Part shown: piece after piece, positions 1-25,922 of the stretch
Numbering within the stretch: the stretch's first letter is position 1
Layout of the letters: the number at the start of each line of letters is the position of its first letter
From: an uncultured Clostridia bacterium
GTDB taxonomy: Bacteria; Bacillota; Clostridia; Christensenellales; UBA1242
Length of the DNA: 25,922 nt
Direction of reading: 5' to 3'
Assembly: GCA_946612575.1 (NCBI GenBank)
Contig: CAMOEU010000001.1
Span: forward strand, 1 to 25,922
Notes under the pieces: generated by a model
The model's input: only the letters and a program-made list of their open reading frames with translations
Told to the model about the DNA's origin: nothing
Databases searched by the model: none
Program-made: the position numbers and the translations under genes

Positions 1-1094
1 AAAAGAAGAAGAAAAAGACCACCTGGATTTTTTTGCTTATCAATTTGGTTATTGTCGCAGCAATTTTTATTTATAACTTCGCATTTAAAGAAACAAAACC
101 AATTTCGGAGCTGATTGCTGAAAAACCTTTTTATAGATTTTTCTTTATTGCTCTTGCCGTTGTTGGAGTGTTTTATATCATTTCAGGCATTGGATATTCT
201 ATCTTGCTCAAACAAACGACAGGAAAGTTTAAATTTTGGCTCGGACTTCAGCTTGCAATTATTGGAAAATACTGGGACAACATAACACCTTTTGGTTCAG
301 GCGGGCAATTTGCACAAATTGCACATGGTTCTAAAAAAGGCATTTCGGGCGACACAACAACAGGTGTTGTTGTTGGCAAATATATGCTTGGAATGCTTTC
401 CTTTGTGTTTTTGGGAATAATATCTTTGTTTATTCCAATTGACACTTTCACAACGGGGACAATCATCAAGATTTTGGCTATTGTTGGTGTTGTGGTGAAT
501 CTTCTTATAACACTTTTTATATGGATTGTTTCCACAAACAGAAAGTTGTGTTCGATTATAGTGATTGGCGGGCTCAAACTTCTACACAAAATGCATATAG
601 TCAAAAATTTCAACCGATCTCTCTATAAATCAATGAGATTTATCAAACAATATCAAAAGGCTTTCAAGATTTTCATTAAAAAACCTTGGGTTGTTATAAC
701 TGAAGTTTTGATAACATTTATCGAATCAGTTTTGATGGCACTTATTTCCTATCTTGTTTATCTTGCATTCAATTTCCCAACAGTAAATGTCAGCCCAATC
801 ACAATCTTTGCAATGTCATTCTTGTGCTCTTTTGCGACATCCTATATTCCAATTCCAGGCGGAAGTGGTATGGCAGAAATTTCGTTTGCGGCTTTGTTCT
901 CGAAGTTGTTTAGTGAAAACATCACATTCTGGGCACTTATGTCTTGGAGAGTGTTCACATTCTACATTTTGATTTTGATAGGATTTTTGTATACGATTTT
1001 GGATCCAAGCTTTGCAAAAGCAAATCAAAAAATTCAATATTCAATTCAGCAGAGAAGACTCAAGCGAGAAAACGGAAAAAAGAAAACGGACTAG
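1..1094 (+). CDS. Lysylphosphatidylglycerol synthase TM-region / flippase-like domain membrane protein (UPF0104 type), 5'-truncated
   Basis: Frame is open from nt 3 (KKKKKTTWIFLLIN...), so the true start lies outside the window. Multiple TM segments and family motifs 'YWDNITPFGSGGQ', 'SYIPIPGGSGMAE' and 'WRVFTFY'. Confidence 0.85.
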   Translation, partial: KKKKKTTWIFLLINLVIVAAIFIYNFAFKETKPISELIAEKPFYRFFFIALAVVGVFYIISGIGYSILLKQTTGKFKFWLGLQLAIIGKYWDNITPFGSGGQFAQIAHGSKKGISGDTTTGVVVGKYMLGMLSFVFLGIISLFIPIDTFTTGTIIKILAIVGVVVNLLITLFIWIVSTNRKLCSIIVIGGLKLLHKMHIVKNFNRSLYKSMRFIKQYQKAFKIFIKKPWVVITEVLITFIESVLMALISYLVYLAFNFPTVNVSPITIFAMSFLCSFATSYIPIPGGSGMAEISFAALFSKLFSENITFWALMSWRVFTFYILILIGFLYTILDPSFAKANQKIQYSIQQRRLKRENGKKKTD

Positions 1095-1106
1095 AAAGTC
1101 CGTTTT
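1083..1106. terminator. Bidirectional intrinsic terminator between the convergent flippase-domain gene and tRNA-Ala
   Basis: Perfect inverted repeat AAAACGGACT-agaa-AGTCCGTTTT overlapping the TAG stop, with T-runs on both strands. Confidence 0.85.
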
Positions 1107-1113
1107 TATTTTT

Positions 1114-1190
1114 TGGTGGAGATAGACGGATTCGAACCGTCGACCCCCTGCTTGCAAGGCAGGTGCTCTAGCCAACTGAGCCATACCCCC
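1114..1190 (-). tRNA. tRNA-Ala (anticodon TGC), CCA encoded
   Basis: Reverse complement GGGGGTATGGCTCAGTTGGCTAGAGCACCTGCCTTGCAAGCAGGGGGTCGACGGTTCGAATCCGTCTATCTCCACCA folds into a cloverleaf with the G3:U70 alanine identity pair, a TTCGAAT T-loop and a TGC anticodon. Confidence 0.98.
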
Positions 1191-1202
1191 ATATGCCTTT
1201 AA

Positions 1203-1231
1203 AATATATCATATTTATTTTTGAATGTCAA
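1203..1231 (-). promoter_or_regulatory. Sigma-A promoter of tRNA-Ala
   Basis: On the minus strand: TTGACA (1231-1226), 17 bp spacer, extended -10 TGa-TATATT (1208-1203), just upstream of the tRNA 5' end. Confidence 0.8.
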
Positions 1232-1263
1232 CAAAATTTCCAAAAAATCTTCAGTTAAATAAA

Positions 1264-1289
1264 AAAAGTTTGCAAAAATGCAAACTTTT
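1264..1289 (-). terminator. Intrinsic terminator of the PH-domain gene
   Basis: AAAAGTTTGCA-aaaa-TGCAAACTTTT perfect stem followed by a U-run on the minus strand, 15 nt after the stop. Confidence 0.75.
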
Positions 1290-1303
1290 GTTTTTTACAA
1301 AAA

Positions 1304-1693
1304 TTAGTTATGACCGTGGAATTCTGTGACTCTAACTCCGTGAACGGTCTTTTCTCTTTCAACGAGATCGGCAATCATATCTCTCACTTGATATGGGTTT
1401 TTGACATTTTTAAGAACAAGAGTTGGTTTTGATTCATCACTGCTCTTAAGGACAACTGTTCCGGTGTTAAACATTTTTCCAGCAAGCCCTTGATGGAAAC
1501 TTATATCGCAGATTCTGTAAAGGTTTACTTCTTCGATTTCAGAATAAGTTAGACCTGTTTCTACAAACATTTTTACCCAAGTTGGGTCTTCAATAAGATA
1601 ATATCTTGTGAATGACAAAGGCATTCCCATAAATCTTTTTCTGTCGTGCCACAAGCATTTTGCTGTTTTGCCAAATTTTCGTTGAATATTCAT
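1304..1693 (-). CDS. Bacterial PH domain-containing protein (bPH_2-like)
   Basis: 129 aa; AAGGAG RBS; motif 'EEVNLYRICDISFHQGLAGKMFNTGTVVLKSSDESKPTLVLKNVKNP' typical of bPH_2 proteins. Confidence 0.8.
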   Translation of the reverse strand: MNIQRKFGKTAKCLWHDRKRFMGMPLSFTRYYLIEDPTWVKMFVETGLTYSEIEEVNLYRICDISFHQGLAGKMFNTGTVVLKSSDESKPTLVLKNVKNPYQVRDMIADLVEREKTVHGVRVTEFHGHN

Positions 1694-1715
1694 AAAAACT
1701 CCTTAATATGAAATT

Positions 1716-1744
1716 ATTTTACAATAAAAAGCACAAAAAGTAAA
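1716..1744 (-). promoter_or_regulatory. Putative sigma-A promoter of the PH-domain gene
   Basis: On the minus strand: TTTACT-17 bp-TAAAAT. Confidence 0.45.
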
Positions 1745-1753
1745 TAAAAAAAT

Positions 1754-1784
1754 AAAAAAACCTTACTCAGAGCAAGGTTTTTTT
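1754..1784 (-). terminator. Intrinsic terminator of the small Cys-rich gene
   Basis: AAAAAAACCTT...AAGGTTTTTTT stem, extended by a G:U pair on the minus strand, 7 nt after the stop. Confidence 0.75.
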
Positions 1785-1790
1785 GAGTTT

Positions 1791-1991
1791 TTAATAACTT
1801 TTTCCACATCCACAGTTTGAAAGGATGAGCAAAAGTAAGATTGTGTTGCAGTCAATATTTATTCCGCCTTTAAACATTCCGCCGCAATTTTGCATAAGCA
1901 AAAGCAAGAAAATGATTGAGCAACAATCAAATCCTGTGTTGCAAGTGTCTTTTTCAACACCGCCACAGGTTGTGCCTCCGAAAAAGTTCAT
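1791..1991 (-). CDS. Small Cys/Gly-rich protein with two hydrophobic repeats (resembles clostridial 'chorion-class high-cysteine'-annotated, possibly spore-associated, small proteins)
   Basis: 66 aa; strong GGAGG RBS; own terminator; internal repeat DCCSIIFLLLLMQNCGG / DCNTILLLLILSNCGCG. Confidence 0.7.
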   Translation of the reverse strand: MNFFGGTTCGGVEKDTCNTGFDCCSIIFLLLLMQNCGGMFKGGINIDCNTILLLLILSNCGCGKSY

Positions 1992-2115
1992 TTGTGCCTC
2001 CTAAAATTCTTATGTATATTTTGGAAGATTTTCACTCTTCACATTAACAATGTATTACAAACCTTGAAAAAGTGTGAATATAACCGCAAAAAAGTTTACT
2101 TTGTTTGCCGTTTTT

Positions 2116-2145
2116 TTGACTTTTGAAAAATAATTATGTTAATAT
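2116..2145 (+). promoter_or_regulatory. Putative sigma-A promoter of the ESCRT-like operon
   Basis: TTGACT (2116-2121), 18 bp spacer, TGt-TAATAT (2140-2145); AGGAG RBS at 2154-2158 before GTG 2167. Confidence 0.5.
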
Positions 2146-2166
2146 TTATATGTAGGAGATTATCTA

Positions 2167-3045
2167 GTGAAGACTAATCAAACAAAAGAACAGAATTTGA
2201 TAACTTTTTCTGGGGACAACAGTCAACTTTTTTGCAGAATAAAAATTGATGACCCTTTTGCAAACAAACTTACCTTGCTTGTTCCAGAAACACATAATGC
2301 AATTTTGATTAAAGATGGTCAAATGCTTCAAACACTCTCTTCTGGGAAATATTTGATTGCAAAGTTTGTGGATGCGAGAGTTGATTTGGATGCGACCTTG
2401 GAAGTTTTGTTTATGTCTAAGACTGCAAAACTCAAACTTCTTTGGGGGACATCTCAAATGTTTCCGCTCAATGATCCATTTTTGGAAGAAAACTACAAAG
2501 TTGGGATGAGTGGCGATTTTGATGTTCAGATTGGTGACCCAAGAAAATGTTATTTATATCTTGTAGGCGCAAACGAAAATCTTACTTCTGACGAACTTCA
2601 AGAAAGGCTTGTTATTACGGTTGTTTCTGTTTTGGAAAATGAAACTGCTGAATATGTGCAAACAAAACAGGTTTCGTTTAACCAACTTACAGTCAAAAAG
2701 AGAGAAATTTCTTCAAAGGTTTTGACAAAGATAAATCAACAACTTATGACAGATTATGGTATTGCAGTGTTTTCGTTTAATATTGCAAACATTGTGATTG
2801 ACCCAGGTGATTATCAAAGAATGATTGCCGCAAAGAAAGGCGAGGCTGTGAAGGTTGAAACAGAACAACCACAAACAAACGAAAAAGGGTTGTTTTGCAG
2901 TGAGTGTGGAAACAAACTCAGCCGTTCGGCAAAATTCTGTGACAATTGTGGTGCAAAAGTTGGAAGTGCAAATGTTTGCAAAAATTGTGGTGTAGAAAAT
3001 TCGGCGACTGCAAAGTTTTGTGAAAATTGCGGAAATAAATTGTAA
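2167..3045 (+). CDS. SPFH/band-7 domain protein (YdjI-like) with C-terminal double zinc ribbon
   Basis: 292 aa; 'LLVPETHNAILIKDGQ', 'LKLLWGT' and 'YGIAVFSFNIANI' fit the YdjI-type SPFH fold; four CxxC motifs (CSEC, CDNC, CKNC, CENC) from nt 2896; no TM segment. Confidence 0.8.
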   Translation: MKTNQTKEQNLITFSGDNSQLFCRIKIDDPFANKLTLLVPETHNAILIKDGQMLQTLSSGKYLIAKFVDARVDLDATLEVLFMSKTAKLKLLWGTSQMFPLNDPFLEENYKVGMSGDFDVQIGDPRKCYLYLVGANENLTSDELQERLVITVVSVLENETAEYVQTKQVSFNQLTVKKREISSKVLTKINQQLMTDYGIAVFSFNIANIVIDPGDYQRMIAAKKGEAVKVETEQPQTNEKGLFCSECGNKLSRSAKFCDNCGAKVGSANVCKNCGVENSATAKFCENCGNKL

Positions 3046-3056
3046 GGAGAAAAATT

Positions 3057-3461
3057 ATGTGGGTTTTTTATGTTTTGGTTTTGCTTGCGATTTTGGGAAC
3101 AGCATTCTTCTTTATCTGGAGAGAATATCATCCAAGAAAGGAAGATGACACAATCGGAAGCAGAGGAGTGCTTAAAAACAAGAAGTCTATTGAAAATATG
3201 GTTGCAAATGTTGAGAGTATAATTGTTTATGCAAATGGAAACGACACACTCTGCAACAGACTTGTTGATGTTAAGGACAATATAAAGTTTTTCAATCCAA
3301 CAACAAATCAAAAAGCAATTGCAGTTGACACAAAACTTGCAGCAAGACTTGATGACTTGAAAATTGCGGTTGCAAAAGACAACACTCAAGAGACTTGCTT
3401 CAGACTTTTGGAAGAGGTCGAGGCATATATTGTTCAAAGAAAAAAGGAAGAACAAAACTAG
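3057..3461 (+). CDS. N-terminally membrane-anchored helical hypothetical protein
   Basis: 134 aa; AAGGAG RBS overlapping the upstream stop; TM helix at residues ~2-21 followed by amphipathic helices. Confidence 0.75.
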   Translation: MWVFYVLVLLAILGTAFFFIWREYHPRKEDDTIGSRGVLKNKKSIENMVANVESIIVYANGNDTLCNRLVDVKDNIKFFNPTTNQKAIAVDTKLAARLDDLKIAVAKDNTQETCFRLLEEVEAYIVQRKKEEQN

Positions 3462-3821
3462 ATGAAAAGAAGATATGAAGCATCTGATTCGTTAAATGAA
3501 GAAGATAAACTCAGGGTGGAAAAGGAACTTAGACTTGGATATCTAAATCTGGGTGAGTTGTTTTTCGAGCAAGCAAGACTAAACTTCACTCTTGCACTTC
3601 AATATGACAGCAAATGTGCTGATGCTTATTGGGGACTTATGCTTTGCAAGTTTCAAGCAAAGTCAGAAGATTTGCTTTTTGAAAATCCTGTGGTGTATAA
3701 AGATGTTGTGTTGTTGCCAGAATATGAAAAGGCAATGACATTTGCAAGTGAAGAAAAGAGAAAAATTTACGAACAAATTCTTGAAAGAATTTATGCAATA
3801 ATTAAAGGCGAGAGTTGTTAA
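3462..3821 (+). CDS. Small stand-alone TPR-like protein
   Basis: 119 aa; starts immediately after the upstream stop; TPR-like 'FFEQARLNFTLALQYDSKCADAYWGLMLC'; similar to modules in the 1277-aa protein. Confidence 0.7.
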   Translation: MKRRYEASDSLNEEDKLRVEKELRLGYLNLGELFFEQARLNFTLALQYDSKCADAYWGLMLCKFQAKSEDLLFENPVVYKDVVLLPEYEKAMTFASEEKRKIYEQILERIYAIIKGESC

Positions 3822-3832
3822 AAGGAGAGCTT

Positions 3833-4447
3833 ATGTGGTGGCCATTTAGAAGAAACAAATTTAAAAAACTCAATCGTGAAGATTTGGTGAACTCAATTTG
3901 CGAACTTGAAAGACAAGAACGAACCGTGGAAGCGGAAGTTTTGCAAAAAATCAAAGAGATTGATGCTTTGATGGAAAAGGGAAAGAAAGAAAAAAGCAAG
4001 GATTTGCAACTTTTCTATGCGAAGAAAATCACAAATCTAAACGAAGAGAAAGAAACAAGTATGCAAAGGGGAATGTATTTGCTCTACAACATTCGCCTTA
4101 TGAACAGGCTTAAGGATGCATATGATAGCAACACATTCTTCAAGACTCAAACAAAAGTGCCATTGTCAGAACTTTTGCAAGATCAAAAAGGACTTGCCAA
4201 GTTTTTGAATAAGGCTCTTGAAACAAGAATTGCAAGTGAAGATGTGCTTACAAATGCAGATGAACTTTTCACAGAAGTTCAGGCAGCTTATGATGTTTCA
4301 CAACCAATTTATGGAGTAGGCAAAACGGAAGAAGATGTGCTTTCAATTTTTGAAAAAGAAGGACAACTTCGTGATGAAGAAGGTTTGGAAGAAGAACAAA
4401 CAAAGGTCGCAACCAAAAAGAAAAAACAAATAATGGAGGAAGAATAA
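3833..4447 (+). CDS. Snf7/ESCRT-III-like coiled-coil protein A (204 aa)
   Basis: Start moved from TTG 3815 to ATG 3833 (AAGGAG RBS). Aromatic/basic N-terminus MWWPFRRNK, long helical hairpin 'ELERQERTVEAEVLQKIKEIDALMEKGKKEKSKDLQLFYAKKITNL', acidic tail; adjacent to a second Snf7-like gene and a MIT-AAA ATPase. Confidence 0.55.
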   Translation: MWWPFRRNKFKKLNREDLVNSICELERQERTVEAEVLQKIKEIDALMEKGKKEKSKDLQLFYAKKITNLNEEKETSMQRGMYLLYNIRLMNRLKDAYDSNTFFKTQTKVPLSELLQDQKGLAKFLNKALETRIASEDVLTNADELFTEVQAAYDVSQPIYGVGKTEEDVLSIFEKEGQLRDEEGLEEEQTKVATKKKKQIMEEE

Positions 4448-4448
4448 A

Positions 4449-5039
4449 ATGGGACTTTTTAAATCAAAACAACAAAAAGAACTTGAAAAGAAAATGCTTA
4501 TCAAAAGGACAATAAACACAATGAACAAGCAAATCAACCGCTTGGAAGATCAAAAACAAGTGTTTATTGAAGCTGCAAAAAAAGCAAAAGAAAAGGATTT
4601 GGAAGCACAATATAACCTTGCACTCAGTGGTTATAAAATGACTGTCCAACAACAAAGAAGAGCACAAGAAATGCTTTTGAATTTTGAAATCACAGCTCAA
4701 ATGAAAGATGTGACAATGATGACATCAGACTTTCTTCGTGGAATGAGCGAAATCAGCAAGGAAATGACAAAACTTGCTGATGCAAAAGAATTTGCAAAAA
4801 TTCAAGCTCAATTCGAACAAGCTATGGTTGCTGTTGAGACTCAAACAGACCAAATGGACAACTTTATGGAAATGAGCCAAGAGACATTCTATAATGCAGG
4901 TCGTGACAAGTCAGGAAAAATGACTGATGCAGAATTTGAGAAGTTTATTGAAGAGCAGGCTGGACTTGACACTCTTTCTGATGACAAAATCAATAGCGAA
5001 ATTGAAGAACTTAAAAAGAAGATAGAATCTGAAAACTAA
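4449..5039 (+). CDS. Snf7/ESCRT-III-like protein B (Vps2/Vps24/Did2-like, 196 aa)
   Basis: GGAGG RBS. N-terminus MGLFKSKQQK; basic N-half and acidic C-half; Met-rich segment 'FLRGMSEISKEMTKLADAKEFAKIQAQFEQAMVAVETQTDQMDNFME'; C-terminal MIM1-like helix 'DDKINSEIEELKK'. Confidence 0.7.
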   Translation: MGLFKSKQQKELEKKMLIKRTINTMNKQINRLEDQKQVFIEAAKKAKEKDLEAQYNLALSGYKMTVQQQRRAQEMLLNFEITAQMKDVTMMTSDFLRGMSEISKEMTKLADAKEFAKIQAQFEQAMVAVETQTDQMDNFMEMSQETFYNAGRDKSGKMTDAEFEKFIEEQAGLDTLSDDKINSEIEELKKKIESEN

Positions 5040-5053
5040 CAAAAGGGAAGTTT

Positions 5054-6199
5054 ATGGCAGAAAAACCAAGTATTACTGTTTTGTCTGACACATATGACCT
5101 TTATATGAAAAAGGCAAAACAAGCGAAAGAAAATGGAAATCTCTCAATTGCAAAGAGAAATTTTCTTCTTGCCAGCCAAACAATGATGGAAATGGCAAAG
5201 CAAAGTGAAGGCAAGCTTAAAGAAATCAGAATGGACAGGGCAAGAAGGCTTGTCAAACTTACTGAAAACATTGACAAAAAGCCAGAGAAAATTGAAAAGA
5301 AATCTTCTGGAGAGTCAAACGAAGAAGATGATGAAGTAAAAAAATGGCAAACAGCACAAATTCCAAACATAACATTTGCTGATGTTGCTGGGCTTGATGA
5401 TGTCAAAAAATCTATCACAATCAGAATGATAAATCCTGTGAAATATCCAGAAAAATATAAGATGTATGGTAAGAAATCTGGTGGTGGTGTGCTTTTGTAT
5501 GGACCTCCAGGAACAGGAAAAACAATGATTGCAAAAGCTATTGCAAACGAAGTTGGTGCAAAGTTTTATGCTGTCAAGGGCTCAGATATTGTGAGTAAGT
5601 GGGTTGGCGAAAGTGAGAAAAACATAAACTCTTTGTTTGAAGAAGCAAACAAGCAAGATAGAGCCATCATCTTTATTGATGAAATGGACAATTTGCTCGG
5701 GACAAGAGGTGTTGACACTCACAACGACAAAAGAGTAAACGAATTTTTGCAGCAGATTGATGGTTTTGCTGGCAGAAATCAAAACTTGCTTTTGCTTGGA
5801 GCAACAAACAGGCCTTGGGATATTGACAGTGCAGCAACAAGATCTGGAAGATTTTCCGAGAAAATTTATTTGCCACTTCCTGATGCGGCTGCAAGAAAGT
5901 TTATGATAGAAAAAAATATGAAAAATGTGCCTGTCTCAAAAGATTTTGATATTGACAAAATTGTGGAACAGACAGAAGATTATAGCGGAGCTGATATTGA
6001 AGAACTTTGCGATAGAGCAAAGGATGAACCTCTTCTTAAGGCAATCGCGACAGACAGTGTTGTTGATGTGACAAACGAAGATTTTGATAGAGTTTTGGAG
6101 AAAATGCCTCCTTCTGTCACACCAAAAGAAATCGAAAGATTTGAAAAATACAACGAAGAAGTAAACGGACTTATAAAGAAAAACAAAAAACAAGGATAA
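5054..6199 (+). CDS. MIT-domain AAA+ ATPase, Vps4/CdvC-like
   Basis: 381 aa; three-helix MIT-like N-terminus, charged linker, single AAA module with Walker A GPPGTGKT (5501-5524), pore loop SKWVGESEK, Walker B IIFIDE (5666-5683), ATNRPW, Arg-finger RSGRF and C-terminal helix PSVTPKEIERFEKY. No TM or protease domain. Confidence 0.8.
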   Translation: MAEKPSITVLSDTYDLYMKKAKQAKENGNLSIAKRNFLLASQTMMEMAKQSEGKLKEIRMDRARRLVKLTENIDKKPEKIEKKSSGESNEEDDEVKKWQTAQIPNITFADVAGLDDVKKSITIRMINPVKYPEKYKMYGKKSGGGVLLYGPPGTGKTMIAKAIANEVGAKFYAVKGSDIVSKWVGESEKNINSLFEEANKQDRAIIFIDEMDNLLGTRGVDTHNDKRVNEFLQQIDGFAGRNQNLLLLGATNRPWDIDSAATRSGRFSEKIYLPLPDAAARKFMIEKNMKNVPVSKDFDIDKIVEQTEDYSGADIEELCDRAKDEPLLKAIATDSVVDVTNEDFDRVLEKMPPSVTPKEIERFEKYNEEVNGLIKKNKKQG

Positions 6200-6201
6200 A
6201 A

Positions 6202-9200
6202 ATGAGAGAAAGGGTTTGTAAAAATTGTGGAGGAAGACAATATAAAGTTGTTGGGCAGAATATGGTCAAATGCCAGTTCTGTGGGACTCTCTATGTGGAT
6301 GAACAAGCCTCAAAAGAAGAAGAAATTTTGCTTGTTTCTGCAAACGAAAAACTTAGAGATGCAAAGTTTGCGGATGCAATTGTAGAGTTTGACAAGATTC
6401 TTTCCATATACCCAAACTCGTTTGAAGCTTTTTTTGGAAAATCTCTCGCCAAGAATAAAATTGTGTTTTACACAAACAAAAAAGGCTCGGGGAAAAGACC
6501 AAGATATTTTGGAGACAAAATCCCACAACTTTCAAATGATGATGATTTTCAATCTGCAATAAACAGTGCTCCTGAAGAAATTGAAAAGGAGTATGGTGAT
6601 ATTGCAAAGAGAGTTGAAAGAGACATAAAAAAATATTGTGAAATTGACAAGTCAAAAGGCTGTGATGTTGTCATTTTCCAAATGAGTGAAGATGGTATTG
6701 ACAAAACAGAAAAACTTGTCAAAAAACTTAATTCAAAAAAAATAGAAACATACTTTTTGCAAGAACTTGAGACAAAAGAAAATGAAGCAGAGACCTTCTA
6801 TGCTCTTTCTTGTGCAAAAGTTTTGCTTGTTGTTGCAAACAAGAAAAATGGATATAACGATAGTGATGTAAAAAATCTTATTGATAGATTCAGATATTTT
6901 ATTTCTCAAAGACAGAAATATTCTATGGGATTTGTTATTGCATATGACAACAATGTCATTGAGAAAGAAAATTTGCCACAAGAACTTGGTTTTTGCAAAA
7001 ATTATGTTGATTTCAATTCCAAAAATTTTGTGGATTATATGACTGCAAACATTGAGACTGTGATTGAAAAAACACCACAGGAAGTTGCAAAAATTGAAAC
7101 AAGAAAAGTTGAAAAAGTTGAACCTATAAAGAAAGAATATGTTGATGTTGAAAACATTACACCAGCCGAACTTGGGCATTATAAAGTTCAAAATGTTGAA
7201 GCGAAAGATGCAATAAAGACAAAGTGGATTTTCCTTAGTTTGAAAAATGCCGATTTTGAAGCGACAGAAAAACTCATTGAAGCCGAACTTGAGAAAGATC
7301 CAAACAATGCCGAAATGCTTTTTGCACAAATGCTTTGTGAAAAAAGATTAAGGACAGCAGGCGAATTTTTTGAAAGCATATCAAATTTTGATAACAAAGA
7401 GAAAATAGACAATATTCTTGCTTACTCTTCAAAAGAGTTTGCTGAGATGTTTGTTGACAACTGGGAAAGACTTATTGAGAGTATTGACAGCGATGATTGC
7501 TACAACACATATCTTCTTTATCTTGCAAAATTTGACACTCCAAACAGAGAACATTTTGTGGAGTGTGCACAAGAAGTTGCTGTTGAGACAATGAATGAAG
7601 AGCTTATTGACAATGTTTTGAAATGCTTCAAAAAAGATGAAGTTGATAAGTATGTTAAGTTTTATTTCGAACTTGCTCAAAAGAGCGACAATCAAAAATA
7701 TTATGACAAAATTCTTGAGATTGACCAAGGTCATAAGCAAAGCAATATGTCGCTGCTACTTAGAAACTTTAAGACAAATCAAGACAAACTTGAATTTAGA
7801 GACAGAGAAAAAATTGAAGATAGCCTAAAATTTTTGGATGATGATGCAAGAAGTCAGTTTGCTTTTGCTGTGATAAATCTTGTTATTCCTGTTGCATTTT
7901 TGGATTTGAAAAAGGCTGAAGAGCAGATTGATTTTTATCTTTCTTATGTTGATCCAAAAAATTATGAAATCCCATACAATATTGCAAAGAAGTTGCTTGA
8001 TGTAAATTCTTTCAGATTGGCTGAAAAATATATCGCTATTGCAATTTCAAGAAATAAAAAAGATGCGACACTTTATTGGGAGCTTTTAAAGATAAAAGCT
8101 CATTGCAAGACTGATGCTGAAGTTGTGACATCTCCAGTTGACTTGACACAATTCCCTGAATGGCAAACTTTGCTGAATTATGCAAACGATGAACAGACAG
8201 AGCAATATGCAGAAATTGTCAGCAAATCACACCTTTATAAAGGCAAAAAGAAGCAGATTGCTGAAGAACTTATTGACAAACAATCAATGATTGAGAAATT
8301 GACTGATTTCTTAAACAGAAACAACAAAATTTTGCTTGAAAATGAAGAAGAAAACGGAATTGTTTCTGTCAAAGGTTGTGAATATTTCAAGATTCAACTT
8401 TCACCATTTGAAGATTATTTAAACATTGTCAAAGATGTTGAAACTTTTGATGATTATGTTGCAATTGCATCACATATTTATCAAAGACTGTTTTTCCTTG
8501 GATTGACACTTGAAAGTTCGGTAAGTTCGATTCAGATAAATGAAAAAGGTGAAGGTCTTAAAAATGTCGAAATTGGAAGAAGTCTTTCTTTAGGTCACAA
8601 AAAACAAAAGAAAATAAAAACAAACAAAACAAAAGAAGAAAGACTTGTTGATCCGGAACTTATTGAAAGAAGAAAGAAATTTTGGAAACTTTTCTTTTTT
8701 GGATTTTTTGAGATTTTCCCTGTTTTGTTTTTGACGATTTTGTTGACAATTAACATAGGTAATTCAAAACTTGTTTATGCTTATTTTTCACAAAAAGCAA
8801 TTCTAATTATGATGCTTTATTCTGTGGTTGTAGGCTTTGGAAATCTGATTTATTATATGCTAAGAAAGAAAAAATTTGCGATAAAGAAAAAGCTTTCATT
8901 GATTTTTCTTATGATATTTGCTTTTTTGAATGTTATTCTTCTTGTAATTGGATTTTATTTGACTGATAATACAATCAGAATTTACAACGGAAATGAATTT
9001 GAAACTTTTGTAAATAATGCAACTTATTCAAATATTGAGATTGAAAATGATATTAATTTCAAAGGAAAGGAAATTTCGGTTGGAGATTTCTATGGAAAAA
9101 TTGATGGAAAAGGTTTTTCGTTAAATAATGTTGCATTGAAACAAACAGAAAACACGGCGATGATCCGTAGCAATTTTGGGACAATCAAAAATCTGAAAAT

Positions 9201-10035
9201 CAATCTTGAAACAAAAACATACAGAAATATTTCAAACTTTGCAGTGATTGCGATAAACAATTATGGAGAGATTATTGGTTGTGAAATTTCTGGAAATGTA
9301 AAAATCTATGCAAAAGATTCATTAAATTGTGGTGGATTCACAACATATCAATGTGCAGGAGAAATAACAGAATGCACTGATAATACAAATATTGAAATTG
9401 CAAACCTGAAAAAAACTGGAAAGCTTGGAAAACTTGCTGCAGTGGTGAGTGGAAAAACAAGTTTTGTAAAAAATGAAACTTATGGAAGTTTCAAAATTTC
9501 TGAAAATGAATGCGAAATGGTGTATTTTGGTGGACTTGCTGGTTATGTTGATGGAGATTTTGAATGCAAATTTGAACAAAATGCCGCAAAAACTGATATA
9601 AATGTAAATGTTTTTTCAAAAAGTTTAACGATTGGTGGGCTTTTTGGTTATTCAACAAAATCAAGCAAAAACAACTATGCCGATTTTAACATTAGTAATG
9701 TAAACACCAACAACGGAAATGTTGGCGGACTTTATGGCGAGTTTGTTTGCTACAATCCGGCTGATGCAATAGCTTTTAGTTATGCGAAGATGAATTTAAG
9801 TATCTCAATGACTGGTCATGTGGGTGGAATTGTCGGTGGAACACACGGAAGCATCAAAAATTGTTTCTTTAAGGCTAATGAGTTATTAAATATTGCTTCA
9901 GGGCAACAAATTGATATGACGACAATTTCAAATTGTATGAGCAATTTGGAAGGATATAAAAAAGCTCTTGGCTTCAGCTCAGAATATTGGAATGGTGTGA
10001 ATGAAGATTCTTCTAATTATCCAACTTTAAAATAA
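6202..10035 (+). CDS. Large membrane receptor-like protein: Zn ribbon - TPR - TIR-like - TPR region - 3 TM - extracellular GLUG-type repeat domain
   Basis: 1277 aa; CKNC...CQFC at the N-terminus; TIR-like segment at ~153-290 ('ALSCAKVLLVV...DVKNLIDRF...LPQEL'); TM helices at ~827-853, 866-887 and 898-920; C-terminal GGLAGY/GGLFGY/GGLYGE/GGIVGG repeats. Confidence 0.7.
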   Translation: MRERVCKNCGGRQYKVVGQNMVKCQFCGTLYVDEQASKEEEILLVSANEKLRDAKFADAIVEFDKILSIYPNSFEAFFGKSLAKNKIVFYTNKKGSGKRPRYFGDKIPQLSNDDDFQSAINSAPEEIEKEYGDIAKRVERDIKKYCEIDKSKGCDVVIFQMSEDGIDKTEKLVKKLNSKKIETYFLQELETKENEAETFYALSCAKVLLVVANKKNGYNDSDVKNLIDRFRYFISQRQKYSMGFVIAYDNNVIEKENLPQELGFCKNYVDFNSKNFVDYMTANIETVIEKTPQEVAKIETRKVEKVEPIKKEYVDVENITPAELGHYKVQNVEAKDAIKTKWIFLSLKNADFEATEKLIEAELEKDPNNAEMLFAQMLCEKRLRTAGEFFESISNFDNKEKIDNILAYSSKEFAEMFVDNWERLIESIDSDDCYNTYLLYLAKFDTPNREHFVECAQEVAVETMNEELIDNVLKCFKKDEVDKYVKFYFELAQKSDNQKYYDKILEIDQGHKQSNMSLLLRNFKTNQDKLEFRDREKIEDSLKFLDDDARSQFAFAVINLVIPVAFLDLKKAEEQIDFYLSYVDPKNYEIPYNIAKKLLDVNSFRLAEKYIAIAISRNKKDATLYWELLKIKAHCKTDAEVVTSPVDLTQFPEWQTLLNYANDEQTEQYAEIVSKSHLYKGKKKQIAEELIDKQSMIEKLTDFLNRNNKILLENEEENGIVSVKGCEYFKIQLSPFEDYLNIVKDVETFDDYVAIASHIYQRLFFLGLTLESSVSSIQINEKGEGLKNVEIGRSLSLGHKKQKKIKTNKTKEERLVDPELIERRKKFWKLFFFGFFEIFPVLFLTILLTINIGNSKLVYAYFSQKAILIMMLYSVVVGFGNLIYYMLRKKKFAIKKKLSLIFLMIFAFLNVILLVIGFYLTDNTIRIYNGNEFETFVNNATYSNIEIENDINFKGKEISVGDFYGKIDGKGFSLNNVALKQTENTAMIRSNFGTIKNLKINLETKTYRNISNFAVIAINNYGEIIGCEISGNVKIYAKDSLNCGGFTTYQCAGEITECTDNTNIEIANLKKTGKLGKLAAVVSGKTSFVKNETYGSFKISENECEMVYFGGLAGYVDGDFECKFEQNAAKTDINVNVFSKSLTIGGLFGYSTKSSKNNYADFNISNVNTNNGNVGGLYGEFVCYNPADAIAFSYAKMNLSISMTGHVGGIVGGTHGSIKNCFFKANELLNIASGQQIDMTTISNCMSNLEGYKKALGFSSEYWNGVNEDSSNYPTLK

Positions 10036-10057
10036 AAACCTTAAATATAAGGTTTTT
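10034..10057 (+). terminator. Intrinsic terminator closing the 7-gene operon
   Basis: AAAAACCTTA-aata-TAAGGTTTTT perfect stem plus T-run, directly at the stop codon. Confidence 0.75.
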
Positions 10058-10067
10058 TATTTTTTAT

Positions 10068-10754
10068 ATGGTCAAAAATCTATATGTGGATTGTGTTTTT
10101 CTCGTTTTTTTAATGATTGGAGCGATAAAAGGTGCTAAAAAGGGTGTTTTTGGCAGTTTTTTCAAGGTTGTAGTTTTTATTTGTTCAACAATAGCTGCGA
10201 TTTTTATCTCAAACAAAATTGTCGAATTGTGGCTTAGTGAAAGTGAGATTGGGGTTTGGCTTGAAAGTCAGATGTCTGCATTTATTAAAAATATATGTAA
10301 AAATGTTGAGACAAAAGAAGATTTTTTAAATTTTTTGCAACAAAAAAACAACATTATTGCAATAATTATGACAAAAATTATTGATAGAATTGAAATTGGA
10401 CAAGGGGATAGTTTTATTGAAACTATTTCTCAAAAAATAACTGTCATACTTGAAAAAGCGGTTGTTTTTATAATTGTTTTTCTTATTGTATATATCTTTT
10501 TGAGAAAAATAACAAGTTTTGCTGGAAAAATATCAAAAATAAGTGTAGTTGGTGGTGTTGATAAAATATTTGGTGTTTTGTTTGGTGTGGCAAAAGCAGC
10601 AATCTTCTTTGGGATTTTCTATTTTGGTGTTGGTGTTTTGTCAAATTTAGTGCAAAATCAAATTTTGACAAACTTAATGCAAAACGACAAAATGGTTAGT
10701 GTTTTATATAATATGGTATATGAAAAAACAATCAGTGTGTTTTTGCCATACTGA
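10068..10754 (+). CDS. cvpA: CvpA family (colicin V production) membrane protein
   Basis: 228 aa; 'VDCVFLVFLMIGAIKGAKKGVFGS' at the N-terminus and 'DKIFGVLFGVAK' near the C-terminus are CvpA family motifs. No clear RBS. Confidence 0.8.
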   Translation: MVKNLYVDCVFLVFLMIGAIKGAKKGVFGSFFKVVVFICSTIAAIFISNKIVELWLSESEIGVWLESQMSAFIKNICKNVETKEDFLNFLQQKNNIIAIIMTKIIDRIEIGQGDSFIETISQKITVILEKAVVFIIVFLIVYIFLRKITSFAGKISKISVVGGVDKIFGVLFGVAKAAIFFGIFYFGVGVLSNLVQNQILTNLMQNDKMVSVLYNMVYEKTISVFLPY

Positions 10755-10758
10755 TTGT

Positions 10759-10986
10759 TTATTTTAGAATATCTACGATTTCGTTTTCGAAATTTATGTT
10801 TTCAAAACATACTATTGATGTTGATGTGATTTCATCATTTTTTCTCTTTAATTCGTTTATTGCATCGTTTTTGTTTGCAATAATTATTGCAGTGATAATA
10901 ATTACGAATAGAAGGATTGGTATAAGTATTATTGATATTTTTTCAAACAAACTAAGATTTTTCCACCAGTTTTTCTTTTCTTCCAT
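10759..10986 (-). CDS. Small single-pass membrane protein in the divIC/FtsB position after yabQ
   Basis: 75 aa; AAGGA RBS; basic N-terminus, one TM helix and a short coiled coil; start overlaps the end of yabQ. Confidence 0.55.
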   Translation of the reverse strand: MEEKKNWWKNLSLFEKISIILIPILLFVIIITAIIIANKNDAINELKRKNDEITSTSIVCFENINFENEIVDILK

Positions 10987-11314
10987 CTTTTCTTTCCTTG
11001 TGATTATTGTAGCACTTGTTTTTTATTTTTGCAACAACTTTTGAAATGATTTGTTTTGTTAATATTGTAAGAAAGAAAAATGTAAACAAATATACTGGTC
11101 GAATTTCTCCATAATTGAAAATCAAGTTTGAAAAATAGAAGATAAGAAATATGAAAAAATATAGCAAAAAATTAAAAAAATTGTTTACGAAATTAAATTT
11201 TTTATTTTTTATTTTAAATAAATTAAAAAAATAAATTAAAAAACCGCTAAAAATGCCTACACAAGCAATTTTCAGCAGTATCAAAAATTGCGATAAAGTT
11301 TGAAATAAAATCAT
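10952..11314 (-). CDS. yabQ: Spore cortex biosynthesis protein YabQ
   Basis: Hydrophobic 120 aa with the YabQ motif 'NYGEIRPVYLF'; ATGA overlap with yabP. Confidence 0.75.
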   Translation of the reverse strand: MILFQTLSQFLILLKIACVGIFSGFLIYFFNLFKIKNKKFNFVNNFFNFLLYFFIFLIFYFSNLIFNYGEIRPVYLFTFFFLTILTKQIISKVVAKIKNKCYNNHKERKDGRKEKLVEKS

Positions 11315-11559
11315 TTAAAAAGCCTTTTTATTATATTTTTCTTTTCATTTTTTTGAGAATATTTTATCGAATTTATTTCACCTTTAAAAACAACTTCATT
11401 GTTTTCAAGATTGAGTTTTGTTATTTCAATGTTCTGTCCCAAAACAATAAGATTTTGATCCTGCATCTCAATGACTGCCTGAGTGTTTGTTGATGACAAA
11501 ACCTTTGTCGCTCCATTGATTGTTAGTTTTGACTTGTCTTCCAAAAGAATTGATTGCAT
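11311..11559 (-). CDS. yabP: YabP/YqfC family sporulation protein
   Basis: 82 aa; AAGGAG RBS; 'LEDKSKLTINGATKVLS...LIVLGQNIEITKLNLENNEVVFKGEINSIKY' pattern; directly upstream of yabQ. Confidence 0.88.
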   Translation of the reverse strand: MQSILLEDKSKLTINGATKVLSSTNTQAVIEMQDQNLIVLGQNIEITKLNLENNEVVFKGEINSIKYSQKNEKKNIIKRLFK

Positions 11560-11575
11560 AATAACTCCTTTTTTC

Positions 11576-11604
11576 TTGTCTGTTTTTGCAGTTTAATGTA
11601 TAAT
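11576..11604 (+). promoter_or_regulatory. Sigma-A promoter of the RluA-family gene (predicted leaderless transcript)
   Basis: TTGTCT (11576-11581), 17 bp spacer, TATAAT (11599-11604); ATG at 11611 is 7 nt downstream. Confidence 0.65.
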
Positions 11605-11610
11605 ATGTAT

Positions 11611-12423
11611 ATGAACAAAAAAGAGATAATAGTAAAGAAAAACTCAAAAATATCAGTTTTGCTTCAAGATTTTGGATTTTCATATTCTGATGTAAACAAA
11701 ATTTTGAGAGAAAAAGATGTAAAAATAAACGGAAAAGCAACAAAAGAAAACTTATCAGTTTGTGCTGGAGATGTTTTGACGGTTTTTTACACTGATGATA
11801 TGATAGAAAAAAAGTATGAAACAGTGTTTGAAAGTGAAAATGTGCTGATTGTATATAAGAATCAAGGTATTGAAACAGATGGCGAAAATGGTCTTGCAAA
11901 AAAATTGGGTGTTAAAGCTGTTCATAGACTTGATAGAAACACTGAAGGACTTGTGATTTTTGCAAAAAATAATGTCAGTGAAGAAAAGTTGTTAAATGTT
12001 TTTAAGAAACGACTTGTTCACAAGTATTATGTTGCTGAAGTTGTTGGGGAATTTGATGTTAAAAACACACAGTTCGATGCTTATCTTGTTAAAGATAGTG
12101 ACAAATCTTTTGTGAAAATATACAAAAATCGTGTTCCGAATTCAGTTTTGATTAAAACTTGTGTTGATACAATAAAATGCGGGAAGCAATCGAGTTTGGT
12201 TAAAGTCGAACTTCTCACTGGAAAAACTCACCAAATAAGGGCTCATCTTGCATATTTAGGTCACCCAATAATTGGAGATGGAAAATATGGGAAGGAAAGC
12301 GATAACAAAAAATTTAACCAAACAAAACAAAAACTTGCTTGCTTTTGTTTGAAATTTGATGAAGTGGGAATAAAAGAGATAGATAATAAAAGTTTTACTA
12401 GAAAACCAAAGTGGTATATATAG
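11611..12423 (+). CDS. RluA/RluC/RluD family rRNA pseudouridine synthase with N-terminal S4-like domain
   Basis: Catalytic motif HRLDRNTEGL and 'LLTGKTHQIRAHLAYLGHPIIGDGKYG'. Start moved to ATG 11611 because the longer ORF start (11554) overlaps the divergent yabP. Confidence 0.92.
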   Translation: MNKKEIIVKKNSKISVLLQDFGFSYSDVNKILREKDVKINGKATKENLSVCAGDVLTVFYTDDMIEKKYETVFESENVLIVYKNQGIETDGENGLAKKLGVKAVHRLDRNTEGLVIFAKNNVSEEKLLNVFKKRLVHKYYVAEVVGEFDVKNTQFDAYLVKDSDKSFVKIYKNRVPNSVLIKTCVDTIKCGKQSSLVKVELLTGKTHQIRAHLAYLGHPIIGDGKYGKESDNKKFNQTKQKLACFCLKFDEVGIKEIDNKSFTRKPKWYI

Positions 12424-12440
12424 AACCATTTTGGTTTTTT
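12402..12440 (+). terminator. Intrinsic terminator of the RluA-family gene
   Basis: AAAACCAAAGTGGT-loop-ACCATTTTGGTTTT stem (one G:U pair) plus T-run, spanning the stop codon. Confidence 0.7.
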
Positions 12441-12456
12441 CTTCATATATGTTTAT

Positions 12457-12924
12457 ATGAAAAATGAGTTTTATAAAGAAAATTCTTATTACCAAGGGCT
12501 GTTGCAAAATTTTTATGGTGGCAAAAGTGGATGTTTTTGTGCTTTTATGACATTTTTTTATCAATATGAACAAAGTTTGATTTTCAATGAAAATTTGAGT
12601 GTTATGTTTGAAAAATTGTATAATGTCGAGCTTGAAAATTGTGTGATTTTGAGCAGAATTTTGTTAAAAACTGGTTCCGATAACAAATTTTTCTCAAGCG
12701 GAAGAAAATTTTTGTCTGGATATGATGTTGATTACACAAAAAACTTTTCACAAATGTTTTTGAATGATATCGAACTTCTTGAAGTGGGTGTTGTTGAAGC
12801 AAAAAGTATCATTCTCAAGATTGAAAATCTAAACACGAGAGCAGAATTGAAGAAAATTTTGGAAAATAAAAAGAAAGAATTGAAAATTTTGAGAGAAAAT
12901 TATTTGAAATTAAATTTAATTTAA
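12457..12924 (+). CDS. Ferritin-like / Mn-catalase (CotJC-like) fold protein with degenerate metal ligands
   Basis: 155 aa; pattern 'YYQGLLQNFYGG...FFYQ...VELENCVILSRILLKTG...VDYTKNFSQMFLNDIELLE...KIEN...LKKILENKKKE' follows clostridial four-helix ferritin-like spore proteins. Confidence 0.6.
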   Translation: MKNEFYKENSYYQGLLQNFYGGKSGCFCAFMTFFYQYEQSLIFNENLSVMFEKLYNVELENCVILSRILLKTGSDNKFFSSGRKFLSGYDVDYTKNFSQMFLNDIELLEVGVVEAKSIILKIENLNTRAELKKILENKKKELKILRENYLKLNLI

Positions 12925-12934
12925 AAATTGTTAA

Positions 12935-12958
12935 AAATTCGCATTTTTGCGATTTTTT
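12935..12958 (+). terminator. Weak intrinsic terminator after the ferritin-like gene
   Basis: TCGCA-tttt-TGCGA stem flanked by A- and T-runs. Confidence 0.45.
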
Positions 12959-13060
12959 ATTATTTTTTGAAGTGTTTTTTCGCCGTTAATACAGCAATTT
13001 TCAAATTTTTGTGAATTATTTTGTTTTATTTAATTTATTAAATAATTTATTTATTTTTGT

Positions 13061-13090
13061 TTGATAAATTTGTGACAAAAGTGTTAAAAT
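13061..13090 (+). promoter_or_regulatory. Putative sigma-A promoter of the giant lipoprotein gene
   Basis: TTGATA (13061-13066), 18 bp spacer, TGt-TAAAAT (13085-13090); GAGGTG RBS at 13120-13125. Confidence 0.55.
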
Positions 13091-13132
13091 ATTTTTGTAA
13101 TTATAAGAGTTGGAAAGTTGAGGTGAATTCTT

Positions 13133-16100
13133 ATGAAAAAATTTAGGATAGCATTGATGTCGATTTTTACATTGCTTCTTGGCAGTGTGCTTGTTGGATG
13201 TAATTTCAAAAAACCTGAAATTGATTTCTCAAAAGAGCAGGTTTATATTTCTGCGGGAGAAGAAGTTGATCTTAGAGGTCTTTTGAATGTGAAAGAGGTC
13301 GATGCAAAAGATGTTAGGTTTAGATTTGAAGATTCTTCACTCTTTCAAGTTTCTGAAGGAAAGATAAAAGCAAAGAGTAGAAGTGGTGAGTCTTATGTTT
13401 ATGCCACATACAACAATGATGTTTTTGCCTCAATTAAAGTTTTTGTTAAACAAAAATTCTCAACACCTAAAAACTTTTCAATGAATGAAAATGGACTTAT
13501 CTCTTGGGACAAGTCACTTGCGATTTACAGCAGTGAAACAACACCTACATTTGCAAGCTCTTATAGAGTTTATGGAACATACACTTCATACACTGGCGGG
13601 CAAGAAAACGAACCTGAAACATTTGAAGTTTTCTCAAACACAAATTCATATCAACTTGAAAACGAAGGTGTTTACAATATCAAAATTGTTGCACAAGGCA
13701 CGGACAGATTTGATGCTAGTGCAGAATATGCCGTTCAGTCATTTGGCTTTGGATATATGCCAAAAATTGCAACAGCAGATTTGATTTGGTCAAATGATGG
13801 TGTTCTTTCTTGGGAAACAACTGAGATTGAAAATGCGGAATACGAAGTTTATGTTGACGGCATTAAGGTTGTTGACAAACAATCACAAAAGAGTGCAGAC
13901 CTTTCAGAGTTGTTTGACGAGCTTCAAGCAAAAAATCATACAATCAAAGTTGTTGTTTATGATGCTGTTGGCGACAAAATGCCTACAGAAAGCGATGCAA
14001 TTTCTGTTTTGAAGTTGGCAAGTCCTGTTGCTACATATGCTTTTTCAGCAGAAAATGGTGGGCTTATTTCCTTGGGAGCAAATCCACTTATTGATCACTA
14101 TAAATTCACACTTGTTGGTGATGATGAAGAAGTTGTCACAATCGACAATGAAGAAGATGGAGTTTTGACTTCACTTGATATGATTGATGCTGGTGTTTAT
14201 TCACTTTCTATCCAAGCAATTGCCGTTGAAGGAAATTATTATCAAAGTGACAAAGTTTCTTTTGGGAAAATCTACAAACTTGAAACATTGACTATTTCAG
14301 GAACAGACAAGAATGTTGAGAATTCAAACACATTCAATCTTCTTGCAAGTGCAAATGCAAGTGTTGACACAATTCTTTCAGTTAATGTTGGGGAAACAAA
14401 AACAACTTCAATCGGGATTGAAGCTGGGGAAACAAGTGCCGAATTTGAAGTGGAAGTTCCTTCAAATGGTATTTACTCTGTTTCTGCAAAGCAATTTGCA
14501 AAGGAAGAGCAAAACACAATCTTTGGAGAAAGAGTTTATGTTTTGAATTCAAACTTGAGTGAAGCAGTTGTTGTTGAAAAACTTGAAGCAATTTCAAACA
14601 TCACTCACGAAATTGAAAGTGAAAAATCTGTTTTTGTTTTCGATGAAGTTGAAAATGCTGACAAATATGAAGTGTTTGCACTTGATGGAGAAGAGTTTGC
14701 TCTAGTTGACAGCAGTTTGTATTCTTGCGAGATTTCTCAAGGCAAGGTTAGATTTGTTTTTGATGACAAAATTGAAAACTTGAATGTTGCACAAAATGAA
14801 AAAGTGTTTACGATTAAGTTTGTTGCAAAGAAAAATGATGAAACCCTTACAATAAACTCTGCAAAACAAAAAGTTTTGACCGAACTTGATATAGCAGGAA
14901 ATGTGGAAAAAGAAAACTTAAACAAAGTTTATTCTTGGACTGCAGTGGAAAATGCAGATGCCTACAGGGTGGGAATTTACAACATTGACAAAGCTACATT
15001 TATAGCAGGACAAACAGACATTGACACGACTACACTTGACAAAAATGAAGAAGTTGTCGATACAAATTCTTATACATTTGCAAACGAAGGATATTATCTT
15101 GTCAAAGTTTTCTCACTTACTGAAAATGCAAATGAGTTTATAAACTCAACAGAGTCTTTTGACAGACTTGTTTGTGTTTCTGAAAAACTTGTTGTTGAAG
15201 ATTTTGATGTAAGTTTTGTTGGTGGAAAATATAATGTTGTGATTGAAAATAAAGACCATTTTGATAAATATGAGGTTTATCTTGATGATGTGAAGATTCT
15301 TGACACAACAGCAAGCAGTGAAGAAAACTCAACATATATTCTTGAAACAGATTTTGCTGATGAAACAAAAACTTACAAGATTGAAGTTGTTGCAAAAGCA
15401 AATGATAATGTGCTTTATGAAAATTCAGAGAAAAAGGCAGTGAGAGTTGTCAAACTTCCACAAATTGTTGGGGAAGATATTGAAATTGCAAAACAAAGCA
15501 TTGCCGTGGGCTCAGATATGAAAACAGCAACACAATCACAAGAAATGAAAGTGAGTGCTGTTGAAGGTGCAAGAGGAGTGCTTCTCTATCAAGAAACAAA
15601 CCCAGCAGAAAGAGCTGGCGGAGAGGATGCAACAACCGCAACATATGACCTTGGCACAATTGCAAACACAAACTTTGTGTTTAAGTATTTTGGTTCTGCA
15701 AAACAAGGGAATGTTTTTGTAAAGACAAATGGATATATTTATCTTGACAGTGAAGAGTCAACAATAAACATTTCTAGACTTGAAACTCCAACAAATTGTG
15801 AATATGTAAACGGAGTCTTGAAGTTTAATAATACAAACACAGCAATCACAGAATATTATGTTGTGACAATTGTGTGCAAAGGACAAGATGGAGAAAGAAG
15901 AAACATTGTTGTCGAACTTTCAACAGAAGCAAAAGCAACTTATGGAGAAAATTCTGAAGTTATTGGAAATGGCGGCGACTTTGTTTCAAATAATGTAAAT
16001 GAAGTTTCAATTTCCATTGAAGATCTCATTGAAGCTGTTTCAAATGTTTCTGATGTTGAAATCAGACAAGTTTACTCTCAAGCAGCAAGCTTTGGATTTG

Positions 16101-19100
16101 CTGTTTACAGTTATGCAAATATAGTTAACGATGATGCTGTGGTTTCGTCTTCAAACTATGCCGGCACAGCTTTGGATGCAAACACAAAAGTTGTTGTTGT
16201 GGAAAAGATGACTGCTCCAGAAATTTCTTACCAAATAATTGGAGAAAACATTGTCTTCAATTGGGATGCGGTTTCAACTGATGCTGCAGTTTCTGCACAA
16301 ACAACATATCAAATGTTTGTAAATGGAAACGAATATGGACAAGTTATTTCTGGCACTCAAACAGCAAGTTATGCTTTGAGCGAATTTGCCCTTGGAACAT
16401 ATTATACATTTGCACTCACTGCACCAAATCCAAATTATATAGAATCGAGTCTTTCAAACAAAGTTAGAATTTTTAGACTCAACAAAATTACTTCACTCAA
16501 ACTTCTTACTGGTGGGGACTATGATGGACAATTGCAATATGAATTGTCTTCACAAGAACAAGAATTTGTAGATTATGTTTTGGTTGGTGAAGAACATAAT
16601 CAAACAGGAAAAATTGAAATTTCTGCTCCAGGTGCAATTACACTTAAAGTTGTTGGAAAGAAAAATGTCGAAAGTCAAGATATGACAACAACATACATTG
16701 ACAGTGAAACAACAACTTGGACTCTCAGTCAAATGCAAACACTTAAACCAGCATTGGAAAACTTTGAATATAACAATGGTGTTTTGAGCTGGGATGAATT
16801 TGCTGAAGGAAATAATTTTGAAAACCTTAAATATGTCTTGATTTTCACTGATTCTCAAGATAATATCGTTTCTTACACAACAAATCAAAACGAAGTTTCG
16901 ATAAGTGAAACAACATTGGATGAGACATTGCAAAGACTTGTTGAAGGAAACATTGACATCTCACTTTATGCAAAACTTGAAACTTATGATGTTGTCGCTG
17001 GCGGAACAATTTATTACAGCAACAAGATAACACTTGAAAATGATTTTGAAGTTGCAAACTATCATAAATATGCAAACACACTTTCAATTTCAAAACTTCC
17101 TACTCCAGTTGTTTCGAATGTGGAATTTGTTGAAGATAGCACAAATGGAATTTACAACACTCCAAATATTGAAATAACATTTACAGGCGACTATGGAAAC
17201 GAAGCAGACTTTGTTGTTTCTTCAAACATTGATGGACAAGAAATCACAACAGAAACTGTTAAGCTTACAAAGAATGCTGATTCATATAAATATGTAATGC
17301 AAGCAGAAAAGTATAAAAACAAGTTTGCAAGCGGCAAAACGATTGTATTCAAAATTGCTGCAATCAGTGAAGAAAACATTCCTTCATCTGTGGGAAGTGT
17401 GAATGTCCTTTGTGCAAACACAATATCTGGATTTGAAATCAAAGAAGATAAAAACGGAGAAGGTCTTTCTCACTTGCTTCAAATAAATGTTGCACAAGCT
17501 GATGTTCAAAAAACTGCTGGCGGATTTGATTTGGCATTTGGGATTATTGAAAATGGCGGCTCTGAAAAATATATTCATATTCAAAAGAGTGTGTCAACAG
17601 TTTCTACAACACAAACTTTTGACATTACAGATGTGATTGAAACACATTTGGCAAATGGCGGATTCTTGACAATTTCAATTACGACCCGCTCTTATTCAAA
17701 TGCGGAAAGTGGTGTATATATTCTTGCATGTCCTACATATTACATTCTACCTAAGTATGATGTTTTGTCAGGAGTGACTCAGGCAAACATAACAAAAACT
17801 GCTGGTGGATTTGAAATTGATAAAACAGTAAATAATGAAACAACAAAATATAAAGTTGTTTATGGTGCAAATGTTTATGATGTTATTTATAAGGATGACA
17901 AATTCTATTTTGAAGTTCCAACAACTTGGGTAAATGGAAATTATGAACTTAAAATCTATGCCGTTGAAAGTGATTATATTTATTCAAAACAACTCAACTA
18001 TACATTTGTGTTAAACAGAATTGATAATGTGACAAATGTGTCAATCACAAGAGACAGCGAAGATCTTTCTGATGGAAAAATTGAATGGACAAATGTTTCT
18101 GGTGCAGCTGGATATATGCTTAGAATTTATAGTGACAACACAAGAAGCAAAGAAATAACAAGGGTTTCATCTTCTACAAATTCTTTGAAATTCAGCGAAA
18201 TCTTCACAGAAGAATTTTATGACGAACTTAGAATAAACGAAGAAGATAAAGATATTTTTGTTGGAATTGCTGCACTTGGACAAAATGAAACCGCAAACGA
18301 TTCTCAAGAATACACATTCAATGCAAAAGTTTGTGGAAATTACTTTGATGTTGAAGAAGAAATTAAACTCAACGAATATGGTTTGGTGACATTCAAAGCA
18401 ACTGCTGGAAAAACATATATCTATAGATTTGTTGACACGGCTGGACAAGTGCTTTCTGATTGGGTTGAGGTGACAGCGGAAGATGATATTGTCACAATTG
18501 ATGCAAGTGTTTTAAATAGAGATTCTTCAAACAATGTTAGACCTGCCGGAACAGTTTTTGACATTCAAATTATTGTTGTGGGAAGTTATGATGGTGACAC
18601 AATTTCATTTAACTCAAAACCAGTTTCGACAGAAGACTCTGATGTGAAATTCTTGATTAATGCTGAAATAAGTAAAATAGAATACAATTCAAGTTATGCA
18701 GAATATATCACATTTGAAATGCAAACATTTGAAGCTGCATCACAAGGTGAAGAAGACGAAGAGTCTGAAGAAGAAAGCAGTGCTATTGACATTTTGTATT
18801 ATGGTGTCGAAGCAGATGCAATCAAGACAGGAAAAGTTTCATATATAACTCCAAAGGTTTTGAAGAACAATGATGATGGAACAAGCATTTATGGATGCAA
18901 ACTTATCGATTTGATTCTTGATATGACAAGTGAAGAAAATGTTGAGAAATTTGGAGAACTTCCTTCAGGAGATACAACAATTTATTTCTGGTCATACAGA
19001 AAAGACGACGGTGAGATTTTGAATGACTACATAAATTCTCCAGCAAAAGGATATGTGATAAATCACACCGCTGATGCAAACTTTGTTGGAATAGAAAAAT

Positions 19101-22100
19101 ATGGACTTCCAGAAGATGCTCAATTCCAAGAAGATTATGCAAACACATTTGCACTCTTTGAAACAAATGAAACATTATTAAATATGAATGTTGGTGTTGT
19201 TGTGAGAGTGACTGATGGAAATGAGACAATCACTAAGTTTATCAGTCGAGCAGAAATGGTTGGCAACGAATATTTTGAAGGTAGAGATGTGATTGTTGCA
19301 AACCTTACAAACCTTTTTGAAACAACAAACGGTTTGAAAGATATGTATGGTGATTTGACAATTGATATTCTTAGAGTGAAAATACAAACATTGACTCAAA
19401 GATTTGTGATTTCAGATTGGACAGAAGCAATTGAGTTTAAGAGAATTCAAGGTGTTGACAAAATCACACTTTCAGCAGGAGCAGTTTCTTGGAAACCAAA
19501 AGACACATACAATGGAAGTTTCTATGTTTATTTGATAAGTAAAGATGCTTATGATGAAGAGACTGGCATAATTGATGGAAACTATTCAGTGTTTAGAACA
19601 ACAAACACATACTTCTCAATTATGGATAAAATCACTGAAGACGATGAATTCTATATTGCAATTCAAGCAATTGGACTTCCAGACAACATTTTGCCATCAG
19701 CTAAATTGTTTGTCATGGAAAACGGCAAAGCAAAGCTTATCAGAAAAAACAAAATAACAAACAAACTCAATCTTGAAAACGGAAACTTGTCATTTGATTG
19801 GACAGGTTCTGATTTGATTGAATTCTTGAATGGTGTAGATGAAGTGTCTGTGACTAAAGTAGATGAATTATACAAGAGCACTTTCAATATTCCATTCACA
19901 TTCAACATTACTGATTTTGTAAAAGAACAATATGTTGTTAGATTTAGATTTACAAATAAAGAAACAAACAAAGTTCAAACATTTGATGTTGATGCACAAG
20001 AATTTGTGACAAATGAATTTTTGACGGAAACAGTACCTGGAAAAGATTATACTTACGAGCAACTTCTTACAAATCTTGCAACAATTGCAGGCTCAACAGT
20101 TCAAAAGAATGAAATAAACACTTTTGTAAGCATGCTTAAAAAATCAAGACTTGGAGTGGGAAATTCTAAAAACTTGTTTGATGATTATTTTGAAACTCTT
20201 CAAGCAGGCAATTATAGTCTTGAATACAGCCTTGTTGGAAGAAACTATTCAATAAGCTCAAATTGGGTTTCTTTTGAAAATGCTCAAGGAGAAAATAGTG
20301 TTTATGTTTTGAGACAACCAAACATTAAAGTTCTCAGAACTCCAAGCAATACTGATTCAAGCAAAAACTATTATAAAGTGTTTATCAAAATGGTAAGTTT
20401 ACACTATTTTGAAAACGGTGTTGACACAGAGAAACTTGCCGAACACTATGTTTGGAAAGTTTATAAGAAAACGGAAGAGGGTGAAAATGCATTTGTGTTT
20501 GACATCCAAAAGTCAGGAGATGACTATGCTGTTTCACTTCTTGGTGTTGATGGTTATAATGCAAAAGCAATTAGATGCGATGAAAACGGAAATGCAGATG
20601 CAGATGGAATGTATATAATGTTCTATCTCAACTTGGAAGAAGATTCAATTCTTGGCAGATTTGGAAACGAATTTGATAAGACAAACTACAAATTCCAAAT
20701 TTATGCAGTTGGAAATGATCTTTGCATTTCAAGTAAAACAGAGATGTTTGAAATCGTATTCCTTGGTTTTGATACAGGACTTAGTGTTATTGATGGTGTG
20801 TTTAATTGGACAACACAGATGAATAGAAACACAACAGTTATCTATAAGAAAGATTCATCTATAGAAGAAAAGAAAGTTGTTTTGAATGGAAGTGGAAGTT
20901 CGATAACATACAGCCTTGAAGGTGCTGGACTTTACAATTACATTAAGTTTATATCATTTGGTGAAGTTGCAGGAAACAAAGTTTATGTTGACAGCGAAAT
21001 TTACACATTCAAAAATGTTTATAAACTTGAAAAACCTGTTTTGCAAAACTTAAATGGAAATATTGCAATCAATGACAGTGGAAACAAAACATGGATAGAA
21101 AAATGTTATTCAACAACAAGCCTTTACAATTATAGGATATACAACAATGTTTCTACAGAAACTTCATATATAACATTTGTGGATGGTAATGAAGCAAAAG
21201 ACTTGTATATGTATGAGCCTGGCACAACAAACATAGAAAGTTCAGATCCAAATTTTGAATACAAAAAGACAGAATTTGACCCTGCAATTCAAACATTCTA
21301 TGTTTCAAGCATAGGTTCGACATCTAGATTTGTGTTTGAAAAAGATCCTGAACAAAACGGTGTTATAAATGCTTATTGCAAAGAAGAAAAGGATGGAGAA
21401 GAAGGTAAAAACAACCTTAGTATTGCAATTTCAAGTGATATTGCTGATTTCAATGCAAAAATGATGAATACAGTTTCAAAAGTTGAAATTAAGGATGGTA
21501 TTATAACTTGGAATAAAGTTGAGAAGAGTGTTTTGAACTATGGTGATGATGAAACTATGGACTTGACCTTGCCAAACAAGACATACACAGTTTATAAAGT
21601 CACAATCGAACAATACAACGAAAAAGGTGGTGTTCCAGAAAATAGCGAAGCGGTTGACCCAATTTTGATTACAAAATATACAACAAAAGAACAATTTGAC
21701 TTTGCATATCTCTCAGAGAGTGAATTCAGTGAAGATGCAGAATATATCAAAGTGACAGTTCAAGCACTTGCATTGTCTGTTTCACAAACAGTTCCTGAAG
21801 GAATTGCTGACAATATGTGGGTAAGACTTGTTGACGGCAGAATTGGTTATGGCCTTACACAATATCAAGAGAGATATAAAGAAAATGAAGATGATATTGG
21901 AACAAAATTCTATGTGTTGCTTGGACAAGGTGCATCTATCGATCAAATAACACACACAGCACATGTTGATGACAATTCTCTTAAAGTTGAAAATGGAAAA
22001 GTTTATTGGACATACACTCTTGATGGTGCAATTGCAAATTATGGCGAAGATTATGATTTGTTTAAAAATTATCAATTTACTATATTTGACAAAGATTCAA

Positions 22101-24238
22101 AAGATATAACAGGTCAAAACAACATGACTGTTGTAAACAAAGAAGGAAAAGATGTCGAATATATTGATCAAAATGGTATAACACAGACAAAACAATGCAC
22201 AGTCTTCACAATTGAATTTGAAATTGATGATGGACTTTTGGATGGTGGACAAAACACATTGAGTGTTTTTGTAAACAAAGTTGATGATACAAAATCAGTC
22301 AAGTCTTATGGAAGATCAATCAAGATTACAAAAATGGAAAATGTTGATGAGTCTTATACAGTGATTGATGAATTGATGGTCTTTGATGATGGCACTGTTT
22401 TGGAAAGACTTGATGTTTCAAAATACTTTGAAGACTATGGAAATGCTACAATTTTTGTAAAAGCTCACACATTAAAAGATGCACAAACAGAGGATGCGAC
22501 AGAACAAACTTTTGTTCTTACAAAAGAAAACACAATCATTTATATTTTAAGTAATGATTCTCACATGGAAGAAACTATTTACTTGGATGGAAATCCAATT
22601 ACTTTGAGTGGTGTAAATGCGATTGTTGTTGAGGACAATGGTTCGTCTAATCTTGAAATCAAGGCTGAAAGTGAAGATGATGAACTTGACAAGAAAAACT
22701 ACATTTATAGTGACACATATGACAAAATCATACTCAAAAGATTGGAATGGAATGATGAGGATAATATTTCTTGGGAAGTAAATCCACAACAATTCAAATG
22801 GACATACCATGGTTACTTTGCAACTCAAAGTGATATCAAAGCAACAGCAGTGACTCAAAGTGGGGAAACTTTTGTTGAAGATGAAGACTCGGAAGAAGAG
22901 ACGATTACTGTCGGAACAATGTATAAGATAGTTAAACATCTTGATAACATTTATTCAATAATCGAAATAGACGGTGTGTATTATAAAGTTGAAAGGGAAG
23001 ATGTTGTTGGACCAACATTTATTGTGACAATAAAGTATGAAACAAAAACCTGTGTTTATGATGTGAATGAATATGAAATTAAACATGATGAAGATGGATT
23101 CTCTTATCAAGAATACACAATAGAACCTACTGTTATTGGTGAAATTTCTTCAATTTCAATAAGAATCAAACTTGGACCAACAAATATTGAATCTCAAGAA
23201 AACGAAAACAACAATGAAGGACAAGGTTTTGAATTTAACTTGTTTGCAGCTGGGGAAGGAATTGAAAGTTCTCCTTATCAAATTGCGACAAAAGCAGAAT
23301 TTGAAAATATTGGATACAGACTTTCAAAGTCACAAGCACTTAAAGATTATGACGGAATAAAGACATTCTACTTTAAACTTATCGATGATATCGATCTTGG
23401 TGAAATTGATGGATATATGTTTGCGGAAGAATTTGCTGGTGTGCTTGACGGGGATAACCACACAATTACATACAAATCAAATTCTCCAACTTCTCTTGAA
23501 AAGCAAATAAAGATTGCAAACCGTGTAAACACTGAACAAGTTTATGAACAAGGAACAGCTCTTTTCAATAAATTTGCAAGTTTGGCTGTTGTTAAAAACT
23601 TGAATGTTGATGTGACATATGGAGAATATTCAACAACAGTAAACACAATTCTTGCTGGACTTGTTTTAACAAACTATGGAAAGTTGAACAATGTCAACTT
23701 GACTGGTTTCAGAACAGAGTTTACAGGATTCCATTCTAATCCAATCATTGGAATTTGTTATGCAGGACTTGTTGGATTAAATGCCGGTGTTGATGCAGAA
23801 ATCAATGGATGTAAAAATCTTGCAAGTGTTGAGATTGATACAAAAGATTTTGAAAGTGCATCAGATGATGATGAAGGTTATGTAAACCAATATGTTAGAT
23901 TTGCAGGTATAGCAGGAGCAAATCAGGCGACAATCACAAATTGTGAAAATGGAATTTTAAATCAAACAACAATTGAATATATTGGCGATGGAAACAAATG
24001 TCATGTTGAAATTGCTGGAATTTCACTTGTTAATGGTGCAAATGCAAAAATAACAAATTGCACAAACAAGGCAGTTTATGCTATCAATGTGACAAACCTT
24101 ACAGAACCTTGGGAAGTTGATGCTGCGGGAATTGTTATCAAAAACAGTGGAACAATCACTTCAAACACAAATGAATGTTACACTGATTTGACAGCTGAAG
24201 GACTTACGGTAAATCAAGGAGAAATCTTCGTTTCTTAG
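13133..24238 (+). CDS. Giant surface lipoprotein with Ig-like, many FN3-like repeats and C-terminal GLUG-type domain
   Basis: 3701 aa uninterrupted; signal peptide II with lipobox LVG-C23; recurrent [KR]L-x-[TAK]P...G-x-hydrophobic-x-W...Y units; C-terminal 'GEGIESSPYQIAT...DDIDL...FAGVLDGDNHTI' domain with AGLVG/AGIAG repeats. Confidence 0.8.
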   Translation: MKKFRIALMSIFTLLLGSVLVGCNFKKPEIDFSKEQVYISAGEEVDLRGLLNVKEVDAKDVRFRFEDSSLFQVSEGKIKAKSRSGESYVYATYNNDVFASIKVFVKQKFSTPKNFSMNENGLISWDKSLAIYSSETTPTFASSYRVYGTYTSYTGGQENEPETFEVFSNTNSYQLENEGVYNIKIVAQGTDRFDASAEYAVQSFGFGYMPKIATADLIWSNDGVLSWETTEIENAEYEVYVDGIKVVDKQSQKSADLSELFDELQAKNHTIKVVVYDAVGDKMPTESDAISVLKLASPVATYAFSAENGGLISLGANPLIDHYKFTLVGDDEEVVTIDNEEDGVLTSLDMIDAGVYSLSIQAIAVEGNYYQSDKVSFGKIYKLETLTISGTDKNVENSNTFNLLASANASVDTILSVNVGETKTTSIGIEAGETSAEFEVEVPSNGIYSVSAKQFAKEEQNTIFGERVYVLNSNLSEAVVVEKLEAISNITHEIESEKSVFVFDEVENADKYEVFALDGEEFALVDSSLYSCEISQGKVRFVFDDKIENLNVAQNEKVFTIKFVAKKNDETLTINSAKQKVLTELDIAGNVEKENLNKVYSWTAVENADAYRVGIYNIDKATFIAGQTDIDTTTLDKNEEVVDTNSYTFANEGYYLVKVFSLTENANEFINSTESFDRLVCVSEKLVVEDFDVSFVGGKYNVVIENKDHFDKYEVYLDDVKILDTTASSEENSTYILETDFADETKTYKIEVVAKANDNVLYENSEKKAVRVVKLPQIVGEDIEIAKQSIAVGSDMKTATQSQEMKVSAVEGARGVLLYQETNPAERAGGEDATTATYDLGTIANTNFVFKYFGSAKQGNVFVKTNGYIYLDSEESTINISRLETPTNCEYVNGVLKFNNTNTAITEYYVVTIVCKGQDGERRNIVVELSTEAKATYGENSEVIGNGGDFVSNNVNEVSISIEDLIEAVSNVSDVEIRQVYSQAASFGFAVYSYANIVNDDAVVSSSNYAGTALDANTKVVVVEKMTAPEISYQIIGENIVFNWDAVSTDAAVSAQTTYQMFVNGNEYGQVISGTQTASYALSEFALGTYYTFALTAPNPNYIESSLSNKVRIFRLNKITSLKLLTGGDYDGQLQYELSSQEQEFVDYVLVGEEHNQTGKIEISAPGAITLKVVGKKNVESQDMTTTYIDSETTTWTLSQMQTLKPALENFEYNNGVLSWDEFAEGNNFENLKYVLIFTDSQDNIVSYTTNQNEVSISETTLDETLQRLVEGNIDISLYAKLETYDVVAGGTIYYSNKITLENDFEVANYHKYANTLSISKLPTPVVSNVEFVEDSTNGIYNTPNIEITFTGDYGNEADFVVSSNIDGQEITTETVKLTKNADSYKYVMQAEKYKNKFASGKTIVFKIAAISEENIPSSVGSVNVLCANTISGFEIKEDKNGEGLSHLLQINVAQADVQKTAGGFDLAFGIIENGGSEKYIHIQKSVSTVSTTQTFDITDVIETHLANGGFLTISITTRSYSNAESGVYILACPTYYILPKYDVLSGVTQANITKTAGGFEIDKTVNNETTKYKVVYGANVYDVIYKDDKFYFEVPTTWVNGNYELKIYAVESDYIYSKQLNYTFVLNRIDNVTNVSITRDSEDLSDGKIEWTNVSGAAGYMLRIYSDNTRSKEITRVSSSTNSLKFSEIFTEEFYDELRINEEDKDIFVGIAALGQNETANDSQEYTFNAKVCGNYFDVEEEIKLNEYGLVTFKATAGKTYIYRFVDTAGQVLSDWVEVTAEDDIVTIDASVLNRDSSNNVRPAGTVFDIQIIVVGSYDGDTISFNSKPVSTEDSDVKFLINAEISKIEYNSSYAEYITFEMQTFEAASQGEEDEESEEESSAIDILYYGVEADAIKTGKVSYITPKVLKNNDDGTSIYGCKLIDLILDMTSEENVEKFGELPSGDTTIYFWSYRKDDGEILNDYINSPAKGYVINHTADANFVGIEKYGLPEDAQFQEDYANTFALFETNETLLNMNVGVVVRVTDGNETITKFISRAEMVGNEYFEGRDVIVANLTNLFETTNGLKDMYGDLTIDILRVKIQTLTQRFVISDWTEAIEFKRIQGVDKITLSAGAVSWKPKDTYNGSFYVYLISKDAYDEETGIIDGNYSVFRTTNTYFSIMDKITEDDEFYIAIQAIGLPDNILPSAKLFVMENGKAKLIRKNKITNKLNLENGNLSFDWTGSDLIEFLNGVDEVSVTKVDELYKSTFNIPFTFNITDFVKEQYVVRFRFTNKETNKVQTFDVDAQEFVTNEFLTETVPGKDYTYEQLLTNLATIAGSTVQKNEINTFVSMLKKSRLGVGNSKNLFDDYFETLQAGNYSLEYSLVGRNYSISSNWVSFENAQGENSVYVLRQPNIKVLRTPSNTDSSKNYYKVFIKMVSLHYFENGVDTEKLAEHYVWKVYKKTEEGENAFVFDIQKSGDDYAVSLLGVDGYNAKAIRCDENGNADADGMYIMFYLNLEEDSILGRFGNEFDKTNYKFQIYAVGNDLCISSKTEMFEIVFLGFDTGLSVIDGVFNWTTQMNRNTTVIYKKDSSIEEKKVVLNGSGSSITYSLEGAGLYNYIKFISFGEVAGNKVYVDSEIYTFKNVYKLEKPVLQNLNGNIAINDSGNKTWIEKCYSTTSLYNYRIYNNVSTETSYITFVDGNEAKDLYMYEPGTTNIESSDPNFEYKKTEFDPAIQTFYVSSIGSTSRFVFEKDPEQNGVINAYCKEEKDGEEGKNNLSIAISSDIADFNAKMMNTVSKVEIKDGIITWNKVEKSVLNYGDDETMDLTLPNKTYTVYKVTIEQYNEKGGVPENSEAVDPILITKYTTKEQFDFAYLSESEFSEDAEYIKVTVQALALSVSQTVPEGIADNMWVRLVDGRIGYGLTQYQERYKENEDDIGTKFYVLLGQGASIDQITHTAHVDDNSLKVENGKVYWTYTLDGAIANYGEDYDLFKNYQFTIFDKDSKDITGQNNMTVVNKEGKDVEYIDQNGITQTKQCTVFTIEFEIDDGLLDGGQNTLSVFVNKVDDTKSVKSYGRSIKITKMENVDESYTVIDELMVFDDGTVLERLDVSKYFEDYGNATIFVKAHTLKDAQTEDATEQTFVLTKENTIIYILSNDSHMEETIYLDGNPITLSGVNAIVVEDNGSSNLEIKAESEDDELDKKNYIYSDTYDKIILKRLEWNDEDNISWEVNPQQFKWTYHGYFATQSDIKATAVTQSGETFVEDEDSEEETITVGTMYKIVKHLDNIYSIIEIDGVYYKVEREDVVGPTFIVTIKYETKTCVYDVNEYEIKHDEDGFSYQEYTIEPTVIGEISSISIRIKLGPTNIESQENENNNEGQGFEFNLFAAGEGIESSPYQIATKAEFENIGYRLSKSQALKDYDGIKTFYFKLIDDIDLGEIDGYMFAEEFAGVLDGDNHTITYKSNSPTSLEKQIKIANRVNTEQVYEQGTALFNKFASLAVVKNLNVDVTYGEYSTTVNTILAGLVLTNYGKLNNVNLTGFRTEFTGFHSNPIIGICYAGLVGLNAGVDAEINGCKNLASVEIDTKDFESASDDDEGYVNQYVRFAGIAGANQATITNCENGILNQTTIEYIGDGNKCHVEIAGISLVNGANAKITNCTNKAVYAINVTNLTEPWEVDAAGIVIKNSGTITSNTNECYTDLTAEGLTVNQGEIFVS

Positions 24239-24271
24239 AATAATCAAAAATAAAAAGAGTATAAATAGACT

Positions 24272-25117
24272 ATGAAAAAGTTTGTTTATATTCTTTTTTT
24301 GTTTGCAATAATGTTGGGGCAATTCAGTTTTTACGAAAACTGTCAAGCAGATACAGGCAATGCTTTTGAAAAAAATGCAATAAGAATTGTCAAAAAAATT
24401 GATGAAAATGGAAAGGTAAAAATATCATATATTTTCCCTGTAAATAGTGAATTTTTTGAAAATAATTTTTCTGAAAACGAGATTTCAGTTTATAAATTTT
24501 ATCTTGCAAACTATGTTTTGGCTCTTGCAAAGACCTACAAAAAGAAAGAAATTGAAAATGTTTTTGTCTCAAATTGTGAATATTATGTTGATATAGATGG
24601 ATTTGGCTTTTCAATTTTGTTTGAAAATCAATCTGCTCAAAATGAATATTTTGGGCAAAATGAAAACGGTAAAAACAATGATGAAAAAGGCAAAAATTTG
24701 ATTACGGAAGGAGTTTTTGTCAAAAAATCTTATATAAAAACGACTTTTCCTGTTGTGGATGCAAAATCTGCAGGCGATTTGAAAACGGTTTGTGTGCTTT
24801 GTGTTTCTTCTTGGGCAAAAGAATGTGAAATTTCTGATCAACAAAAAGAGTTGGTTTTAAATTGTCTTTCAAAAACAAAGTTTATCTATGATTTTTCAGC
24901 AGTGGGGAATTATCTCAAATCTGATTGTATGTACACGGATGGAGTTTACACACACAATGTTTTCATAAAATCGCAAAATGAAATTGAAGAAGACAATGAA
25001 ATTTGCTTTTGGGTAAGTTATGTTGACAAGGGATTTTGTTATCTTTTTGTGACTATTTTGGTTGTTTTAGGGGTGTTTGTGGCGATTGTCGTGCTCAAAA
25101 TAAGAAAAAAATTATAA
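24272..25117 (+). CDS. Hypothetical exported protein with C-terminal membrane anchor
   Basis: 281 aa; N-terminal signal peptide (MKKFVYILFLFAIMLG...CQA) and C-terminal TM followed by KIRKKL. Confidence 0.75.
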   Translation: MKKFVYILFLFAIMLGQFSFYENCQADTGNAFEKNAIRIVKKIDENGKVKISYIFPVNSEFFENNFSENEISVYKFYLANYVLALAKTYKKKEIENVFVSNCEYYVDIDGFGFSILFENQSAQNEYFGQNENGKNNDEKGKNLITEGVFVKKSYIKTTFPVVDAKSAGDLKTVCVLCVSSWAKECEISDQQKELVLNCLSKTKFIYDFSAVGNYLKSDCMYTDGVYTHNVFIKSQNEIEEDNEICFWVSYVDKGFCYLFVTILVVLGVFVAIVVLKIRKKL

Positions 25118-25135
25118 AAATTTATGCTTCTTCTA

Positions 25136-25179
25136 TTGTGTTTTTTAGTTGATAAGTGTTATAATAAACAAGTTATAAT
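25136..25179 (+). promoter_or_regulatory. typA promoter region with two TATAAT boxes
   Basis: Extended -10 TGt-TATAAT (25160-25165) with TTGTGT 18 bp upstream; second TATAAT at 25174-25179 with TTGATA 19 bp upstream. Confidence 0.55.
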
Positions 25180-25199
25180 ATTTATTAAAGGAAAAAATT

Positions 25200-25922
25200 A
25201 TGGAAAACACAAAAATTAGAAACATTGCTATTATTGCCCATGTCGATCACGGCAAGACTTCTCTTGTAAACGAATTGCTCAAGCAAGGAAATGTTTTCAG
25301 AGACAATCAAGTTGTTGAAGACAGAGTTATGGATTCAAATGCAATTGAAAGAGAAAGAGGTATCACAATTTTGTCAAAAAATACTTCTTGCTTTTATAAT
25401 GATGTAAAAATCAATGTTGTTGACACACCAGGACATGCTGACTTCGGTGGAGAAGTTGAAAGAGTTTTGAAAATGGTTGATGGTGTTTTGCTTGTTGTTG
25501 ATGCTTTTGAAGGTCCAATGCCACAAACAAGATTTGTTTTGGAAAAAGCTTTGTCACTTGGACTTAAAGTCGTTGTTGTTATAAACAAGATTGACAGACC
25601 AGATGCCAGAATAAAAGAAGTTGTGGATGAAGTGCTTGAACTCTTCCTCGAACTTGATGCTGATGAAGAGCAACTCAACTCTCCATTTGTTTTTGCATCT
25701 GCAAGACAAGGAATTTCTTCAACAGACATGAATGTCGTTGGAACAGACATGAAGCCACTTTTCGAAACAATCATAAAACATATTCCTGCACCAAGTGGTG
25801 ACAGTGAAAAACCACTTAGAATGCTTATTTCTTCTGCCGAACACAACGAATATGTTGGAAAACTTGCTGTAGGAAAGATTGAAGAAGGAACAATCAAAGT
25901 TGGTCAAAATGTTGTTGTTTGC
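25200..25922 (+). CDS. typA: Translational GTPase TypA/BipA, 3'-truncated
   Basis: Not in the ORF track; translated by hand: MENTKIRNIAIIAHVDHGKTSLV...MDSNAIERERGITILSKNT...DTPGHADFGGEVERVLKMVDGVLLVVDAFEGPMPQTRFVL...NKID. G1-G4 motifs and the TypA-specific signature are present. Confidence 0.97.
   Translation, partial: MENTKIRNIAIIAHVDHGKTSLVNELLKQGNVFRDNQVVEDRVMDSNAIERERGITILSKNTSCFYNDVKINVVDTPGHADFGGEVERVLKMVDGVLLVVDAFEGPMPQTRFVLEKALSLGLKVVVVINKIDRPDARIKEVVDEVLELFLELDADEEQLNSPFVFASARQGISSTDMNVVGTDMKPLFETIIKHIPAPSGDSEKPLRMLISSAEHNEYVGKLAVGKIEEGTIKVGQNVVVC

Follow-up and report, generated by a model that had tools for sequence, protein, structure and literature searches.

Recent reviews describe the pairing of ESCRT-III with a Vps4-type ATPase as absent from bacteria (PMC7619361, PMC10936438), and the first-pass annotation of the locus reported here started from the same premise, namely that bacteria have no dedicated Vps4. 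The premise holds only in part, as Ravi et al. (2024) reported both bacterial Vps4-like ATPases and Snf7-branch proteins (PMC11237479). In Text S2.2 of that study, Vps4-like AAA+ proteins of Planctomycetes, Verrucomicrobia and other groups are found beside a large multi-transmembrane (TM) TPR protein, and some bacterial Snf7/PspA proteins accompany AAA+ ATPases; snf7 is displaced in the Vps4-like operons, and Firmicutes are not listed (PMC11237479). In archaea, the partners of ESCRT include serine/threonine kinases, GOLD-domain proteins and SPFH proteins with zinc ribbons (Makarova et al. 2024; PMC10936438). In Bacillus subtilis, the SPFH protein YdjI connects PspA to the membrane (cited in PMC10936438).

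The operon described here lies in a window of 25,922 nucleotides (the whole stretch of DNA that was analyzed) from a ruminant-gut bacterium with a genome of 0.69 Mb at 86% completeness. Its seven co-directional genes, at 2167-10035 on the forward strand, are separated by gaps of 11, 0, 11, 1, 14 and 2 nt, and the list of open reading frames matches the initial description exactly. The genes below are taken from that list.

2116-2145, forward strand: promoter-like site, TTGACT-18 nt-TAATAT with extended TG (consensus scan)
2167-3045, forward strand: g1, cytosolic SPFH protein; GTG start
3057-3461, forward strand: g2, small membrane anchor
3462-3821, forward strand: g3, free TPR-like module
3833-4447, forward strand: protein A, probable ESCRT-III paralogue of B; ATG start, full coverage by homologues of 200-207 aa
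4449-5039, forward strand: protein B, Snf7/CHMP-type ESCRT-III at the family level
5054-6199, forward strand: Vps4-like AAA+ ATPase
6202-10035, forward strand: g7, receptor-like protein
10036-10066, forward strand: weak terminator-like hairpin at 10036-10055 with an 8-bp stem (2 GC pairs) and a 4-nt loop, followed by a T-run (found by eye)

Compared to the operons of Ravi et al. (2024), this locus likewise combines a Vps4-like ATPase with a large TPR/TM protein as its neighbor, but here the Snf7-type genes stand beside the ATPase, in Bacillota and in ten loci of other phyla, and are accompanied by an SPFH scaffold. That study anticipated the operon in part, though not the SPFH-A-B-ATPase operon itself.

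Compared to the archaeal non-Asgard ESCRT loci of the "Meth_adaptin" type (PMC10936438), the operon has three features in common. First, one or more Snf7-type genes lie immediately upstream of a single-cassette AAA ATPase with a MIT or, here, MIT-like N-domain. Second, the locus encodes an SPFH protein that combines coiled-coil and zinc-ribbon parts. Third, GOLD-domain proteins and serine/threonine kinases are encoded in loci related to it; in raw counts, the neighbors comprise serine/threonine kinases (9 of 102), GOLD proteins (2) and also SPFH proteins with zinc ribbons. The operon differs from archaeal ESCRT in its bacterial host; in that winged-helix (ESCRT-II-like), CdvA and adaptin-appendage proteins were not detected; in an ATPase that scores 212 bits on the NCBIfam CdvC model against a cut-off of 650; and in its partners, which are a TM receptor with a TIR relic here and TIR, trypsin and BrxL-like proteins in relatives.

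The pspA-ydjGHI (samGHI) operon of B. subtilis resembles the locus in co-encoding an ESCRT-III-superfamily protein with a cytosolic Band_7_1 SPFH protein, zinc ribbons and small membrane proteins, and in what may be a shared envelope-stress logic. Compared to PspA and Vipp1, however, A and B are assigned to the Snf7 branch, and the pair is encoded with a classic AAA ATPase of its own. We know of no PspA system with such an ATPase; PspF is a different AAA+ protein of the bEBP type.

Occurrence and genomic setting

Related loci were collected through alignment of the ATPase. The order SPFH-g2-A-B-ATPase recurs in nine loci of Bacillota metagenome-assembled genomes (MAGs), and in ten loci of Planctomycetota, Chloroflexota and Verrucomicrobia gene B is found beside the ATPase gene or within about 4 kb upstream of it; this co-occurrence bears out the proposal that the genes belong together. 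In 14 further MIT-AAA loci no B was detectable nearby. Within the genus, the core is present in 9 of 25 genomes (the window's own counted) and was not found in 16 of 24 sister species; among 18 sister species, the 6 with A were also the 6 with the ATPase. A sample of 400 other genomes from the rest of the phylum yielded no instance of the core.

A chimeric contig, considered in the first-pass annotation, is ruled out by the identical gene order in independent MAGs and by contigs from two independent ruminant-gut DNA studies, which span the whole operon, the longer ones crossing most of the gene junctions. Both YabP and tRNA-Ala are encoded in the flanks, as annotated. Two related MAGs retain the upstream flank (a bPH gene and a small open reading frame) but have a different downstream flank; the downstream CvpA-like gene is strongly divergent within the genus. 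Loss of FtsH from the host genome was considered and rejected, because FtsH is present in all relatives and is thus merely unassembled here.

The expression signals were recovered to different degrees. A ribosome-binding site, AGGAG, lies 9 nt upstream of the GTG of g1 at 2167. A promoter candidate is present at 2116-2145, but promoter-like sites are unspecific in this AT-rich DNA (39 found versus 28 expected), and a single promoter therefore cannot be established. The terminator 3' of g7 is plausible but weak: the hairpin and T-run exist, but the stem has only two GC pairs and a terminator scan after 10035 gave no site above threshold. In RNA reads from two metatranscriptomes, the only matches were poly-A artefacts at about 8600.

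The helical proteins and their ATPase

Protein B begins with MGLFKSK and is composed of an alpha1-alpha2 hairpin (residues 7-48 and 52-109) followed by helices at 113-152, 160-173 and 178-195; its AF2 model is all-helical (pLDDT 81.5). Searches of Pfam and the PDB with the single A and B sequences of the window gave no match. With a family profile of 89 relatives of B, CHMP2A ranked first among 177,635 PDB sequences (E 9.2e-6, colinear over 141 residues), with CHMP1B, CHMP3 and Vps24 lower. The Pfam Snf7 model (PF03357) matched 15 of these relatives (best E 9.6e-7), and membership of B in the PspA family was rejected since none of the 89 matched PspA_IM30 (PF04012) at E <= 0.01. In a fold search against Swiss-Prot, the top 22 matches were all ESCRT-III (Foldseek probability 0.89-1.00) and PspA first appeared at rank 23, although the Foldseek E-values for A and B are weak (0.01-0.4). 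The TM score against Did4/Vps2 was 0.65. By profile and fold, B is nearest to CHMP2A and Did4/Vps2. These comparisons, which settle the choice between Snf7 and PspA in favor of the former, place B at the family level in the Snf7/CHMP branch of ESCRT-III.

B also shares with CHMP2A and CHMP3 (Vps2/Vps24) the basic N-half, the acidic C-half and a helix of the D/ExxLxxxLxxL(K/R) kind at the C-terminus. The tail, DxxIxxxLxELKKK, is conserved and predicted to form a MIM1-like C-terminal helix; in 45 of the 89 relatives the final 30 residues contain the pattern [DE]xx-h-xxx-h-xx-h, whereas 200 shuffles gave 5.4 on average and 13 at most. The charge asymmetry had been noted at the outset for both helical proteins of about 200 aa, and the net charges agree with it (+7 and -12 for the halves of B, +5 and -9 for those of A).

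Protein A has the same helix order as B in an all-helical AF2 model (pLDDT 70), with a hairpin at 15-52 and 56-106, then shorter helices and an acidic tail that ends in KKKKxxMEEE and carries no MIM1-like motif. Alignment of the A family with the B family by hhalign gave E 3.5e-5, colinear over 163 columns; the single A sequence against the B profile was not significant. ESCRT-III proteins account for 21 of the 30 best Swiss-Prot fold matches of the A model, at weak E-values as expected of coiled coils, and the PDB fold matches are mixed, including BAR, SNARE and designed bundles. Taken together, A is probably a divergent ESCRT-III paralogue of B. The annotation of two Snf7-like proteins thus holds clearly for B and, through the family alignment, probably for A.

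The ATPase has a MIT-like three-helix N-domain (about residues 10-75), an acidic linker, a single classic AAA cassette, a lid and a C-terminal helix, and its motifs are GPPGTGKT (Walker A), IFIDEMD (Walker B), SKWVGESE (pore loop), ATNRPW and RSGRF. Pfam assigned AAA (4.9e-42), AAA_lid_3 and Vps4_C (24.7 bits, cut-off 21.3). Vps4_C matched 21 of 36 ATPase relatives; for 33 control AAA proteins it did not figure in the list of the 25 commonest families, each of which has at least 11 members. The match is confined to positions 28-59 of 61, and the lid runs straight into the terminal helix with no beta-domain. We take the beta-domain inserted in the lid to be a feature of eukaryotic Vps4 that binds Vta1. 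Compared to VPS4, the SKW-GESE pore loop, ATNRPW and the C-terminal helix are shared, while the arginine-finger region reads R(P/S)GRF, which the first-pass annotation had noted for Cdc48-type ATPases. The differences from CHMP2A and VPS4 further include an identity of about 17% and the absence of a Vta1 site and of ESCRT-0/I/II.

The affiliation of the AAA core is less distinct. The CdvC model aligned along residues 10-369 (model positions 7-367 of 370), and archaeal Cdc48 D2 domains scored 204-225 bits on the same model, on par with the bacterial ATPase. The core is about equidistant from the Cdc48, PAN, FtsH and CdvC models. In a maximum-likelihood tree that contained no verified Vps4 reference, the bacterial family was not set apart from Cdc48, PAN and TPR-AAA proteins, and rooting on FtsH placed the bacterial MIT-AAA proteins in a grade rather than a clade. 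A search of two archaeal MAGs and their phylum with the CdvC model returned mostly Cdc48-type proteins and no verified Vps4. The closest other AAA relatives are TPR-AAA proteins, and the protein-language-model neighbors include archaeal Vps4-type clusters.

Family profiles of the N-domain recovered MIT domains, namely that of chitin synthase 1 (2mpk; E 3.8e-4 and 3.4e-6) and, with the 36-sequence profile, also those of calpain-7 (5e-3), CdvC (2w2u; 0.054) and VPS4B (0.56-3.6). The matches that span all three helices are MIT domains; TPR designs match helices 1-2. Pfam's own MIT model did not match the window's ATPase, and matched the N-domains of 5 of the 36 relatives at E <= 0.1, so that the N-domain is termed MIT-like on the strength of the family profiles. 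Of the annotated MIT-bearing Vps4-type ATPase, the layout, Vps4_C and the family-profile MIT likeness stand, but the Pfam MIT model, the CdvC score and the tree do not support it. By its layout, the ATPase next to A and B is Vps4-like.

The scaffold genes and the receptor

The annotated SPFH gene, g1, which opens the conserved core in the nine Bacillota loci, was confirmed. It encodes a cytosolic protein of the Band_7_1 type with two C-terminal zinc ribbons (Band_7_1 5.5e-14, Zn_Ribbon_1 8e-15, DZR 1.4e-9), belongs to SPFH/Band 7 by PF13421 (52.7 bits, cut-off 24) and PF01145 (30.5 bits, cut-off 23.6), and shows no hydrophobic or TM segment by hydropathy. The g2 protein matches no Pfam family; hydropathy predicts a single N-terminal TM segment (residues 2-20) before a conserved cytosolic helical domain, and a homologue separates the SPFH gene from A in eight of the nine Bacillota loci. 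The g3 module, akin to the internal repeats of g7 (phmmer of g3 against g7, E 4e-6), is lineage-specific, being found in L026-L028 and missing from G013, G021 and more distant loci.

The g7 protein of 1277 aa is receptor-like, with three predicted TM helices (830-916). From its N-terminus it comprises a zinc ribbon, TPR-like repeats, a degenerate TIR-like domain (about 150-290), further TPR-like repeats and the TM helices, beyond which lies an extracellular domain of GLUG/beta-helix-like type. It aligned to a TPR-TIR_2 homologue in locus L002 by BLASTP (E 2e-12 over about 750 residues). That protein's TIR_2 domain (35.8 bits) is the homologue of the TIR-like region, with WVRNEW of L002 aligned to DVKNLI of g7, and the catalytic Glu is replaced by Leu; g7 itself gave no Pfam match to TIR or TIR_2. 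The domain is a degenerate, probably non-catalytic relic. Accordingly, the membrane-spanning and TPR-like parts of the annotated TIR/TPR receptor are retained, and its TIR part only as such a relic. The identity of g7 is 40-44% between species whose ATPases share 77-82%, and another strain has different sequence in place of segments 8796-8998 and 9612-9907. The receptor is fast-evolving, with an outer domain that varies between strains.

Possible functions of the operon

We give roughly even chances to the reading that the operon encodes an ATP-recycled ESCRT-III module which remodels membranes and is linked to a receptor in the envelope. With the fold and family of B, the gene order, the co-occurrence and the domain layouts of the ATPase and g7 in hand, we infer polymerization, MIT-MIM docking, ATP-driven disassembly, a trigger and a physiological role, along the chain of sensor, scaffold, polymer and recycler first proposed for the locus. 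Recruitment of A and B to the membrane would fall to g1, the SPFH/zinc-ribbon scaffold, and g2, the anchor with one TM segment, much as YdjI with YdjG/H recruits PspA in B. subtilis; A and B would co-polymerize on the cytoplasmic face of the membrane. The AAA+ hexamer would dock through its MIT-like N-domain onto the MIM1-like C-terminal helix of B and thread subunits through the Trp pore loop, resulting in turnover or constriction of the polymer. The receptor g7, with its fast-evolving domain outside and its zinc ribbon, TPR repeats and dead TIR scaffold inside, may set the place and time. The most likely use would be the sealing or shedding of a damaged or attacked envelope.

A somewhat unlikely alternative is that the operon is mainly an anti-phage or conflict system. 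Attack would then be sensed by the receptor together with a TIR-type partner, and the ESCRT-III/ATPase core would be either the effector, remodelling membranes or arresting growth, or a brake that mends membrane damage caused by the system itself, as ESCRT-III does against gasdermin and MLKL pores in animals; in this locus the TIR, having lost catalysis, would be no more than a scaffold. The partners do vary among loci: TIR_2 is above the Pfam cut-off in L002, L030 and L095, and related operons encode trypsin-like proteases, a BrxL-like Lon ATPase, a RuvB-NERD fusion and a SNF2 helicase. Together with the patchy core, these partners make an immune system fit as well as a repair system, and the rapid change of g7 and its outer domain among strains is in keeping with it. 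However, other variants lack an immune-type partner, such as L033, with surface repeats alone, and the Planctomycetota loci, with kinases and GOLD proteins. The catalytic Glu is replaced in g7, and the window carries no neighboring defense genes, integrase or mobile-element marks. When eight proteins were scanned against PADLOC-DB 2.0, the ATPase alone matched (IetA and TRIP13, both as generic AAA models); a catalogued anti-phage system was rejected, as the other seven had no match.

It is quite unlikely that A, B and the SPFH protein form a PspA-like envelope-stress carpet that stabilizes the membrane without scission, next to a classic AAA unfoldase of the ordinary kind (acting, for instance, in membrane-protein extraction or giant surface-protein assembly) that makes no MIT-MIM contact with A or B. 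The Band_7_1 SPFH protein, zinc ribbon and small TM protein do recall pspA-ydjGHI (PMC10936438, PMC13713150), the Pfam MIT signal is weak, the AAA core is equidistant from several models, and large surface proteins are encoded 3' of the ATPase in many loci. Yet B stays near the ATPase in four phyla while other partners change, B lies on the Snf7 rather than the PspA branch, its MIM1-like terminal helix is conserved, and the N-domain matches covering all three helices are MIT.

That the operon is a housekeeping device by which a reduced-genome bacterium carries out membrane fission, in division, sporulation or the release of vesicles or nanotubes, is very unlikely. The sporulation gene yabP nearby, B relatives that exist as fusions with FtsK/SpoIIIE translocases, the very small genome and the division of some archaea by ESCRT-III/Vps4 (PMC7615534) would suit it, but a system not found in 16 of 24 sister species or in the 400 phylum genomes cannot be essential, and it is present in non-sporulating lineages (Planctomycetota and Anaeroplasmataceae). 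That A and B are generic coiled coils with a compositional likeness to ESCRT-III, as the missing Pfam matches of the window's own proteins, the weak Foldseek E-values and the mixed PDB fold matches of A might suggest, is hardly credible given the first rank and colinearity of CHMP2A, the 15 relatives reaching Snf7, the 22 leading ESCRT-III folds and a helix order, charge asymmetry and terminal helix consistent with ESCRT-III.

If the operon is an ATP-recycled ESCRT-III module, the conservation of both parts in one operon of bacteria would alter the evolutionary picture, be it through ancient inheritance or through transfer from archaea to bacteria. It would also tie SPFH scaffolds and TIR-type receptors to the ESCRT-III machinery, and would offer a minimal soluble set for studying how ATP-driven turnover lets ESCRT-III cut or mend membranes. 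More tentatively, and as a possibility rather than an expectation, several phyla (Bacillota, Planctomycetota, Chloroflexota and Verrucomicrobiota) may own a true Snf7-type ESCRT-III/Vps4 machine, shared or exchanged with archaeal ESCRT including its SPFH, zinc-ribbon, kinase and GOLD partners, which in gut Clostridia would serve as the repair or shedding arm of a TIR-linked surface-receptor immunity. If so, the gut-Clostridia version would be a bacterial counterpart of ESCRT-III repair in animal pyroptosis and necroptosis.

Operon layout, assembly and host

The seven genes are tightly packed on the forward strand with intergenic gaps of 11, 0, 11, 1, 14 and 2 nt, in agreement with the first-pass annotation. 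Its claim of a single terminator stands in part: a weak hairpin with a T-run follows g7, but a terminator scan gave no call there.

Features of the operon (gene coordinates from the ORF list)
2116-2145, promoter-like site upstream of g1
AGGAG site 5′ of the GTG start of g1
2167-3045, +, g1 (SPFH, zinc ribbons)
3057-3461, +, g2 (one-TM protein)
3462-3821, +, g3 (TPR-like)
3833-4447, +, A (204 aa, ESCRT-III-like; ATG at 3833 backed by homologues)
4449-5039, +, B (196 aa, Snf7-type)
5054-6199, +, AAA ATPase
6202-10035, +, g7 (receptor-like)
Weak hairpin with T-run, 3′ of the last stop codon of the operon

The flanking genes are ordinary and encode a lysyl-PG-synthase-like membrane protein, tRNA-Ala, a bPH protein, a CvpA-like protein, YabP and a pseudouridine synthase. 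A very large ORF (13133-24238) lies 3 kb downstream of the operon; it was first read as a 3701-aa lipoprotein with a GLUG-type tip, and shares the GLUG theme with the outer domain of g7.

A chimeric contig can be excluded, because contigs of two independent studies take in the entire operon, with longer pieces spanning most gene junctions, and the identical gene order recurs in other MAGs. Many studies have near-identical DNA in their metagenomes of bovine, sheep and goat guts, and close homologues are labelled as Candidatus Caccovivens or Clostridia MAGs. The source genome measures 0.69 Mb at 86% completeness, and its relatives 0.8-1.3 Mb. Such a size is unusual for Clostridia in being so small, and suggests that the bacterium depends on a host or partner. 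FtsH is absent from the assembly and was probably just unassembled, since all relatives have it.

ESCRT-III-type proteins and the adjoining ATPase

In single-sequence searches, B alone matched nothing in Pfam or the PDB. An exhaustive search with B yielded 314 cluster representatives, and a profile was built from 89 of these. First, of all PDB sequences CHMP2A scored best against this profile (141 colinear residues, E 9.2e-6); CHMP1B, CHMP3 and Vps24 ranked lower. Second, Pfam Snf7 matched 15 of the 89 relatives and PspA_IM30 none. Third, modelled with AF2 (pLDDT 81.5), B shows the helix order of ESCRT-III, and in a Swiss-Prot fold search its first 22 ranks were all ESCRT-III proteins (Did4/Vps2 at TM 0.65, CHMP2A, Vps20, Snf7), with PspA first appearing at rank 23; protein-language-model neighbours agreed. 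The family conserves an MGLFKSK-like N-terminus, a basic N-half, an acidic C-half and a C-terminal helix, DxxIxxxLxELKKK, and a MIM1-like pattern was found in 45 of the 89 tails compared to 5.4 in shuffles. On these profiles and the modelled fold, B can be securely assigned to the Snf7 branch of ESCRT-III, as had been proposed.

The B-type domain also forms the N-terminal part of fusions with FtsK/SpoIIIE-type translocases, with a RuvB-like AAA+ plus NERD nuclease, or with other long C-terminal regions. Examples are loci L021:6093-7886 and L006:8001-10403 (P0177), as well as P0178, P0184 and other representatives of 430-840 aa from the exhaustive B search. Also present in the fusion loci are genes for the SPFH protein, for a protein of ~343 aa and for the MIT-type ATPase, together with a second B-type gene.

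A and B are separate families at the sequence level, yet their profiles align colinearly (hhalign E 3.5e-5, probability 72%). The A model reaches a pLDDT of 70, and its Swiss-Prot fold matches are mostly ESCRT-III, but its PDB fold matches are mixed helical proteins. A is probably a divergent paralogue of B.

The ATPase consists of one classic AAA cassette, AAA_lid_3 and a C-terminal helix above the Pfam Vps4_C cut-off; 21 of 36 relatives have a Vps4_C match as well, and the beta-domain is absent. The NCBIfam CdvC model spans the protein end to end (10-369 on 7-367) at 212 bits, far under its cut-off, a score that archaeal Cdc48 D2 domains equal. A tree built without verified Vps4 references was uninformative on clade membership.

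The MIT-like N-terminus of the earlier description fared better with family profiles than with Pfam, whose MIT model had no match in the N-terminal 100 residues and matched only 5 of 36 N-domains (E <= 0.1). Profiles of 10 and then 36 N-domain sequences matched true MIT domains across all three helices, with chitin synthase 1 at E 3.8e-4 and then 3.4e-6, calpain-7 at 5e-3, CdvC at 0.054 and VPS4B at 0.56-3.6, whereas designed TPR proteins matched at helices 1-2 only. By these comparisons the N-domain is likely, but not securely, a MIT domain. The next-nearest AAA relatives after the MIT-type family are widespread ~440-aa TPR-AAA proteins of Bacteroidota, Pseudomonadota and Verrucomicrobiota (L058-L105, e.g. 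L058:7734-9047), which bear on the question of whether the N-domain is MIT or TPR-derived.

In Christensenellaceae-type loci (L029:4395-5936, L030:7983-9581, L095:8001-9464) the ATPase has 487-535 aa, carrying 100-150 additional residues at its C-terminus. An archaeal MAG (L072:3532-5053) encodes a 364-aa AAA ATPase with a MIT-like N-terminus, 3′ of a free 112-aa MIT-like protein and two coiled-coil proteins, and in L118 the gene of a 197-aa helical protein (MGLPNIFKRF...) precedes that of an AAA ATPase of 487 aa. Both appear to be uncharacterised archaeal ESCRT-type loci.

Conserved core and variable partners

Conservation was surveyed with an ATPase alignment against 185,579 species genomes, and the neighbourhoods were then searched with HMMs. 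Nine MAG loci of Bacillota share the order SPFH-g2-A-B-ATPase (Clostridia, Christensenellaceae, Christensenella, Haloplasmataceae, Anaeroplasmataceae). Ten others, from Planctomycetota, Chloroflexota and Verrucomicrobia, have B next to a MIT-type ATPase or within about 4 kb upstream of it. These results bear out the association of B with the ATPase; the HMM search did not detect B in the neighbourhoods of 14 further ATPase loci. Metagenomic relatives (28-36% identity) have the same gene set in different orders. A is present in 9 of 25 genomes of the genus, the window's own counted, and among 18 sister species checked for both, A and the ATPase turn up in one and the same set of genomes. A phylum-wide sample of 400 other genomes gave no match to the B family.

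Ravi et al. 2024 (PMC11237479) described bacterial operons with Vps4-like ATPases in which a TPR-6TM protein takes the place of snf7, and also, as a further case, occasional Snf7/PspA proteins that adjoin a two-domain AAA+ ATPase. Neither the SPFH-Snf7-Snf7-MIT-AAA operon nor its occurrence in Firmicutes is described there. A full-text literature search found no paper with the phrase 'bacterial Vps4' or 'bacterial Snf7'. With their kinase, GOLD, SPFH and zinc-ribbon partners, the present loci recall archaeal ESCRT loci, for which Makarova et al. 2024 (PMC10936438) highlighted S/T kinase and GOLD-domain partners. Beside the bacterial B plus MIT-AAA loci (L043-L057, alignment A6), 9 of 102 ORFs encode S/T protein kinases and two encode EMP24/GOLD-domain proteins.

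Among the other operon genes, g1 encodes an SPFH protein of the Band_7_1 type, cytosolic and with two zinc ribbons, g2 a single TM helix plus a conserved domain in the cytosol, and g3 a free copy of a TPR-like module that g7 also has. In the g7 protein, a zinc ribbon at the N-terminus and TPR-like repeats are combined with three TM helices (830-916) and, C-terminally, a GLUG-type domain that should face outward. The proposed transmembrane TIR/TPR receptor keeps its TM helices and TPR-like repeats. Its TIR-like region has no Pfam match; the homologous region in a distant relative is a true TIR_2 domain, and in g7 Leu takes the place of the catalytic Glu.

Identity between species is 40-44% for g7 as against 77-82% for the ATPase, and parts of the outer domain are replaced in another strain: in one bovine-gut run, an operon contig has 8796-8998 and 9612-9907 (TM-proximal and GLUG parts of g7) swapped for diverged sequence of similar length, which suggests strain-level diversification of the outward-facing part.

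Other partners vary across loci and include TPR-TIR_2 proteins, trypsin-like proteases, a BrxL-like Lon ATPase, an S/T kinase and LRR_5 or Flg_new surface proteins; family counts among 102 neighbours were Pkinase 9, double zinc ribbons 5, TIR_2 3, GOLD 2, trypsin 2 and HEPN 2. One relative with a TIR_2 domain is the Christensenella-type locus L095. The outer partners, which change from locus to locus, have the look of sensors or effectors.

Possible function

The conserved operon is a real feature; its mechanism we infer. A scaffold, an anchor, two subunits of ESCRT-III type and an ATPase whose docking layout matches make up the constant core. The best explanation for it is a polymer of ESCRT-III subunits recycled by ATP. 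Such a polymer would act on the inner membrane face, with polymerisation, MIT-MIM binding and disassembly as its proposed steps. The operon could be a repair device for a damaged envelope. It could also be an arm of an immune system, as the TIR, trypsin, BrxL and NERD partners and the patchy distribution echo such systems. Envelope repair and immunity may here be one and the same.

Follow-up and report, generated by a model that had tools for sequence, protein, structure and literature searches.

Gene organization of the locus

The DNA analysed here (the window) is a stretch of 25,922 nucleotides, contig C1 in the genome bin of an uncultured Clostridia bacterium; the bin measures 0.69 Mb and is 86% complete. 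Gene A lies in it within a co-directional run of seven genes on the plus strand (positions 2167-10035), which has a promoter-like site ahead of it (2105-2145) and within which no strong terminator-like site was found on the plus strand. The genes of the run and the ribosome-binding sites of A and B are as follows.

2167..3045, plus strand: SPFH (Band_7_1) protein with two C-terminal zinc ribbons, the first gene of the cassette
3057..3461, plus strand: small protein of 134 amino acids with one N-terminal transmembrane (TM) helix
3462..3821, plus strand: helical protein of 119 amino acids, close clade only
3822..3829, plus strand: Shine-Dalgarno site of gene A, AAGGAGAG, read from sequence
3833..4447 including stop, plus strand: gene A, a conserved open reading frame (ORF) for a sequence-orphan helical protein of 204 amino acids
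4435..4440, plus strand: GGAGGA, Shine-Dalgarno site of gene B, lying within the final codons of A; 1-nt gap between A and B
4449..5039, plus strand: gene B, 196 amino acids, Snf7/CdvB-like with the MIM1-like end DDKINSEIEELKKK (Foldseek, Pfam, MIM1 pattern)
5054..6199, plus strand: Vps4/CdvC-like AAA+ ATPase (NCBIfam CdvC, Pfam AAA and Vps4_C)
6202..10035, plus strand: 1277-amino acid Zn-ribbon/TPR/TM/GLUG-like protein, the variable last gene of the operon

Gene A starts with ATG at 3833 and stops with TAA at 4445-4447; its ATG is 4 nt from AAGGAGAG and 11 nt from the stop of the upstream gene. The protein begins with MWWPFRRNKFKK, contains KGKKEKSKD at residues 49-57 and YAKKI at residues 62-66, and ends in TKKKKQIMEEE. 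Each sequence feature quoted in an earlier, sequence-only reading of this DNA (the N-terminus, the turn, YAKKI and the acidic tail) is thus found in the ORF. Homologues occur in 435 clusters defined at 90% identity, as well as in 100 defined at 50% identity, and synteny is conserved in 66 genome loci, so this ORF is beyond chance; it is a real, conserved gene.

The 3' end of gene A, ATGGAGGAA(GAA)TAA, holds GGAGGA, the ribosome site of B. In 54 of 64 loci, A and B are separated by 1-4 nt and the site of B falls within the ...MEE codons; in a clade at ~50% identity, A tails diverge and B has its own ribosome site. The acidic tail with its MEEE end is indeed present in A, as the earlier reading had it, but it is not a family-wide protein motif: we rejected MEE(E) as an acidic protein motif because the overlapping ribosome-binding site of gene B explains the codons. 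Since this site lies inside the last codons of A at such a short distance from B, the two genes are, judging from these signals, translationally coupled; the coupling would fit production of A and B at a fixed ratio.

Conservation of the gene cassette

Five genes (SPFH, small protein, A, B and ATPase) are conserved in all 66 loci of the genome collection that are long enough, and the same five-gene cassette is found in metagenomic relatives, where the identity of A falls to 25-32%. The SPFH gene is located upstream of A in both near and far relatives, and the gene for the small protein directly upstream of A in distant loci. The ATPase gene lies downstream of A-B in all 66 sufficiently long loci and in the distant locus L068, mostly directly, although ~3.3 kb off in L062. 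The two-subunit system proposed for A and B agrees with these data: they are always encoded together with the ATPase, and they are translationally coupled. Two genes of the run do not belong to this core. The 119-amino acid protein is missing from distant loci and, except for one short displaced match in L066, from the loci at ~50% identity. Similarly, the 1277-amino acid protein is not kept in distant loci, and other lineages have different genes after the ATPase.

Protein B is a clearer ESCRT-III relative than A. Its top eight Foldseek rows are CdvB/CdvB2, and Pfam Snf7 is matched by 4 of 20 members of its family (best E 7e-4). The ATPase matches the NCBIfam CdvC model with an E-value of 8.5e-63 over model positions 7-367 of 370, and Pfam Vps4_C with an E-value of 2.3e-5. 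Because Pfam MIT gave no match to ATPase residues 1-110 (window 5054-5383) up to E 10, assignment of an MIT region rests on the full-length CdvC model.

The gene order differs in the metagenomic locus L097 (5138-8838), which reads B, ATPase, SPFH, small protein, A. A therefore remains grouped with SPFH and the small protein after rearrangement, and this order suggests that the cassette consists of two sub-modules. One metagenomic protein, P0178 (309 amino acids), has the small protein (residues ~10-98) fused to an A-family domain (115-301), a single case that may be an assembly or frameshift artefact. Among the proteins of 439-2000 amino acids that were searched, no fused A forms were found. 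P0149 and P0179 were examined as candidate A-B fusions and rejected, their C-terminal extensions being unrelated; in P0149 the A domain is followed by a Pro-rich linker and a beta-rich C-terminal domain.

The TM helix of the small protein in the window is not found in its counterparts in L068 (485-796), L097 (7867-8205) and L070 (1720-2073). The starts of these proteins are MGFFDRRR or MCFFRRKK in L097 and L070, basic and aromatic like those of A and B, and MGNKNKLF in L068.

Distribution of the A family

The A family is a sequence-orphan without a Pfam model. The 100 clusters at 50% identity were found among 1.84 billion protein representatives, and close homologues carry the names Candidatus Caccovivens or uncultured Clostridia and come from gut samples; one relative is annotated as Oscillospiraceae. 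In the taxa sampled the family is narrow and patchy. A phylum-wide sample contained A in 1 of 401 genomes, that being its own genome, with four further marginal matches (E 4e-5 to 7e-4) to short stretches of proteins of other lengths. Within the order, 11 of 151 genomes, belonging to several families, carried A, as did two of four other congeners. One genome of the same order (G479) has two A-family copies, on contigs C33 and C29 (E 1e-57 and 7e-51).

Relative to the reference cassette, identity in distant loci is 25-32% for A, 37-48% for B and 40-50% for the ATPase. Most likely, A is the faster-evolving second subunit of the cassette.

Predicted structure and motifs of protein A

An AlphaFold2 model of A was built from an alignment of 48 family members with 19-83% identity (pTM 0.56). 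It contains helices at residues 15-52, 56-106, 118-152 and 165-203. The parts of the protein, with the helices and the turn taken from this model, are listed below.

3833..3874, plus strand: N-terminal segment, residues 1-14, MWWPFRRNKFKKLN, net charge +5, with W2, W3, F5 and F10; candidate membrane anchor
3875..3988, plus strand: helix alpha1, residues 15-52, pLDDT 87-97
3989..3997, plus strand: hairpin turn, residues 53-55, part of KGKKEKSKD, with family-wide conservation of the KGK tip
3998..4150, plus strand: helix alpha2/3, residues 56-106, including YAKKI and RGMYLLYNIRL
4184..4288, plus strand: helix alpha4, residues 118-152, including the conserved LAKFLNKAL; pLDDT only 56-68
4307..4354, plus strand: conserved C-terminal motif IYG...(D/E)x(L/I)LxxFE, residues 159-174; candidate alpha5 or docking element
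4325..4441, plus strand: helix alpha5 and acidic tail, residues 165-203, pLDDT 78-87, net charge -7

The helical hairpin proposed from sequence is predicted confidently (pLDDT 87-97); it spans ~100 residues and turns at GKKEKSKD, exactly where claimed, so the long alpha1-alpha2/3 hairpin, whose absence would have spoken against a Snf7-like protein, is there in the model. The later helical region resolves into two further predicted helices, at residues 118-152 and 165-203.

All 48 family members have a basic and aromatic segment ahead of helix 1, with a net charge of +1 to +11 (median +4) and one to seven aromatic residues (median 3), which bears out the aromatic N-terminus noted earlier. N-termini in the family often begin with MG(L/F)F or MWxF, and in the relatives P0138, P0189 and P0153 the segment is extended, with a longer hydrophobic or amphipathic stretch. 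In A itself, the helical hydrophobic moment of the segment is low (0.15-0.5) and a proline (P4) is present.

Protein A is split by charge: residues 1-106 have a pI of 9.46 and a net charge of +6, and residues 107-204 a pI of 4.52 and a net charge of -10. Nearly the same split into a basic N-half and an acidic C-half is seen in B. The C-terminal IYG...(D/E)x(L/I)LxxFE motif is present in 38 of the 48 members and, to our knowledge, is not among the motifs known from ESCRT-III. Pro-rich tails were found in two of the 48. A relaxed MIM1 pattern matches none of the 48 A-family tails, so that the lack of an obvious MIM1 in A extends to the whole family, versus nine of 19 B-family tails; one B-family tail, DNDIESRLDKVK, matches the strict pattern. 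The suggestion that B and not A carries the ATPase-recruiting motif is in line with this pattern, the MIM1-like sequence being at the end of B. MIM1/MIM2 motifs are not defining for all ESCRT-III proteins.

Relationship of protein A to ESCRT-III proteins

None of the Pfam, NCBIfam and PADLOC families is matched by A. Neither Pfam Snf7 (PF03357) nor Pfam PspA_IM30 (PF04012) matched any of the 48 family members up to an E-value of 1. When searched against the whole genome, the Snf7 profile found nothing and PspA_IM30 gave a single match, away from A, at E 0.036. Profile searches of the PDB with A, using two alignments, returned no ESCRT-III chain, and BLASTP gave no link between A and B. In profile-to-profile comparisons with hhalign, the A family scored a probability of 0.4% against the Snf7-like B family and 5% against 13 Bacillota PspA sequences, the latter covering the first 25 residues only. 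Relatedness of A to ESCRT-III cannot be shown by sequence, and sequence methods say nothing on this kinship, neither for nor against.

Some structure and language-model comparisons do point to ESCRT-III. In Foldseek, which compares local structural letters together with sequence, rows 1-5, 7, 8, 10, 11 and 13 against the PDB are Vipp1 (8qhx, the first row), Asgard ESCRT-IIIB (9ftl), CHMP2A-CHMP3 (7zcg) or CHMP1B; the best two have probabilities of 0.98 and 0.97 with E-values of 0.08 and 0.12, and every E-value is at least ~0.08. In the ESM Atlas, eukaryotic Snf7 is the only named family matching A over its full length, with a TM-score of 0.69 (query) or 0.63 (target) and an rmsd of 3.7 A over 177 residues, both sides being predicted models; other named rows cover 102-137 residues, that is, the hairpin only. 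Among the language-model neighbours of A, 20 of the 30 nearest named clusters are Snf7-labelled and bacterial (score 0.93, 184 shared features), a score of 0.9 or more being reached also by 4-10% of shuffled proteins.

We also aligned the A hairpin (residues 7-114) rigidly to 48,161 PDB representatives. Snf7 (5fd9) and Asgard ESCRT-IIIB both scored a Z of 10.6 and PspA 10.3, while unrelated hairpins scored as high or higher (CT398 12.3, IpaB 11.6, Rad50 and prefoldin ~10.4). Because unrelated coiled-coil hairpins reach equal or higher Z-scores (10-12), the hairpin is a generic shape and not specific to ESCRT-III. Its dimensions are those of Snf7 and CHMP4: residues 17-116 of A superpose on residues 18-120 of Snf7 (5fd9) with an rmsd of 2.6 A over 100 residues, and residues 15-91 on residues 19-97 of CHMP4B (4abm) with an rmsd of 1.2 A over 77 residues. 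Snf7 and CHMP4B need no change in length, whereas in PspA (4whe) 109 positions align to A over a range of 140 residues.

Taking together the Foldseek rows, the Atlas match to Snf7, the language-model neighbours, the charge asymmetry and the hairpin length, we estimate a probability of about 55% that A has an ESCRT-III fold with Snf7/CHMP4-like dimensions, as judged from predicted models. The proposal that A is Snf7-like is thus partly supported, by the hairpin, the charge split and the structural neighbours, but no sequence or profile method links A to Snf7, PspA or B.

The generic shape of the hairpin and the uniformly negative sequence and profile tests would also be expected if A were non-homologous to ESCRT-III and served as a system-specific coiled-coil adaptor, as a tether between the SPFH/small-protein platform and either the B polymer or the ATPase, in a role functionally comparable to that of CdvA, or of B. 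subtilis YdjI recruiting PspA. That A is grouped in L097 with SPFH and the small protein and not with B, that it is naturally fused to the small protein in P0178 and that in distant loci it evolves faster (25-32% identity) than B (37-48%) or the ATPase (40-50%) fits such an adaptor as well. An adaptor of this kind accounts less readily for the full-length match to predicted Snf7 models (TM 0.69, 177 residues), for the predominance of ESCRT-III chains in the top Foldseek rows and of Snf7 labels among the nearest named language-model clusters, or for a charge asymmetry and an N-terminal motif that mirror those of B. We therefore regard a non-homologous adaptor as rather unlikely, while noting that an adaptor role and an ESCRT-III fold can both hold.

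Another question is on which branch an ESCRT-III-like A would be placed. The best Foldseek PDB row is Vipp1 8qhx (probability 0.98), with many more Vipp1/PspA rows, and A remains beside SPFH in L097. The first cassette gene encodes a Band_7_1 SPFH protein with zinc ribbons, and the SPFH protein YdjI localises PspA in B. subtilis (PMC10936438). A could accordingly belong to the PspA/Vipp1 branch and not to the Snf7 branch, the cassette then combining a bacterial PspA-SPFH module with an archaeal-type Snf7-Vps4 module. Although hhalign pairs A, over its first 25 residues, with the start of PspA alpha0 (P 0.0076), its probability is just 5%, and Pfam PspA_IM30 finds neither A nor its 47 relatives. 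In PspA 4whe the hairpin is ~30 residues longer than in A, where its length is that of Snf7/CHMP4, and the Atlas and language-model neighbours are labelled Snf7, not PspA. Placement in the PspA/Vipp1 branch thus appears very improbable. From its predicted shape, charge pattern and gene neighbours, A is a probable second bacterial ESCRT-III-like subunit, encoded beside the clearer Snf7-like B and the Vps4-like ATPase.

Comparison with known systems

Among known proteins, A shares most with Snf7/CHMP4/Shrub and Asgard ESCRT-IIIB (B-type, PF03357), namely the length and register of the hairpin and the predicted full-length helix layout (TM 0.69). It also shares the basic N-half and acidic C-half, the aromatic and basic N-terminal segment, which resembles the ANCHR motif of Snf7, the lack of MIM1 and, as neighbours, a partner with MIM1 and a Vps4-like ATPase. 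In contrast to these proteins, A has no detectable sequence similarity to them, its host is bacterial, and its operon adds an SPFH/Zn-ribbon protein and a small helical protein.

The pspA-ydjGHI operon of B. subtilis resembles the cassette in being bacterial and in combining Band_7_1 SPFH and zinc-ribbon elements with a helical-hairpin membrane protein; YdjI is the SPFH partner of PspA (PMC10936438, PMC7619361). Unlike PspA/Vipp1, A has a shorter hairpin and is missed by PF04012, and the cassette has a Vps4/CdvC-like ATPase and a Snf7-like partner, both of which canonical Psp operons lack.

In archaeal CdvB/CdvB1/CdvB2-CdvC and euryarchaeal Meth_adaptin loci, as in the cassette, several ESCRT-III-type subunits adjoin a Vps4/CdvC ATPase, and the Meth_adaptin loci also carry an SPFH/coiled-coil/Zn-ribbon protein (Makarova et al. 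2024, PMC10936438). However, no winged-helix or adaptin-like proteins were seen in the cassette, and A does not match CdvB-type proteins in sequence, the CdvB rows in Foldseek coming from B and not from A.

According to a recent review, bacteria appear to lack a Vps4-like ATPase that acts on ESCRT-III (2025, PMC7619361). Ravi et al. (2024, PMC11237479) report that Vps4-like ATPases have been transferred to bacteria, a TPR/6TM protein taking the place of snf7, and that bacterial Snf7-clade proteins are paired with AAA+ ATPases. Their loci resemble ours in having an archaeal-type Vps4-like ATPase in bacteria beside a TPR/TM protein, but differ in that snf7 is displaced, whereas here two ESCRT-III-like helical genes lie directly upstream of the ATPase. 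We found no description of the A family in the passages of that paper that we read. The new details of the present locus are that MEE(E) is the Shine-Dalgarno site of B, that the genes for A, SPFH and the small protein stay together upon rearrangement, and that the small protein and A are fused in P0178.

If A is a true ESCRT-III-fold subunit, gut Clostridia hold a two-subunit ESCRT-III set with one ATPase, tied to an SPFH scaffold, and would provide a small, tractable bacterial model for studying how MIM-less and MIM-bearing subunits share their work. The A family, which comprises ~100 clusters at 50% identity and is covered by no Pfam model, would also illustrate, given its probable fold assignment, how far ESCRT-III-like proteins can drift past profile detection.

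Proposed function

In ESCRT-III systems labour is divided between Snf7/Vps20-type and Vps2/Vps24-type subunits. By analogy with the order Snf7/Vps20, Vps24/Vps2, Vps4, an SPFH/small-protein platform would assemble at the membrane first. A would then be anchored to the cytoplasmic face of the membrane through its conserved basic and aromatic N-terminus, and its hairpin would polymerise, with A co-polymerising with B. The IYG...LLxxFE helix might dock either on an adjacent subunit, or on B, or else on the platform of SPFH and small protein, and the ATPase would be recruited through the MIM1-like tail of B. Since A has no MIM1 and the tail of B is MIM1-like, turnover of A by the ATPase would run via B. 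Membrane binding and nucleation by A and its co-polymerisation with B, as also suggested by the sequence-only reading, are drawn from this analogy.

Extending the analogy, the cassette could reproduce in bacteria the two-class logic of Asgard and eukaryotic ESCRT-III, leading from a MIM-less, anchoring and nucleating Snf7/Vps20-like A through a MIM1-bearing Vps2-like B to Vps4, and wired to SPFH and the small protein; we consider this fuller scheme quite doubtful. As to origin, the split gene order in L097 points to two modules, and the cassette may be a bacterial SPFH-PspA-type module (SPFH, small protein and A) joined to an archaeal-type Snf7-Vps4 module (B and ATPase).

FtsZ is present in all five close relatives, with or without A, and is missing only from this 86%-complete bin, where its absence is best read as an assembly gap. 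The cassette as a replacement for FtsZ was rejected, FtsZ being present in these relatives irrespective of A. Coexistence with FtsZ and the patchy distribution of A (two of four congeners) argue for an accessory role, and membrane repair, remodelling or vesicle formation are more likely than cell division.

Genome sizes were compared between this bin (G000) and the relatives G432, G519, G493 and G543. By clostridial standards the genomes of the genus are very small: those estimated to be 100% complete measure 0.8-1.0 Mb, and this bin, at 86%, measures 0.69 Mb. Such sizes suggest a reduced, possibly host- or partner-dependent lifestyle.

Other features of the locus

In the distant locus L096 (4818-7802), genes for a PP2C phosphatase, a Ser/Thr kinase and a VWA protein lie directly upstream of the SPFH gene. 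These neighbours are reminiscent of the kinase and phosphatase genes carried by archaeal 'Main'-clade ESCRT loci (Makarova et al. 2024, PMC10936438). L096 also encodes a giant surface-type protein near the cassette (Bact_surface_Ig-like, >3100 amino acids), similar to an ORF of 3701 amino acids at 13133-24238 of the window, whose first 1500 residues are nearly devoid of Pfam signal. The remaining features of the window include a tRNA-Ala (TGC) gene at 1114-1190 on the minus strand, a CvpA/Colicin_V-family membrane protein directly after the operon (10068-10754, plus strand) and, at the window end (25200-25922, plus strand), the start of a gene for an EF-Tu-type GTPase.

What the first reader, a model, noticed from the sequence alone, without database searches (positions are those of the whole stretch)
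4449..5039. Protein B resembles eukaryotic CHMP2/CHMP3-class ESCRT-III more than PspA and ends in a MIM1-like helix
Seen: 'MGLFKSKQQK' and 'FLRGMSEISKEMTKLADAKEFAKIQAQFEQAMVAVETQTDQMDNF'. From memory, human CHMP3 begins MGLFGKTQEK and CHMP2A has AMKGVTKAMGTMNRQLKLPQIQKIMMEFERQAEIMDMKEEMM, with matching register. The tail D-D-K-I-N-S-E-I-E-E-L-K fits MIM1 (D/E)xxLxxRLxxL(K/R) at the hydrophobic positions but has E instead of R. The MIT helix 3 of the adjacent ATPase is Arg-rich (IRMDRARRLVK), suggesting a charge-swapped interface (inference). PspA hallmarks (EDP, A-L-x-x-G-x-E-D-L-A) are absent.
Basis: partly seen in the sequence, partly recalled or inferred. Interest (0 to 1): 0.85.

Follow-up and report, generated by a model that had tools for sequence, protein, structure and literature searches.

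The report
Bacterial ESCRT-III protein with Vps4-docking tail
A gut Clostridia bacterium encodes a true relative of the ESCRT-III membrane-cutting proteins of archaea and eukaryotes; its last helix looks like, and has changed charge in step with, the docking domain of the Vps4-like ATPase encoded next door, a pairing that recent reviews say bacteria lack.

Summary
The protein has no Pfam, NCBIfam or PDB sequence hit of its own. A profile of 89 relatives finds human CHMP2A (E 9e-6) and weaker CHMP1B, CHMP3 and Vps24. Fifteen of the 89 relatives match Pfam Snf7 and none matches PspA_IM30.

An AlphaFold model (pLDDT 81.5) has the ESCRT-III helix order. Its best fold matches are Vps2/Did4, CHMP2A, Snf7 and an archaeal Snf7 cluster. 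PspA and Vipp1 rank lower.

The C-terminal helix carries a family-wide motif, D-x-(E/D)-I-(E/D)-x-(K/E/R)-L-x-x-(L/I)-(K/R). It occurs in 46 of 89 tails against 8.7 in shuffled tails. That is MIM1 with a variable position 7.

The neighbouring ATPase begins with a three-helix bundle whose best structural matches are archaeal Vps4 MIT domains. Tail position 7 (E184) and MIT helix-3 residue R64 form the strongest opposite-charge covarying pair of about 16,000 pairs scanned.

The gene order SPFH, A, B, ATPase and a TIR protein is conserved in about 100 loci. Binding, polymerisation and function are untested.

This scan has found the same system on other genomes many times, and two earlier follow-ups reported a co-varying charged contact. 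Verdict: first reading supported; a new variant of a known kind.

The parts
4449..5039 (+). Protein B, 196 aa: Snf7/CHMP-type ESCRT-III family protein (P0001). Net charge is +7 in residues 1-110 and -12 in residues 111-196.
4449..4478 (+). N-terminal segment MGLFKSKQQK (alpha-0-like). F4, K5 and K10 are nearly invariant among closer relatives. It is inferred to be a membrane-binding element.
   Evidence: the membrane role is inferred from ESCRT-III literature (PMC7619361)
4467..4775 (+). Predicted alpha1-alpha2/3 helical hairpin (residues 7-48 and 52-109), pLDDT about 90-96.
4785..4967 (+). Predicted alpha4 (residues 113-152) and alpha5 (residues 160-173).
4980..5033 (+). C-terminal amphipathic helix (residues 178-195) with the MIM1-like motif D178-x-x-I181-x-x-E184-I185-x-x-L188-K189. 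The E184 codon is at 4998-5000.
5054..6199 (+). Vps4/CdvC-like AAA+ ATPase, 381 aa (P0122): MIT-like head, acidic linker, single AAA module, lid, and a Vps4_C helix.
5072..5266 (+). MIT-type three-helix bundle of the ATPase (helices 7-26, 30-50 and 53-71). The R64 codon is at 5243-5245 on helix 3.
3833..4447 (+). Protein A, 204 aa from the ATG: a helical protein that co-occurs with B, with charge polarity +5/-9. It is a possible second, very divergent ESCRT-III paralogue, not shown.
2167..3045 (+). SPFH (Band_7_1) protein with C-terminal zinc ribbons; first gene of the conserved cassette.
3057..3821 (+). Two small conserved genes (134 aa and 119 aa) of unknown function within the cassette.
6202..10035 (+). 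1277-aa TPR-containing protein. Homologues at 22-47% identity in other loci carry Pfam TIR_2. It is the last conserved gene of the cassette.

Best explanation
Protein B is a bacterial member of the Snf7/CHMP branch of the ESCRT-III superfamily, not the PspA/Vipp1 branch. I infer that it binds the inner face of the cytoplasmic membrane through its short basic/aromatic N-terminus and basic hairpin, and polymerises there, possibly together with protein A. I further infer that its acidic C-terminal part ends in a MIM1-type amphipathic helix that docks on the MIT three-helix bundle at the start of the ATPase encoded 14 nt downstream. The ATPase hexamer would then pull subunits out of the polymer and so remodel or recycle it, as Vps4 does. 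Shown by computation: homology at family level, the predicted fold, the conserved tail motif, the MIT fold, the conserved gene linkage and the charge covariation at one tail/MIT pair. Inferred only: membrane binding, polymerisation, physical docking, ATP-driven disassembly and the biological role. The cassette is accessory: it is present in 9 of 25 genomes of the genus, all of which also have FtsZ. It is regularly joined to TIR, FHA/PP2C/kinase or BrxL-like genes. The most likely role is therefore a regulated response to membrane damage or infection, not cell division.
For: Homology: the profile of 89 relatives hits CHMP2A at E 9.2e-6 over profile positions 9-149. Pfam Snf7 matches 15 of 89 members and PspA_IM30 matches none. 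Fused relatives also hit Snf7 at up to 27.3 bits. Fold: the AF2 model has pLDDT 81.5 with helices 7-48, 52-109, 113-152, 160-173 and 178-195. The top AFDB hits are Did4/Vps2 (TM 0.65) and CHMP2A (TM 0.63), with M. tuberculosis PspA at rank 23. The ESM Atlas gives an archaeal Snf7 cluster at TM 0.69, and AFDB clusters give CHMP2A/Snf7 names. Charge polarity is +7/-12. Tail: the motif is enriched 46 of 89 against 8.7 expected, and position 7 is K or R in most distant relatives. MIT: the profile of ATPase N-termini hits the MIT domains of chitin synthase (6.4e-5), VPS4B, VPS4A and Sulfolobus CdvC. The AF2 model is a three-helix bundle with pLDDT 96-98. The best Foldseek and VIA matches are archaeal Vps4 MITs 2w2u and 2v6y (Z 11.7 and 11.3), with VPS4A MIT at rmsd 1.5-1.8. 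Coupling: B lies within 150 nt of the ATPase in 76 of 97 loci, and the cassette order is conserved. Contact: tail position 7 and the residue after the helix-3 'RA' pair as E with R/K, as R with E/D, and as K with N/T/V. This pair ranks 1 of about 16,000 at three weightings and with one representative per cluster. MIM1 is known to lie along MIT helices 2 and 3 with its central Arg salt-bridged to helix 3 (PMC5141497).
Against: P0001 itself has no Pfam, NCBIfam or PDB sequence hit. Fold-search E-values are weak (0.01-1), as is usual for long helices. The window's ATPase N-terminus does not match Pfam MIT, and only 6 of 46 diverse N-termini do. The ATPase scores 212 bits against the NCBIfam CdvC cut-off of 650 and is as similar to Cdc48 D2. 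The covariation rests on about 15 effective lineages and perhaps 3-4 independent changes. The family-wise permutation p is about 0.1 and the test ignores phylogeny. R64 aligns about one turn N-terminal of the classical acidic partner, which is retained as E71, so the docking register or mode (Type 1 or another) is unresolved. No complex model, binding, polymer or phenotype data exist. In about 20 loci the ATPase is 1.5-4 kb away from B.
Confidence: 0.6

Rival explanations
1. B has the ESCRT-III fold, but its last helix is mainly an intramolecular autoinhibitory element or binds another cassette protein (SPFH, protein A or the TIR/TPR protein). The ATPase would then engage B, or a different substrate, in some other way.
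For: The last 20 residues have pLDDT about 90 in a monomer model, which suggests the helix packs back on the core. R64 is not at the classical MIM1-Arg site. Pfam MIT is rarely matched by these N-termini. In about 20 loci B and the ATPase are not adjacent.
Against: The single strongest opposite-charge covariation between all of B and the ATPase head falls exactly on the central polar position of the motif and on helix 3. The head's best structural matches are Vps4 MIT domains.
Confidence: 0.15
2. The cassette is primarily a TIR-based immune or abortive-infection system. B and A would be the membrane-acting effector or a regulated filament, and the AAA ATPase would act as a switch rather than as a Vps4-like recycler. 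This overlaps with the best explanation on parts but differs on purpose.
For: TIR_2 proteins with TPR or LRR arrays lie in or beside the cassette in many loci, and BrxL-like and trypsin-like genes occur in others. The distribution within the genus is patchy, 9 of 25 genomes. Relatives of B are fused to FtsK-type or RuvB+NERD modules.
Against: No PADLOC model matches any cassette protein except generic AAA similarity. No copy was found in the phage or plasmid collections. No TIR hit reaches E 0.1 in the window's own 1277-aa protein.
Confidence: 0.15
3. B is a PspA/Vipp1-type bacterial stress protein that only looks CHMP-like because both are long charged helices.
For: PspA and Vipp1 structures do appear among fold matches (ranks 9, 12, 19 and 50; rank 23). 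The SPFH plus zinc-ribbon partner recalls the B. subtilis pspA-ydjGHI operon (PMC11237479).
Against: PspA_IM30 matches 0 of 89 members against 15 of 89 for Snf7. No PspA or Vipp1 chain reaches E 10 in the profile search of PDB sequences. PspA systems are not known to have a MIT-AAA partner or a MIM1-type tail.
Confidence: 0.05
4. B is an unrelated coiled-coil protein, and all the resemblances are compositional.
For: Designed helical repeat proteins and other coiled coils also appear as weak hits.
Against: The alignment to CHMP2A is collinear and near full length. Named hits are consistently ESCRT-III in four structure libraries. Linkage to a MIT-AAA ATPase is conserved.
Confidence: 0.03

Closest known systems
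Eukaryotic Vps2/CHMP2A-type (Vps2/24/46 class) ESCRT-III with a MIM1 tail bound by the Vps4 MIT domain (Type 1 mode)
   Same: Length of about 200 aa. Basic N-half and acidic C-half. The same helix order, alpha0 to alpha5 plus a terminal helix. The best sequence-profile hit is CHMP2A and the best fold hits are Did4/Vps2 and CHMP2A. The tail has the MIM1 spacing of an acidic residue at position 1, hydrophobic residues at 4, 8 and 11, and a basic residue at 12. The partner ATPase has a MIT head, one AAA module and a Vps4_C helix.
   Different: It is bacterial and too divergent for Pfam on its own. Position 7 is Glu here, Lys in most relatives and Arg in only a few. There is an extra hydrophobic residue at position 15. 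The covarying MIT residue lies about one turn before the classical acidic partner. No ESCRT-I or ESCRT-II genes are present. The partners are SPFH and TIR proteins.
Archaeal ESCRT systems outside Asgard (Makarova et al. 2024, PMC10936438): CdvB/ESCRT-III plus CdvC/Vps4, including the Main, Halo_FHA and Meth_adaptin clades
   Same: An ESCRT-III gene lies directly upstream of vps4. The best structural matches of the MIT head are Sulfolobus Vps4 MITs. [quoted passage not shown]
   Different: The host is a bacterium with FtsZ. No winged-helix (ESCRT-II-like), CdvA or adaptin-like genes were seen. A TIR-domain protein is a regular partner. Sulfolobus CdvB uses a MIM2 peptide, whereas this tail is helical and MIM1-like. 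The phylogenetic relation of the ATPases was not tested.
Bacterial VPS4-like ATPases with a TPR/multi-TM neighbour (Ravi et al. 2024, PMC11237479)
   Same: It is a Vps4-like AAA ATPase in a bacterium next to a large TPR-containing membrane protein.
   Different: That paper states that snf7 is displaced in such loci. Here two about 200-aa genes sit directly upstream, and one of them is a Snf7-family protein detectable only by profile or fold. Whether the published examples belong to the same cassette was not checked.
PspA/Vipp1 systems, especially B. subtilis pspA-ydjGHI with the SPFH protein YdjI
   Same: It belongs to the ESCRT-III superfamily, has an SPFH plus zinc-ribbon partner and has a likely envelope-stress context.
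   Different: There is no PspA_IM30 match. The system has a dedicated MIT-AAA ATPase and a docking tail, which PspA systems lack.

Membership tests
ESCRT-III, Snf7 branch (Pfam PF03357) | Significant sequence-profile match to Snf7/CHMP | tested here: met
   Met at family level only. Snf7 matches 15 of 89 relatives (best 9.6e-7). The family profile hits CHMP2A at E 9.2e-6. P0001 alone has no Pfam hit.
ESCRT-III, Snf7 branch (Pfam PF03357) | alpha1-alpha2 hairpin followed by alpha3-alpha5, with a short N-terminal membrane motif | tested here: met
   This is a prediction, not a solved structure. The AF2 helices and the fold matches to Vps2, CHMP2A, Snf7, CHMP1B and Asgard ESCRT-IIIB support it.
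ESCRT-III, Snf7 branch (Pfam PF03357) | Basic N-terminal half and acidic C-terminal half | tested here: met
   Net charge is +7 for residues 1-110 and -12 for residues 111-196.
ESCRT-III, Snf7 branch (Pfam PF03357) | Polymerises on and remodels membranes | not testable with these tools
   Needs liposome binding and electron microscopy.
PspA/Vipp1 (Pfam PF04012) | Profile match to PspA_IM30 | tested here: not met
   PspA_IM30 matches 0 of 89 members. No PspA or Vipp1 chain reaches E 10. The own genome has no PspA_IM30 match above cut-off.
MIM1 (Type 1 MIT-interacting motif), (D/E)xxLxxRLxxL(K/R) | Acidic residue at position 1, hydrophobic at 4, 8 and 11, basic at 12, in a C-terminal helix | tested here: met
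   The residues are D178, I181, I185, L188 and K189 in a predicted helix. The pattern is conserved and enriched in the family.
MIM1 (Type 1 MIT-interacting motif), (D/E)xxLxxRLxxL(K/R) | Arginine at position 7 | tested here: not met
   Position 7 is E184 in the window and its clade. In anchored relatives it is K in 20 of 48 and R in 4 of 48.
MIM1 (Type 1 MIT-interacting motif), (D/E)xxLxxRLxxL(K/R) | [quoted passage not shown] | tested here: inconclusive
   E184 and R64 (helix 3) form the top covarying charge pair, but the register is offset from the classical site. No complex model or binding assay was possible.
Vps4/CdvC ATPase | N-terminal MIT three-helix bundle | tested here: met
   The profile hits MIT domains in PDB sequences. 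The AF2 bundle matches archaeal and human Vps4 MITs best. Pfam MIT matches only 6 of 46 N-termini and not the window's own.
Vps4/CdvC ATPase | Single classical AAA module with a C-terminal Vps4_C helix | tested here: met
   AAA scores 143.9 bits, AAA_lid_3 is present, and Vps4_C scores 24.7 bits against a cut-off of 21.3.
Vps4/CdvC ATPase | Equivalog-level score to NCBIfam CdvC (NF041006) | tested here: not met
   The score is 212.5 bits against a cut-off of 650, although the alignment is full length (10-369 against 7-367). Cdc48 scores as high on the AAA part.
Vps4/CdvC ATPase | Placement inside the Vps4 clade in an AAA phylogeny | not tested
   No named reference set could be fetched.

The most novel reading that the evidence does not exclude
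The MIM1-MIT recognition code, and with it a complete ESCRT-III/Vps4 polymer-and-motor pair, operates in bacteria. In gut Christensenellales it would be wired to SPFH scaffolds and TIR-domain (or FHA/kinase) sensors as a damage- or infection-triggered membrane-remodelling system. It would have been either inherited from, or exchanged with, euryarchaeal ESCRT systems that share the SPFH/zinc-ribbon and FHA/kinase accessories.
Probability: 0.35. Interest if true: 0.85.

Novelty: new variant of a known kind. Interest (0 to 1): 0.72.

Why it matters
A 2025 review states that a Vps4-like ATPase appears absent from bacteria (PMC7619361). Makarova et al. [quoted passage not shown] Ravi et al. 2024 report that where bacteria acquired a VPS4-like ATPase, snf7 was displaced (PMC11237479).

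This locus and about 100 related ones hold a Snf7-type protein, too divergent for Pfam, directly upstream of a MIT-AAA ATPase. A docking-type tail has changed charge together with the MIT domain. If binding and disassembly are confirmed, the ESCRT-III/Vps4 working pair and its MIM-MIT code would not be an archaeal-eukaryotic invention alone.

The bacterial version would also offer a small seven-gene system for studying polymer/motor coupling. Its steady link to TIR proteins would suggest a new connection between membrane remodelling and prokaryotic immune-type signalling.

Tried and rejected
- **Single-sequence searches of P0001.** Pfam, NCBIfam, PADLOC and PDB gave nothing usable.
- **The search for related loci with the broad alignment A2.** It failed for lack of a conserved stretch. 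A narrower alignment, A4, worked.
- **Phylum-wide genome sample.** A sample of 400 genomes gave only three weak hits at about 1e-4, which I did not treat as members.
- **Protein A as a second ESCRT-III.** hhalign against the B profile gave probability 0.1% with the single sequence and 3.4% with a 19-sequence profile. The PDB profile search gave nothing. Language-model neighbours include a cluster with 16% Snf7. I left this as 'possible'.
- **Matching the helix-3 'RAR' to the VPS4 'RAE'.** I first assumed this from memory. HMMER and the structural ranges instead put 'RAR' on the earlier 'RAK' and the family's 'AE' on 'RAE'. I dropped the simple 'swap at the classical site' reading.
- **Cell-division role.** Rejected. 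FtsZ is present in all 24 other genomes of the genus, including those with the cassette. Its absence from this 86%-complete assembly is best explained by incompleteness.
- **Mobile-element origin.** There was no match in the phage or plasmid collections.
- **Complex prediction.** A tail-plus-MIT complex prediction was not possible. The structure tool folds single chains and returns no contacts, so I did not attempt a fused construct.
- **CvpA-like gene.** The gene at 10068-10754 is not part of the cassette; it is present in 1 of 102 loci.
Full report
**What is there**

The window is bacterial. It carries a lysyl-phosphatidylglycerol-synthase-type membrane protein, a bacterial PH-domain protein, a pseudouridine synthase and a translational GTPase. 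Close homologues of the finding are named Candidatus Caccovivens or 'Clostridia bacterium' MAGs. The assembly has 0.69 Mb in 100 contigs and is 86% complete.

It sits in a tight co-directional row with gaps of 11, 0, 11, 1, 14 and 2 nt:
- an SPFH protein with zinc ribbons (2167-3045)
- two small genes
- protein A (3833-4447)
- protein B (the finding)
- an AAA ATPase (5054-6199)
- a 1277-aa TPR protein (6202-10035)

**Is B an ESCRT-III protein, and of which branch?**

On its own B matches nothing in Pfam, NCBIfam, PADLOC or PDB sequences. An exhaustive search found 314 clusters of relatives at 50% identity. I aligned 89 full-length relatives of 23-53% identity as alignment A2.

- **Profile against PDB sequences.** The best hit is human CHMP2A at E 9.2e-6, collinear over profile positions 9-149. 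Weaker hits are CHMP1B, CHMP3 and Vps24. No PspA or Vipp1 chain appears up to E 10.
- **Pfam on each member.** Fifteen of the 89 match Snf7 (best 9.6e-7) and none matches PspA_IM30.
- **Predicted structure.** The AlphaFold model built on A2 has pLDDT 81.5 and helices 7-48, 52-109, 113-152, 160-173 and 178-195, which is the ESCRT-III order.
- **AFDB Swiss-Prot.** The list is led by Did4/Vps2 (TM 0.65, rmsd 4.5 over 180 residues), Vps20, CHMP2A (TM 0.63), Snf7 and CHMP2B. The first PspA is at rank 23.
- **Solved structures.** The top matches are CHMP1B, CHMP2A-CHMP3 and Asgard ESCRT-III filaments, with Vipp1 from rank 9. E-values are weak, 0.1-1.
- **ESM Atlas.** The two best shapes are a Planctomycetota cluster without a name and a Thermoplasmatota cluster in which 30% of members carry Snf7. 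Both have TM 0.69.
- **AFDB clusters.** After the family's own unnamed members come CHMP2A and Snf7 entries.
- **Charge.** The charge polarity is +7/-12.

I conclude that B belongs to the Snf7/CHMP branch, nearest the Vps2/CHMP2 type by profile. The resemblance is archaeal as much as eukaryotic.

**The tail**

In the last 35 residues, the pattern 'acidic, two residues, hydrophobic, three residues, hydrophobic, two residues, hydrophobic' occurs in 46 of 89 relatives. In 500 shuffles of the same tails it occurs in 8.7 +/- 2.7, with a maximum of 18.

Anchored on that pattern, the consensus is D1, E/D3, I4, E/D5, K/E/R7, L8, L/I11, K/E/R12, K13, K14, L/I15. This is the MIM1 spacing, (D/E)xxLxxRLxxL(K/R) (PMC5141497), with two differences. 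Position 7 is usually Lys, is Arg in a few distant clades and is Glu in the window's clade. There is also one more hydrophobic turn. In the window the residues are D178, I181, E184, I185, L188 and K189.

**The neighbouring ATPase head**

The ATPase has Pfam AAA, AAA_lid_3 and Vps4_C above threshold. It also has a full-length but sub-threshold alignment to NCBIfam CdvC, 212 bits against a cut-off of 650. Its AAA core is as similar to Cdc48 D2.

Residues 1-100 do not match Pfam MIT. Among 46 diverse N-termini only 6 do, with a best E-value of 3.4e-5, although MIT is the family matched by the most members. A profile of those N-termini (A5) hits MIT domains in PDB sequences:
- chitin synthase MIT, 6.4e-5
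- VPS4B, 0.007
- Sulfolobus CdvC (2w2u), 0.024
- VPS4A and SKD1

The AlphaFold model of residues 1-95 is a three-helix bundle (7-26, 30-50, 53-71) with pLDDT 96-98, followed by a disordered acidic linker. The best Foldseek and VIA-align matches are the MIT domains of S. acidocaldarius and S. solfataricus Vps4 (Z 11.7 and 11.3). Next come calpain-7, MITD1, yeast Vps4, VPS4A (rmsd 1.5-1.8 in Foldseek), katanin and spartin MITs. Small helical bundles give middling scores easily. The concentration of MIT entries and the sequence-profile hits together make the MIT assignment sound.

**Linkage**

A scan of one genome per species found 169 genomes with a relative. The best 80 are all Christensenellales-type gut MAGs: Caccovivens, Coproplasma, and 'Christensenella sp.' or 'Catabacter' labels.

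The table below shows how many of 102 loci contain a homologue of each window protein.

| Window protein | Loci with a homologue (of 102) |
|---|---|
| B | 102 |
| ATPase | 97 |
| A | 89 |
| SPFH | 81 |
| TPR protein | 80 |
| 134-aa gene | 74 |
| 119-aa gene | 62 |
| CvpA-like gene | 1 |

The commonest gene order is exactly that of the window, seen 52 times. B and the ATPase are within 150 nt in 76 of 97 loci. In about 20 loci, mostly Coproplasma-like, the large gene lies between them.

Distant metagenomic relatives (28-47% identity) keep B directly upstream of the AAA gene. They add the following:
- Band_7 plus zinc-ribbon genes
- TIR_2 proteins with TPR or LRR arrays
- FHA plus PP2C plus Ser/Thr kinase genes
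- BrxL-like genes, or a trypsin-like gene

Within the genus the cassette is in 9 of 25 genomes. It was not found in 16 genomes of other families of the order in that draw. FtsZ is in all 24 other genomes of the genus. The cassette is therefore accessory and is not the divisome.

**Do the tail and the MIT head co-evolve?**

For 97 B/ATPase pairs I aligned the tail and helix 3. The table compares tail position 7 with the residue following the invariant Ala63, written 'RA-x'.

| Tail position 7 | MIT residue after 'RA' | Where seen |
|---|---|---|
| E | R or K | about 85 sequences (exceptions: H in L101, L in L095) |
| Q | K | L025, L092 |
| K | N, T or V | four distant loci |
| R | E, E or D | three still more distant loci |
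| G | Q | one locus |

No pair has like charges.

I then scanned charge covariance over all 196 B positions against ATPase positions 1-85, about 16,000 pairs. E184 x R64 is the most negative pair with weighting at 60, 70 and 80% identity. At 70% it scores -0.49 against -0.34 for the runner-up. It is rank 4 at 50% weighting and rank 9 at 90%.

With one representative per 70% cluster (15 sequences) it is again rank 1 of 16,660. Permuting partners gives p = 0.0015 for this pair and about 0.1 for any pair reaching that value. The permutation ignores phylogeny, and the states are clade-structured, with perhaps three or four independent changes. I treat this as good but not conclusive evidence of a contact.

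In solved MIM1 complexes the central Arg salt-bridges acidic residues on MIT helix 3 (PMC5141497).

**Register caveat**

HMMER aligns the family's 'RA-R/K' to the earlier 'RAK' of VPS4B and the family's later 'AE' to the 'RAE' near the end of helix 3. The VIA-align ranges for VPS4A MIT give the same offset of about -3. On that register R64 lies about one turn N-terminal of the classical acidic partner, on the same helical face (positions 60, 64, 67, 71), and the classical acidic residue is retained as E71. The interface may therefore be Type-1-like with a shifted polar contact, or another helical mode. I cannot tell which.

**Protein A**

It always accompanies B and has the same size and charge polarity. 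Profile comparisons with B are not significant and its profile hits nothing in PDB sequences. Language-model neighbours include a cluster with 16% Snf7. It is a possible second subunit, unproven.

**Literature**

- A 2025 review says a Vps4-like ATPase appears absent in bacteria (PMC7619361).
- Makarova et al. [quoted passage not shown] They describe SPFH/zinc-ribbon and FHA/kinase accessories in euryarchaeal systems (PMC10936438).
- Ravi et al. 2024 note occasional bacterial Snf7 homologues. They also note transfers of VPS4-like ATPases to bacteria in which snf7 is 'displaced' by a TPR/6TM protein (PMC11237479).
- Full-text searches for a bacterial Snf7 plus Vps4 pairing, or for such a pairing with TIR or SPFH, found nothing further.

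Each half has thus been seen in bacteria. The working pair, its docking tail and the TIR link have not been reported in the library searched.

**Earlier notes of this scan**

The same cassette has been reported on many other genomes: 123 notes in at least 70 genomes. Two follow-ups reported a co-varying charged contact. A later check lowered the bold reading to about 40%, mainly because few ATPases match Pfam MIT and no binding is shown. My own count agrees with that criticism, at 6 of 46. The profile, fold and covariation evidence above addresses it in part.

**Verdict**

B is a new, divergent bacterial member of the Snf7/CHMP branch. The cassette is a new variant of the ESCRT-III/Vps4 kind. 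Mechanism and role remain inferred.

Noticed in passing
P0178, P0179, P0181, P0183-P0185, P0235, P0247, P0251, P0271 (metagenomic relatives): The B-like Snf7-type domain occurs as the N-terminal 170-190 residues of longer proteins. These are fused to FtsK/SpoIIIE-type ATPases, or to RuvB-like AAA modules followed by a NERD or TnsA-like nuclease domain. Some of these fusions reach the Pfam Snf7 threshold.
   Followed up: partly
L015:6981-10645 and L022:7898-12154: In two distant loci the cassette is followed by FHA (once fused to TIR_2), a PP2C phosphatase and a Ser/Thr kinase. The same accessory set is described for the archaeal 'Main' and 'Halo_FHA' ESCRT clades.
   Followed up: no
L025:8063-11698 and L026:8123-12585: BrxL-like (BrxL_N plus BrxL_ATPase) genes, and in L026 a trypsin-like protease, sit between the ATPase and the TIR_2 protein. 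In L025 the cassette lies directly downstream of ftsQ-like, ftsA and ftsZ genes.
   Followed up: no
L017/L018:4164-9351: A very distant version has a proteasome-family (PF00227) gene and a 72-aa gene upstream of B. A 652-aa cold-shock-domain protein lies downstream, before a TIR_2 protein.
   Followed up: no
whole assembly G000: No FtsZ (Tubulin or FtsZ_C) match in this assembly, although all 24 other genomes of the genus have one. The cause is almost certainly the incomplete assembly (86% complete, 0.69 Mb against 0.8-1.3 Mb).
   Followed up: yes
window 10068-10754: A CvpA (Colicin_V)-family membrane protein lies 32 nt after the cassette. It is not conserved with the cassette (1 of 102 loci).
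   Followed up: yes
window 13133-24238: A single 3701-aa ORF with almost no Pfam signal in its first 1000 residues (only a sub-threshold CE2_N match).
   Followed up: no
L084-L098, L102, L106 (about 20 loci): In Coproplasma-like genomes the large TPR/TIR gene lies between B and the ATPase, so the two putative partners are 1.5-4 kb apart.
   Followed up: partly
ESM Atlas neighbours of A and B: The nearest unnamed clusters are labelled mostly Planctomycetota, Chloroflexota and Lentisphaerota. This hints that the family extends well beyond Clostridia. The taxon labels rest on few members.
   Followed up: no

Follow-up and report, generated by a model that had tools for sequence, protein, structure and literature searches.

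A Vps4-family ATPase encoded beside its presumed ESCRT-III-like substrates in gut Clostridia

Closest described systems and the Clostridia locus

Vps4 is the motor that disassembles the membrane-cutting polymers of ESCRT-III in archaea and eukaryotes, and the tails of ESCRT-III proteins are bound by MIT domains. Recent reviews portray bacteria as lacking a pairing of Vps4 with ESCRT-III-like genes. The described system nearest to the one considered here belongs to the Meth_adaptin clade of Methanosarcinaceae, whose ATPase in Methanosalsum zhilinae (WP_013898573.1) was classed as Vps4 by Makarova et al. (2024, mBio, PMC10936438). In that locus a Snf7 gene with a weak Pfam Snf7 match precedes Vps4, accompanied by a divergent gene for an SPFH and zinc-ribbon protein. 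Among bacteria, Ravi et al. (2024, mSystems, PMC11237479) described MIT-bearing Vps4-like ATPases, such as Opitutus ACB74714.1, that are paired with a TPR+6TM protein.

The window, i.e., the whole 25,922-nucleotide stretch of DNA analysed here, derives from a small-genome gut Clostridia bacterium and contains an operon with a Vps4-like ATPase gene (Table 1). The ATPase is laid out as an MIT domain, a linker of variable length and sequence across the family, one AAA module, a lid and a C-terminal helix (AlphaFold2 model, pLDDT 84). Pfam recognises AAA (4.9e-42), AAA_lid_3 and Vps4_C, the last (24.7 bits; cut-off 21.3) limited to the final helix. The open reading frame and every motif quoted in the earlier note, including ATNRPW (residues 250-255), AATRSGRFSEKIYLPLPD (residues 260-277), the DEPLLKAIATDSVVDVTNEDF link and PSVTPKEIERFEKY, are present and conserved, and the protein combines a single AAA module with intact Walker A and B motifs, an aromatic pore loop 1 and TNxPW. 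D209 and E210 of Walker B are invariant in a six-sequence alignment and D209 also in a 28-sequence alignment, the catalytic residues being invariant or nearly so among the 28 family members; E210 is the right residue for the E210Q trap proposed earlier.

Table 1. Features of the ATPase locus; positions are those of the window, residue numbers those of the ATPase
Feature	Positions	Strand	Basis or remark
SPFH (Band_7_1) and double zinc-ribbon protein, first gene of the operon	2167..3045	+	Pfam
134-aa membrane protein and 119-aa TPR-like protein genes	3057..3821	+	conserved in the genus
Protein A, 210 aa, helical, paralogue-like partner of B	3815..4447	+	conserved with B, 7 loci
Protein B, 196 aa, helical, putatively ESCRT-III-like, likely substrate	4449..5039	+	directly upstream of the ATPase
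Vps4-family AAA+ ATPase gene	5054..6199	+	381 aa, ATG start; ORF and translation
Predicted MIT-type three-helix bundle, residues 7-72	5072..5269	+	AlphaFold2 domain model, pLDDT 93
Acidic disordered linker, residues 78-94	5285..5335	+	pLDDT <50
Walker A GPPGTGKT, residues 150-157 (G150-T157)	5501..5524	+	invariant in family alignments
Pore loop 1 SKWVGESEK, residues 181-189	5594..5620	+	identical to prokaryotic Cdc48/VAT D2 pore loop
Walker B IDEMD, residues 208-212, catalytic E210	5675..5689	+	
Sensor-1 region TNRPW, residues 251-255; W255 is the mark of the Vps4-like clade	5804..5818	+	
Arginine-finger segment R263-S-G-R266-F267, then Ser	5840..5854	+	long form
C-terminal helix, residues 357-380	6122..6193	+	AlphaFold2 helix; matches Pfam Vps4_C positions 28-59
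1277-aa zinc-ribbon/TPR/membrane protein, GLUG-type outer part	6202..10035	+	2 nt past the ATPase stop

The earlier note had proposed three MIT-like helices. AlphaFold2 indeed folds residues 7-26, 30-50 and 54-72 into an N-terminal three-helix bundle (pLDDT >92), and hhalign matches the family N-domain profile to the CdvC/Asgard MIT profile (96%, E 4.1e-9, 76 columns), but with the first 100 residues as query no MIT match came out of Pfam and no sequence match out of the PDB. The top PDB folds are the Sulfolobus Vps4 MIT domain (2w2u, 2v6y) and that of VPS4A (1yxr, 2jq9), with Foldseek TM-scores of 0.67-0.72 but weak E-values of 0.05-1. The MIT nature of the domain is visible only by profile-profile comparison and by predicted fold. 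The beta-domain, which in eukaryotic Vps4 is inserted in the lid and binds Vta1/LIP5, is absent, as the earlier note had it: the model contains no strands between lid and helix, and the span from C319 in the lid to F344 comprises 26 residues, short of the CdvC and Asgard Vps4 median of 33. In this respect the ATPase agrees with the archaeal condition, CdvC included, unlike eukaryotic Vps4.

With Meth_adaptin Vps4 the bacterial ATPase shares the arrangement of MIT domain, single AAA module and C-terminal helix, the SKWVG(E/S/A)SEKNI pore loop, TNxPW and the long RxGRF-S finger. Both loci place a helical gene, whose product has a similar C-terminal tail, directly upstream of the ATPase, and both contain an SPFH and zinc-ribbon gene; the two SPFH proteins match at 22% over 210 aa (E 3e-7), plus the ribbon. 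Meth_adaptin Vps4 is also the nearest protein outside the family by BLAST (244 bits along 354 aa, MIT domain included; Asgard Vps4 216, Cdc48 D2 203 and CdvC 201), although identity is only 39-40% and the host is a bacterium. The bacterial locus further differs in having two upstream helical proteins rather than one, in a co-directional rather than divergent SPFH gene, and in lacking the adaptin-appendage and ProX genes, instead of which it has a zinc-ribbon/TPR/TIR membrane giant and small TM/TPR genes. CdvC, Asgard and eukaryotic Vps4 share with the ATPase the overall architecture, MIT profile homology, the PW motif and the C-terminal helix, but read R--RF where it retains RxGRF and KWL where it has KWV; relative to these systems, CdvA, ESCRT-I/II genes and a wH-fused CdvB are missing. 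Compared by description only, the Opitutus-type proteins are likewise bacterial, combine MIT with a Vps4-like AAA module and adjoin a large TPR membrane protein, whereas the present locus adds putative ESCRT-III-like genes and an SPFH gene and resides in Clostridia.

Gene order in the neighbourhood is conserved. B lies directly upstream of the ATPase in all eight loci that bear it, and two helical genes of ~200 aa directly precede the ATPase in seven of the nine bacterial loci examined; in an eighth, on a truncated contig, only the B-like gene is complete. Nesting within an unrelated bacterial AAA family devoid of Snf7-like neighbours, named in the earlier note as evidence that would speak against a distinct Vps4-like lineage, is not what was found. 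The order SPFH-zinc ribbon, small gene, A, B, ATPase spans the family tree, including the basal P0177, and is held across 41-80% identity. The SPFH and zinc-ribbon gene is present in L007-L009, L245 and L246, and a gene of ~104-137 aa occupies the position of the small genes in L245, L246 and L248. The most divergent member, L010, has a TPR/TIR giant but neither A, B nor SPFH, so the ATPase can work without them.

Proposed action on the upstream helical proteins

A and B are candidate ESCRT-III-like proteins, judging from their context, a tail motif and an ESM-Atlas lead. The B tail EELKKKIESE resembles DELSKKIESE of Methanosarcinaceae ESCRT-III, and ESM-Atlas feature neighbours of B include Snf7-bearing clusters (0.96). 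Alignment of A with B by hhalign gave E 0.0024 over 168 columns at a probability of only 12%. Protein A had no Pfam match, Pfam Snf7 hits to A and B homologues were insignificant (E 1.4-6.6), hhalign of the shallow B and A profiles with M. zhilinae ESCRT-III gave no signal (probability <=1%), and an HMM of B returned nothing relevant from the PDB.

The most likely function of the ATPase, favoured with fair though far from complete confidence, is to disassemble, as a hexamer recruited through its MIT domain, the two upstream proteins of putative ESCRT-III type. Domain composition, motif states, position in the tree and the conserved order of genes are shown directly; hexamer formation, docking of MIT on tails, polymer disassembly and the biological role are inferred. 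B and A would polymerise in an ESCRT-III-like manner on a membrane with an SPFH and zinc-ribbon scaffold, and the MIT bundle would dock on the acidic/basic C-terminal helix of B, perhaps also of A. Six AAA modules would assemble with the assistance of the C-terminal helix; ATP bound at G150-T157 would be hydrolysed via E210, R263 and R266 from the adjacent subunit serving as the fingers, and the K182-W183-V184 pore loops would draw a subunit through the pore, resulting in polymer turnover or constriction. Since the module has a patchy, accessory distribution, its role is probably membrane repair or remodelling tied to an envelope-spanning zinc-ribbon/TPR/TIR sensor.

Alternatively, though this seems unlikely, the primary client may be the zinc-ribbon/TPR/TIR giant itself, with the ATPase assembling, resetting or activating a TIR-based envelope sensor within an anti-phage or stress-signalling type of module, to which A, B and SPFH would be add-ons. 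Such a view is consistent with the pairing of MIT and Vps4-like ATPases with a TPR+6TM protein reported by Ravi et al. (2024, PMC11237479). Every long contig examined, L010 among them, has the giant or a homologue next to the ATPase (homologues in L007-L010); its homologues contain TPR, TIR_2 above the Pfam cut-off (L009, L010 and L245) and, in L010, LRR_5; and some loci also carry a trypsin-like protease, a BrxL-like protein and a second TIR giant. The module occurs in 29 of 251 genomes of the order and three of eight of the genus, a patchiness expected of accessory or defence genes. On the other side, Pfam detects no TIR in the giant of the window itself, no PADLOC defence system model matches the window genes, and the PADLOC IetA match of the ATPase (138.8 bits) reflects generic AAA similarity. 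The fixed position of B directly upstream, its conserved tail resembling that of archaeal ESCRT-III and the known binding of MIT domains to such tails also argue for action on A and B, and the two readings are not exclusive. Assignment to the IetA/IteA anti-phage ATPases was rejected (NCBIfam 117.9 versus 510 bits), with no subtilase adjoining in the window; in some related loci trypsin-like proteases occur.

Motifs, phylogeny and family assignment

The bacterial ATPase probably belongs to the Vps4 family, broadly taken (arCOG01307 per Makarova et al. 2024), within its long-finger branch. Trees were inferred in IQ-TREE under LG+C20+F+G4 PMSF (support given as UFboot/SH-aLRT), with eukaryotic Vps4, katanin, spastin, Halo_adaptin and Opitutus-type bacterial Vps4 outside the sampling. 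The bacterial family forms a clade of its own (100/99), whose sister group (99/96) is archaeal long-finger Vps4 with the Meth_adaptin ATPase of M. zhilinae among its members; with Meth_adaptin alone the family groups at 100/97. This bears out the earlier suggestion of a distinct Vps4-like lineage, outside the CdvC/Asgard (and, by extension, eukaryotic) group, and the expectation that the ATPase is informative for archaea-bacteria transfer. In the AU test, splitting the bacterial family from Meth_adaptin was only marginally disfavoured (p 0.072).

Not all of the motifs initially taken as diagnostic are so. The tryptophan pore loop had been read as a Vps4 mark, but SKWVGESEK is exactly the D2 loop of prokaryotic Cdc48/VAT: when 185,579 species genomes were scanned for KW[VMLIF]GExEK...F, about 110 of 120 matches were archaeal or bacterial Cdc48/VAT proteins of 700-760 aa, and it is their D2 that reads so, whereas CdvC and Asgard Vps4 have SKWLGE(A/S)EK. 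The RRF finger ascribed to Vps4 holds for TACK CdvC, Asgard and the Main clade. In archaeal Meth_adaptin-type Vps4 and its relatives the sequence is instead TNEPW...RRPGRF(S/K), in the manner of the bacterial ATPase; the motif combination is therefore not unique to bacteria. The long finger is common to Cdc48, PAN, FtsH, archaeal long-finger Vps4 and the bacterial ATPase, and its geometry, two arginines two residues apart, is functional in p97, FtsH and the proteasomal ATPases. Only CdvC, Asgard and Main Vps4, which make up a 97/95 clade without the bacterial ATPase, have the two-residue deletion (R--RF), with a finger of the form R(R)RF or SRF, and membership in short-finger Vps4 (CdvC, Asgard, eukaryotic, Main) was rejected on the intact R263-S-G-R266-F segment. 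PW is present in the bacterial family, Meth_adaptin, Nitrososphaerota MIT-AAA, CdvC, Asgard and Main Vps4, while at the W255 position Cdc48 D2 has PD, D1 PN, and PAN and FtsH an Asp (NRxD). After RF, most Vps4-like proteins have S, Q, E or K, and Cdc48, PAN and FtsH have D, which is retained in the divergent relatives L010, L097 and P0366.

The marks that do discriminate are the Trp in TNxPW, GRF-S rather than GRF-D, an N-terminal MIT domain and a single AAA module. TNxPW and RF-S/Q/E in place of RF-D are derived characters in common with Vps4, whereas RxGRF and SKWVGESEK appear to be ancestral, Cdc48-D2-like states retained also by archaeal Vps4 relatives. The RRF deletion is best read as a later change on a single branch leading to CdvC, Asgard and, by extension, eukaryotic Vps4. 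The idea of a peculiar chimera or independent recruitment, raised earlier from the mixture of motifs, loses its ground with states that are common to the archaeal relatives.

The NCBIfam CdvC model (NF041006) aligns with the ATPase end to end (residues 10-369 on 7-367 of 370), yet its 212.5 bits fall below the curated cut-off of 650, TACK CdvC scoring 379-687 bits, and the label of CdvC orthologue was rejected. The best full-length match in AFDB/Swiss-Prot is Sulfolobus acidocaldarius CdvC (TM 0.70/0.72), followed by eukaryotic Vps4. The Cdc48/VAT label (TIGR01243) was rejected as well (223.6 versus 802 bits), the match covering only the D2 part (446-729). A representative-library search ranked by summed score was useful only for family members, as multi-AAA proteins displaced single-domain archaeal relatives. 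Most of what Pfam MIT picked up across 142 Halobacteriota and Thermoplasmatota genomes was noise of a TPR-like kind, and a single useful match led to M. zhilinae; Vps4_C, over 151 Halobacteriota genomes, gave two Main-clade Vps4 and mostly Cdc48 D2, which it matches above cut-off, so the model is not specific.

The affinity with D2 could also mean that the ATPase is an independently truncated Cdc48/VAT D2 with an unrelated three-helix N-domain and a convergent likeness to Vps4, which we consider improbable. Its best PDB and NCBIfam sequence matches are p97/CDC48 D2 (202 and 223 bits), and with D2 it shares pore loop 1 (that of prokaryotic D2), the RxGRF finger and a C-terminal helix alignable with that of p97 D2. 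Three-helix bundles are common folds, the Foldseek E-values for the MIT domain are poor, and the AU test did not reject the long-finger group beside Cdc48 D2 (p 0.35), so that the grouping of Vps4 to the exclusion of Cdc48 has ML support but not that of the topology test. The ML trees, however, place all Vps4-like proteins on one side, apart from Cdc48 D1/D2, PAN and FtsH (98-99/92-96); PW runs across these proteins, most of which have also lost the Asp after RF, and the N-domain profile matches true MIT profiles (E 4e-9). The ATPase differs from Cdc48/VAT/p97 in the residues that follow TNxP (W, against D in D2) and GRF (Ser, against Asp), in the absence of D1 and in having a helical bundle where those proteins have the double-psi barrel (DPBB) N-domain. 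The sister is an archaeal ATPase classed as Vps4, with ESCRT-III and SPFH genes adjoining, and D2 similarity is to be expected, as Makarova et al. (PMC10936438) derive Vps4 from Cdc48.

Distribution and meaning for the Vps4 family

In animal-gut Clostridia the ATPase gene is common, and metagenomes contain hundreds of ~80%-identical copies. Ruminant-gut metatranscriptome contigs cover parts of the 134-aa membrane protein gene and of gene A at ~98-99% identity; over the ATPase gene only matches of 33-41 nt at the Walker A region, from other organisms, were seen, and a spike at 8599-8634 corresponds to low-complexity A-rich sequence. That the protein is a general quality-control unfoldase with an incidental operon position is very improbable: the classical AAA module, intact pore loops, tiny genome and failure to find FtsH in the host assembly are compatible with it, but that assembly is 86% complete, relatives carry both FtsH and the ATPase gene, gene order is kept over 41-80% identity, and the gene's absence from most genomes of the genus is unfit for housekeeping.

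The ATPase is well supported as a bacterial Vps4-family branch with its presumed substrates encoded alongside. It is tempting to go further and to propose, tentatively and against the balance of probability, that Clostridia hold a complete, ancient counterpart of the Meth_adaptin ESCRT, made up of SPFH with zinc ribbon, ESCRT-III-like polymers and an MIT-Vps4 motor, and that the narrow Methanosarcinaceae system may derive from bacteria and not the other way round. Were this so, the ESCRT of the last archaeal common ancestor could not be modelled on Meth_adaptin, and remodelling of ESCRT-III by Vps4 would not have been invented by archaea or eukaryotes. In bacteria the system would be coupled to an envelope sensor with TIR, for which there is no known precedent.

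At a narrower scale, the family polarises the motif history of Vps4, in which PW and the MIT fusion would have come first and the RRF deletion afterwards. It offers a tractable minimal Vps4, free of the beta-domain and equipped with a Cdc48-type finger, for mechanistic work, and a case in which to ask which way transfer went between Clostridia and methylotrophic methanogens.

Motifs and domain architecture of the ATPase

All motif strings that the earlier note had quoted for the 381-aa ATPase are present in its translation. In an alignment of 28 family members, 35-82% identical to the ATPase, there is little or no variation at Walker A (G150-T157), at Walker B (D209, E210) or at N252, R263 and R266. 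The note had also taken the tryptophan pore loop as a sign of Vps4, and this did not hold. Each prokaryotic species, represented by a single genome, was scanned for K-W-[VMLIF]-G-E-x-E-K...F, with the family's own EKN continuation excluded. Among the 120 loci that this returned, about 110 are 700-760-aa Cdc48/VAT proteins from archaea and some bacteria, whose D2 reads exactly SKWVGESEK, then ATNRP(D/N/E)...RPGRF. The loop is therefore ordinary in prokaryotic Cdc48 D2 and no argument for Vps4. In a motif table with TACK CdvC, Asgard Vps4, two "Main"-clade euryarchaeal Vps4, PAN, FtsH and Cdc48 D1/D2 as references, every Vps4-like protein has Trp after TNxP, and Cdc48, PAN and FtsH all lack it. 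The residue following RF is S, Q, E or K in most Vps4-like proteins and Asp in Cdc48, PAN and FtsH, Asp being retained by the divergent Vps4-like relatives L010, L097 and P0366. The two-residue deletion converting RxGRF into R(R)RF or SRF (short finger) is found only in CdvC, Asgard and Main Vps4, the long finger being kept by the ATPase and some archaeal Vps4-like ATPases. The mixture of motifs is real, but rather than a chimera it reflects a basal branch of Vps4 that has kept ancestral states. This lineage represents a known system in a new bacterial form.

Pfam assigns AAA (4.9e-42), AAA_lid_3 and, on the last helix only, Vps4_C (24.7 bits, cut-off 21.3). In Halobacteriota genomes many Cdc48 proteins of 730-800 aa also pass the gathering threshold of Vps4_C (PF09336) with their C-terminal helix, so this match alone does not identify Vps4. 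The NCBIfam CdvC model aligns with residues 10-369 (model 7-367 of 370) at 212.5 bits, and classification as CdvC by this model was rejected as far below the 650-bit cut-off; the CDC48 model reaches 223.6 bits, with its D2 part only. The AlphaFold2 model (pLDDT 84, 28-sequence alignment) comprises a three-helix bundle (7-26, 30-50, 54-72), an acidic disordered linker (78-94), the AAA core, a lid without strand-rich insertion and a long C-terminal helix (357-380). The span from lid to last helix is 26 residues long (median for CdvC and Asgard proteins: 33), which bears out the predicted absence of a beta-domain. Among Swiss-Prot AlphaFold models the best match, end to end, is Sulfolobus acidocaldarius CdvC (5-369 aligned with 2-370, TM 0.70/0.72), followed by whole-length fungal, plant and animal Vps4 interleaved with Cdc48 D2; the best PDB match for the AAA part is p97 D2.

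The N-domain gives neither a Pfam MIT match nor a PDB sequence match. A profile of 24 family N-domains nevertheless aligns with one of 21 CdvC/Asgard MIT domains (96%, E 4.1e-9, 76 columns), and top matches of the isolated domain model (pLDDT 93) include Sulfolobus Vps4 MIT (2w2u, 2v6y) and human VPS4A/B MIT at TM ~0.7, with the weak E-values expected for a 70-residue bundle. On these profile and model comparisons it is accepted as a predicted MIT domain.

Phylogenetic position and archaeal relatives

Trees of about 286 columns (AAA, lid and C-helix) were inferred with IQ-TREE 2.4 under LG+C20+F+G4 (PMSF), after near-duplicate sequences and those second modules of tandem proteins that form long branches had been removed; supports are UFboot/SH-aLRT, read as bipartitions. 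As the earlier note had anticipated, the bacterial family falls with Vps4-like proteins, apart from Cdc48, PAN and FtsH (98-99/92-96). The 100-row tree recovers the bacterial family (100/99), its union with Meth_adaptin, the Methanosarcinaceae ESCRT clade (100/97), CdvC with Asgard (96/93), and all Vps4-like proteins against Cdc48 D1/D2, PAN and FtsH (99/92), Vps4-like plus D2 reaching only 71/19. Adding Main-clade Vps4 yields a short-finger clade (97/95) and all Vps4-like proteins at 98/92. The 96-row tree, with 13 second-tier archaeal sequences, supports the archaeal long-finger group and the bacterial family at 100/99 each, and both their union and the set of all Vps4-like proteins at 99/96. 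The sister relationship between the bacterial family and archaeal long-finger Vps4 is well supported. AU tests discriminate less sharply: forcing the family with Cdc48 D2 and away from Meth_adaptin costs 42 lnL (p 0.072), and forcing bacterial, Meth_adaptin and D2 together costs 9.4 lnL (p 0.35). Both the ML trees and the shared characters support placing the family inside one Vps4 clade, the AU tests not amounting to proof.

The nearest relative emerged from a weak MIT match in a Halobacteriota genome, which led to a 393-aa MIT-AAA protein with SKWVGSSEKNI, ATNEPW and RRPGRFSK. It scores 228-247 bits against the query AAA module, CdvC, Asgard Vps4 and Cdc48 D2 lying lower (144-208), and BLAST gives 244 bits with 39-40% identity over 354 residues, MIT included. 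The genome (GCA_000217995.1/CP002101) is that of Methanosalsum zhilinae, which the supplement of Makarova et al. 2024 (PMC10936438) gives as representative of Meth_adaptin, with Vps4 WP_013898573.1, ESCRT-III WP_013898574.1 and SPFH WP_013898576.1. Its locus reads Snf7-like protein (Pfam Snf7 E 4.8e-4), Vps4 and two unknown proteins, with two divergent genes, one encoding SPFH + zinc ribbon and the other a ProX-type binding protein. An SPFH + zinc-ribbon gene is common to this locus and the window, and a direct alignment of the two proteins spans 210 aa at 22% (E 3e-7) as well as the ribbon. Members of this clade occur in Methanosalsum, Methanolobus, Methanococcoides and Methanohalophilus. Second-tier archaeal long-finger relatives (51-56% identical) have the same motifs; the one contig with housekeeping genes examined is archaeal by its archaeal-type UMP kinase (290 bits) and carries a HEAT-repeat gene upstream of the ATPase.

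Three relatives of Methanosalsum Vps4 (P0405, P0409, P0410) carry a C-terminal diadenylate-cyclase (DAC) fusion, with a HEAT-repeat gene upstream and SPFH-containing and VWA genes nearby; this would tie a Vps4-like motor to c-di-AMP signalling. The L097 protein of a Nitrososphaerota MAG (395 aa, MIT-like + AAA; SKWLGESEK, SNEPW, long finger RAGRI) forms a long branch with no settled place among the Vps4-like proteins, and differs from the CdvC that the same phylum has.

In the sampled sequences neither long-finger group, bacterial or archaeal, nests inside the other; each is monophyletic, and therefore the tree gives no direction of transfer. That the rest of the family is archaeal favours transfer from archaea to bacteria; the reverse may still hold, given the more diverse bacterial side and the narrow Methanosarcinaceae range.

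Gene neighbourhood and distribution

The ATPase gene stands sixth in a compact row of co-directional genes, with spacing from a 7-nt overlap to a 32-nt gap and no convincing + strand terminator within it.

Features of the window and of related loci
Feature	Coordinates	Strand	Remarks
Promoter-like site	2116-2145		upstream of the row
SPFH + zinc-ribbon	2167-3045	+	first gene of the row
Row gene	3057-3461	+	
TPR-like protein	3462-3821	+	119 aa
A	3815-4447	+	210 aa
B	4449-5039	+	196 aa
ATPase	5054-6199	+	ATG start, 381 codons
Giant	6202-10035	+	1277 codons, 3.8 kb
A-rich low complexity	8599-8634		
CvpA (colicin V production) family membrane protein	10068-10754	+	32 nt past the operon
Large ORF	13133-24238		3701 codons, 11 kb
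Trypsin-like protease	L248:4180-4956		
Protease, then BrxL-like and TIR proteins	L245:9582-15777		TIR protein 1314 aa
DAC-fused relative P0410	L280:7001-8683		
MIT-like + AAA protein	L097:2574-3761	+	

The arrangement SPFH-zinc ribbon, small gene(s), A (~200 aa), B (~196 aa), ATPase recurs in two congeners, in a second family of the same order (with a TIR protein between B and ATPase) and in metagenomic contigs from across the family tree, the basal P0177 branch among them. L010, the most divergent member (38% identity, pore loop KYM), departs from it and has the giant partner only. This partner combines zinc ribbon, TPR, TIR_2 and transmembrane segments with an outer part of LRR or GLUG type; TIR_2 exceeds the Pfam cut-off in three homologues and is not detectable by Pfam in the window's own giant. 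The 119-aa protein resembles segments of the giant family, as previously proposed (BLAST against the giants of L008, L009 and L010, E 2e-6 to 3e-4). In some loci the module is joined by a trypsin-like serine protease, a BrxL-like (Lon-type) protein and a second TIR giant; the protease directly follows the ATPase in L245, L248 and L006/L010, and is zinc-ribbon-fused in L010. The CvpA-family gene was not found beside the module in the other loci examined. Many unrelated metatranscriptome reads with poly-A overhangs pile up on the A-rich stretch, a depth artefact.

Full-length proteins from an exhaustive representative search fall into about 22 50%-clusters, with identities of 43-63% and lengths of 373-564 aa. 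Many members carry a 100-190-aa C-terminal extension after the last helix (P0126, P0132, P0134, P0137, P0138, P0145 and others, 462-564 aa), unannotated and without Pfam match, which the window's ATPase lacks. A few have two AAA modules per chain (P0121, 704 aa; P0131, 710 aa; P0141, 659 aa; P0158, P0182, P0186, P0227); both modules of P0121 fall within the bacterial family, so its tandem architecture is a re-invention rather than that of Cdc48. Named members are all Clostridia MAGs (Candidatus Caccovivens, "Clostridia bacterium"), one beetle-assembly contaminant excepted. Matches (E <= 1e-70) occur in 29 of 251 genomes and 19 of 137 genera of the host's order, in three of eight other species of its genus (all genomes 99-100% complete, 0.8-1.2 Mb) and nowhere else among 300 genomes of the class; this patchiness marks an accessory module. 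The window's own assembly is 0.69 Mb at 86% completeness. These genomes are very small for Clostridia, yet devote long stretches to the two largest ORFs of the window. A 2025 review states that a Vps4-like ATPase appears absent in bacteria. Ravi et al. 2024 (PMC11237479) describe bacterial ATPases with MIT and Vps4-like domains, such as Opitutus ACB74714.1, alongside a TPR+6TM protein. A full-text literature search found no description of the Clostridia module.

Proteins A and B and the possible role of the module

Evidence that A and B are ESCRT-III proteins is mixed. Pfam finds nothing significant in either, and hhalign of their profiles (7-8 sequences) against five Methanosarcinaceae ESCRT-III sequences gives a probability of <=1%; A against B reaches E 0.0024 over 168 columns at a probability of only 12%. 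In an ESM-Atlas feature search B adjoins bacterial clusters, 13% of whose members have Pfam Snf7 (score 0.96), and a Nitrososphaerota "SNF7" cluster. Its last helix, EELKKKIESE, is nearly that of Methanosarcinaceae ESCRT-III (DELSKKIESE), with the pattern I/L-x-x-L-[RK]-K-K-I in five of eight loci.

Most likely, the ATPase would act as an MIT-recruited hexameric translocase, as Vps4 and CdvC do, extracting B (and perhaps A) from polymers that are bound to the membrane and organised together with the SPFH protein; its finger geometry is that of Cdc48, FtsH and PAN, enzymes in which it is fully functional. Relatives keep FtsH, and their genomes are ordinary small ones. The protease, BrxL-like and TIR neighbours hint at a conflict or defence setting; PADLOC recognised no system. 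Together, the link to TIR/TPR envelope proteins and the patchy distribution suggest a role in stress, repair or conflict rather than in cell division.
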